In this document: positions 1 to 64,000 of the stretch, piece after piece
Layout: each line of letters begins with the position of its first letter
Numbering within the stretch: position 1 is the first letter of the stretch
Source of the DNA: Basidiobolus meristosporus CBS 931.73
Lineage: Eukaryota; Fungi; Basidiobolomycota
DNA: 64,000 nucleotides
Direction of reading: 5' to 3'
Assembly (NCBI GenBank): GCA_002104905.1
Contig: MCFE01000011.1
Coordinates: 62,001-126,000 of the forward strand
The notes under the pieces: generated by a model
Databases searched by the model: none
The model's input: the letters and a program-made list of their open reading frames with translations, nothing else
What the model was told of the DNA's origin: nothing
Made by a program: the position numbers and the translations under genes

Positions 1-142
1 GTGACGAGTGGCCTAACATAAGACTTCCACTTGACTCCTCGATGCAAAGAGGTGGAACAAAGGCGCTAGTAGGTTGTGGAATCTCGCCACGTCTCAGAAT
101 GCTTGGATTCCATTCTGTAAGATAGCGTTGTCCAATCAGATT

Positions 143-496
143 TCATTCTCGAAGTGGATTCATTGGAGGACACAAAGCATTTTCTGTTTGGTAGAGAAGA
201 CGATCTTTTCTGTCCCGAAAATCGAGTGGCTTGTAGCTCATCGCTTGCATTATCCGCAATGCTTCATTCCCATAATGGATCGGTGCGGAGATTCTTTGCC
301 TTATTTTCCGCATTCTTTGAGGGCTAGAGCCATTCAGATCAAACCGCCTTGACTGCCAGTTGAAATGGTGAGAGAATTGAGCCACCGAATCCTTGATAAA
401 GAAATCCCCCACAATAATCAAGGGGTATAGGTTAATTTGAGGGGCATTCCTTGGCATGTTTACTTTCTTGTTATAATACATGCGCCTTCCAAACAA
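143..496 (-). CDS. Possible coding exon/ORF, unknown product
   Basis: 117-aa ORF in CpG-normal genic DNA; no motif recognised. Confidence 0.2.
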   Translation of the reverse strand: MFGRRMYYNKKVNMPRNAPQINLYPLIIVGDFFIKDSVAQFSHHFNWQSRRFDLNGSSPQRMRKIRQRISAPIHYGNEALRIMQAMSYKPLDFRDRKDRLLYQTENALCPPMNPLRE

Positions 497-792
497 GATT
501 TAGCGAGATCAACCAAGTGCTGCAGAGTGGAGTGGCGACGCAGCATTGTTGATTTTCAATTAATATGACTCTTTTTTACAGGCACGTTGGGTGATGATAA
601 GCGCCATTCAACCATTTGCATATATGCAAATATGCACATCATTTCTGAATGTGAGTGTTACTAGTGGACAACACATGTCAAATTTTATGGAGTTTTGCAA
701 ATTGCGGTCTTAATGAAAGGATTCAACTGATTGATATAACTTTGTTTCTATTACCCCAAGAGACCTCCTGACCGTCAAGGCCACAAGGAAGC

Positions 793-1694
793 ATGACTTC
801 TTCCCGTGATGAATATTTGGATACTTTAAAGCGTCTTTATTATACAGCCATGACTACCAAGAGTCTAGCTCTTGAGGGTGACGGTGAAACTACATACACG
901 GAGACCAAGAGTTGTTTCGGTGGAAATCAACCGTTCCTTTTACGAAACGAAGATTGGCCTGTTTGTGGTCAGTGTGAAGCGCCAAGTAAGAACCAAAACC
1001 AGCGTAGATGCGATACACGACATATAGGCTAAACCTTATGTCTAGTGACTTTTTTCTTTCAAATTGATCTTGAGAAAGTCTCAAAAGAGCCCGAATTTAA
1101 AACAGCCACTGGTGGCGTCGGACTACTGCAACTTTTTGTATGCACTTCCGAGGATGGCTGCGAGTAGGTCTATGTTTGATAGGTGTGGGGGTTATGTATG
1201 CTCACCAAGACTTTTAACCTAGGACTTTTGAAGCATACAATGACGCTTCATTGGTGCGAATCCTCGCGCCTGAGCAGCTTGCTGCCTCAAAAGATTCCAC
1301 GAAGCTTCGAAAGTTTGAGCCTGAAGAAAGTAGTGAACAGTTTCCTCAGCATGACATTCAATATTGGTCCAAAGGGGGTGAAGACCTTCCTGCTCTAGAA
1401 GAGCTCACCAAAATATTGGAAGAGGCCAGCCTACCAATGATTGAATATGATGAAAACGAAGCAGATCCAGAGTTAGCCATGAGGGGAATCAAGTTGCTTG
1501 GTTGGCCGAATTGGGTACAATCTCCCGAGTACCAAGAGTGCCGCAAGTCGGGCTGTACTCAAATCATGAAGCTTTTAATGCAGGTCGAGGAGTCTGATGA
1601 TTTACCATTTATGTGGGGCGATGCTGGTACTGCCTATCTACAACAGTGTCCAGAGCATAAAGATAGCCTGGCATTTGTATGGCAATGCTGCTAA
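793..1694 (+). CDS. YwqG/DUF1963-like protein, 3 exons (793-985, 1046-1163, 1223-1694)
   Basis: GT-AG introns join the ORFs in frame: ...FGGNQPFLLRNEDWPVCGQCEAPMTFFFQIDL...LLQLFVC...KLLGWPNWVQSPEY...LLMQVEESDDLPFMWGDAGTAYLQQC...FVWQCC*. The GGxP, FxxQIDL, LGWPxxxQ and MWGDAG motifs match DUF1963. Confidence 0.7.
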
Positions 1695-1889
1695 TTTTCC
1701 TACTGCTACTACCACTGATATAAAGCTAAACCATTTGCGTCAGTGTACCAATGCGCCTATTTATTTCTCCACGAATTTTGAGAAGTTGGCCTTTGTGATA
1801 CAATCTAGTACAAGAGGTCCGATGTTACTGAGGCTAGTTTTTTGGAGATGGGTTTTATGGGTATAATACAAGTGAAGTTTTTGAGGAGT

Positions 1890-2594
1890 TTAGCGTTTTA
1901 GCAAGAATCTCCAACCTAGCATGGCGGCTTTCCTGGCTAAACCTGGGGTCATCATAGCCACCAAAGGAATACGCAAAGGTACCAAAAGCTTGTGTATCCC
2001 AAAAGCTATAAGTAATGTAGAGGTCCAAGACAGTGAGCCACTACGCATTTGTGCTTCAGCCTCACCGTTTTCTGAAGTTTCTTTGCCAATCCCTAGAAAC
2101 CCGAACCACTTGTAAAGCGACTCTCTAACAGGCTTGACGTACTGTTCACCCCCCATCCGTACCAGCCATACAGTAAATAGATAATCCACCATCGACACTC
2201 CGAGGTACGCTATAGAGGCAACTTTTCCGTACTTTCTCAAAAACCCAGGCTTCTTTTCCTTCTTCTTACCAAACCCAAACAGATTTCGTTGAATGATGGC
2301 ATTAGGCGAGCCAGCTATGGGGCAAGTCGACGGTAAACGAGCAAGGGGACGGTTGATACTCGCAAAAGTCAGTGGTGCTCGGGGAACAGAGTGAAATCTA
2401 GCCGCAAATTGGGTGGGTTTCTGTTGATGGTGTACTACTGTTCGCCAAATAGCAGGGTTGCTTCTACAAAATCCCAAAGTCATGCCAGAAGCCTTTGACA
2501 AGTGCTGAAGCTTAATCATTTGCGGAATGCGATTCATTCTATAGTCAAAAAAGGGATAGTACGGTTTGGTTATTGTGTTAAGACTACTGACCAA
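1890..2594 (-). CDS. DUF1279/FAM210-family (NAT2-like) mitochondrial membrane protein
   Basis: Basic, presequence-like N-terminus followed by RKYGKVASIAYLGVSMVDY...LLIAFGIHKLLVPLRIPLVAMMTPGLARK, typical of DUF1279; true start may be a downstream ATG. Confidence 0.75.
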   Translation of the reverse strand: MVSSLNTITKPYYPFFDYRMNRIPQMIKLQHLSKASGMTLGFCRSNPAIWRTVVHHQQKPTQFAARFHSVPRAPLTFASINRPLARLPSTCPIAGSPNAIIQRNLFGFGKKKEKKPGFLRKYGKVASIAYLGVSMVDYLFTVWLVRMGGEQYVKPVRESLYKWFGFLGIGKETSENGEAEAQMRSGSLSWTSTLLIAFGIHKLLVPLRIPLVAMMTPGLARKAAMLGWRFLLKR

Positions 2595-4132
2595 ATTCTG
2601 ATCTTATATATTCTCTTGTGTCGTAAATTAATGTGAGAGATGACGATTTGTGTAAGAAATCTCATCCTCTTTTTGGATCCTATGTCATCGTTGCAAAATC
2701 CATGACAATGAATGATATTTATCAGCTCTACATAGGCGCCTTCCCCAATGCTAACGTCATGAAGGAGACGTCATCGACAATGCTCCTTTATTGCAACGAT
2801 CACAATGTATTTGATATTGGACAAGACACTGATCATCTCAGCGCTACTGGCGCAGCTGGCATACGTTGACATGGCCCATTCATATGCCCTAATCAACTCC
2901 GATCTACCGTGAGAAGGGGCAGGTTTGAACATATGCTACATTGTATCTTCGATATGCAGGCCCTGGAATCGATTTCCTGCGCGGTTCGTATACTCGAAAA
3001 GGGGTAGAAACAGATCACTGCTCTGTCTCCATTGCGACTTTCGGAACCCGCTGCTGGTGACATCATCCCGGCCTGATGATCATTGACGATGTTTCTTAAG
3101 CGCGACCCATCTAATTAATCGATCAGATTTCGTATACTTCATTCTCAGCAATCAGGCGATTATTCGGGTGTACAAAGAGCATGTTGGCAAGTTATTGCCC
3201 AACATAGACTCGACAGATACTCCTATTCATATTTCAAGTATGCCCATTCATTAGGCTAATGGTTATAAGCTTTGGTGTATCTGTGTATCAGTTACCCGAT
3301 CGAGAGTCGTTCCACTGAAAAGCATATGCTCTGTTTATGGTCCTTTTATCGGTGTCATCCAGCAAAAATGGTTACTGAACAGGTACGGATGGCGCTCATG
3401 ATGTTGAGAGCACTGATGGTTTAGCTATTTCAACAATAGCAGTTTCTGCTCACAGGACCAAGGTGTTGCAGACAACATCGGTTTAGAAATCACTGTCACT
3501 GCTAAGGTTGCGAACATTATAAGGTACAGCTAGTGCTGCACACCTCATCGGGTGAACAAACAACTAAATAGAGGAGAGGTGACGTAGCCTTGCCAAGAGA
3601 CCTGGTGCAGAAAAAGAATATGAACCAAGGTCACGCTTGCCAGAACAAAATCCAACTTGCAAAGCCCAGATATGAAACCAGGGGGTTTCATGGGTAAATG
3701 GGATAATCAGGCCTAGTAAATATCTCGAACGCGGTGTCTCAAAATATTATGGAATGGTGTAAGGAAGGTACAAGTATATCAATCTTCCAGAATGACTTGA
3801 TCATCTGCCCATAACATGCAGAATTGCCCACCAGACATACCTACTAGGACTGCTCAGTATAGACAATTGAGCTGTATTTATGATCCAAGATACTTGGACA
3901 ACATATCGGACACCAACAGTGATTACTTGGGTCAACAAATGTATATATTTCAAAAAAGATCACATGACTAAAATAAACAGGAAACGCAAAAGGATCTATA
4001 ACAGCTCGTAGGTAACACCGAAGGGAGATTGAGGAAAGGCTAGGAGAATAGAGCGAAACTAGAGGTGGCCGGAGTATGTAAAGGTTTAACGGAAAAGACG
4101 GGGAGTGGAAACGAAGATCCTATTGTATAAGG

Positions 4133-5640
4133 CTAATCTGACACGAGGTCAGATTCTGATCCCTCGTCCACCTCCAGTTCATCTCCAGAACTGATGGGGC
4201 TGGAATCCCTACCAATAAGCGAGCTTAATGGTTTTTTGCCTCCGTGAGTTGCTCGAATTTTGGGCTGCTCTCCGAAGGAACCAAGATTAGGAGTATCAGA
4301 GTCCTCATCAAACTCCTCCACTGGGTCTTCCTCATCATACTGCTCAGCCTCCGGTCTTGCCTCTTCTTTTTTGCTAGGGACAGGTGTAGCTGGCAAAGAC
4401 CTAGGTCGATTTGCAGGACCACGCCCTTGCATGACGATGAACTCTTGCCAGACGTAATTCTTACATTTGTCTGTATTAGGAAGATCTTGAATCATTTTGG
4501 CAATGGTTGGATGGGAGAAGCCATAGTAATCTGGCCCCGAAGCAGAGTTACTGTGGTCACGCTTACGAATGGCGTTGGCGACTTTGACGACTGTAGTCCA
4601 GGCCCCGGTAGCAGTGTTCGCTATGATGGGATTGTTCTGATCCTCTGGTTCAATTATAAACTATAGGCAAGATTTTGATTAGAAATCTCTTTAACAGCCT
4701 TAGCGATGAAAAATACACACCCTTGGACCGTCGCCACCATCGGAAATACTACAGACGTATGTAGTTTGCTTGTCTGGATCAACCATAGAGCTGTAAGTTC
4801 TGAAGTAATAAAAGGATTAATCATGAGATCGGATTATCATTGAACAGCACGTTCCCCATACCTTCTAACCGTATAGCCAATAGGCCAGATGTAGCGATCA
4901 TTGTGAAAAGTATCACGCTCCCACTCGACCTTTCCGAGATTGATGACAGTTAGAATACCGATTTGCACGGGAAGGACATAATTCCCCTTCTCGTCCTTGT
5001 CGAGTTGTTGTACGCGACGTGGCTTCATTTCGCTACGCTTCTTACGTCTCTTCTTTACGGGCGCAGGTGCAACAGGTGTTGTAGGAGCACTTCTCTTGGA
5101 ACTGTTTATTTGTCTGGCAGATTTTGTATCTTTGTCAAACTTCCTTTTGGCTGAGCTGAGACGTGTCAGATTGTCGTCTATTCATCCAATATTAATTCAG
5201 AACGTCAAAAATATGACACGGGACTTTAACATTACCTGGGCCTTCGGAGTCAGAGGATGTGGAGGAGAGACTTGAAATGTTGGAAGAATCAGAATCTTCG
5301 AGCTTTGCAATTCGCTCGAGGAGCAAGCTGTTTGGTATGTTAGATGACCACACTCAACAAATGCCATGTGACAAGTGCATACTTTCTTTCGCGTCTTAAG
5401 CGTAAGATCTGCTTCTTACTCTTGTCTAGTTGGTCAACAACTTTGTCATTTTCCTGATATGGAAGTTAATACGCATTGCTCAGAAGGGAACCATCGAAGA
5501 GTGCTGTGTACCTCTAAAACCTCTTTCAACTTTCGCTTAATCTTGCGATATTTTTCTTCCGATAAATTAGAGTCGCGATCCTTTTCTCTGGTGCTGCGAT
5601 CGCGTTTACTTGAAAGATGATAGTGAGTAGCTGGTGGCAT
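4133..5640 (-). CDS. TBRG1-like FYRN/FYRC domain chromatin protein, multi-exon
   Basis: Spliced reading: N-terminal coiled coil (EEKYRKIKRKLKEVLE), FYRN (LPVQIGILTVINLGKVEWERDTFHNDRYIWPIGY...SMVDPDKQTTYVCSI), FYRC (ANTATGAWTTVVK...SASGPDYYGFSHPTIAKMIQDLPNTDKC), acidic tail. Confidence 0.8.
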
Positions 5641-6416
5641 CTGCGAAAAAATAGGTTCAGTGCGAGAACGGGGTTGAAAAGTTCCATAGTAGCTGCGTTT
5701 CTTCGGCTTGTAATGTTTGTTCGGCCAGGCAAATATGCATTTATATATATATCTACATATAACTATACCTTGATGATCTTGTATAATTGGACCTACACTA
5801 AGTAGACCGCATAAAGTTTGGAAACTAAAGCTACGTTGGACAATACTCTCTACTACGTCAGTTTATTGTTGGGAAAGAGGCCAAGTACGAAGCAACCAAG
5901 GCCAAGGATAAAAATTTTCTTGCACGGAGCAAAGCTGGGAAGGTGAGATAGGAAAAGAGACGAATACCTCGCCCAACTCGGTTGACGACTTTATTGATTA
6001 CCCGAATATACAATTTGGCTTATTGTTTTGATTAAACACACGTTGGTGTTGAGAATGTTTTGAGATGGCTCTTGTTAAGGTCGATTCTACGTCATCCTCG
6101 CCACGCCAAATTCGATCAGCATGAACGAGAATGGATATCGGGATTGGAGGTGCACCACCACAGCTACAAGTGTATTGGTCAGCAAGATTCCGTCATTTGG
6201 CGCCAGGCCAGTTGTGGAAAGGTATATTAGGAAATGCATGTACTTCTAGGGCAGCTCCAAACCATGAAGGGGCTGATGAGTGGCTACGGTGGGCAAGTCG
6301 CTAGCAACCACAAGGTGACCATGAATATTACGATTAAACAGTGGTTTGATTTATTGTAACCAGATTAGACATGCGTGAGATTAGAAGCATACAAGTGAAT
6401 GCAATGTTTGAGATGC

Positions 6417-6863
6417 TTATTCGTAGATGAGTTGGTCAACGAAACGGTTGTACTCAACGATGCCCTCGGGGAACCAGAGGGCAATTTCGCGCTCGGCAGA
6501 CTCAACAGAGTCGGAACCGTGGCAAAGGTTCTTACCAACATCAACACAGAAATCACCACGGATGGTTCCGGGAAGGGAAGCAAGAGGGTTGGTCTCACCG
6601 AGGAGAACACGGCCAGTCTTGACGACACCCTTGCCCTCAAAGACCATACCGACAACGGGTCCGGAGGTCATGTAGGCCATAAGTCCGGGGAAGAATGGCT
6701 TGGAAGCAAGATCGCGGTAGTGTTCAGCCAAAAGCTCTTGGGTGGGCTTGACGAGCTTCAAGCCAGCGAGCTTGTAACCCTTTTGTTCGAAGCGCTTGAT
6801 GATCTCACCAACAAGACCACGCTCGACACCGTCGGGCTTAACCATAATGTAAGTGCGTTCCAT
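6417..6863 (-). CDS. NDK1: Nucleoside diphosphate kinase, intronless
   Basis: 148-aa ORF with [29 protein letters not shown] and catalytic NLCHGSDS motifs. Confidence 0.97.
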
Positions 6864-8719
6864 TTTGTGAGATTTAGAGGAGTTAAGATTGATAGAACCT
6901 TGAGGAGTGACACAACCACAGCGATTTCTTTTATATGATTCCTGGTGGGTGAAAAAAAGGCCTTCACAAGGGTTCCCAAATGTAATCGACGGTGCGTAAA
7001 TTCCGTTGGGTAAGAAAAGATAAAATTTTCGGGTTGGACCTTCGCTGAGCCCCTATTGCAACCAACCTTTTTCAGTTCCAGTGTTACCAACGTGCCTTTC
7101 CTGGCGTGGAGACCTATAAATGTGCCTATCTTGGTTTGTGTTTCATTTGGCTGCGTGGTACACTCTCAGTCTTTGCCAAAGAACTCCAAGATCCCAGCCC
7201 CAAAACCCTAGTGAGGACTACAAGCGACTGCATTTCCTATTTTGCCTTTCCCCAACTCCAATACTACTGATTTTGGGTGACATCCGAAAAATTCCGGTTT
7301 AATATCCTGCTACCCTGGCGAATATGAGCTGAGTTAAGGGCCCTCGTAGCATGTAAGCCTCTGCCTTGAGATATAGAGGTAGCCAATGGCCACGCCCAAT
7401 CGGTGTTGTATGCTTGGGGGGGGGGGCAATTTGTCCAATAAGCATCACTGCATCAAATTCAGCCACTCACTTGTCATCAAGCATGCCAACCTGGCTTGCT
7501 GTGGAATCCAGCTGAAGAGTAGTTGTGTCGGGTTTATCCAATCAGTCGAGTAAATTTATTTGGCAGCCTCTCTCGAAAACGGGCAGCGAGCAAATAGATA
7601 TTAGAGGGCACCGGACCACTGGTGCACCGGTGAATATAGGGAATACTTTGATTACAATTACTATTGACAAACGGTGTTGGGATGCTGGTGCGTCCCCTCA
7701 ACCCATCAAAACTCTGGTTAGATTTTTCTACGCTGTAAGAACATAATAACCTGGGAGGGATAGGTTTTTAGATGGTCAAGGTGGTGGGACTTGGCAGAGG
7801 CTTACCATACACACGGCAACGACACACATCATTATCTCAAAAAAGGCCATCGTAGTCGCGACAGAGCTCCAAAATCAGTGCTTCGCTCCAACAAGTGACC
7901 GCCCTTATATATGTAATGGTCCCTATGCAAATCATCAGGTCTTTGCGTCGTGTTTTCGGCCAGGTAGCTGTGCTTTGTCTCCAATTCCTGTTTGTTGCTG
8001 CAGTCTTCAGGAACTCACACTGTCTCGTTTCTTACGCGTACGGATGCCCACGCTCGTGATACTGGAGATATTTTTGCATTTATTAGCAATCATCGATACT
8101 GATTCTGATCAAACATAGGTCGGTCACGTCATTGCTAGAGCCTTTTCGGCCATGGTTTCTATTGCACCAAGGCGATATATTGCACATTAGAGAGTAGTGG
8201 TTGCAGCTCCCCCGTATTGGTATTTCATAAGCCAATTTAGTCCTTAATTGTTTAATGTGAAGCAAGCTAATGAAACTTGGCTTGCAATCTATATTTCCTC
8301 TAATTCCTTCTATCTGAGTTGCTAGGCTATGGGTGATTGATATGCAATGCGCGAACTAATATTATCAAACTGAAACCAATAGCCATGAAGGCAGCCAGGA
8401 AGTTAATCTGGCATAAATGAGGATCACCTGTTCTATACACTGGCATTAGTGCAAGCCTAAGATAACATTAGATTGCTTCTGTTGTAAACGAAGCTACACG
8501 CACCATATAGTTTGAAACTAACAAGCCTGGCCCAGATGAGCAGCACTTCAGCATATCAATCAAGAATGGTCGAAGTGGTGGTTTAATAGTGGAGGACAAT
8601 GTCACGATGCTTATTGATCATATTTCCCACCTATATCGTGGCTTTACATCGATTAACTTTTGGGCCCCGCCCTCGCTGCTTAAATGGGTTCTGTTTCGTG
8701 AGCAATTCATGCCATGCAG

Positions 8720-10026
8720 ACGGTCAATCCACTGGGAATATGTAGACGTGCAGCGTCAATTGATGATTTGACATTCTTTCACGAATAAGTGCCCGATGTC
8801 TTCCAAGCCGCTTCTACCACATTCGCCAGTTACGATCAGAAAGCGCGAGGTGATATCAGTGATGTTGTTAAGTTCGATAATTGATGCCTTGGTTGTTCCA
8901 AGCAACGAGTGATCTGATGCCGTACTTTAGCGAGTGTAATTAGGGCTCGTTGAGGGGGTCTATTTACCTCCGTTTTTGCTAAAAACAAAGAGTTGAATCA
9001 CGAAGTCCTGGTAAAAGTCGCCGTTACACAGCGTTCCTAGGGAGACTACAGAAAGGTTGAGTGTTTCGTTTTGGTCAGAAGGATTGCTAGGATCATACTG
9101 GTGAAAGGTTCCCAAATGATGTTTGCAAAATTCTCGCACGGCTTACTTCGGTAGACAAGAGCAAAGCCATCTTGGTGGTATTAATTACTGGGAACAATAT
9201 GACGGACTAAGTACTTGATACCTTTGCGCTGCCGGTTGATTTCGAAAAATATGGTGCGCTGAAACGAGGTGATCAATTTCAACGCAAGAGATTCAAAGAG
9301 TTGGATATACAAACTTGAACTTGGATATTCTGTACAGTGAACTGAAATCTAAAGAGTTCTAATTAACTTCCTCTGGATCAAAGCCATACCATGAACAGTA
9401 TATTTGTACGTGACTCTCTTAGGGATATCGATGATTTCGTCAACCATCAGGATAATTTTTCCGGAAAAGCCTCTTTTTGAACTAATCAAATTCCCCGATA
9501 TCTTTCTGTTTTTAGACCACACTGACCGAAGAGATTAGTTTCATGGTGGTAATGGAGGTGGGCTCATAACGTACAGATATCCTGAAGGCTTGTCTCAAAG
9601 TGCCCAATATAGTCGTGGTCATCCATATCTTCAGAGTCATTGTCAATATCGAATACGTCAAACCTAAGCAAGTAGCCCGCCATGTCAGTTTGAACACAAA
9701 TACGGGGAGGCATGGTAAATCTTTGAACCTCAAGAGTGATTCCTCTTCACTAAAGTAGAAACATTTTGCGAAGCGGGGATTTGGTGAATCCTGTAGGACT
9801 TCAGTTCTACCAAACTCCCTCCATACAGCTTGGTATATGTTGCTCTTTACACTCAAAATCACAACCGGATCCGATTCAGAGAAGTAATCGAGTTTCGGCA
9901 ATTTCCTAAGTCGCTCACAAAAGTCTCGTTACTCAATTCTCGTTGCCACCAGAGTCAATCATCGCAAAATATGTACTGGCATTCTACCCGAAGCTCAAAG
10001 ATGACTTTGCTGGCTCCCTCAAACAT
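8720..10026 (-). CDS. Copine-type tandem C2-domain protein, multi-exon; both ends uncertain
   Basis: Spliced reading: ELRVECQKLPKLDYFSESDPVVIL...FGRTEVLQDSPNPRFAK...LRFDVFDIDNDSEDMDDHDYIG (C2A), then SLGTLCNGDFYQDFVIQL (C2B-like) near 9000-9050. Confidence 0.55.
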
Positions 10027-10747
10027 TCCTCTATATGACGGTGTTCGATGTGAACGGTTATTCCGAGAGATTAAAAAAATCCGCCTCAACATTAAGGCTA
10101 TCTGGGAGTGCCAATTTTGGTGAGATCAAGTCATAACCAGCCTCTTGCAAATAGGATTACTGCAATCTTGGAACCAGCTTAAACCTAACACCAAACGCAC
10201 AAGGTTCTGGTGGTAATGATTTGTTCATTCGACAAAATGCACTTGGTAAAACGGTTTATGAATCTGATATTCTCCCTAAAATCGATTATATCTACCGTGT
10301 TACCAATGGAACATAGTTTGACCCTTTCAATCAATGCTTAGTAGGAGTTGATTGTACATCAATACAACTTGGGGAGTCATCGGTCCTCTGGATTTGGTTA
10401 ATGACATGACGACCCCTTGCTTCATATATATTGATGCAAGTCGCTTGAAGCTTATTTGCCTGCCTATATTATGTGAGCTGATATAACGCTGCCACGTGAT
10501 TACCTCACAACATCACTTGATCTCTGATTCGCTGTGGATGCCCTGGAAGAAATCACCATGGAAGGCACATTAAAGCATTAAGGGGCTCTGACCCGTTCCT
10601 AACAGAAATGGAGGTTCATTATGACGCTACCAATAGACCTGATGATCCAAAAGCACGTGATACACCTGCTCAATGTCAAGCTTGTACAGGTGTAATTGGA
10701 TTTCAAACACGTTCTACACAAACCCTTGGCTTTACACATTTGGTACA

Positions 10748-11553
10748 ATGGGACAGAAAACCAGTAAACTGAGCCCCGAGCAGTTAAGCGAATTGCAGAA
10801 GTGCACATACTGTAAGTTAGCATACCACACCCGTTGATAATTATGCTCAGATGCTAACCATCTCCTCTTCAGTTGATAAGAAAGAGCTCCAGCAATGGTA
10901 CAGTATACGTGTGATGTTGTCTGTATCCCATTTAAATGCTAAACATTGATTCCAGGTACAAAGGGTTCATTAAGGATTGTCCTTCCGGTAATCTCGACAA
11001 AAACGAATTCAAGAAGATTTACAAGCAGTTCTTCCCGTTTGGCGACCCTTCCGGGTTTGCGGAATATGTGTTCAACGTGTTCGATGAGAATAAGAATGGT
11101 ACCATCGACTTCAAAGAATTTATTTGTGCTCTTTCTGTGACTTCCCGAGGAAATACGGAAGAGAAGTTGCTCTGTAAGTTGCGGTGTTCTTTTACTTTCT
11201 CCAAAGTCGACCTAACCTTTTTTTAGGGGCCTTCCAGCTCTATGATATTGACAACGATGGCTTTATTACTCGTGAGGAGATGCTACGAATCGTTGAGGCC
11301 ATCTATAAGATGGTCGGTAGCATGGTAAAGCTTCCAGAAGACGAGGATACTCCTGAGAAACGGGTTGACAAAATCTTCAGACTAATGGACCAGGTATTTT
11401 TAGGTTTTGTGTTGTGAATGGATCTGGAACCCTGCCTAACAGTCCAATCTAAAGAACAACGATGGTAAACTATCCATGGAAGAATTCCAAGAAGGCTCTA
11501 AGAAAGACCCAACAATTGTTCAAGCCCTCTCGTTATATGATGGGCTGGTTTGA
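10748..11553 (+). CDS. FRQ1: Frequenin / neuronal calcium sensor-1 (EF-hand), 5 exons (10748-10811, 10873-10897, 10956-11173, 11227-11393, 11455-11553)
   Basis: MGQKTSKL myristoylation start, [22 protein letters not shown]-hands [25 protein letters not shown] and [13 protein letters not shown], ends SLYDGLV*; all introns GT-AG and in frame. Confidence 0.96.
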
Positions 11554-12414
11554 ATCTTAGAACTTCTCAAGTAGTAGGTTAAAGATATAATTCCAATCTA
11601 ATTCTCATTACATATCAGTTTATTGTAACAGCTTACCTTCATGTCATTCTTAATGTGTATAACAACTAATCAAGTAATGATTTGTACTTGATTTTTGATA
11701 CTTTCATCTCATTGCCTCGATAGTTAATGAAATAGTAAAGTCGTTTGCGAATACATAACATTCAGCAAATGTATTAGTGTCCATTTATCCCCGCCACAGT
11801 TCGCCCAGAATATTAGCAAAACCTTCAGATACATGCAGATATCTCTTCGACGTGGAATTCACCTAGACACCTGGTATCAACTGTTGCTGAGCATTTGCTG
11901 TATCTGATCCACCAAGATAGCTGGCCAACTCACAATCGATTGCATCTTGTTGGAAGTAAACTGGAGTGATTCGACGCATCGGCAACCGTGTGATTAAATG
12001 TGTACTCGGCCGTCTCCATCTGAAAATGCCATACACGGGTGGCAATGATATACATTATCGTTATACAGGAACAGTCACTCAGCTGACCCTAGAGCTGGTA
12101 AGTTACATACGAAACCATAGGATGACAATGAATACGTTTCTTCATGCTGCTTGCGTAACAAGTGTAATACAAAATCAATTATGCTTATTACCATTTAGGT
12201 TAATTAAATGAGCGAACCTTAGTGGTAGAATATCGAATTCAATGATGGCTCTGACAAATCCGATTTCTAGGGATTCGTTTAAGGAGAGATCTATAACTTG
12301 TTGTGTTGCTCGGTATTCTCCAAGCACCATATCGCGCATTTCTTTGCTCAAGCAGTCTTCCTTACAGTTTTGTTACGTATTCAGCCTTGCCCATAAAAGT
12401 TCGCTTGAATCGAT

Positions 12415-13173
12415 ATGAATGAGCCGACGCTGTGCTACGTTGCAGGAGCAGGAGATCTTGAAAGACTTCAGGAGGAGCTTAGTCGCGCCACATGTAATCT
12501 TGAGGTTGTCGATTCCCAAGGCCTGACTGCACTAATGATTGCCGCGAAAGAAAACCAACTGGAATGTGTCCGAGTATTGATTCTTGCTGGCGCTGATCCC
12601 AACGCATATAACGAAAAAGGCACTGCCTCCGAATTCACTGCACATCCAGAGATTCTCCAGCTCCTGACCGATGCCAAAAACAGTGTTTTATCAAGGGGAT
12701 ATTCCCAAGCTACCTCACCTAGCACCCCTATCACTGGTTCACCCACAGCATGTCGTTTCTTTATGAAAGGCTACTGCCGCTTCGGCAATAAATGCAGATT
12801 CGCTCACCTTGGTTTGGACTATGGACAGCCAGAACCAATAATGAGTAGACCCACTTGTCGGTACTGGCTGCAAGGAAACTGCCGTTTTGGCCATCAATGT
12901 AGATATGAGCATCCAGTCACCGCTGGGCATGGTATTCATGCCCAACTGCCATATCCACTCCCCGTCGCATATGTGGCCATGTCCCCTCCAGTAGGCATGG
13001 AGGACACCCCCTACCAAGACCACAACACCAGTCATTTTATGTATGACAACGAGATTGAAGAGCGTATCGAGAATTTCGGGTTCACTGAGGAAGAAGTGGG
13101 GACTTTGTTATCATATGGGGTGATGCCTTGGGAGAACAATGCCTGGGAAATATTGGAGGCCATTCACAACTGA
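12415..13173 (+). CDS. Ankyrin-repeat plus two CCCH zinc finger protein, intronless
   Basis: Ankyrin repeat GLTALMIAAKENQLECVRVLILAGADPN; CCCH fingers CRFFMKGYCRFGNKCRFAH and CRYWLQGNCRFGHQCRYEH. Confidence 0.85.
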   Translation: MNEPTLCYVAGAGDLERLQEELSRATCNLEVVDSQGLTALMIAAKENQLECVRVLILAGADPNAYNEKGTASEFTAHPEILQLLTDAKNSVLSRGYSQATSPSTPITGSPTACRFFMKGYCRFGNKCRFAHLGLDYGQPEPIMSRPTCRYWLQGNCRFGHQCRYEHPVTAGHGIHAQLPYPLPVAYVAMSPPVGMEDTPYQDHNTSHFMYDNEIEERIENFGFTEEEVGTLLSYGVMPWENNAWEILEAIHN

Positions 13174-13632
13174 GAGCTAATTGACCACCCAAACCCCAGT
13201 CACCGCGCGACGTTTACTCCCTGCAGGCCAACATCTACTTTATGCTGCTCTAACACTTCACTTCTCCATCTACTTGATATTTCTATTATTTCTCCACCGT
13301 CCCAGGCAATCGCTTGTCTACCAAGATGAGAGCTCATCCAGCAATCCGTCCCTGCGGTCTTCCGGGAAAACAATGTATTCCAGATATCAGAAGGCAACAG
13401 GCTTCTTGGAGCTGCCAATTGGAATCTTATGCTTAACGCCACATATCACAACATTGAATGCCTACCTATTTTATCATCTTTTACTATGTATAATAATTGA
13501 ATTCTGGTGATCCACTGCGATAGCTAGCGCCACGATGAAAACCATCCCATCCAATATCGATGAATTGTACCGGCCCCTGCGGAAGATAAAATTAGATTTG
13601 GACTCAGTTCTGGGAGCATTTTACCACTGTTT

Positions 13633-14088
13633 TCAAAGTTTCACCTCTAGCCACTTCACCATGGACCAGGCTCGGTGCAGCCATATTGCGCGGCACACCC
13701 AATGGCGGTGCCGACCGATTGTTGAAACGTAGTTTGGGACACACCCGTCAGCCAGTGACATTCGCAGCTGCTCGATCCCGCTCTCGCAGAGGATGGGGAG
13801 AATGGCTGCTGAAGGATCGTGCATCGTCTCGATTATGTTCCGCCCCGGAATATCGTGCCAAACGCCGATTTGGCCATGTTGCGTAGTCTCCCTGGTGGGT
13901 CGTGTCAGGATGCTCTCCAACATCACGAGCGATGTGCGACATGATCCACACTTATCGGAGTTTGCGAACTGCCACCAGAGAAAATGGAATGCTTTTTTCA
14001 GCGTGTCGTTTAACGTCGGATCCTGTTGAAATGTACGAGCGACGTTCATCAATTTTGATCCAATCTCTACATCGCAGCGGTGGGACAT
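13633..14088 (-). CDS. Unknown Cys-containing ORF, possibly the 3' part of the gene at 14483-15040
   Basis: 151-aa ORF with protein-like composition; no family recognised. Confidence 0.3.
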   Translation of the reverse strand: MSHRCDVEIGSKLMNVARTFQQDPTLNDTLKKAFHFLWWQFANSDKCGSCRTSLVMLESILTRPTRETTQHGQIGVWHDIPGRNIIETMHDPSAAILPILCESGIEQLRMSLADGCVPNYVSTIGRHRHWVCRAIWLHRAWSMVKWLEVKL

Positions 14089-14482
14089 CCATTTTACGAG
14101 CCCGTTGCTCGTGTCAAATGTCGGCTCAAGCGTACGAGAGCTGCCCTATGTAACGATTGGTGGATTGAACCTCTGGTCGAGGAAATAGCACCCGAAAATG
14201 CACATATGGGCAGTGTTCGGGTGGATTTGTATCTGTAGATGGGAAGTTTATTTGGTTACTGATATGGATGGTGCTTGGGTTGGATAAAACTTCTGGAGAC
14301 CCATGAACGCTAAATGTTGTTGGTGTCATGGACGCCGTAATTATGCACCGATATTCTCCAAAACTTGTGCAGATTACTTAGACATAGGCAGTGGTAGTTG
14401 ACTAGTGGCGGCTGCTTTATTTATGGGACAGTCGGTCTGCTCCATTTCTGAAGACCCTTTCCAAGTCCGGCAAGGCGCTTGT

Positions 14483-15040
14483 TCAATGCACAGAGTTATT
14501 CGGCAAAGTAAACATTGGCACACTGTTGGTGTTGTTGGGAGCGTTTGATGTGTGGGTAGGCTTGTAGGCATCGTCGCTCGTGGAGGACGTATGAGACGAA
14601 TGCCCCAGAGTGGAATTGGAGGGTCCCCAAGAATCTTGCTTGGCGGTCTTCTTCTTGGTAACTACCGTTGGCTGGACCAAAACAGGGGTGGCTTTCTGGT
14701 GAGGGCGGATGGTGGTTAGTGGGTGAAATAATGTCTGGTTCAGGGATCCGTCTGGTTTAATAAGAGTGGAGGTTAAATTAGAGTCGACCGGGACGAGGAT
14801 GATGGTATTCGTCGTTTCCGCCCTTCTCCGTTTATTATAGTAATTTGGAGAAGGTGAGCTTCTCATGCGCTCGTTGGAGTTTTTCGGCACGTAATGCCTA
14901 GTTGTGGTCCACCACAAAACCCTCGATACCAATGCCAGCAGTAACAACCCGATCAGAAGTATCACCACTGTAGCACATCTCCTTGACTGTATCGATCTCT
15001 GTGTCACAGCACTATCTGGGTCAGGTTTGGCAGCAACCAT
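14483..15040 (-). CDS. Putative single-pass membrane protein with Ser/Thr/Pro-rich stalk
   Basis: Hydrophobic stretch ATVVILLIGLLLLALVSRVLWW followed by an S/T/N/P-rich region; 185-aa ORF. Confidence 0.4.
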   Translation of the reverse strand: MVAAKPDPDSAVTQRSIQSRRCATVVILLIGLLLLALVSRVLWWTTTRHYVPKNSNERMRSSPSPNYYNKRRRAETTNTIILVPVDSNLTSTLIKPDGSLNQTLFHPLTTIRPHQKATPVLVQPTVVTKKKTAKQDSWGPSNSTLGHSSHTSSTSDDAYKPTHTSNAPNNTNSVPMFTLPNNSVH

Positions 15041-16270
15041 CGTGAAAAACCGATGAAATGAAGCGAGGGGCCCAAACTTCTTTTAAAGAGGGGCGGGCGC
15101 CGGAATGTGGCTAGACTAGAGTAGGGCATGTTGGAAACAAAACGTTTGGCTTCATAATCGACTTCAAATCGACTCAAAGCCTCACTCCATATGCCCTGTG
15201 GCATTTCGGGTAAGAGGATCGCACCACATTGATGTTGCGAGACCGGGATTCCCATTGTTTTTGACGCTATTGCCACGGCTGTGCCGCCGAGGCTTTTCAT
15301 GCAGACATGAGAGGGTCCGGTGGAGAATACTCAGGCCCATGTTGCTCAATAAGAAGTGGTGGAAGTCGGAATTAGTGCGGGTGGTATACGTCTCCGATCG
15401 TTTGATGATCTCAAATCACATAGGTTGTGATCCTCTGTCCAAGTAGTATAGGCTAATCCGACCCAACCAACCAACACACCTTCGTGAGTAGCAGCTGAAA
15501 CGTCGATCTGAACGATGTTCTCAGGCCAAATCCATGGTACCAGCTCATGGGCTTGCCTTTCGATCATCACCTATTCTCAATGATGGAAATCTACAGTAGT
15601 GTTTATTGACTATTTCTACAAGGAAGCAAGGACAGGCTATATATGTTACAGTGACGAGACTACATCAACCTTTTAAGAAAGACTCATTTGACTAAAGGAG
15701 AGGCTTGCATTTTGGATGTTTATCAAGGAGTGTGCACGAATTTGCTTTCGGGCTGCAGCATTAGGAGGAGTGCTCGGCGCCGCACCGGGAGAGATTGCTT
15801 GACGTTTGTGAATGGGGTAAGGCTCGAACCGCTCCTCGAGCACTACAGTCCAAGGTCAATAAGAATCACACATCTCCATTAATGGGATGCCACTTACTTT
15901 TTCGTTTGGGTTGAGAGGGCGTTGAATTCCAAAATCCAGGGCTATAAGGTGTTAGTCCCGAGCTGGATGTGCAGGAGGACGTAGGGGATGGCGTGTTTTC
16001 TTCCCGATAGTAAGCCTTCGAGGGGTTATATTAGTCAACCTTCGACTGATACAAAAACAAAATGTTGCTGTACTTGGTTTTCCGGGTTCAGTTTGGAAGG
16101 AACATAGGTGGGGCTATCGGGGACCTTGTAGTACTTCGAGTAGAGTTCCTATTGAAAGTCGGTAAACTAGAGGCAAGTAAGGGGTGGGATGCGTTGAATT
16201 TACCAGCTCCTTGTCCTCTGTTTGCATTTCGTTCTCGTTCGTTTCGTGTGTGATCGCGTTCAGTTGGTTT

Positions 16271-16801
16271 TCATGAGTTATCTCCCTTTCGAGAGGATGT
16301 GCTTCTTCCTGGAATCCATAATATGTTGAGTGATGAGAATTCGCGACAAATGGCTGCTGCCAAACCGAACCTCCAAGGCTGATATGATGCGGAAAATCCC
16401 TTTGCTTTTCTTGCTCTAGTTAGAAATGGACGGTTTAGCCGGGTCTCCTCAACTATTTTGAAGGACCAACTTACCAATCTGCCACCTGCCCGAATAGGTG
16501 TCTTTGGCGAAGATAAGGGAGAAAGAATCGCCGACTTGGGGACTGAACTCTGGCTATCACTAGCAGGGCTCGGTGCTGATTCCATGGTATAACTTGCCGA
16601 AAGAGGAGGGACAATTATGGGTGAAGGGAAGCTGAAGCGGCTCTTCCGGGAAGAGGGGCGGCTGGAGGATAAAGGGACGAAGTGGAAGTTGTTTTTGTGG
16701 TTTAGCACAGAACCACCAGTATCTTTTGCGTTGGTTGGGCTGGTAGAATCGGACATCAAGAGACAAATGACTATGGCCCAGTGGCCCATTGTCATTCTCA
16801 A
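16271..16801 (-). CDS. Ser/Pro-rich ORF, probably the last exon of an unresolved gene
   Basis: 176-aa low-complexity ORF; upstream exons could not be resolved. Confidence 0.3.
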   Translation of the reverse strand: MRMTMGHWAIVICLLMSDSTSPTNAKDTGGSVLNHKNNFHFVPLSSSRPSSRKSRFSFPSPIIVPPLSASYTMESAPSPASDSQSSVPKSAILSPLSSPKTPIRAGGRLVSWSFKIVEETRLNRPFLTRARKAKGFSASYQPWRFGLAAAICREFSSLNILWIPGRSTSSRKGDNS

Positions 16802-18059
16802 ATATGAGCTCAGAAAAATCCAACCGCCACGCCTCTATCCAATCAACCACCACGGGGATACATCACGAGTGCATTGGGTGAATGTTCAGGTAGAATCTTT
16901 CCATTTGGCTTGGAAAATTGACTTCATAGCATACGTGGGAAACAATCTCTCATTTGTACTTCTACAAATGAATTCCATCTTGACACAAATGAGGTCAAAT
17001 TAACCAATTTCTCGACATGAATAAAGCATTGTAAATCTCCAAATGATATTGCATCTACCTGCCATTGTACTCGGTCACATCATGGTTGGCCATGCTGAGG
17101 TCGGTACATGATATCAACCATCACCTATGAGGACATTGGTACACATCCCGTCCCCAGACCCCAGATAGTGCACCATTAGCCTATCAGTGAGAAAATTACA
17201 ACATCTCCGATACGTTGATGCTACATCCAGCCGTTCCGTTAGACTTGAGGCCTGGATCCCTGCGATGTCGCTGAGGATCTCCAAAGCAGTCCTAGCACCA
17301 AGATCAAGCGTTCTTTTTCAACTCTGCCACTTCTATAGTGTTGCCTGAATCTATTCACCGCCAGCAACCGTATGCATACTGAAATGATGCTCATATGAGA
17401 AGCGGTGGCGTAGAGTTAGGTTTCCAAACCCGCCTATAAGGGAGCCCGCCCACTATGCATGCAGGAATCCACATCATGCTCTAGATTCAGTATGTCTCGC
17501 ATCTCATGACCAGATTAGTGCTGATCCATAGCCAATGTCTTTCATTTGGCTTGTTGGCGATTTTCGGCTAGTCATGGGATACTTTTGTATATCAACCGCT
17601 CTATTGACTAATTCATAGGCTGCAGAATATTGGGGGCATTGTTGGATGAGCTAATGCATTAAACACTTAGTTAGCTGTTCTGTTGCTTGCGCAAAGCAAG
17701 ACTAATACATCCTATGAAATCGATTTCTATCAACCAGACACATGTATTTGTTATGTGCTTGGAATTGAGGAGGGCCAATTGGTTAGGTGGTATATTTAAT
17801 AAGCCAACGAAATTAGCCATGAATTGCAATCACTAGGGTAGAAAGTATATCTAACATGTGCAGAGGCCAAAAGTACTGCCCTAGAGAAAAGCTTCTAGCA
17901 TCGCTGATTTTGGCCTACTAAAAGAATTGGTAATACATCACATGCAAGCAGCTTTGATTAGATGCCAAAGCTCATGTATCCTAGAGCAACCTGCCCACAC
18001 ATGTAACTCTTCCGCAGGCTAATTCACTTGGATTGGTTGCAAATTTTGTAATTACCTCT

Positions 18060-19150
18060 AGATACTCATTTAACTTAGTCACTTAGATAATAGTCTACAA
18101 ATCTTAGAGAATTCTGCTCAAATTCCTTGTTGGTACTAACTTGGGATTTTCATGTTCTGGGTACCTGATTTTTTGGTGAGAATATTCCAAGTTATCCAAA
18201 CTGTTGTAAGTCTTGGAAATATTGGAAGTGATTGGGAGTACAAGTAGATTATGTGGTTTTCACTTAATGATGTATTGAATGTAAGAGTGGTATTTATACC
18301 TTTACATGGTCTTGTCATCATAAACATGTAGAATAGGCTCAGAAAGGTCCCAAGAGAATGTGTGCAAAGTTTGGGGCTGTTGGGACAACTTTGAGAATTC
18401 TCATGTTTTGGGTACTGGATGTTTTGGTAAGAAAATATTCCAAGTAAGTCCCAATAAGGAATTTGGCCAGAGTTCCCTAAGATTCTTGGGTAATGATCAA
18501 AGTGACTAAGTTAGGTGAATATTTAGTTCCAGCATGAAAAGTTGGATTTCTACCTTATTGCTTACATCCCTGAGTATCTTGAAATAATACAATAGGGGCT
18601 TTTCAACATAAGCCCAAGTCTTTGGAAAGCTTTCTAAACCATGTTGCTTCTTTTGTTGCTTCACAGGCTGCCATCTACTCTGCTGCTGTGGTGGAAAGTG
18701 CTAAGGTTAGTTGCTTTCTTAAGTTCCATGAAATTGCTCCTTTACAGTAACAAAGGTGTATCCTGTGGCAGGTCTTTTGTCATCAAAATTGCATCCCCAA
18801 TCACCATTGGAGTACACCACAAGATCTGTTCTGAATCCTTATTAGTGTGCCTTAAGCAGATATCAGTAATTCCTCTGGAGTATCTAAAAATTGGCTTAAC
18901 TGCTATAATATAATCCAATCAATAGTTCTAATTATGCTGGCTGGCAACTCCTAATGAATATGAGATATTTTAACATGTTTCAAGCATGATATACATCCAA
19001 CTGCCAACCAAAGATTGAAAAGGAATTTTGGGCTTTTAAGTGGCATTAAGTTCTCTTGTTTGGTTGAGTATTGACCAAGTTACAGCTTATCCCCATTAGT
19101 GTAGCTACTGTTTACAGTCTTCCATTTGTTACTTCTCCTGTATATCTTGA
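18060..19150 (-). mobile_element. Copia family A: LTR fragments plus degenerate RT/RNaseH fragment
   Basis: LTR copy from ~18202 (tgttgtaagtcttgg...); 18530-19150 is collinear with the RT/RNaseH region at ~54340-54960. Confidence 0.8.
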
Positions 19151-19154
19151 ATAT

Positions 19155-21030
19155 TTTGTAAAAATTTGCTATTCCACCTAAATATTCTCCTAGCTTAGTC
19201 ACTTAGATCACTACCTACAGATTCTATAGAATACTGACCAAATTCCTTGTTAGGATTTAGTAACAATATTTTCACCTAAATATTAGGTATCCAGAACATG
19301 AATATTCTCAAACCTGCCTAAACGGCCCCAAACTTTGCACACATGTTCTTGGGACCTTCCTGAAACTATTTGACAGGTTTGTTATACCAAGACCATGTAA
19401 AAGTATAACACTACTTTTACATTCAATAAATCATGAGGTGAAAACCACAGAATCTATTTATTCTCCCAATCACATCCAATATCTCCAAGACTCAGACAAC
19501 ATACTATGAGCCCCAAGCTGGCACTCTCTGCAATATCTGCCACTGCTATTACTGTAAATATTTCCCCTGCTGAAAAGTTGGATGGATCTAACTACCAAGT
19601 GTGGAGGTGAAGATGAAGATGCTGCTACAAGAAAGTGGCCTTTGGGATATTGTCATAGGAGAGAATACCCTCCAAAAGATGTGGGAGAGGAAGCCTTAAA
19701 GTACCAGAAGACAGAACAAAGTGACTTTAACTGTATTGCCTTAATGTCAAAGACAAATTGCCAATTCAATGCTCAGGAGTAAAAACAGCAAAGAATGCCT
19801 GGAAGGCATTAGAAGACACATACCAGTCATGTTCAGCTGCTAAGAAGATGTATCTTGGACAATAGTTCTTCACTACAGAGATGCTGCCAGGAGGAGAAAT
19901 GAACAATCTTATTAGCAGAATTACCCTGCAGGGGGATGAGATAGAATCTGTAGGCATGCCAATTACTGATGAGGATGTCATAGTTACCATCCTGAATAGC
20001 CTGATTGACAAGCTTTAGGGCCTTGTATCAGCCCTAGAGTCCAGAACTGCAGATTTGACCTGAAATTACATATATAGAAGGCTTCTGGATGAAGAACTGA
20101 GAAAATCAAGCACAAATAAGAAGGAAGAAGAAGATGCCTTAATAAGCAATGCTAACCAACAAAGGAGATACCAAGTGTTGTAAGAGTCTTGGAGATATTG
20201 GAAGTGATTGGGAGGACAAGTAGATTATGTGGTTTTCACTTGATGATTTATTGAATGTAAAAGTAGTATTTATACTTTTACCTGGTCTTGGCATAAAAAA
20301 CACGTAGAATAGGTTAAGAAAGTCCCAAGAACATGTGTGCAAAGTTTGGGGCTGTTTGGACAACTTTGAGAATTTTCATGTTCTGGGTACCTGGTATTTT
20401 GGTGAAAATATTCTAAGTAAATCCCAACAAGGAATTTGGTCAGTATTCTGTAGGATCTGAAGGTAATGATCTAAGTGACTAAGTTAGGTGAATATTTAGG
20501 TGAAATACAAATTTTTACAACACCAAGACCATTTAAAGGCAATAGAAACATGTTTTGCAATTACTGCAAAAGGAAAGGACACATATCAGTCTGGTACCTC
20601 AAAATGACATAGTCAGCAGAAGAAGCCTGGATATGGAAATGCTGCAACAACTGAAGATAGACTATTCATATCTTCACTAAATATGACCATAAACAAGGAT
20701 TCTCAGGTGTGGTATATTGACTCTGGAGCATCTCCACATTTTACACACCAAAAAGAACTTTTTATGCAATATCAGGGAATTTCAATTAATAAGGTCTTCA
20801 CAAGTGACAATGGAACACTTGATGCAGTTGGAGAAGGAGCTATACAAGTGAGCCTCAGAAGCAGTGAAGGAAGCCACACATTTACCTTCAAAGAAGTACC
20901 CTATGTACCAGAAATAGCTGAGAACATACCATCAATAAGCAAGTCCACTGCAAAAGGACTTGGTTTCAGCTTTGAGAGTTCTGGATGCAGGATCACTGAT
21001 CAAAATGAGAGATTCTGTATGTCCTACTAT
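19155..21030 (+). mobile_element. Copia family A, 5' part (LTR ~19155-19501, gag, protease), truncated and degenerate
   Basis: LTR ending ...ccaagactcagacaaca, gag start atgagccccaagctg, protease WYIDSGASPH in ORF 20683-21075; many stops. Confidence 0.85.
20176..20522 (-). repeat. Solo LTR of copia family A (347 bp) with 5-bp TSD CCAAG, inserted in gag of its own family
   Basis: TGTTG...CAACA termini; CCAAG at 20171-20175 and 20523-20527. Confidence 0.92.
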
Positions 21031-21099
21031 AATTACTGCAGTCTAAAAGTATGCATTTTACACTTTTTTGCTTAAATTTTGATTGATATCTGGTCAGTT

Positions 21100-21800
21100 T
21101 CTTGGCATATGCAGTGCACCCAAGTATCCTTAGATGTTCTGCACTTGGCCTGCATCCAAACTATGCTCTAAAGGAAGTAGAATCATCAAGTATTCTGCTA
21201 TAACACCTATCTTTGTGATATATAGCTGCAGCACCTGATGTTCTTTGCAAATATTCAGGAGGTATTCATGACAGAAGTGGCAACAACCAAGCATACGTTT
21301 GTAAGATGTATATGCTACCAGCAGTACATGGTATATGGCAACTTTGCAAGTATCACACTAAAAAGCCATAAAGTTGAGGTGATAGAAGTGTGTCAATTGT
21401 GGCAGGTGTGCGCATTTGTAGAGGTTAGTAAGCAGGAGGACATAGTTTTTTTTGATTTGAACTATATGTGGAATACCCAAGGTAGTAGTGGGTAAGCAAA
21501 TAAAGAAAGGTGATTCTACAATGGAATATATGAATTGCACAAGGGGAGGTAGAAAAAGGAAATACCACTTGGTAAATTGGTATGGTAGCATTATACAGAA
21601 CCAGTGGCAGGCTGTCATACTGCTGAGACAAAAGCCATCAGAGTCTTGCTGTGAGGCTGTCAAAATACCGTCAAGTTTCTTGCCATATAAGGCACTTGGA
21701 AGTCCTGGCAAACTGGATCCACTTAAAATAGTGATAGAGCTCTGAAAGACCGCAATAATAACATGCAAATATCTTCACAGCACCAATCAAAAATTGTCAA
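21100..21800 (+). repeat. 3' segment of the CACTA-like family, inverted relative to other copies
   Basis: Reverse complement of ~39300-39900 and ~48340-48750. Confidence 0.7.
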
Positions 21801-21802
21801 GT

Positions 21803-22498
21803 TGTTGTATCCAAGAGAAAGTGTAATAAAACTCTTGAATGGTTTAACTGAACCAAAGGGACAATTAAGTGCAGAATCTTAGAATTGTCAGAGAGTGGCG
21901 GAAATATTAGCAGAAAGATTCTGATCTAATATTGGTCTTGGATATAGCTGGGTTGGCTATAAAGACAATGATATTTGTTTGCTAGGCAGGCTAGGCTTGG
22001 TGTTCTTTGGAGTGCTAGATATACTAGGCTTGAATAGAAACTAGAACAGAATTGTTGGATTCTTATTTTTGCTGAGACAGAATCTTAATTTCATTGAGAC
22101 ACACACTAAACCAAAAGGTTCAGTAACTTTATTTATACTTTTCTGATCAAGTTGAATTAGTAAGCGCCAAGGGACTGGATTGATTGAAATCAATTTGGGT
22201 GTTCATAGGTGCATAAGATAAATGAAAATTACATCATCAATCAACTGATGTCTTGGCAACTGCACAGTGGTTGGATAGATCTCAGATGACTAATCACCTG
22301 GGAAGGCTTGGCAGATAGGTTGATAATGTAATGACCATTTGAAAATAGGTCAGGTGTGATAGCTAAAAATAGATTCTGAGGTGGGATAAAATAAACTGTA
22401 ACTGGGATTTGTAATGTTTGGGTTAGGGAAAATCAGTTAGGGTACTAGATTTTCAAACAGAGTAAAATTGGCCAAGTCTTGAATGTTGATGCACAACA
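21803..22498 (-). repeat. Solo LTR (696 bp) of the chromoviral gypsy family with 5-bp TSD CAAGT
   Basis: TGTTG...CAACA ends; CAAGT at 21798-21802 and 22499-22503; reverse-complement match to 35600-36295. Confidence 0.85.
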
Positions 22499-22979
22499 CA
22501 AGTTTTATCCCTTTATTTGGCTGTAAAATTTGCAAAACACTGTCATAATGTGGTGGTGTATAGGTCCAAGGGAGAGATACGTCCAACACTTCTCAAGTGT
22601 CTTGTGTGTGGGGTGTTCACTGGGTGCGATAACCTCTGGCAAAAGCTTGCTAGGAATACTTGGGTTCTGTCTCTAATCTAATGTGAAGGGGAATAAAGCC
22701 ACAAGCTTGTCAAGGGAAAACTATTGAGCTACAATCCCCAACTTAGTTGGCGTCTTAACAAAAGTATGTGCTGGGTTCAGCATCCTTTGAGATGACAATG
22801 TACTAAAGATTTCAAAGTCAAAACAACTATAAACTCCACCAGCAGGGACTTGATGAGAATGCAGCTGTGGTCAATAGTTACAAAGACAGAAAAGTATCTT
22901 TGCCTGTACAAGAACAAACTTGGGAAAGAATCAAATATAATAAACAATAACTACTCTGAGAATTCCTCACAAGTAGTGC

Positions 22980-23620
22980 CTCCAAGGTCAGTTGGCTGTC
23001 AGCGCAGTTTCCTGGGAGTGTCCTGTGGTCTGGGGTTGGAAGTTCAGGTAGCAGCAGGTAGCAGTGATCACACTAATCAACAAGTTGGTATATTGATAAA
23101 AGGGATGATGATTTATTGTAGAGGGATAGCCTCCCTTATATACTTTTCTCACTAGCTAAGTGATTACCAATCATGGTGTTCCAGAAGGTTCCGGATATCA
23201 ATTGAAATCTTAATGACATCAGAATGACCTAAGAATGTTCTAAGTAGGTGCCGGAAGGTTCTAAGAGGCACAGCACATCCAACCAATCAGGAATCAGTAT
23301 TCTGAAACCTGTGTAACATGGGGATACCATATATGGTATGGAAATGCTAGGGATGGTGACACGGGTTGATCATGTGTCACAAGTACTGGCGCAGGTACTT
23401 GCCTAATATAGAAGCACTTATAGCTAGTAATCTACATAAAGTGAGGGGTAACTTATGCAATAAGGTAAGCAGGTGTGATAGTCAACCAGCTTATGGGATA
23501 GTACTGATTGGGTAAGACAAATGGGATAAAACTAAAATAAATGTAGTAGAGATATAGGGAAGTAGAAAATGAGGGAATGAGCACATCTGTCAGTGGGTGT
23601 CACTGTCACCCCACTACAAC
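22980..23620. repeat. Interspersed repeat segment; inverted copy at ~44500-44880
   Basis: ataaaagggatgatgatttattg...cctcccttatata matches the reverse complement of ~44720-44860. Confidence 0.65.
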
Positions 23621-23989
23621 AATCTTGTTATAAGATTATCAGGAGGGTCACTAATTTCAGGCTGCTGATATTATGATGGTCTCTAAACAGGATCTTGACA
23701 GTTGATCTGGATTGGATCCACCTGCAGGACCAAATTACTTTTCATAGGGTATGCTTAGTTGTCACCACTTCTGCCATGAATACCTCCTCAATACCTGCAA
23801 AGAACTTTTTGGTATTTAGCCAATATATTCCTTCTCCCTGCTGGATTCTAATTCCCCATATAGGTGTGCTCTGGCTCTTGTTTGTGTGAGTTTTGTATTG
23901 AGTGATGTAGAAGTTGGCTTGTGACCAAGAGAAATCTGGCATACCTTAGTAGAGTTTTCCTAATAGAAATTAGTTGCTTGTTGCACCCA

Positions 23990-25371
23990 ACACAACTTTG
24001 TATTACCTAACTGATTACGCACATGTTAGGGCTGCTTAGCTTCCTGATGCCATCAGCACAGGTGTCTCCATGTGCACATCCATCCTCAGTATTTTCCAAC
24101 TCTTCCTGGCTGTCCTCCATGTGCTAGCTCATCACATCCATGACAGACTTGAAGGTAACACTCTTGATAAGAATGGGATATTGCAGTACCTACAACTTGA
24201 CTTGTCTTCATATCTCCCCACACATCTGCTCCATATGAAACTCCCAAAAGGTGAAGCCAGGCCCAATATTCCCCACACACCAAGCAAGATGGAGTAGAGA
24301 ATGGATACAGTAGCAACAGAGATTAATGTGTTCAGCTTTATGTTTGTAGTATAGCTGCTCAAATCCTATTACAAACTCCTTGCACAACAGCTATAGATAT
24401 GTTAAGTTGACATTGGTGATTTGCTTCTGGATAAATATTCCTACAATGTCCACATAAGACTCCCAATACTGCTAATGTACTCTTGGTAGGAATGGCTTCA
24501 GAAGGCCACTTTAATTGATACATATCCTGTTCATCCAGTCTTTGCATTGGTATTGTTGCATATGCATATGAATATTGATTGAAGCCTGTGAGAAGTACTA
24601 AGGGTAGCAGATACTGTGTAATATCTTGCCAATTATTTTAAATTTCTCTAGTATCTCAAAGGGCTCATTTATCTTGAAATGTCACATGCACAACTTGGTC
24701 ATCAGTATAGGGATATTTTTGAGTAGCAAATGCATTGCTCCCAGTGGAAAGCATTTGCTCCTACAGATACCCTCCATCTTAAGTATATCTGGTTTCCATT
24801 GATTCCATATTCTGGCCAATTGCTTATAGCTTTCCAACTTTGCTGCAATTGCAAGCTGACTTCTGTACATTCTCTCTGTAGGAAGATGTTATACTTAGTA
24901 TTGGTGTTTGCGTAATAACAATGTGTGTGCAATATGGAGTAAATACCCTGAATCTCACACATTTGACTGCTATGCCATTCATTGTTCCCAGAAAAGCCGG
25001 ATATCTTGCTGATGGCTGGGGTATCTTCAATGCAGATAATAATATGCACTTTTACATGACAGCCATTTGCTGTTATCCTGCTGGAAAGCCTACAAAACTC
25101 ATCCAGCAATGGATACCGGTAGCTATCCAGGTTTGATGGTGATTTAGCCCCAGATACCAGTGAGACTACCATCAGATTTTTTGCTCTGATACTGTATGAT
25201 AGGTGTCAGATTCAGGTTGATGAGAATCAGTGGCCAGCAGGATTTGCTGGCAGAGTACTTGCTTAATGAAAATCCATCAAGGGCTAAGGCAAAGGCCTGG
25301 TCATACATGCTTTCAAAGTAGCCCTTGCTGCTTAGCAGTTTGTAATATTTGCCCACAAATCTAATCAAACC
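23990..25371 (-). pseudogene. CACTA/EnSpm tnp2-family transposase pseudogene, C-terminal part (copy 1)
   Basis: Fragments ALALDGFSLSKYSASKSCWPLILINLNL, KSPSNLDSYRYPLLDEF and IICIEDTPAISKISGFSG, plus a DUF4218-like tail; typical of fungal Transposase_21 proteins. Confidence 0.8.
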
Positions 25372-25410
25372 CAATGTTTACTTGACATTATCGATCTCTG
25401 TTCTACTAAA

Positions 25411-27705
25411 ATGGGTAAACGACTCCTTAAAAAGCGTCTCCTCTCTCCCGTCACCAATCCCCACAAATTAGAACATCGTTATTGCCAACTTGACGACTTT
25501 AGTTCTCTCTTCGAACCTTCCGTAAAAACTTTCGATCGTCTCTTAACTAATATCGCCGACCTTGAACGACTTCATCGCCAACTTTTATTAGAAGTTCTAA
25601 CTTTACCCGAACTTTCTCGACTCTATACCTCTTACAAAGCTATCCTTGATCTTTGCAATCTTCTTATTCCTGCCTTCTCCTCCCCTAATACTACTTCTTC
25701 CTCTCATGATCTTCCCAACCTACAAACTCTTTCGCTTGATGATCCTCCCAATATACGCTCCTCTTCATCTGATGAGCCTCCCAATATACGTTCCTCTTCA
25801 TCCAATGAGCCTCCCAATATACGCTCCTCTTCATCCAATGAGCTTCCCAATATACGCTCCTCTTCATCCAATGAGCCTCCCAATATACGCTCCTCTTTGT
25901 TTGATGAGCCTCCCAATAGACGTTCCTTTTCATCCAATGAGCCTCCCAATAGACACTCCTTTTCATCCGATGAGCCTCCCAATAGACACTCCTCTTCATC
26001 TGATGATCTTCCTAACCCACAAACTTTACCTCCCAAATCTTCTTTACAACATATCCTCTTGTCTCAACACAAAATTTCCCTTCTTAATAAATTCGTTAAC
26101 GACATCTCTTGTATCTTTGTTATCGATAATATCCCCACCACTGGCACCCTTGACCCCTCCATCTTTCGCAAAGGTATCTTCCCCGATCTCGACTCCCTCT
26201 CCAACTCTCGAACTTCTGAACTTGACAAATTAGAAGATATTGCCTTTGCTCTCTCTTCTCACGCCCTCTCTTATCTTTCTTCTACCTCACGCAAATCTGT
26301 CGACAAAAAACTTATCCCCATTAAAGTCGACTATTCTCCCCGCTCTGGATACTATCTTTCTGTCACCAATTCTTTTGCCACCAAACTTAAATCTTCCTTA
26401 ACCAAATCTTTCATCTCTAACGATAACATTACCTTTAAATCTGACAAATTAAACACCAAAATCTCCTCCAACAGCCTAACCCACATTAGCGATCATATTC
26501 TCTCCCTAGATGACCAAATTAACAAACAACTTAAATCTCTCTTCCTTAGCAGCCTCAAACACTTATCTTCTTACAAAAATATCTTTCGTCGCATCGAACT
26601 CTTTGTCGCCGAATTTGACGTTATTAAATCTAACTACAAAATCAGTCGCCTCTACAACTTCTGCCGCCCTGTCGTCAAACTATCCAACAAAAGTTATTTT
26701 AAAGCCACTGATCTCCGTCACCCCCTCATCGAGCGCCTCCAAACTAATCTAGAATATGTCCCTAACGATATCACCATCGGTACCAACAACCATGACGGTA
26801 TTATCTCATACTCCATGAACTCCTGTGGCAAAACCAGCCTCCTCAAAGCCTGCGGCCTCTCCATCATCCTCGCCCAAATGGGCTCCTTCGTCCCCGCTTC
26901 TTCTTTCGAATTCTCTCCCTACAAATCTCTCATGACTCGCATCCTTAGCGAAGATAATATTCTCAAAGGCCAATCCTCCTTCGTCGCCGAAATGTCTGAC
27001 CTTAGAAATATCCTCAAACGTGCCGACCCCTACACTTTAGTTCTTGCCGACGAAATTACCCACGGCACAGAACACATCTCTGGATCTGCCATCTTTGCCT
27101 CCAGCGTCATGACTCTCGCCAAACAAAATATCAGCTTTATGTTCACCACCCATTTACACAACATCTACAAATTTATCAAAGATATTCCCAACGTTAAAGT
27201 TTTTCATCTCTCTGTTAATTTCGAACATATTAATTCTAAAAACGTTATTATCTTCGAACGCAAAATTAAAGAAGGCCCCTGTGACTCCATTTATGGCCTC
27301 GAAGTCTGCGAATTCCTTAACATGGACTCTAACTTCCTCCAAAAAGCTTTCCAAATCCGTGCCGACATTTTGTCCCGTGAAGATAAAACTTGTCCCACTA
27401 TTGCCAATGGTCTTCTAAACCAATACTCCAAATATAGCCGTTACAACAAAGATAAACTTGTTTACAAATGTCAAATCTGCAACTACGTCCCTACCCAAAC
27501 TACCGACCTCCCTATCAATGTCCACCATATCCAACATCAACACACTTCTGACAACAATGGTATGATCGACCATCGCCACAAAAATTCTAAATCTAATCTC
27601 GTTGCTCTTTGCAAAAACTGTCACGTTAAAACCCACCAAAATAAACCCCAGATTAACGGCTATGCTAGCACCACCGAAGGTCTTATCTTAAACTTTGAAC
27701 AATAA
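25411..27705 (+). CDS. mutS7: MutS7-type MutS-HNH fusion (giant-virus/Epsilonproteobacteria/octocoral mtMutS type), N-terminally truncated, intronless, 764-aa ORF
   Basis: Domain III start (LLDIIDLCSTK)MGKRLLKKRLLSP...IADLERLHR; domain V DLRHPLIERL...EYVPNDI, Walker A-like SMNSCGKT, IILAQMGSFVPA, SSFVAEMSDLRNIL, Walker B LVLADEITHGTE, FTTHLH, GPCDSIYGLEV; HNH CQIC...VHHIQHQ...NGMIDHRHKNSKSNLVALCKNCHVKTH. Confidence 0.9.
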   Translation: MGKRLLKKRLLSPVTNPHKLEHRYCQLDDFSSLFEPSVKTFDRLLTNIADLERLHRQLLLEVLTLPELSRLYTSYKAILDLCNLLIPAFSSPNTTSSSHDLPNLQTLSLDDPPNIRSSSSDEPPNIRSSSSNEPPNIRSSSSNELPNIRSSSSNEPPNIRSSLFDEPPNRRSFSSNEPPNRHSFSSDEPPNRHSSSSDDLPNPQTLPPKSSLQHILLSQHKISLLNKFVNDISCIFVIDNIPTTGTLDPSIFRKGIFPDLDSLSNSRTSELDKLEDIAFALSSHALSYLSSTSRKSVDKKLIPIKVDYSPRSGYYLSVTNSFATKLKSSLTKSFISNDNITFKSDKLNTKISSNSLTHISDHILSLDDQINKQLKSLFLSSLKHLSSYKNIFRRIELFVAEFDVIKSNYKISRLYNFCRPVVKLSNKSYFKATDLRHPLIERLQTNLEYVPNDITIGTNNHDGIISYSMNSCGKTSLLKACGLSIILAQMGSFVPASSFEFSPYKSLMTRILSEDNILKGQSSFVAEMSDLRNILKRADPYTLVLADEITHGTEHISGSAIFASSVMTLAKQNISFMFTTHLHNIYKFIKDIPNVKVFHLSVNFEHINSKNVIIFERKIKEGPCDSIYGLEVCEFLNMDSNFLQKAFQIRADILSREDKTCPTIANGLLNQYSKYSRYNKDKLVYKCQICNYVPTQTTDLPINVHHIQHQHTSDNNGMIDHRHKNSKSNLVALCKNCHVKTHQNKPQINGYASTTEGLILNFEQ
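25744..26007 (+). repeat. In-frame 33-bp coding minisatellite, 8 units (PPNIRSSSS[D/N]E)
   Basis: Unit cctcccaatatacgctcctcttcatcc(a/g)atgag repeated 8 times with graded divergence. Confidence 0.95.
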
Positions 27706-27707
27706 CC

Positions 27708-28660
27708 ATTCTAACCCAGATAATGAGTGCAATACTGTATAGCTTTGCAATATTTGTTGGACTGCAGTAGCTTCTTTTGATGGGGTATTACTGGAATATA
27801 TTTGGGGTGTGAACAATGTTTTCCTTCAATGGTGGTGAATTCCAGAAAATTTGGACACATTGTAGTGGTAGCATTTTTAGATGTAAATGCCATGCAACTG
27901 TTAACACATGCTGGAATGAGGAAAGTCTCTGCATCATATGTTGCCAGCCACATACAGCTGACCACTTGTACCATGAACATGGTAAGTTGCATCCCGGAAT
28001 GATTTTGGGAAGAAGTAGTAATAAGTGCTCAAAGACCCTGTTGATGATATTAGTGGAAGCTCACCACTTCTCTAGCCACAACATTTCATCATTCACCAGC
28101 AGATGAATTACTGGGCTCACTTGGCACTGTAAAGTATCCTTGCAATTGTTTCATCTGGTGTTGCCTCATTGCATATTGGGACTTGACTGGGCTCATACAT
28201 GGTACTGTTGTTATGGGAGATAGGCTTACAATCCATCCAGTGAGCCTTCTTTGTCAGAGCTATCTCTCTGCATACCATATTCAGAAGGTTAAGGTCATCC
28301 TAAAGGTGTCACAAACTCACCTGACTCAGCTTGTGCAAGGTAACAAAGGCAGCAAGGTGCCAATATAGAGGTATCAACTGGCCAGCAAGATAATGTTAGT
28401 GAGTAGTGACTCATGAATGGTCAACTATGATTTGTGTGGCAAAACCCTGGCTCTGACCCTTGTAATACTTCCTATGCTGTCTGCATGCTTCATGGCTTCA
28501 AGGCTTGTTAAAATAGCCACATGGTCTTTTTTCTCTTCTCTTACAACATTGAATCAAAGTAGTTGTATTCATGGGGCAAACAGTTTGACCTTCAACAATG
28601 TAATACTATTATATCATGTTTTTATCATTACCTATGTGAGTTTAAGACAGTCATGTATTT
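27708..28660 (-). pseudogene. CACTA/EnSpm tnp2 transposase pseudogene, N-terminal part (copy 1)
   Basis: ACVNSCMAFTSKNATTTMCPNF...HPKYIPVIPHQKKLLQSNKYCKAIQY resembles the tnp2 N-terminal Cys region; collinear with ~37700-38620. Confidence 0.78.
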
Positions 28661-28794
28661 GAGACATTGCACCTACATGAATGTAAGATTCAATGATGAC
28701 CCACCATAGTAAGCATTAAAGATAAAATTGTGGCACCGCATAAACATGTATATGTAACACTATTTCCTCTTTGTTTTGACTTACTTCCATATAT

Positions 28795-31415
28795 ATGGCA
28801 CCAAAAAATAAAGCAAAGTTGTCTGGTCTCAAACCAAACCCCACCACTGATGGCAGCAGAAGAACAGTTGGGCAACAGCTTACTTTGACATTCAGTGCAA
28901 CAAGCAGGGCTACATCCAATAAGGCCATGTTGACAGTGTGCCCACTGAAGGTAACAATGCTGACACCTTTGGCTCACAGTCAAGTAGGCAATTGAGAACC
29001 ACTGCAGAGCCGCAAGTTGACCATTATTCTCTGGCAGATGAGAGTGCAGCAAGCACAGTACCTTATATTGAAGACCAGCAAGTGGCCATCATAGCATTGC
29101 CACCACCCATATTAGCAATTATGTTGTCAGCTCATACCAAAGCATTAATGAATCAATTAGGTGCAATGGCTGATAGCAATGGCCCTGAAAAATCAGGAAA
29201 AGTTCACAAAAAGGATCAGTGGATAATAGGTATAGAGCAATAACTATTCCTGGCAGAGAAAGCAGCATCTTTGCTGCAAAGAAGGAACTCAAGTAGCTCA
29301 ATGTCATAGCCAAGAATTGAGCCATTTCCCAATGGAACAGCAGAGAAACCCTATACAGTCTTGGAAGAACTACAACAGTGCCCAAAGATAAAGCTCACAG
29401 AAAAACCTATCACAGCATGGGAGGGAGACAATTTGGTCTTAATACCAAAGCCTAAAATCAAAAGACATTGAAGATCTGTGAAGCTGTTGAGTGCAATAAT
29501 GAAGAGTGGGCTAATATTCACAAGGCTCTCAGAAGTCTAACATGACATCACCTTAAGGCCAGCATACCATGGGACCCTCAGGAACTCAAGGCCAAGCAGA
29601 ATGCACTTGACTTGTTCCATGAGCATTATCCTGAATTCAAATATACAAACAGATTTTGGGCCAGAATTGGTATGCTAAGAAAGTGTCTTAAGAATAGCAG
29701 AAACTAATGAAGGTGGAAGAACAAGCTTGCCATGGCTAAAAACCAGTAGCTTCCTCAAGAGCCCATTACAAGGAGGGCTAAAAAGCACTTAGTCCAACAA
29801 GCATTGAAGGACCTGGCAGTATTAAAATTTTATGATCTGCCGCTTGAATGTTTAAGTTAGATCAGTTTTAGTCAAATCAATTAGTATATGCTTAGGTTAT
29901 CAGTATAGCAGTATTATCTATGAAATCAGTAGCATTAGTCAGCAAATGAATCAGCAGATCCTTATCAGACAGAAATAGATATATTAAGCAGGATCTTTTT
30001 GGGTGATGATGATGCAATCAAATGAGTCATCAGCTACAACCTACATTAGGAAACTCAATTAGTCAGCAATTGATCTGGCAACATGTATTTAAGGAGCTGC
30101 TGGAACCTCAATAAAAATCAGTTCAAGTTTTAGTGAATACAATACTAGCTAAACTCCATATTCCTCTACAACTCTTATACCAAGACTTGTAACAAAAAAC
30201 CAGCAGCTTTCACAAGAGCCTGCCACAACTACAGATACAGCTCAAGACAAGCAGAAATGAAATATCAGGTTGTCAGAAGAGTGCCAGCAAGGGAGAAGCA
30301 GGTCAAAACAGATGCATCAGAGCAGAATTTATTATGGACACAATGTAGTTCATTACAAGAAGCACTCAGACAAAGTAGCAGTGAAAGACCAGGCAGTGAT
30401 AAAGGGAAAGATGTCTACCCAAGCCTGAGACAGGGAAGCAAGCAAGAAAAGCTGCAGTTCTTGCTGTTAATGCTGTAAGCCCAGAACAGACTCAACCCCA
30501 TCATAGCCAAGAAGAATTACTAACAAGAAAGCAGCTGTTTTTACAAGAGTTTGAGGTGCAGCCAGTTGGGCTACACTCCAGCAAGGTCAATGAGTTGGCA
30601 GAAAAAGACAATTTGTCTATCACAGCATCCACATCCTCCATTGATGATGGAGTGGAGATACCACCAATGGACAAGGCTCTAATGTCAAGAGCTCAAAGAC
30701 TATCACAATGCCTTCACTGGAATTTTGGAGCGTTAATAGGCACACCAAGTGGTTGTAGCACTTCTTCAAGAGCTGTGCTCAGGAAAATGTAATTGAATAT
30801 TGCAAGGATTTATTGCAAAGATTAGCAGATGTGGCGCCAGAACTTGCAGAGGCAGCTGAAAACCAGGATGTGTGAGAACCAGTGAATCAACAGTGGCACA
30901 AAGCCATTGGGTTCCTGCCAAAGGCATGGAACCAGAGCATTACAGCAGAACTATTTATTGAATGGTGGAATTTAATGGAGCTAATTGTTGGGTGTGGGGT
31001 TGGGCTCAATGTTCATGTAGGTAATAGGGACTTGTATAGGCCAACACAATTGGCAATTGCGGTACAACTAAAGTTTCAATTAAGATAAATCAACTTGTGG
31101 ACATGAAAAGAAAAATGGTTGAGTCAGGAAGTGAGGAGTGTGAAAAAGTGGTGATAGCCAATCAGTGCATACATACATAGGAGGCGATAGAGTGTTCAGG
31201 ATCAGAAAGTGAGCAAAATGGCAGCAAACAATCAACAGCCACTTATACAATGTTGTGATAAGAAATTTTGGTGAGGTTTTTTATGGAATCTGGGGTACAT
31301 TTATTTTTCCACAGTCTCTGAACAGTGTCCTGATGGGATAATTACCTCTTAGTCACAGTACTTTAAATCTGTGATGGCCTTTTGACAAGATCACAACAAT
31401 AATTTCTCATAGGGA
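28795..31415 (+). mobile_element. Degenerate second ORF region plus downstream spacer of the CACTA-like family
   Basis: Homologous to ~41760-43610 (same strand) and ~43615-44520 (inverted); broken basic/low-complexity ORF pieces. Confidence 0.6.
29828..30194 (+). repeat. Young solo LTR (~367 bp) with 4-bp TSD AAAA
   Basis: (T[T/G]TTATGA)...TTGTAACA termini; almost identical to 41068-41435; the uninterrupted homologous site near 42370 supports the TSD. Confidence 0.85.
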
Positions 31416-31419
31416 TTGG

Positions 31420-34400
31420 TCACTAGGATGTCATGCTGTCGGATCCTCCAGAAATACATATCCCTCTAGACCTGTCCTGGTGGTTTTCCAAGATCCTTTG
31501 CTCTTTATGCTCAAGGAGCCAATCCCATAAAGAATCCTACTGAGTTTCTACACAAGCTTAGTCATGTTTTATCTGGACACCAGGTAGACTTTGACACCCA
31601 TTGGGCTACGCTTCTGCCTCTCTGTCTTACTACATAAGATGCTGACTGGGCTGAAGTAGACCTTCTTTCCAATAGTACATGGAAAATTGCCCAAAACCTC
31701 TTTGGTAGCCATTTTGAAGATCCCCACAAGAAAGCACATCTGAACTGCAACTTATGGAAAACTAAAATGCAAAAATGTGAATCTGTGCAACACTTCTCTG
31801 ATAGATTCCAGAGACAAATGAGATCAGCTGGAGTTAGTGATGATAATTAATTGCTTACTGCTCATTTTCTTTCAAACTTTTCACACCATCTATAGAGCAA
31901 TATTGCTATTGTCAAAGCATGCAACCCTGCATGTAACTATGACAAAATCTCAGAGATATGTACACTTGCAATCACCATGACTGTGGCTACTAGCCAGGCT
32001 TTGGGCAATTCCACTCTAGATTCAGCAACAACAGGAAAAGAGAGCAGTCATGTGACCAAGAAGAAGTCAAGCATTGCAAGCTTCATGGAAGATGCTATCA
32101 CTCCACTAGTGAATGCAAAGGCATTACTAAGCAGTCAAACAAGTCAGGAAACACATCAGAGAAGCAGCAAAGCACCAAAACTGATAATCCATAGGCTGAT
32201 GACAAATGCCTTAAATGAGGAAAGATGGGACATATATCACCTCCCTGTCCTGAGAAGAGCTCTACAACATTTGCAAAATTACTCAGATTCTAGACAATCA
32301 TTCAACCAATGATATGACAGGGTATAAGGAAGCATATGAAGAATGTACAGTTTGAGATTATCATACCCTATTTGAATTTCTGGCCAAAATTGGAACTGTT
32401 CAAGAAAAGAAGCAACCAATTGCGCAGCTAAAAACTATAGAGGTGCCACTCAAGCTCAATGGCCAATCATACATGGCACTACTAGTTACAGGATCAACCA
32501 ACTCTATTGTATCACCAAATGTAGTCAAAGCACTCAAATTGGAAATAAAAAAGCAGCCATGAAAAATCATGCTTGCGCTAAGGACCTCTTGGGCCCAAGA
32601 ATTGGTATCACCAACCCAATCAGCATACATTTGGTTCAATGACTGTAATCCATCAAACAGAAGTTATTGACATTCCAGATGGACCTCAGGTAGTCATTGG
32701 TCTAGACACCTTCACTAAACTTGGCTTTCACTTTGGCAGACTTCCAGTTTCATATCCTGGAATCACTAAATCTCAGCCACCCATAATAGATCAGATTCCA
32801 AGGATTATCTTACCCCATCTGGAAGCCAAGGAGTCAGCCTAAACTTTTCAAGCTTATTTTCAATCAGTCAAATAGGAAATTCAGCAAGCCATAAAAAGAA
32901 ACCAAGCTATTCCCAGGAACAGTTTCTGCACTATTCCAGATTCCATTGTTGTGCTAGAAACTTCACATGGTGAGTCCACATGGGGAGGCTCCACCCAACT
33001 CTGCATTCTTGCCAACACTTAGTTGATGAAATAGTTCAAAAGTGGGCTGACAACGGAATTATCACCCAAGCCCATGTCAACACAGCATTCAACAACCTTT
33101 TGATGCTTGCACTCAGAAAGATGCTGATGGAAATCTAACTCTGAAGAGACTCTTTTTGGACCATAGACCTCTTGACAAACTTCTCCAAGATGCTAAATTT
33201 TCAATTCCAAGAATCCAGGATATCTTTTCCTCATTATTAAGTGCAAAAGTATTCTCCAAATTGGACTTGAAGGATGCAAATCACCAGTTCTAGATCCATC
33301 CCAATCATAAGCTTAAGACCACCTTTACTTGGAATAATATGCAATGGATGTTTTAGGGAGCTCCCTTTAGCCTAGAGATACTTACCAGCAAGTTCCACAG
33401 AGTCATGACTATAATACCCAAGAATGAACCATACACCTTGTATTTGTCAATGATGTCATCATATTTTCCACAATCAATGATGATCACACAACTCATGTCA
33501 TTGATGTAATCAATAGACTGACAGCTGCTGAAATGATTCTAGTGCTGCAAGGTACAGCTTTGCTTGTCTCAAAATCATTCTTCTTGGATTCATAGTCACA
33601 CTGGATGGCCACCAGCTTGACCAAATCAAGCTGGACAATATTCCTGAATGGCCATAACCTGCTAGCATTATACAACTCCAACATTATCTTGTGGTATCCA
33701 AGTATTTCAGGGAACACATTCCTATCATGTCCTCATTGAACGCCCCTTAGGATGCATTACATCATAGTTCTAATCTCTCCTCAGCCTGGCACAAGGCTCA
33801 CAACCAAGCATTTGAGTTACTCTGCCAATTGCTCCTACAAGCACCCACCCTATCCTACCCAGACTTTACTAAGACCTTTGTTGTTGCTACATATGCATCC
33901 AATATTGGGTTAGGGGCTATCCTATACCAGGATGAAGACCAAAAACTGCCTCATTGGATCTCTTTTCAAGCCAAATCAGTACAACTTGCTGAGCAAAGCT
34001 ACTCTGCCACTAAGAAGGAGCTTCTTGCCATAGTCTTTACCTTGAGGAAGTTTCATCAGTTCTTATGGGGTAACCCTTTTACCTTGTAAACTGACAACCA
34101 AGCCCTTACCTATAATCACACTCAAAAGACTCTGACTCCAATGCTGACCAACTGGCTTGATACTCTGCTTGAGTATGGGTATGCAGTTATTCATTGCCCA
34201 GGAATCCCAAATATCCTACCTGACCACCTTTCAAGACTCTGCCCAACTTCACCTTGGGAGGGAAGTGTGATTACTGACATAATCAGTAAGCTCGCTACAA
34301 CTTCCAAAATAATTCCTCAACTGGATTCAGCAATCTGGAAAATCCCACATGCCAATGAAAGGAAAACCTTGATACAGAGGAATCATTAACTTGGCCATTT

Positions 34401-36295
34401 TGGAGTTGACACACTTATGAAGAAGCAACACTCTGATCAGTATCACTGGCCAAATATCAAAGCTGACTGCCTAGAATTAGTCAAGTCTTGCAGAGAATGT
34501 CAACTCTACAATATCAGCTGCCATGGATCTCACCCTTTGAGTCTCATCCATGCAAGCCTTCCTGTGGATCATATTGCAATTGATCTAGCTGGACCTTTCA
34601 CCACTGGTAATGATGGTAATCACTACCTCTTTGTAATTGTGGATGTCTGCACATATTTTGTCTTCCTCAAAGCTATCCCAGACAAGTATGCTGCCACTAT
34701 TTTACAAGCACTATTCAAGCTCTTTAGCCATTTTGGATTTCCTAAGGTCATTCAATTGGGTAATGGAATAGAATTTGTGAATCATGTGATCAAGGCCCTT
34801 TGCCACCATAGTGCCATTGATCACCATCTGATAACTCCATATCATCTCAAAGCTAATGGACTTGCTGAAAGACATGTTAAGACCTCAGAGAACATCATCA
34901 GAGGATTTATCAAAGATATCAAGAAGAATTAGGACAAGTACATTTGCACTGTGCAGTATGCTATCAACACCAAAATTGCTGCACTGAATAGATTGTTGCC
35001 ATTTTCTTTGATGTTTGGAAGAAGATACAACCAGTTCAGAGACAACCAAAATTTAGGGTTAGTAAGTTTAAATACAGACAAGCTAAAGAACCAACTTGAG
35101 TACCTTACCAACATTGTCTACCCAGCTATCAGTGCCAGAAGTAAGGCTCACAGCAAAAGATGACTTCAACATACATCTCAAGACACAGGAACATCAGCTA
35201 CTCAGATGGGTCATATGTCAAGACACCAGATCCAGTCCAACAATCTAAATTTGACCCCAAATATGAAGGCCCATTTGAAATTGTCAAACATACCATTGGA
35301 GGATCTTATATACTTCAGTTCAATATTAGAGTACTGCTCCCCAAGCACTTTCATTTCTGTCACTTAAGCTTATATCTCAAGGCCTGGTTACTCCAGAATC
35401 CTATGAAGTTAAAGCTATTGTTGACCATTATGGAGAAGAACCAAATTATGTTTATTTGGTCAAGTGGAGAGATTATGTTGCCAAACAAAACACCTGGGAA
35501 CCTTACACCAGCATTGATGAAGTAGCCATCATTGATCAGTATTGGAGCTGCGGAGGAGCCCAGAAGGTATCAGAAAGCTCCTCTCCTGGGAGGAAGTGAT
35601 ATTGTGCAACAAAATTTAAAACTTAGCCAATTCCATTCTGTGAGAAAATTGAGTACTCTAAATGAATTTCCTTAATCCAAACATAACTAATCCATGTTAT
35701 GGCTTATTTCATCACTTCTCAGAATCTATTTTTAGCTGTCAAACCTGATCAATTTTCATGTGGCCATTATGTCCTCAACTGAACTGCTAAGCTTTACCAA
35801 GTGATTAGACATCTAAGATCTATCTAACCACTTAGCAGTTGCCAAAACATCAGCAGATTAATGATGCAAATTTTCACTTATCTTGTGCACCTATCATCAC
35901 CCCAACAGATTTCAATCAGTTCAGTCACTTGGCACTTAATAACTCAACTTGAACAGAGAAGTTTTAATAAAGTCCGCTGAACCTTCTGGGTCAATGTGTG
36001 TCTCAACAAAGTTAAGCTTGTGTCTCATCAGAATTAAGAACTCAACAATTACATTTAGTCTCTACCCAAGCCTAGCATATCTGGTACTCCCAAGAGCACC
36101 AAGCCTAGCCTGAATAGCAAACCAACTCAGTTATCTTTGTAGCCAAGCCCAGCTATGTACAAGACCAATATCAGAACAGAACCTCTCAGCTAACATTTCT
36201 GCCACTCTGACTGTTCTAAGATTCTGCACATAGTAGTCACTTGGGTTCAGTTAGACCATTCAAGAGTCTTATTGCTCTTTCTCTTGAATACAGCA
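31420..36295 (+). mobile_element. Degenerate Ty3/gypsy chromovirus (gag, PR, RT, RNaseH, IN, chromodomain, 3' LTR 35600-36295); 5' LTR absent
   Basis: RNaseH LSYPDFTKTFVVATYASNIGLGAIL...YSATKKELLAIVF; integrase HIAIDLAGP...ANGLAER; GPY/F-like KFDPKYEGPFEI; chromodomain-like ...YLVKWRDY...NTWEP near 35400-35510; PPT gggaggaagtga before the LTR. Confidence 0.9.
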
Positions 36296-39130
36296 ATTGT
36301 AGTACCTGCATGTTGACTCATTTTCATATCTCCCCACACATTCAATTCATATAAAACTCCCAAAAGGTGAAGGAAGGCCCATATTCCCCACACGCCAAGC
36401 AAGATGCCCCTAAGGAAAAAACCAAGAAAAGGCCAGCAAAGTACCATCTTAACATTAGCTGAACTCCAAGTTTCTTGAAATTGGCAACACTCAGTAACTC
36501 TGTTGTTGACTGATGGGCAAGTAAGCAAACTATTTCTCCCGGAGCAGACTATGCCAACTAGTATCCATGCTAAATTTTGTAGTTAGCTACACTTCACATC
36601 CAGCAAAAACTGCACTTGGAATTTTGAACCAAAAACACAAGCTGAACACCAGCAAAATATTGTCAGAATACCAGCAGAGTACCAACTGAAAATCACATGA
36701 ATGCCAAGTCTGAGACTCTCGTAGGAATGGAGTAAAGAGTAAATACAGTATTGGTAGAGCTATACTCATTTAGCTTTATGCTTGTAATATAGCCACTCAA
36801 ATCTTGTCACAAATTCCTTGCATAAACACTGTAGATGTGTTAAGGTGATGTTGGTGATCTTCTTCTGGATAAATATTCCTACAATGCTAACATATTACTC
36901 CCAATGCTTCCCGTGTACACTTGGCAGAAGTAGCACCAGGAGGCCACTTGAATAAATCCATATCCAGTTCATCCAGTGTTTGCAGGTGTATTTTTGCATT
37001 TGTGTATGTATATTGATTGGAGCCTGTGAGAAGTACCTGAAGCAGCAGACACTCTGTAAGATCTTGCCAATTCTATCAAATTTCTCCAGTATCTCAAAGG
37101 GCTCATTTAGCTTAAAATACTGCATGTAAACTTGGTAACTAGTATAGGGATATTATTGAAAGAAAGTGCAGTTTGCCCAGTGGAAAGCAGATGCTCCAAC
37201 TGATACGCTCTATCTTAAGTATCTCTGGTTTGTGATTAATTCCATGTTATGGCCAATGACTTATAGCTTTCTAGCTTTGCTGTAACTGCATGCAGACTTT
37301 GGTGGGCTCACTCTGTGGGAAGGTGATCCTGTTGGTGTTTGTGTTTGAATAAAAATAATATGTGTGAGTTATGGAGTAAATCTCTTGATTTCATACATCT
37401 GATAGCAACACTGTCCATAGAGCCCAGATAAGCCAGCTTTCTTGCTGATGGCTGGGGTTTATCCAATGCAGATATTAATAAGCACCTTGATAAGATGGTT
37501 GCTTAGTAGTATCCAACAGGAAACCATACACAATTCATCCATCAATGGATTCAGGTAGCTATCCAGGTTGGATAGTGATCTAGGACCAGATAAAAATGAG
37601 ACTATCAACAGATTTCTGCTTTGATATGTAGGATAGGCAGCAGATTCTGGTTGATAAGAATCAGTGGCCAGCAGGATATGCTGGTAGAGTACTTGGTTTA
37701 TACTGAGTGCAGTACTTTAGATCTTTACAATACTTGTTGGAATGCATGAGCTTCTTTAGATGGGGTATTAATGGAATATATCAGGAGGGTAAACAATGTG
37801 GTCCTCCTATGATGGTGGATTTCTGACAAGTTGGATACCTTGCAATGGTTGCATTTTCTGATGTGAATGCCATGCAACTGTTAACACATGCTGGTATTAA
37901 GATGGTCTCTGGATCATATGTTGCCAGCCACACGACAGCTGTCAATCTTTAACCTGTACATGGTAATTGCATCCCAGAATGATCTTGGCAAGAAGTAGTA
38001 GTAAAACCTTCAAGCCCCCATTAGTGATATAGTTGGAAACATGCCACTTCTCTAGCCATAACATCACATCATTCACCAGTAGGTGAATTAATGGGCTCAC
38101 CTGGGTCCATAAAATTTCCTTGGCATTTTTTCCTCAGGTGTTGTCACATCATATATTGAGAACTTGCCAGACTCATGCAGGGTACTGTTATTTGGGGGGA
38201 TATGCTCACTATCTATCATTAAGCCTTCTTTTTCAGAGCTATCATTTGGCATGCCATATTCAGATGGCTGTGGTAAGCTCAAAGGTGTCACAAGCTCACC
38301 TGAGTCAGTTTGCACAAGGTGGCAAGTACAGCTAGGTGCCATTATAGCAGTGTCATATGAACAGCAGATTATTGTTGGTATAGCAGTGACTGATTAATGG
38401 CTAAATACAAGTTGTGTAGCAAAAACTGGTTATGATCCAGGTAATACTTAATATGTGGTCTGCATGCTTCATGGCTAAGAGGCTTATTTCAATAGCCAGA
38501 TTATCTTTTTTTTCTACTGGTATTGATTCAAAGTAGTCTTCTCCCTGGGGCAACCAGTTTGACACTCAACAACATAACACTATAATACCACTTTTTTGTC
38601 AATGCTTATGGTTTATGACACCCATGACAGATTATTGCAATGAACCTGTCAAAAGGCCATTACAGGTTCTAAGTTCTGTGACTAAGAAGTAATGCTTCTA
38701 TTAGGACACCATCCAAAGACAGTAAAAAATAATTGCACCCCAGATATCATAAAAAATGTAGTAAAAATATTTCATCACTACAATACAAAAGCATCTGTTG
38801 GTTGGTTCTCTGCCAATTTTCTCACTTTCTGATCTTGGATACCCTATCATCTCCTATGTTTGTGAGCATTGATTAGATATTTTTGCTTTTCACACTCCTT
38901 TTTATCAGACCCAACCATTTCTCTTATTTTTTATGCATACAAATTTATTTATTTCTGTTGAAATTTCAGGTGTACCTCAATTGCCAATTGTAATGACCTA
39001 TACAAGCCTCTATACCCTACACTAACATTAAACCCAACCCTACACCTTATAAGTACTCCATAAGTATTTTGGCTGTAACACTCTCCCCATAAAAAAATAG
39101 TTTGGTCCTGCAGGTGGATCCACTCCAGAT
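36296..39130 (-). pseudogene. CACTA tnp2 pseudogene copy 2 (internally deleted) plus upstream spacer
   Basis: Collinear with 24100-25260 and 27720-28660 without the MutS insert; ~38640-39100 is the reverse complement of ~30950-31410. Confidence 0.75.
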
Positions 39131-41730
39131 CAGCCATCAGGATCCTGTTTAGAGACTGTAATAACACCAGCAGCTTGGAATTAGTGACCCTCCTAACAAT
39201 CTTATGATGGAACATAACAGTATTTTGCTAATTTTACAAACAAACAAAGGGATAAAACTTGACAATATTTTATTGGTGCTGTGAAAATATTTGCATGGTA
39301 TTGTTGCAGCCTTCAAGCACTCTATATCCATTTTGAGTGGATCCAATTGACCAGGACATCCAATAGCCCTATACAGCAAGAAACTTGACGGTACTCTACG
39401 GCCTCACTGCAAAATTCTGATTGCTTTATACTGGCAGTATGACAGTCTACTACTGGTATAATGCTACCATACCAATTTATCAAATGGCATTTCCTTTCTT
39501 TACCTCCCCTTGTGCAATTCATATATTCCACTGTAAAATCACCCCTCTTTATTTGCTTACCCACAACCACCTTGGGTATTCCATATATAGCTTCAATCAA
39601 AAATAACTATGACCTCCTGCTTACTAACCTCTACAAACATGCACACCTACTGTGATTGACATACTTCTATAAACTCAACTTTACAGCTTTTTAGTATGAT
39701 ACTTGCAAAGTTCCCATATACCTTGTACTACTGGTAACATATAAATCTTGCAAGCATATGCTTAGTTGTTGCCACTTCTGCCATGAATACCTCCTGAATA
39801 TTAGCAAAGGACTTCTTGGTATTTAGCCAATATATTCCTTCTCCCTGCTGGATTCTAGTCCCTCATATAGGTGCACTCTGGCTTTTGAATGTGTGAAATC
39901 TGTATCAAATGGTGTAGAAGTTGGCATTTGGCCATGAGAAATCCGGCATACCTTGTTAGAGTGTTCCTGATAAAAATTAGTTGCTTGTGGCACCAAATTC
40001 AGCTCTGCATTACTTAACTGATAACATACCCATTGGGTTGCTTAGCTTCTTAGAGCTATAGGCATAGGTGTCTCCATGTGCATATTTGTCCCCAATATTT
40101 TCCAATTCTTTCTGGCTGTCCTCCACATGACAGCTCACCACATCCATGACAGACTTAAAGGTAATACTTGTGATGAGATTGGGGTATTGTAGTACCTGCA
40201 ACTTGACTTGTCTTCCTATCTCCCCACTCATTTGCTCCATAGGAAACTCCCAAAAGGTGAAGCACAGCCCAACATTCTCCACACACCGTGCAAGAAGGAG
40301 TAGAGAATGGATACAGTGGCAGCAGAGATCTACACTTTCAGCTTTATGTTTGTAGTATAGCCACTGAAATCCTGTAGCAAACTCCTCACACAACAGCTGT
40401 AGATGCATCAAGTTGACATTGGTGATCAGCTTCTGGATCAATACTCCTACAATACTGACACATAACTCTCAATGCTTCCAATGTACTCTTGGTAGGAATG
40501 GCTTCAGAAGGCCACTTGAATAATGCATATCCAGTTCATCCAGTCATTGTATTTGTATTGTTGCATATGTGTATGAATATTAGTTGGAGCCTGTGAGAAG
40601 TATTTAGGGTAGCGGAAACTCTGCAATATCTTGCCAATTCTTTCAAATTTCTCCGGTATCTTGAAGGGCTCATTTGACTTTAAAGGCCCCATGTACAGCT
40701 TGGTCATCAGTATGGGATATTGTTGAAAAGCAAATGCATTGCTCCCAGTGGAAAGCCTTTGCTCCAACAGATACTTGCTGTTTTAAGTATCTCTGGTTTC
40801 TAATTAATCCCATACTGTGGCCAATGGCTTATAGCTTGCTAACTTTGCTGCAATTGCATGTAGACTTCTGTACATTCTCTCTGAGGAAAGATGAAGCTTG
40901 TAATGCTGGTTTTTGGGAAATAACAATGTGTGTGAGTTATGGAGTAAATCACCAGGATCTCACACAGTCAACAGCAATACTATCCATTGTGCCCAGAAAA
41001 ACCTGCTATATTGCTGATGGCTGGGGTATTTCCAATGCAGATAACAATATGCGCTTTTACTTGACGGTGTTATGATCTGCCGCTTGAATGTTTAAGTTAG
41101 ATCAGTTTTTAGTCAAATCAATTAGTATATGTTTAGGTTATCAGTATATCAGTATTATCTATGAAATCAGTAGCATTAGTCAGCAAATGAATCAGCAGAT
41201 CCTTATCAGACAGAAATAGATATATTAAGCAGGATCTTTTTGGGTGATGATGATGCAATCAAATGAGTCATCAGCTACAACCTACATTAGGAAACTCAAT
41301 TAGTCAGCAATTGATCTGGCAACATGTATTTAAGGAGCTGCTGGAACCTCAATAAAAATCAGTTCAAGTTTTAGTGAATACAATACTAGCTAAACTCCCT
41401 ATTCCTCTACAACTCTTATACCAAGACTTGTAACAACGGTCATTTACTATTATCAGCTGGAAAGTATACTAGATTCATCCAGCAATGGATATAGGTAGCT
41501 ATCCAGGTTGGATGGTGATTTAGGCCCAGGTACCAGTGAGACTACCATCAGATTACTGCTCGGAAACCATTAAATGGGTGGCAGACTCAGATTGATGAGA
41601 ATCAGTGGCCAGCTGGACTTGCTGGTAGAGTACTTGTCTAATGAGATCTAACAAGTATTAATGCAAAGGCATGGTTATGGACTCATTGAAAGTAGCCCTG
41701 GCTTATTAGCTGTTTGAAATATTTGTGCTT
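39130..41730 (-). pseudogene. CACTA tnp2 pseudogene copy 3 with 3' flank, interrupted by a solo LTR
   Basis: DUF4218-like CIHSLLLLARCVENVGLCFTFWEFPMEQMSGEIGRQVK (ORF 40010-40441); collinear with copy 1. Confidence 0.78.
41068..41435 (+). repeat. Young solo LTR (368 bp) with 4-bp TSD ACGG
   Basis: TGTTATGA...TTGTAACA; ACGG at 41064-41067 and 41436-41439; removing it restores the length of the homologous site at ~25050. Confidence 0.88.
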
Positions 41731-41759
41731 GATTGAAACTGAGTGTGATATATATAGCC

Positions 41760-44520
41760 TGATGTAACTGCAGAGAAATACCATACAGTCTTTGAAGCAC
41801 AACAACAGTGCCTAAAGACAAAGCTCACAGAAAAACCTATCACAGTGTGGCAGGGTGACAATGCAGTGTTTATACAAAAGCCTAAAATCCAAAGACATTG
41901 AAATATGTGAAGCTGTTGAGTGCAATAATGAAGAGTGGGCTAATATTCATAAGGCTGCCAGAAGTCTAGCATACCATCACCTTAAGGCTGGCATACCATG
42001 GGACCATCAGGATCTCAAGGCCAAGCAGAATGCACTTGACTTGTTCCTTGAGCATTATTTTGGACTCAAGTGGGCAAACAGATTTTGGTCCAGAATTGGT
42101 ATGCTAAGAAAGTATCTTAAGAATAGCAGAAACTATCTAAGGCAGAAGTACAAGGGTGCCATGGCTCAAGACCAGCAGCTTCCCCAAGAGCTGGTTACAA
42201 GCAGAGCCAAAGGCTTCAGTTAAGTATCAAAGAGACATCAGGTACCTGGAAGAGTGCCAATTAGGGATATGCAGGCAACAGAGATGCACCAGCACAACAT
42301 ATATCAAGGAAAAAGTGCAGTACCACTGAAGAATCACCCAGTCAAAGTAGCAGTGAAGGATGTGGGAGTCATAAAACCAGTGGCTTTTACAGGAGCCTAT
42401 CACAACCACTGTTCAGAGCTCAATACAAGCGGAAACAAACATCAGGTTGCCAGAGGAGTGCTAGCAAGGGACAAGCAGGCCAGTACAGATGCAGCAGAGC
42501 AGAATTCATCCAGGAGAAAATGTAGTTGTTTACACAATGCACTCATACAAAGTAACAGCAAAAGACCTGGCAGTGATGAAGGAAAATATAAAAGGAATAA
42601 TGTATACCCAAGCCTGAGACAAGGAGGCATGCAAACAAAATGCAGCTTGCACCAATTAACACCGCAAGCCAGGAACAGACGGAATCCCTTCATAGCCAAG
42701 AAAAATTACCAACAAGAAAGCAGCTGTTTTCACAAGAGTTGGTAGCACAGCCAGTTGAGCTAACCACTAGCAAGGTAGATTAGTTTACTGACATAGGCAA
42801 TTTGTTGACCACAGCCTCCACATTCTCCATTGTTGACTGAGTGGGGATACCACTGACAGACAAGGCTACAACATCAAGAGCTCAAAAGACTATCACAATG
42901 CCTTCAGTGCAGTATTGGAACATTAATAGGCACACCAAGAGGTTGCAGCACTTCTTCAAGAGCAGTGCTCCAGAAAATGCACTGGAATATTGCAAGGATT
43001 TATTGCAAAGACTGGCAGATGAGGTGCTAGACCATGCAGTGCTGGCTGAAGACCTGGACATGTGGGAACCAGTGAATGAACAGTAGCATAAAGCCATTGG
43101 CTTCTTGCCAAAGGCATGGAACCAGAGCATTACAGCAGAACTATTTATTGAATGGTGGAATTTAATGGAGCTAATTGTTGGGTGTGGGGTTGGGCTCAAT
43201 GTTAATGTAGGTAATAAGGACTTGTATAGGCCAATACAATTGGCAATTGCAGTACAACTAAAGTCTCAATTAAGATAAATCAATTTGTACGCATGAAAAG
43301 TAAGAGAAACAGTTGAGTCAGGAAGTAAGGAGTGTGAAAAAGAGGCAACAGTCAATCAATGCACACAAACATAGGAAGCAATAGAGTATCCAGGATCAGA
43401 AAGTGAGCAAGTTGGCAGGGAACCCATCAAAACCAACTTATACATTGTTGTGATGAAAATTTTGACTATTTTTTTGTGATATCCAGGGAGAAATATTTCT
43501 CAATGGTCTCTGAGAGGTGTCCTGATGGGATCAGTACCTCTTAGTCACGGGACTTTATCTTTGTGACAGCCTCTTGAAGGGATCATCTCAATAATTTTTC
43601 ATAGGGTCTGTTTCCACAACTTGGGTGGGAGTTCTACAGCTTTTGTCATTGCTCATACACTGGTCCCCAAACATCCTGGACTTTAGCTGGCACTGCAAGG
43701 TCAAATTCCTCATCTGCCAGTCTTGGCAATAAGTCCTTGCAATATTCAAGTGCATTTTCTTGAGCGCTGTTCTTAAAGAAATACTGGAACCTCTTAATGT
43801 GCCTATTAATTTTCCAAAACTCCACCAAAGGTATTGTGATAGTCTTTTAAGTTCTTGGCATTGTTAATTTGTCTGCCAGTGGGATCTCCACTCTATCAAA
43901 TATGGAGTATATGTAGGCAGTGGTGGACAAATTGCCTTCCTCTGCAAACTCTTTGTTTGCCCATTTCAGTCCAGGATGATGCTCATGTAGCAAGTCAAGT
44001 GCATTCTGTTTGGCCTTAAGTTCCTGATGGTCCCATGGTATGCCAGCCTTGAGGTGTTTGTGTGCTAGACTTCTCAAAACCTCTTGAATGTTAGCCCACA
44101 CTTCATCATCATACTCAACAGCTTCATGGTTCCTCAATGTTGTCTGATTTTTAGGCTTTGGTATAAACACTACATTTTCTCCTTTCCATGCTGTAATAGA
44201 TTTTTCTGTAGGCTTTATCTTTGGGCACTGTTGCTGAGTTTCAAAGACTGTATGGTGCTTCTCTGCTGCTACATTGGGAAATGGCTAAACTCTTGGCTGT
44301 GACATTGATCTACTTGAGTACCATTTTCTCAGTAAAGATGCTGCTCTCTTTACTTGGGATGCAGATTGCTCTACACCTTGTATCTGCCCATTCTGTCTTT
44401 GGACTTTTTCCTGATTTCTCTGGACCATTGTATCTATCCAATCAGCCACTGCACCTGATTGCCTCATTAATGCTGTGTTGGGCTATAGTGATACCCACTG
44501 ACAGATGTGCTCATTCCGGT
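41760..44520. mobile_element. Two more copies of the CACTA-associated second-ORF region (+ ~41760-43610; - ~43615-44520)
   Basis: Shared peptide AHKHLKAGIPWDHQELKAKQNALDL in ORFs 41855-42223 (+) and 43847-44170 (-). Confidence 0.7.
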
Positions 44521-45094
44521 ATTTTCTACTTCCCTATTACTCTACTACACTTATTTTAGTTTTATCCCATTAGTCTTACTTGATCAGCACTATTCCATAA
44601 GCTGGCTAACTATCATGGCTGCTTACCTTATTGTATAAGTTATCCCTTGCTTTATGTAAGATGACTAACTATAAGTACTTCTATATTTGGCAAGTACATG
44701 ATGAGTAATCATTTATCCAGTGAGAAAATTATATAAGGGAGGCAATCCCTCAGCAATAAATCATCATCCCTTTTATCAATGTACTAACTTGTTGATTAGT
44801 ATGTTCACTGCCACCTGCTGCTACCTGAACTTCCAACCCCAGACCACAGGACTGTTGAAATATTGGACTATTTGGTATCATTCAGCAGCTAAAAATTTAC
44901 TTAACAATTCTAGACTAGTCTTAGTCATTGTAGGACTCATTTACTGCCTTAACTTTGCCACTCTCTCCAGATATATGAACTTATAATTATTCCCCTATAG
45001 TCGGGATCAAATTAGCACTATTACCAAACATTATGTACTAACCCTGAAACTGTTACAGAATGCTCCTGAATATTGAGAAACCCTCCCTACTTAG

Positions 45095-47780
45095 TGTTGC
45101 AGCTGTATTACTTCTACAAAGGTATAAATACCAAGCTTCTTTATGAATAAACAACAGTTCAACTATTATCACTATTTTCTTGATAAGTTCCTTATATCCA
45201 AATAACTTCTTAAATTGCAACAGGTTATGAGCCCTGATTGCCTTAATCTATTCTAAAGATGACTTCTACCAGCAAACAAAGCAATACCAACATCTTCCCT
45301 GTAAGGGAGAGGTTTGATGGGAAGAACTACAGACTTTGGAGAATCAAGATGCTGATCCACCTTGAGGAAAGAAAGCTTTGGAACATAGTAACAGGAAAGG
45401 AAGTTGAGCCCAAAGGAACAGCAAAAGATGTGGAGAAGTTTCCAGAGAAGGAGAGAAAGGCCTTCAATGCTATATGCATCAATGTGCAAGACTCCTTCAT
45501 TGGACAAATCCATGCCTCAAATACTGCCAAAGCAGCATGGGAATCCTTAGTGAAGATCTTTAGAGCAAAGTCAGTATCAAGCAAGCTTTATTTGAAACAA
45601 AAGTTCTTCAACATGAGGAAGAAGCCAGATGATGACATGCTACAACTCATTACCAGAATGGAGACACTTCCAGAAGAACTTTACAGTATTAATGCTGGTG
45701 TAGATGATGAAGAAAAGATACTCTGTCTGCTTTGCAGCCTACCAGACAATTATGAGCCACTCATACTTTCTTTTGAAAGCAGAGAAGACAACTTGACTTT
45801 AGACTATGTCAAAGGGAGACTTCTCCATGAAGAACTCCGACGTAATGATCAAGCAGAGAAAGTTGAAGATAATGCTTTATTCAGTTCAGAAAGGCATACA
45901 GAAAAGAAGGGAAAGCAACAAAACCAAAGAAAACCTGGCTGCTGTAACTACTTTAAGAAGCCAGGACACTGGGCAAGAGAATGCAAGAAGAAACAAGCAG
46001 ACAAAAAACAGAAACTAGAGCAGGCAAACCATATAACCACTGATAAGCAGTTATTTGTAACTGTACAAGAGAGTGCAAGTGACCAAAGTAATGAATGGTA
46101 TATTGACTCTGGAGTATCACAGCATATTTGTGGTATAAAGGATTGGCTCAGCGACTTAAAGACTATTCCTGTAAGAAAGGTTTATCTGGGAGATAACTCT
46201 GCATTGGAAGCTACCGCCAGTGGGTCTATACAACTAAATATGAGTGATAATGCAGGGCAACAACAGTAAAACTGACTGACGTACTCTATGTACCTGGAAT
46301 AGCTAAGAACCTACTCTCAGTCAGTAAAGCAACTACTCAGGGACTTAAACTTGTTTTTACTAAGCTGAGCTGCTCAATATTGAGTGAAAATGGACAAAAA
46401 TTAGCTTTGGGAATCAGAGATCACAATATATTCAAGATACAATGCAAGATCATTGTACCTGAGTATGTCAACATTGCTGAAACTGATGAAACCAACTGGG
46501 AGACGTGGCATAGGAGGCTAGGACACATAGGGGAACAGAAAATGAGCCAATTGGTGAAAAATCAGCTTGTTTTGGGCCTAAAATACTCAATTCTGATCAA
46601 ATTGAATGTTTGTAAGGGATGTTCATTTGGCAAACAAGCTAGGCAACGTTTCAAGAGCTCAGAAGGCATAAAATATCACCAAAATATTGGCTATTGTACA
46701 CTCAGACATATGTGGCCCCATGAGAACACTGTCCTTTGGAGCCAAGAGATACTTTATGACGTTTATTGATGACAAGACAAGATATACATGGGTGTACTTC
46801 CTCAAAACAAAAGATGAAGCTTTAGAGACATTTAAGCACTTCAAGCACATGGCAGAAACACAAACTGGGTGTAAATTGAAGGTACTACAAAGTGACAATG
46901 GAGGAGAATACTGCTCAAAGGAGTTTGCAAAATACTGCTTGTCTACTGGTATACTTCAACAGACCACAGTTCCTCATACTCCACAGCAAAATGAAGTAGC
47001 AGAATGTGCAAATAGAACAATAGTAGAGATGGGAAGATCTATGCTACATGATAAGGGAATGGACTACACGTTTTGGGCTGAATCTGTTGCTACTGCTGTA
47101 TACATCAAGAACAGATACCCAACAACAGCACTACGTGATTTTACACCCTCTGAAGCATATACAGGCAAAAAACCAGATCTCCAGCACCTCAGGATCTTTG
47201 GCAGTGATGTTTTTTATCACATCCCTGACAAAAAACGCTCAAAGTTGGAACCAAAGAGTAGGAAAGGGATCTTTCTTGGGTATTGTGAAGATACTAAAGG
47301 GTATAGAGTGTATGATGGCAAAATTCAGAAGCTGATCAAGAGCAGGGACGTTGTATTTGAGGAGAATTCAGATCAGAAAGCCACAGATATCATTGGCCAG
47401 CTGCCTGAGGATGCAATCAACATAAATGAAGAAGATACGTACCAAATCCAGCCAGAGATGGAAGATACTTCTACCAGTTCCAGATCAGAACAGATTATCC
47501 CAGTTAGGAGATCTACCAGAATAAGAAATGCCCCTGGATCCTGGTGGCAGACATCCAATGATCATGAAGAAGCTTATCTTGCCTTATGTGCCAAACCCCA
47601 GAATCTGGAACAGGCAATGCAAGGTCCAGATGCTACTAAGTGGCAACAAGCCATGCAGGAGGAGTACCAATCACTGACCAAGGCAAAAACGTGGGAACTG
47701 GTAGATTTACCAAATGGGAGAAAGCCAATAGGATGTAGATGGGACTACAAGATCAAGATAACCTCAAATGGTGCTGATCT
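45095..47780 (+). mobile_element. Copia family B, fairly intact 5' half: 128-bp LTR (45095-45222), PBS, gag, PR, GAG-pre-integrase, integrase, start of RT; 3' truncated
   Basis: TGTTGCA...TGCAACA LTR; PBS GGTTATGAGCCC at 45223; gag FDGKNYRLWRIKM and knuckle-like CNYFKKPGHWAREC; WYIDSGVSQH; integrase HSDICGP...FIDDKTRYTW...QSDNGGEY...PQQNEVAE; RT start WELVDLPNGRKPIGCRW. Confidence 0.93.
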
Positions 47781-47799
47781 AGGGGACTTACTCTATAAC

Positions 47800-50029
47800 T
47801 CACACACATTATTATTACCCAAACACCAGCACTAAGAACATCATCATTTCACAAGGAGAATGTACAGAAGTAAGCATGCAATTGCAGCCAAGTTGGCAAG
47901 CTACAAGCCATGGAGCAGAATATGGAATTAATCAGAAGTCAAGATACTTACAACAGAGGGTATCTGCTGGCACAAAAGCATTCCACTGGGAGCAATTTAC
48001 TTGCTTTTCAATAATATCTCTACAGTGATGCCCAAGTTGCATGTAGTTTATTTCAAGCTAAATGAACCCTTTAAGATACTAGAGAGGTTTGAGAGAACTG
48101 GCATGATATTACAGAGTATCTGCTACCCTAAGTAGCTCTCACAGGCTCCTATCATCATTCATATGCATTTGCAGCAATACAAATGCAAGGAAAGGATGAA
48201 CTGGACATATATGGATTCAAGTGTCCTTCTGAAGTCATCTCTACTAAGACTACATTGGAAACATTGGAAACACATGTGGACATTGTAGAAATGTTTATCC
48301 AGAAGCAGATCACTAATGCCAACTTGTGTTCTATAGCTAGTTCTGTATGATGCTACTGTACCAATATACTAAGTGGTATTTCCTTTTTCTACCTCCCCTT
48401 GCGTAAGTCATATATTTCACTGTAGAATCACCCCTCTTTATTTGCTTGCTCATTACTACCTTGGGAATTACACATATAGTTTGAATCAGAAATACTATGG
48501 CCTCCGGCTTACTAACCTCTACATATGTGCATACCTGCTGCAGCTGGCACAATTGTATCATCACAACTTCACAGCCATTCAGTGTTGTTCTTGCCAAGTT
48601 ACCTTAGACCTTGTATTGCTGAAACTATATACATCTTGCAACAATATATTTAGTTGTCACCACTTTTACCATAAACCTCTCCAATATCTGCAATATACCT
48701 TTTGGTACTTGACCAATATATTTCTTCTCCCTGTTGGACTCTAGAGCCCCTTGTTGGTGGGCTCTAGCTCATGTTGGTGTGAATTCCATATTGAATGGTG
48801 CTTAAATTAGCTTGTACCCAGGAAAACCCCGTCACACTTTGATGAAGTTGTGCTAATAAGAGTTAGAAGCTCTTGGCATCTAACCAAACCTTGCCTCAAT
48901 GGATTGGTCTCCCACTCACTGGGGCTTTTTAGCTTCTGAATGCCATAGGCATATGTATCTCCATGTATACATATATACTGAGCATCTTACAACACTTGCT
49001 GACTGTCCTTCACATGATAGCCCATCACATCTATCATGCACTTGTAGGTAATATTCTTGATGAGACTGGGATATGGCTGTAACTAAACTTGTCTTTCTCT
49101 CTCCCCACATATCTGTTTCATAGGAAACTGTTAAGATGTGGAACAAGGTCCTATATTCTCTACACACCTAGAAGTATAGAGTAGAGAATGAATACAGTAG
49201 CAGCAGTGATTTATTTACTCAGCCTTATACTTGTAGTATAGACACTCAAATTCTGTCACAAAATTCTGGCATAAAAGCCAAAAAATATTCTCACAATCTT
49301 TATACATGACTCCCAATGCTTCCAATGTACTCTGGATAGAAATTGCCTCAGAAGGCAACATGAATTATCACATAGCTAGTTCATCCAGCCCTTTCATTTA
49401 TATTGTTGCATTTGCATAAAAATATAAACTGGTGCTCATGAGAAGTACTTGGGTAATAGATACTCTGTAATATCTTGACATTTTCTTATATTTCTCCAAT
49501 ATCTCAAGGGGTTCATTTAGCTTGAGATACCTAACTTACAACTTGCTGATTGGTATTGGGATATTGTTGAAGTAGAAATGCATTGCTCTCAGTGCAAAGC
49601 TTTTGCTCCAACAGATTCTGTCTATCATCAGTATCCCAGGTTCTTGCCTAGTTCTGCAAATCAGGCTAACCGCTTTTAGAATGCCAACTTTGCTGTAGGT
49701 GCATTCTTGCTTCAGTGCAATCTTTGTGGATTGATGATGCTCTGCAAGTTGGTGCTTGGATAGTAATAATGTGGGTGTGTTGTGAAAAAAATCCTGTTGA
49801 TGTTACACAATCAACTGCAATACTATCCATTGTGCCCAGAACAGCCAGCTATATTGCTGATTGCTGCAGTATCTTCAGTGCAGATCATATTTTGTGCTCA
49901 GGCATGCAAGCCACTTACTAGTATCCTGCTGGATAGCATAAAAGATTCATGCAGCAAGGGGTTTAGGTGGCTATCCAGGTTCAATGGCAATTTAGTCCCA
50001 GGTTCAATGGCAATTTAGTCCCAGATATC
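47800..50029 (-). pseudogene. Further CACTA tnp2 fragments (copies 4-5) with 3' flank
   Basis: Collinear with ~40430-40850, ~39400-39980 and ~24050-25150. Confidence 0.7.
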
Positions 50030-50339
50030 AGACTTGTTCCATTGGATAGTGCCACATAATGCTGGCCAATTTATAGTGTCAGATCTATCCACCAATCTGT
50101 GGCTCTATCTGGCACAGTAATCCTACCAAGATGCCAGTGATAGGATGCGGTTACTGGTAGTCTTGCTGAATCTGACTGATGTTGCTTAGAGCAGCACTTT
50201 ACTTGCATTGTTTATTTCTCATAATGCCCCATACATATTTCTCTCAGTTAGTGCCTTCTTGTATGAGTATACTGTGCATTAACAATGAAAGTCCAAAGAG
50301 TAACAAGTTGCAGCTCATTCACTGCTGTAAGGGTTTTGC

Positions 50340-53193
50340 ACCCAAATATTCTTAGATATTGTGCACTTGGCATGTATCCATACCATACCTCAAATGGAGT
50401 AGAACCACAAAGTATTCTGTTATAACTCCTATTTCTAAGGTATACAGCAGTGGCAACTGATTCTGCCCAAAAATCTTAAGATAATTTTTGGTCATGGATC
50501 ATAGATCTTGCCATATCAATTGTTGATCTTTTAGCACATTCTGCTACTTCATTTTGCTGTGGGGAGTATGGTACAGTAGTATCTTGCCTTATCCCACAAA
50601 TCTTGCAGAAGTGGATGAAGAGTTTTGAGGTATAATCTCCACCATTGTTGGAGTGTATTTTCTTGATTTTTTCACCAGTTTCTCTCTCTACCATGGCTTC
50701 AAGCTCCCTGAGCTTAGGCAGAGCTTCCTCCTTTCTTTCCATGAAGTAGACCCATGTGTATCTTGTATAATCTGAGCAAATTAGATCTAATGTTTTCTTA
50801 GTTTTGATTAACCCAGAGCTCTTGAATGGTTCTCTGGCTTGTTTCCCGTATATGCAGGCTTCACATTGCTCAAAATTGGCTGAGGGATCAAGTTTTACTC
50901 CAGAAACAAGCTGATCTTTGATCATTTTGCGCAAATAATCAAAATTGATGTGCCCAAATCTCCTATGCCAAAGCACTGGTGTTTCTTCATTTAAGTTACT
51001 TATATTGGCCTCCATACATGATGGAATATAAGTCAACTAGTATAGATTCTGATCTCTGATACCCAAGGCAATATGGGCACCATTTTGAGCAGTAATCTTG
51101 CATCCAGAATTGTCAAAGCTGAAATTGAGTCCTTCTCCAGTGGCCTTGCTGACAGATAGTAGGTTCTTGGCTATTTCTGGTACATAAGACCTGTTCCGTT
51201 AGCTAGTGCCACATTGAGCCATGAGTGCCAAATGATGTCATAGTGTGCCAGGGAGGCCAAGTGAGCCTACACTTGGCCACAGAGTGTGAAACATAGATCT
51301 GCATCTTCATGCAAAGCAGCCCCTATGTCTCACTCATTGTGATGGAGAAAATCCATTTTTTGACCTTTTTTTTTAGGTCAATGTTGTACAGGATGTGCAA
51401 GAGCACTAAAGGATTGAAGATATGCATCTGGTACTCAATACCCATGGCACTCTGAGTCTAGCTCCTGTGGCTTGTAACATGTCACAAAAATGCATGGCAC
51501 TATCTTGGTCCACTGGTACTATCCGGCACTATATTTAAATATCAGCCCTAAAGTAAGATCAATACAAAGCACTTATAGTGCCAGATAGTACCAGTGGACC
51601 AAGACAGTGCCATGCATTTTTGTGACATGTTACAAGCCACAGGAGCTAGACTCAGAGTGCCATGGGTATTGAGTACCAGATGTATATCTTCAATCCTTTA
51701 GTGCTCTTGCAGATCCTGCACAATATTGATCCACAAAAAAATGTCAAAAAATAGATTTTCTCCTGCATCATAGGTGAAACACAAGGGATGCTTTGCATCA
51801 AGATGCAGATCTATGTTTCACACTCTGTGGCCAAGTATAGGCTCACTTGGCCTCTCCAGCACACTATGGCATCATTTGGCACTCATGGCTCAATGTGGCA
51901 CTATCCAACGGAACAAGTCTATAGAGTACTTCTTTAAAAGTCAGTGTATGGCTTCCTTCACTGCTTCTAAGGTTTACCTGGATAGTTCCTTCTCCCACTG
52001 CATCAAGTGTTCTATTGTCACCCATGAAAACCTTCTTAATTGGAATTTCCTGATATTGGGTGAAATGTTCTTTTTGGTGTTTAAAGTGTTGAGACGCTCC
52101 AGGGTCAGTGTACCATGTCTGAGAATCCTTGTTTGTGGTCATACTTAGTGCAGATATTGATAGTCTATCTTCAGTTGTTGCAGCATTTCCATATTCAGGC
52201 TTCTTTTGCTTAGTATCTTTCTTTTTGAGATGCCTGTCTGATGTGTGTCCTCTCCTTTTGCAATAGTTGCAACACAGGTTGCTGTTGCCTTTGTAGGGTC
52301 TTGGGTACCTTCTTTGATGATTAACATTGCTTATTAAAGCATTTTCTTCTTCCTTCTTATTGGTGCTTATTTTCTTAGTTCTTCATCAAAGCGCTTTCCA
52401 TGTATGTAATTTAAGGTCAAATCTTCAGTTCTGGACTCTAGGGCTGATACAAGGCCCTGAAACCTGTCTGTCAGGCTATTCAGGTTGGTAACTCTCACAT
52501 TCACATCAGTAGTTGGTACACCCACAGATTCCATTTTATATACCAGCAGGGTAATTCTGTTAATTAGATTTTTCATTTCTTCTCCCGGCTGCATCTTTGT
52601 AGTAAATAATTTTTGTCTTGGATACATTTTCTTAGCAGCTGAGCATGACTGGCAGGTGTTGTCTAATGCCTTCCCAGCATTCTTTGTTGCTTTTGCTCCT
52701 GAGCATTGAATTAGCAATTTGTCTTTAACATTAAGGCAAATGCAGTTAAAGGCACTTTGTTCTCTCTTCTGGTACTTTGAGGCTTCCTCTCCCATGTTTT
52801 TAGGAGGGCATTCTTCTACCATGACAATATCCCAAGGGCCTCTTTCTTGTAGCAGCATCATCATCTTCACCTTCCACACTTGGTAGTTAGATCCATCTAA
52901 CTTTTCAGCGGAGGGAAATATTCCAGTAGTAGCAGTAGTAGACATTGCAGAGAGTGACAGCTTGGGGCCCATAACCTGTTGTAAGAGTCTTGGAGATATT
53001 GGAAGTTATTGGGAGAACAATTAGATTATGTGGTTTTCACTTAATGATTTATTGAATGTAAAGGTTGTATTTATACTTTTACATGGTGTTAGGTGTAACA
53101 AGGAATTTGGTCAGTATTCTCCGTGATATGAGGATAATTATGTAAGTGACTAAGTTAGGTGAATATTTAGGTGGAATTACAAACTTTTACAAC
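50340..53193 (-). mobile_element. Copia family A copy (partial integrase, PR, gag, PBS, deleted 5' LTR 52977-53193), interrupted by a MITE
   Basis: ORFs 50476-51036 (integrase), 51864-52142 (PR) and 52367-52972 (gag); PBS reads GGTTATGGGCCC on minus at 52965-52976. Confidence 0.9.
51187..51920. mobile_element. Foldback MITE, 734 bp: ~347-bp inverted arms, 40-bp spacer, 3-bp TSD ATA
   Basis: Ends AGACCTGTTCCGTT / AACGGAACAAGTCT; ATA at 51184-51186 and 51921-51923; empty site visible in the paralogous copia at ~57050-57075. Confidence 0.9.
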
Positions 53194-53797
53194 AAAAACT
53201 GCATTTTTTAATGGGGAACTTCATGAGGATGTGTGTATGGACCAGCCTGATGGGTTTGTTGACCAAGATAACACCCATTTGGTCTGCAAGCTTAAGAAGT
53301 CTCTATATAGACTCAAAAAATTTCCAAGACCCTGGAATTGCAAGATAGATTCTTATTAGGAATCTTTGAGTTTCAACAGGAGTAATGCTGACTATAGTAT
53401 GTACTATAAGCCAGATGGAGCAAGTCCAGTACTATTAGCTCTATATGTGGATGATCTTATTGTAGTCATCAATAACCTTGAAACAATGCAAGAGACTAAA
53501 TACAGCCTATCTAAGGGGGTCAAGATATCCAATCTGGGAAAACTCAGTTACTACTTAGGGATAAAGTTCCCCATAGACAGAAGTACCCAGTCTATCACAC
53601 TAAGCCAGTCCATGCATATTCAAGATATACTAAAGAAGTACTAAATGGATGACTGTTGTTGTAGAAATTTGTAATTCCACCTAAATATTCCCCTAACTTA
53701 GTCACTTAGATCATTACCTTCAAATCCCAGAAGAGACTGACCAAGTCCCTAGTTGAGATTTACTTCGAGTATTTTCACCAAAATACCAGATACCCAG
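53194..53797 (+). mobile_element. Copia A RT fragment and partial LTR in opposite orientation to its neighbours
   Basis: KTAFFNGELHEDVCMDQPDGF...LKKSLYRLKK; LLALYVDDLIV (RT YVDD); LTR start at ~53658. Confidence 0.85.
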
Positions 53798-56700
53798 TGC
53801 TGTAAGAGTCTTGGAGATATTGGCAGTGATTGGGAGGACAAGTAGATTATGTGGTCTTCACTAAATGATTAATTGAATGTGAAAGTTGTATTTATACTTC
53901 TACATGGTCTTTAGATTACAAACACATTGAATAGGTTAAGGAAGGTCCCAAGAAGATGTACGCATAGTTTGGGGCTGTTTGGACAACTTTCAGAATTTTC
54001 ATGCTCTGGGTACCTGGTATTTTTGTGAAAATATTCTAAGTAAACCCTGACAAGGAATTTGGTCAGTATTTTCTAGGATTTTAAGGTAATGATCTAAGTG
54101 ACTAAGTTGGGTGAATATTTAGTTGGAAATACAAATTCTTACAACACCCCCACTCAGTTAAATGCTTGTACTGACTAGTCCCAATTTTGACCTAAGATAT
54201 TCAAACTTGTATCTAGCTAATGGTTTTGTTGGTATGCCTGCAATCATTTCATCTGAAGGTCAGTAAGCTAAGCTAACTAAGTTATTCTCTGTAGCTTCAC
54301 ATATGAACTGATGTCTAATATCTATGTGCTTAGCTCTAGCATGAAAAGTTGGATTTCTACCTAATTATATACATCCTTGATTATCTTGAAATAAAGTAAT
54401 AGGTGTTTTTGACCTAGGACTAAATCTGTAAAAAGCTTTCTTAACCACATTGCTTCTTTTGTAGCTTTACAGGCTGCCATGTACTCTGCCTCTGTGGTAG
54501 AAAGTGCTATGGTTGATTGCTTTCTTGAGTTCCATGAAATTGCTCCTATATAGTAAAGAAAGGTGTATCCTGTGATAGATCTTCTGTCTTCCAAATTTTG
54601 TCCCCAATCAGCATCAGAGTATCCCACAAGATCCTGTCCTGGATCCTTATAAGTGTATCTTAAGCAGACATCAGTAGTTCCTTTTAGGTATCTAAAAATC
54701 TGCTTAACTGCTGCAATATCATCAGATCCATAGTTCTGATTATGTTGGCTGACAACTCCCTCTGAATATGAGATATCTAGACATGTTCCAAGCATGATAT
54801 ACATCAGACTGCTGACCATAGATTGCTAAGGAAAGTCAGGGCTTTCAGATGGCACCAAGCTCTCTTGATTTGATTGAGTTTTGACCAAGCTAAGGTTTGT
54901 CTCCATTGGGGTAGCTGCTGGTTTACAGTCTTCCATTTTGTGCTTCTTTAGTATATCTTGAATATACTTGGATTGGCTTAGGGTAATAGTCAGGGTGCCT
55001 CTGTCTATGAAGAACTTAATCCCTAAGTAGTAATTGAGTTCTCCTAGATTGGACATCTTGAACTCCTTAGATAGGCTGGATTTAGTCTCTTCCAATGTAT
55101 CTAGGTTATTGGCAGGTATAATAAGATCATCCACATATAGAGCTAATAGAGCTGGACTTGCTCTATCTGGCTTATAGTATATACTATAGTCAGCATTACT
55201 CCTTTTGAAACTCAGAGATTCCAAATAAGAATCTATCTTGCAATTCCAGGCTCTTGGCAATTGTTTGAGACCATATAGAGACTTTTAAGCTTGCAGACCA
55301 AATGGGGGTTATCTTGGTCAACAAACCCATCAGACTGGTCCATATACACATCCTCATCAAGTTCTCCATTCAAAAATGCAGTATTTACATCCATTTGATG
55401 AAAAATAACCTATATCTGGCTGCAATAGCCAATATTAATCTGTTGGAATTAAATTTGGCTGCTGGTGCAAAGGTCTCAGTATAGTCAGGTCCTTTTGTTT
55501 GAGAGTATCCTTTGGCCAGAAGTCATGCTTTGTACCTTTCAATTGTACCATCAGCCTTGTATTTGTCTTGAAGACCCTTCTGCATCAAATTGATTTTTGG
55601 TTGTTTGGTAATTTGACAAAGTGCCAAGTTTGATTTTCCATCAGGGCCTGATATTCCTCAGTCATTGCAGATCCCCAAAAGTTTGTCTGAGGGCTATTTA
55701 GGGCCTCTTTTACAGTCTGGGGCTCATGAATATGGTCTGAATAGGCATAGGCTAAGTTTGTACCCTCATTGATATAGCAATTTGGGCTATTTCTTGTCCA
55801 ATTGGATCTCCAGGCATTTGATACTGGAATGAGCACTTTTGGGATATTCCTGTGCACTGTTTCCAGCTGAACTATGGTTGTAGAGTCCTCTGGAGTGAAA
55901 AAATTTTCATTGTTTTGCTCTTAATCAATCCTGACAATTGGTGGACTTGAGATCAGATTTTTGTCATCATCTGATGTCATTTTGTGTGAAAATTTTGAAT
56001 TTTCATCAAACAACATATCCCTGGACTTGATTAGCTTCTTTGCTTTGGTATTGTAGAGTCTGTATGCTTTACTCTCATTGCAGTAACCCAAAAATATGCA
56101 CTTTACACTTTTTGGCTCATATTTGACTGATTTCCAGGCAGTTTCTTGGTATATGCTGTACACCCAAACATTCTTAGACATTCTGCACTTGTTCTGTATC
56201 CACACCATGCTTTGAATGGAGTAGATATTCTGTTATAACTCCTATTTTGAAGGTATACAGCTGTAGCAACTGATTCTGCCCAAAAATCTTAGGATAATTT
56301 TTGATCATGGATCATAGATCTTGCCATGTCAATTGTTGATCTGTTGGCACATTCTGCTACTCCATTTTGCTGTGGGGAGTTTGGTACAATAGTCTCTTGC
56401 GTTATCCCACAAATCTTGCAGAAGTGGATGAAGAGTTTTGAGGTATAATCTCCACCATTGTTGGAGTGTATTTTCTTGATTTTTTCACCAGTTTCTCTGC
56501 CCACCATGGCTTTGTACTCCCTGAGCTTAGACAGAGCTTGTTCCTTTTTCTCCATGAAGTAGACCCATGTGTATCTTGTATAATCATCAATAAAAGTGAT
56601 TAAAAACTTCATCCTGCCTAAGGATCAAATTTGCATAGATCCACCCATATCTGAGCAAATTAGATCTCATTTTTTCTTAGTTTTGATTAACCCAGAGCTC

Positions 56701-58237
56701 TGAAATGGTTGTCTGGCTTGTTTCCCATATATGCAGGCTTCACAGTGCTCCAAATTAGCTGGGGGATCAAGTTTTACTCCAGAAGTTAGCATATCTTTGA
56801 TCATTGTGCACAAATAATCAAAATTGATGTGTCCAAATTTTCAGTGCCAAAGCATTGGTGTTTCTCCATTCAAGCTATTTATATAGGCTTCCAAATATGA
56901 TGGAATATAAGTCAACTTGTATAGATTCTGATCTCTGATACCCAAAGCAATATGTGCACCATTTTGATCAGTAATCTTGCATCCAGAATTGTCAAAGCTG
57001 AAACAGAGTCCTTCTGCTGTGGCCTTGGTTACAAAGAGTAGGGTCTTGGCTATTTCTGGTACATAGAGTACTTCTTTAAAAGTCAGTGTATGGCTTCCTT
57101 CACTGCTTCTAAGGTTTACCTGGATAGTTCCTTCTCCCACTGCATCAAGTGTTCTATTGTCACCCATGAAAACCTTCTTAATTGGAATTTCTTGATATTG
57201 GGTAAAAAGTTCTTTTTGGTGTTTAAAGTGTTGAGACGCTCCAGGGTCAGTGTACCATGTCTGAGAATCCTTGTTTGTGGTCATACTTAGTGCAGATATT
57301 GATAGTCTATCTTCAGTTGTTGCAGCATTTCCATATTCAGGCTTCTTTTGCTTAGTATCTTTCTTTTTGAGATGCCTGTCTGATGTGTGTCCTCTCCTTT
57401 TGCAGTAGTTGCAAAACAGGTTGCTGTTGCCTTTGTAGGGTCTTGGGTACCTTCTTTGTTGGTTAATATTGCTTATTAAAGCATTGTCTTCTTCCTTCTT
57501 ATTGGTGCTTATTTTCTTAGTTCTTCATCCAAGAGCTTTCCATGTATGTAATTTAAGGTCAAATCTTCAGTTCTGGACTCTAGGGCTGATACAAGGCCCT
57601 GAAGCCTGTCTGTCAGGCTATTCAGGATGGTAACTATCACATCCACATCAGTAGTTGGTACACCCACAGATTTCATTTCATCTACCAGCAGGGTAATTCT
57701 GTTAATTAGATTTTTCATTTCTTCTCCTGGCTGCATCTTTGTAGTAAAGAATTTTTGTCTTGGATACATTTTCTTAGCAGCTGAGCATGACTGGTAGGTG
57801 TCTTCTAATGCCTTCCCAGCATTCTTTGTTGTTTTTGCTCCTGAGCATTGAATTAGCAATTTGTCCTTGACATTAAGGCAAATGCAGTTAAAGGCACTTT
57901 GTTCTTTCTTCTGGTACTTTAAAGCTTCCTCTCCCATGTTTTTAGGAGGGCATTCTTCTACCATGACAACAACCCAAAGGCCTCTTTCTTTTAGCAGTAT
58001 CTTCATCTTCACCTTCCATGCTTGCTAGTTAGATCCATCCAACTTTTCAGCAGAGGGAAAAATTCCAGTAGTAGCAGTAGTGGACATTGCAGAGAGTGAC
58101 AGCTTGGGGCTCATAACTTGTTGTAAGAGTCTTGGAGATATTGGAAGTGATTGGGAGAACAAGTAGACAATGTGGTTTTCACTTAATGATTTATTGAATG
58201 TAAAAGTAGTATTGATACTTTTACATGGTCTTGGCAT
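53798..58237 (-). mobile_element. Near full-length degenerate copia family A element (3' LTR 53798-54146, PPT, RNaseH, RT, IN, PR, gag, partial 5' LTR from 58119)
   Basis: Order gag-PR-IN-RT-RH; YVDD, GYSDADWG, ALSTTEAEYMA; PPT gagtggggg next to the LTR; PBS-like agttatgagcccc. Confidence 0.93.
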
Positions 58238-58239
58238 TA

Positions 58240-59191
58240 AGTGAAAACCCCATAATCTGCTTGTCCTCCAAATCACTTCCAATATCTCCAAGACTCTTAC
58301 AACAACTGTAAACCAGCAGCTACACCAATGGAGACAAACCTTGACTTGGACAAAACTCAGCCAGATCAAGAGAGCTTGGTGCCATCTGAAAGCCCTGACT
58401 TTCCTTATCCATCTATGGTCAGCAGTCTGATGTAATCATGCTTGGAACATGTCCAGATATCTCATATTTTGTAGGAGTTGTCAGCTAGCATAATCAGAAC
58501 TATGGATCTGATCATATTGCAGCAGTAAAGTGGATTTTTAGATGTCTAAAAGGAACAGCTGATATCTACTTAAGATACACTTATAAGGATTCAGAACAGG
58601 ATCTTGTAGGATACTCTGATGCTGATTGGGGACAAAATTTGGATGTCAAAAGATCCACCACAGGATACACCTTTCTTTATTGTCAAGGAGCAACTTCATT
58701 GAATTCAAGAAAGCAACAATTAGCTTACCATCTTACAGATGAAATGATTGCAGGCATATTTACCAAACCATTAGCTAGAGACAAGTTTGAATATCTTAGG
58801 TCAAAACTAGGACTAGTCAGTGTGAACATTTAGTAGAGTTGAAGTGTTGTAAAAATTTGTAATTTCACCTAAATAACCACCTAACCTAGTCAATTAGATC
58901 ATTACCTCCAAATCCTAGAAAATACTGACCAAAATCCTTGTTGGGATTTACTTAGAATATTTTCACTAAAATACCATGTACCCAGAACATGAAAATTCTC
59001 AAAGTTGTTCAAACAGCCCCAAACTATGCACACATGTTCTTGAGACCTTCCTAAGCTTATTCTACATGTTTGTTATGCCAAGATCATGTAAAAGTATGAT
59101 ATTACTTTTACATTCAATAAATCATCAAGTGAAAACCACATAATCTACTTGTTCTCCCAATCACTTCTAATATCTCCAAGACTCATACAAC
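58240..59191 (+). mobile_element. Copia A: LTR end, deleted RT/RNaseH fragment and 3' LTR (~58845-59191)
   Basis: MIAGIFTKPLARDKFEYLRSKLGL terminus followed by LTR tgttgtaaaaatttg...gactcatacaaca. Confidence 0.85.
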
Positions 59192-60272
59192 ATCATCAAG
59201 ATTAGATAGCTCCCCTAAAAGTATAGGTACTTTACTTCCAACTCTATGAAACAACAGGTGAATATCATGCAACTCTACTGGTTCTACTAATCACTGTCAA
59301 TACTGCCAATAATCTTGTAACAAGGTTTACATTGTACTTGTTGGACCTGGTTACCTGTATGTACTGTATAGAATGCTATATTAAACATGAAGCTGATGTT
59401 GACTGATTCCAGTAATTTAGCAAAATTTAGGGTGATAACTTGTGTTCTGAGAGATTCCTATCATGATATTGTCATTCATGTGTCAGCCAAGATTTGCTGA
59501 GTATTCCTCCTACCAATCTCTATGGCAAATGCACAAATATTCTTGACTTTTTCCTCCAATATTCATGTATTGGCATGCTTGTCATATATGTCATGAGCTT
59601 CAGTATGATGTACTTAAAGGAGTTAATGTACAGGATCCCAAAAGCTATACTGCATATTAATGACTTCATCAGTATAAGCCACATAGTGTTTCTGCCATCA
59701 ACAAAAGCCGGCGGTTTAAATACAAGCAGAGAGCAGCCCTCAGGCTGCATGATATCTGAGTGGAGGGTGCATGCTACAAGTTCAGATTTCAACAGGAACA
59801 GTTCAAAACTGGATATATTCATGTACACATAACTGTATTAGGTTGGCCACGGTTATAAGTATCAAACGTTACACAAGCTATATAAGTTTATAGAATGTAG
59901 AACTCGTTGGACCAATCCATCGCTAGTTACCAGCATTGCAGTAGCGACTAAATCCTCTGCAAGATTATGGGAGATACCTATCCCACCCATCCAGGAGAGC
60001 AAGTTTTACGCAATTACCACACCAATTGATCCAACAGATTGCCTTCCTCCACAAACCAAATCATTCCATTTCCTTATCAAGTTACAAAACCCATGGATAT
60101 TTTGCCAAGTTCCTTTCGCTTCGCTCTCAATATCAAGTCTACAGGATATTGTGGTCGGCTTAACTCCTGCTCTTCGATTACGAGAATTCATTTTTGGGCT
60201 TTACCATCTATAGAACGTTACTATTAAACCGGATACCAAGGGAACTTTCTTGCCAAATTTAATCCAACCAAG

Positions 60273-61794
60273 ATGGCCTTGTCGAAAGCAGCATCTGGGT
60301 TCAAAAACCTGGTTTACATGAGCATGTCAAACTGTATTCCCTTGCCTGTGCTTAATATCAACGGGAGAAGCTTCAAGATTCTGAAGCTACTTGGTGAAGG
60401 GTGAGCAAAAAAGACTTCTCAACTCAAATACCCTGACAATATTTAACTAGCTGTGTGCCCTCCTTTTTTCGCTTCCCAGGGGGTTCAGTGTAGTATATTT
60501 GGTAAAGGACTCTGCTACCGGCCGTCAGTTCGCTTTGAAGAAGATCCATTGTCCTTTGGGGACCGATTCCTTCAAGGATGCCATGCGCGAGGCTGAATTG
60601 TACAAACTTTTCTCCCACCCCAATATCATCCGGGTCATGGTATACAGAAAATAAGCAGTGGGTTTGTCTTTCCTCAAGTACTCAATCGACTCGACCATTT
60701 CTAGGATAATTGCGTGTTTCAAGAGAAAAATGGAGATAAGACGGTCTACATATTTCTTCCTTACTACAAGGTATTGTTAGTTTACGTTTGCTTCACGAAA
60801 CTCGGAATGGAAAGCTGATAGTTTGAAAGAACGGAACCCTTCAGGACATTATCTCTGCAAATGTCATGAACCATCTTCAACTTCCGGAAAAGAAAATCTT
60901 GAAAATGTTCCATGGGGTTTGTTTGGCAGTTCGAGAGCTGCATACCTTTGAGCTACCGAATATCCCAGTCGTAGCTGAGAATCCTGCAGACTTTGCTGGA
61001 CTAGATGCCGGAGGAAACAGAGTACCCTATGCTCACCGTGATATCAAACCAAGGTGAAAGACATCACTTACTGGTCTTGGTCTACATTTATGCTTACAGC
61101 CCTTTCTTTTCCAGTAATGTTATTCTTGGGGATGACGCCACTCCGATTTTGATGGATTTCGGTAGCGTAGTTCGAGCAAAGATTGTAATCAAGACCCGCC
61201 AACAAGCATTGTTGGAACAAGTAAGCTTCAAGCGCTGTAGGTGCATGGTACCGACTATCTAACCGCCATATTGTGTACAGGACAGGGCAGCGGAGTTCTC
61301 GACTATGGCTTATAGAGCTCCCGAGCTCTTCGATGTAAAGACAGGCAGTGTATTGAATGAGAAAGTGGATATTTGGGTATGCTGGTTTACATGGGCTCCT
61401 TTTTTATTGGACACCGTTGTTTATTCTCCCATTAGTCTTTAGGATGCTTACTTTACGCCATCGCCTATGGACAGTCTCCTTTCGAGGCAAACCAAAATGA
61501 ACAAGGTGGGAATATCGCCCTTGCTGTGCAGAACTGCAAGTTCAACTTTCCTAGCGATGACTTGTATGTATTCATGGTTTGTGGTGATTGAGGATTAGAG
61601 GATAACAGAATCTGCTAGATATTCCGAGCATTTCCGTGAGCTAATTCGGTATATGCTGGTGCTGGATGTTAAGCAAAGACCAGATATCCATCAGGTTCGT
61701 TACTGCCTGTGGCAAGTCGGTGCTATCTACAACTGATATTGATTTTCTTTAATCCTAGGTCATTTCAAGGTTGGATGAGATGCTGTTCAACTAA
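60273..61794 (+). CDS. ENV7: Env7/STK16 (NAK-family) Ser/Thr kinase, multi-exon
   Basis: Spliced reading: LLGEGGFSVVYLV...ALKKI...HPNII...YAHRDIKP...ILMDFGS...TMAYRAPELFDVKTGSVLNEKVDIWSLGC...QRPDIHQV. Confidence 0.9.
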
Positions 61795-62250
61795 ACAGTG
61801 AACCTCACATAACTGACGCGACGACGCAATGACTTATTTCAAACCATTACCATATGATAGCAAAGTTATCTCTAATATCATCATCAACCATTGTGGTTTC
61901 CAAGATTCACCTCCTCGTTACCACTGAACCAATTTGACCCATTTAATATGCATCTTGCAACATACCCTATATCTGTTAAGACTTGCCCTATCCTACATAT
62001 AGGACTTATTAAAATGAATTTCAACCGGAAAGTCCCTATTCGACCCAGTAGCAACGGTCCAACTGATGGAGGTGAATGTATGCTGGAATGATGCGATGCT
62101 TTTATACTTTATAATGCATTTTAATTACAGGTCAACACGGCATTGTCAGCTGCGAGAACATAGTGATTTACATATCAATACAGGAAAGGTGTTGCAATAT
62201 AAATGAGATTGAAATACCTGATGATAGTAGTGGTTCCGATCACCAAAAAT

Positions 62251-64000
62251 TCAATGGCCTTCTCGTATACATTCATGTATGATCTTATTGTAATGAGCTG
62301 CGTACACTTCTCGATTGTGGTTCGCAAGTATCACTAACTTGCGGCTGAGCACTTGGAGCTGCGAAGAAACGTCCTCAATGCCATGGCCAACAAGTTCTCC
62401 GGATAGCGGGAAGTGTCCGGTGGACAAATGCTGCAGAAGTATCTTGGATATACGGCGGGAGAGCAACATATACACAGGATCTTTTGAAGAAAGCGTTTTA
62501 TCAACCATACTACGGATGAGTTCTTGGTTCTCGCGAGTAAGGTTTTTCGAAGAAGAGACTTGAGAGAGTGAATCAATCAACTGAACTGTCAAATTTTCCA
62601 GTATCGTCCCTGGATCCTTTAACAGCACAAATAGACGATCTCTCAGTTTTTCGACCTCAACTGGATTTTTCCTAAACTCTGGCACGATATTTTTGCTTAG
62701 CATCAACAGAGCCGCTACAATAGTGATTGCTTGTGATTCGTTCTGGTACTCATAAAGTCGTTCAACATCCAACGTCAACGTCTCAGGGCAGTTTTCGTGG
62801 TGGATGACGGTCATACTGAAGATTGTGGAGAGAATTGCTTTGTAGTAAACAATGTCGAAACGGATATTGGAGACTTGGCCCCCATGCGTCGGCGACCTCA
62901 AGTCATATGCACATTCGCACAGCCACTTGGTGGTGCGTTCTAAGGTTATCGTCCTGTTGCTCAGAGCCAAGTTGAACTTTTCTTTTTCGTACGCAATACC
63001 GTATTCCTGGATTAACGGATGCAACATGTTCACTTGATAATTGGCTAAATCCAACTTCATATCCTGCAATATCTCTACCAGGCACTGGAATACAGATGCC
63101 AAGTCGGTCATCTTCTGAATATTTCGAATTGCCTGGTCACGTACTGGAGCGCAAATGTCCAACATACTTTCCGTGATAAACTTCATCAGCTTCGGGATGT
63201 CGTAGGTACCAGATTTGAGTTGTTGTGATATAAGCTCGATGTCGATTACATCAGTGAGTAATTCATACATTGGGCTCCATCTAGAAACCAACTCCAAAAG
63301 CCACTAAGATAAGAATGTGAGCAACGTGCACTTGACCTTCATAATAAAGCTCCAACTTACATTCTTTATATCAGCCACCAGCTGTGGAAACCAAAACTCA
63401 TATTTCCCTTGGTTGAATTCTTCACGAATGGTCTCAAAAAAATCTTGGATTGCGACTTCTCGAACTCGCTCCTCAAGGTTGGTGCCCTTTGACATCGTCA
63501 GCTCAAAATCCGGATTAAGCAAAATTTCGTGTGCAAGTTGCTCATTCGTTAGCATCTCTTCATTCGTCAGACCAACAAGGATGTTGCTTATTTGTCTGTC
63601 GATACGCATAACTTGTAGTTTCATAAAGTCGCTTTCCAAAACAAACTCATTTCCAGCTCGAGGCTTAATCAAGGTGTGCGGTTCAGCCATATCCACATCC
63701 CCACATGCTGTAGCATCATGGGTTTTATGACGCTTTTGGAATGATTTATGTTCGCCAAACTCCAATGGCCGCTTCTTCAGCTGCCTTCGGCTATCATGAA
63801 ATGGTCGTTGGTGATAAGTCACTGCAACTGGGTGTTCTTTTGCAGGCATCCAGCATTGATCTTGCTCTAGACAATGAGTAAACCAAGTTACTGAACTCTT
63901 ACTGTCATTCCTTTGCCAAGAATCAAAAACCTGGTAATATATTTCAAGATTTTCAATAAATATTTTCAACGAGAGAAATCCCTCGGGATTAAAATATTTC
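62251..64000 (-). CDS. TCP11/SOK1-family protein, 5'-partial (continues beyond window)
   Basis: LAHEILLNPDFEL, ELLTDVIDIELISQQL, CAPVRD, MKLDLANY, PETLTLDVERL; one intron near 63300-63360. Confidence 0.9.

Follow-up and report, generated by a model that had tools for sequence, protein, structure and literature searches.

A 764-aa reading frame (P0001) with the features of a MutS protein lies on the forward strand of a 64,000-nucleotide stretch of Basidiobolus meristosporus CBS 931.73 (GCA_002104905.1, contig MCFE01000011.1, positions 62,001 to 126,000; hereafter the window), within an island of transposon remains (Table 1). Its translation is free of stops, and such an open frame would arise by chance at the local base composition with a probability of ~7e-15; the uninterrupted frame described in an earlier note, made from the letters alone, is thus real. 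Pfam searches likewise bore out the MutS core and ATPase motifs described there, with matches to MutS_V (5e-39), MutS_III (5.9e-11), and MutS_IV (1e-4), and the Walker A and B motifs could be matched to those of 46 relatives. The Ser residue in Walker A is typical of the clade (46/46 relatives), which rules it out as a mark of inactivation or decay.

The C-terminal HNH domain claimed in the same note stands on its residues, although profile and structure searches fell short of their thresholds. The Pfam match to HNH is weak (E 0.0099, 16.5 bits, below the cut-off of 21.4), and a Foldseek search with a predicted structure of the last 94 aa (pLDDT 89) gave no row at E<=0.001. The HNH reading is nonetheless upheld because nine residues (C, C, H, H, N, C, C, H, and H) are unchanged in 51 of 51 aligned rows; moreover, the top 8 Foldseek rows are, going by their titles, HNH-type nucleases. 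A 33-bp tandem repeat, overlooked in the earlier note, encodes a Ser-rich insert that falls in domain III. The repeat is also found in P0274 and, in a related form, in P0246, and is probably the element labeled 'Mucin-like' in Fig. S2 of Gong et al. (2020; PMC7017919).

Table 1. Features of the MutS7 locus and its surroundings (window coordinates)
Feature	Positions	Strand	Basis or remark
Transposon island poor in CpG, with remains of copia, other LTR, and CACTA-type elements	18001..59500	.	Bordered by host gene regions of intron type
Left flank: downstream part of decayed Tnp2 (CACTA/En-Spm-type) transposase	24705..25353	-	Pfam Transposase_21 7e-07, above cut-off; P0279 residues 241-294
Foreign insert, 2,367 bp	25352..27718	+	5'-truncated viral-type MutS7 plus 7-13 bp past the stop
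MutS7 codons in frame ahead of the ATG, HKSNQTQCLLDIIDLCSTK	25352..25410	+	Match to P0002 residues 356-374
764-aa ORF, MutS III/IV/V + HNH	25411..27705	+	Starts at internal Met of STKMGKR
33-bp x 8.2 tandem repeat, coding for Ser-rich insert	25738..26006	+	
Walker A, YSMNSCGKTS	26809..26838	+	Motif alignment
Walker B, LVLADEITHGT, intact	27037..27069	+	Motif alignment
C-terminal zinc-finger HNH domain	27469..27636	+	Pfam, alignment, model, Foldseek
Right flank: upstream part of the same transposase	27720..27908	-	P0279 residues 165-228

Extent of the insert and its flanks

According to PMC3166940, MutS7 is defined by domains I, III, and V together with HNH. Domains III and V, with Walker A and B, are present in P0001; domain I, which is responsible for mismatch binding, is absent from it and present in the source gene, P0002. 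Since the definition requires domain I, the frame is a fragment derived from MutS7 and no complete member. Indeed, neither MutS_I nor MutS_II gave a Pfam match in P0001, and residues 1-352 of P0002 had no tblastn match in the window at E<=1. The reading frame is already open from 25336, upstream of the ATG at 25411, and homology to P0002 begins ~20 codons upstream of this ATG, at P0002 residue ~356; because in-frame MutS7 codons precede the ATG, the cut lies within the gene. Judged from the alignment, ~355 N-terminal residues, domain I included, are gone from the 764-aa frame, and the ATG is an internal Met of MutS7. The earlier note had described the frame as a gene; that it is a complete one is not borne out, and the absent domain I argues against mismatch-repair activity.

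The left end of the insert is good to ~3 bp, and the right end falls between 27712 and 27719. In a self-comparison of the window, transposon homology runs up to 25351 and resumes from 27720; contigs of run X3 (described below) extend beyond 25356 on the left and 27712 on the right with sequence that does not resemble the flanks. The insert holds 89 CpG in 2,367 bp (o/e 1.15), and CpG o/e is 0.077 in 18001-25351, 0.06 in 27719-59500, and 0.77-0.78 in the host gene regions. Third-position G accounts for 3% in the insert versus 18-27% in four host or transposon frames. CCCA is present at both insert ends, where neither a poly(A) tract nor a target duplication longer than this 4-bp motif was found.

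On the left, a search with the flank returned six matching proteins; on the right, repeat homology extends to ~28655. Both flanks align to P0279 on the same strand and in the same order, with 12 residues missing between them relative to P0279, 12 relative to P0281, and 18 relative to P0278 (the latter two counted by eye). Because the flanks are colinear and ~12 residues are absent between them, a single transposase gene was interrupted, with the loss of ~30-36 bp or more. CCCA was considered as a true target duplication, which is unlikely given the ~12 missing target codons. The fungal transposon island of the earlier note is confirmed, the frame lying inside a CACTA-type transposase.

Physical linkage was assessed in four runs compared over 23500-29500; X1 and X2 represent one sample, possibly the one behind the assembly, and X5 gave 9 records. 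Both X1 and X2 contain an exact 142-bp contig over 25240-25381 at a depth of ~202; 112 of its letters fall in the transposon and 30 in the insert, against a tool bar of 31. A contig joint that links 25351 to 27733 across unknown letters is also present in both runs. Its shorter side has only 24 letters, and a transposon copy without the insert would give such a joint. Among the pieces listed, which leave out 44,114 records, none bridges the right junction. The joining to fungal DNA that the earlier note assumed is therefore backed by the colinear transposase halves and the left-junction contig and left without a bridge on the right; on present sequences, real joining is favored.

Elsewhere in the window, host-type genes occupy positions 1-17,500 and 62,254-63,999 (FAM210, FYRC, NDK, C2, ankyrin/CCCH, and Tcp11), and the borders between host genes and island are very sharp, CpG o/e passing from 0.77 to 0.07 at ~17,500-18,000 and 59,500-60,000. 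A DUF1963 match (8.6e-09) lies in a host gene region at 1218-1691 on the forward strand; DUF1963 is mostly a bacterial family, and this is possibly another transferred gene. A 367-bp duplication (29830-30195 and 41070-41436) with 98.9% identity, where other island copies are mostly 70-90% alike, would represent a recent copy or conversion, and a copia-type duplication of 1,170 bp (51921-53090 and 57063-58232) is 95.6% identical. A sigma-70 promoter scan, whose model is unsuited to a fungus, remained at chance level.

Relatives, sister copies, and age of the insert

The closest relative, P0002, is named Basidiobolus meristosporus and is 99% identical to the window (491/498 and 56/58). It is a 921-aa model with MutS_I that passes over ~230 residues and takes 12 others from a different frame, suggesting a false intron placed over a frameshift. 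Its contig (33,329 bp) appears to be 'Bas_mer MCFE01000822.1' of Gong et al. (2020), given the equal length in bp and the matching domain labels. These authors placed the polymerase of MCFE01000822.1 among the Pithovirus-related 'fundsalphaviruses', and their Fig. S2 draws MutS beside it (PMC7017919). 'MutS' has no match in their main text and is present as a supplementary label (PMC7017919).

The 119 other homologues listed, of 2,032 passing, are 35-55% identical with scores of 329-526 bits; among the matches listed, environmental relatives are ~50% identical and score up to 526 bits. Matches to MutS1 and MSH2/3/6 in the PDB do not exceed 113 bits. A eukaryotic MSH1-6 protein would be closest to MSH and carry no HNH; here, MSH2/3/6 score 91-111 bits versus 329-526, and HNH is present. 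The two closest of 9 IMG/VR loci, L001 and L002 (46 and 49%), have the following neighbors: the N-part of Rpb1 and an SF2 helicase at L001, and PolB, the C-part of Rpb1, XPG, and dUTPase at L002. PolB also adjoins a third locus, L010. These surroundings resemble the POL-RP1c-helicase-RP1n cluster in Fig. S2 of Gong et al. A search with the L002 PolB returned no named viral, Pithovirus, or fungal relative, so that the environmental clade is tied to the fundsalphaviruses by gene order only. The cluster of POL, split RP1, and helicase found beside L001, L002, and L010 is absent at the insert locus, and no polymerase or other viral gene accompanies the insert within the window. A search of the window for other viral remains with 589 ORFs and proteins from related loci gave one match outside the insert, to the host ankyrin/CCCH gene.

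In a quick IQ-TREE analysis of 274 columns from the ATPase region in 64 rows (LG+G4; SH-aLRT only), a support of 100 unites the window frame with P0002 and P0274, and all three fall within a starred clade of 28 rows that also contains L001, L002, and L010. The window frame groups with MutS-HNH proteins of viral contigs, far from the 4 bacterial outgroup rows (3 annotated mutS), and its nearest clade is separate from the branch holding the capsid-bearing bin G001. The tree leaves out ~3/4 of the homologue rows and contains no named MSH, Mimivirus, octocoral, or Campylobacterota sequence; the placement that it gives is relative to viral-contig MutS-HNH and the bacterial rows. Three further MutS relatives (L013:4945-7896, L048:9932-12916, and L014; 32-35% in the best segment to P0002) form their own starred branch, and their surroundings look bacterial on reading, with ribosomal and tRNA-synthetase-like neighbors. 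No relative was found in the genome-contig collection or, with P0002 alone as query, in the viral-contig collection, and in the plasmid and phage collections the rows listed were limited to matches over part of MutS, at 24-30%. A giant-virus MutS7 origin and horizontal acquisition, both proposed in the earlier note, are supported by the environmental relatives (up to 526 bits), the tree clade, the PolB and Rpb1 neighbors, and Fig. S2 of Gong et al.

Four further MutS7 models carry the name B. meristosporus: P0002, P0274, P0245, and P0275, whose contigs measure 33, 51, 31, and 134 kb. Another two MutS7 pieces (P0246 and P0253) are named B. ranarum. P0244, which equals window residues 469-716, is probably the gene model of the window locus itself. 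P0274 is near full length, with 50 amino-acid differences from the window, which fall to 38 non-repeat single-base differences once 11 repeat differences and 1 two-base difference are dropped. Of these, 28 are CpG transitions, as deduced from protein differences and window codons, not P0274 DNA; the CpG type makes up 105 of 1,336 possible non-synonymous transitions, so that the excess in P0274 has p 2.5e-23. The same trend is seen in P0245 (9/11) and P0275 (14/33). Methylation of cytosine (5mC) drives C-to-T loss. Fungal 5mC targets transposons, according to PMC11244446; no Basidiobolus methylome was found in PMC.

By comparison, 7 residues separate the window copy from P0002. Of these, two are probably P0002's own changes, R25C and D703N look like CpG loss in the window copy, and three substitutions (Y296S, L466S, and L746P) are private to the window, the L466S column being Leu in 44 of 45 relatives. 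Residue 571 was rejected as a third site of CpG decay, as the window K is the majority outgroup residue (24/45) and is also found in P0274 and P0275. Both R25C and D703N recur in P0274. A chromosomal donor may be suspected from this but not concluded, because each such site has a probability of ~0.28 of being hit in P0274. Only 4 of 105 CpG hits would create a stop, and a copy that is still young should therefore have kept its frame open. The idea that X1 represents a second isolate with a further-decayed insert was dropped, since its extra alleles (for example at 26185, 26491, and 25568) match P0274; the contigs of X1 probably combine sequence from several copies.

Origin and significance of the insertion

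Probably, viral-type DNA was caught at a double-strand break in a dead transposon and end-joined with a small deletion. The donor would have been a Pithovirus-related 'fundsalphavirus' of the kind known from Basidiobolus, present either as infecting viral DNA or as a young chromosomal copy. A break in an already dead CACTA-type transposase would then have received the 3' two-thirds of MutS7 during a recent repair event, with closure by end-joining, in which a microhomology of 2-4 bp may have helped (the CCCA seen at either end). The insert may by now be methylated along with the island, with C-to-T decay at CpG still ahead of it, as in the sister copies. Its frame would owe its openness to youth and the rarity of stop-making CpG hits, not to selection, and the insert is likely non-functional.

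A route through RNA, in which a reverse-transcribed and 5'-truncated copy of the viral MutS7 mRNA was inserted and was dead on arrival, is very unlikely. The right end only 7-13 bp past the stop codon, the truncated 5' end, and an island full of reverse-transcriptase elements would suit it, but the insert has no poly(A), any duplication is limited to the 4-bp CCCA, and ~12 target codons were lost. Another reading is domestication. MutS2 binds branched DNA and nicks it, and by analogy the host might use a MutS ATPase-HNH protein without domain I in the same manner. The open 764-aa frame with intact Walker A/B and HNH residues, an in-frame ATG close to the left end, and the retained CpGs are what such use might leave behind; however, only 7 amino-acid differences from P0002 represent too little time for selection to show, the sister copies are decaying, the DNA upstream is antisense transposase, and the definition of MutS7 includes domain I, making this reading very improbable. 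We give hardly any credence to transposon-borne cargo (Pack-CACTA-like), whereby the element itself captured and moves the fragment: despite the very high copy number of the CACTA-type family and the several MutS7 loci in the species, the host element has frameshifts and has lost its CpGs, in contrast to the fresh insert, and had thus probably died before the insert arrived; moreover, P0002 and P0274, being full-length, do not share the cut. An assembly chimera or co-sequenced viral contaminant, which the flank-unlike composition, repeat-rich region, and unbridged right junction might suggest, is most improbable because the flanks are consecutive parts of one transposase, both runs of one sample contain an exact contig that spans the left junction, and the copy differs from P0002 and P0274.

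In X3, which comes from organism B in another study, contigs of 1,209 and 2,183 bp match window positions 25356-25786 and 25984-27712 with 32 and 165 differences (92.6% and 90.5% identity). Both are uninterrupted, with MutS-like sequence continuing upstream and sequence unlike the transposon downstream, and 19 of 26 listed differences, a tool-chosen subset, are synonymous. Their depths of 2,718 and 3,274, compared with 10-113 for six other X3 pieces listed, are not equivalent to copy number, and may alternatively reflect a high sequencing effort, the collapse of several copies, or residence in an organelle. It is conceivable, though rather doubtful, that fungi resembling Basidiobolus are still host to a replicating, Pithovirus-related giant virus with MutS7 that goes on seeding the nuclear genome, the window holding its freshest kind of footprint. 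If true, a virus group so far known from fossils alone would have a host that can be cultured, and its isolation would be possible.

As a single locus, the insert is ordinary: it is a viral fossil of a group already published for Basidiobolus meristosporus. Its value is as a clock, in that an almost unmutated piece lies in a CpG-stripped island while sister copies have decayed further, which suggests that DNA of this virus has entered repeatedly and in recent times. The locus also places MutS7 in a Pithovirus-related fungal virus lineage, an association absent from the titles and abstract openings listed in searches of open-access literature.

Comparison with known systems

Endogenous NCLDV elements of Basidiobolus meristosporus were reported by Gong, Zhang & Han (2020; PMC7017919), whose search queries were DNA polymerase plus MCP and A32. 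Unlike those fundsalphavirus elements, the insert locus carries no polymerase or other viral gene and lies inside a DNA transposon. With the MutS7 of Nucleocytoviricota, the insert has in common the order of domains III, V, and C-terminal HNH, a Ser-type Walker A, and relatives on viral contigs; it differs in lacking domain I, in the Ser-rich repeat within domain III, and in that its nearest clade adjoins split Rpb1 and PolB. In PMC10583209, MutS is described as typical of Imitervirales, and MutS7 as mainly found there.

Mycodnaviridae are likewise giant viruses integrated in fungal nuclear genomes. They are defined by capsid, placed near Imitervirales, and assigned mostly to zoosporic hosts (10.1101/2024.01.04.574182; PMC13533422); Basidiobolus, MutS, and Pithovirus have no matches in the main text of either source.

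The mtMutS of octocorals, to which the earlier note drew a parallel, is also of MutS7 type, probably of giant-virus origin, and resident in a eukaryote. According to PMC3166940 and PMC8438181, octocoral mtMutS is 957-1,022 aa long, contains domain I, is conserved across octocorals, and is transcribed. The insert, in contrast, is nuclear, truncated, and of very recent date; it shows no sign of use, and its sister copies are decaying; octocoral-like domestication is thus not supported. A likeness may also be drawn to the giant-virus insertions of Amoebidium. Whereas 5mC and silencing were measured there (PMC11244446) and both are deduced here from CpG loss, the two are cases of repeated viral insertion in which the genome bears a signature of CpG methylation.
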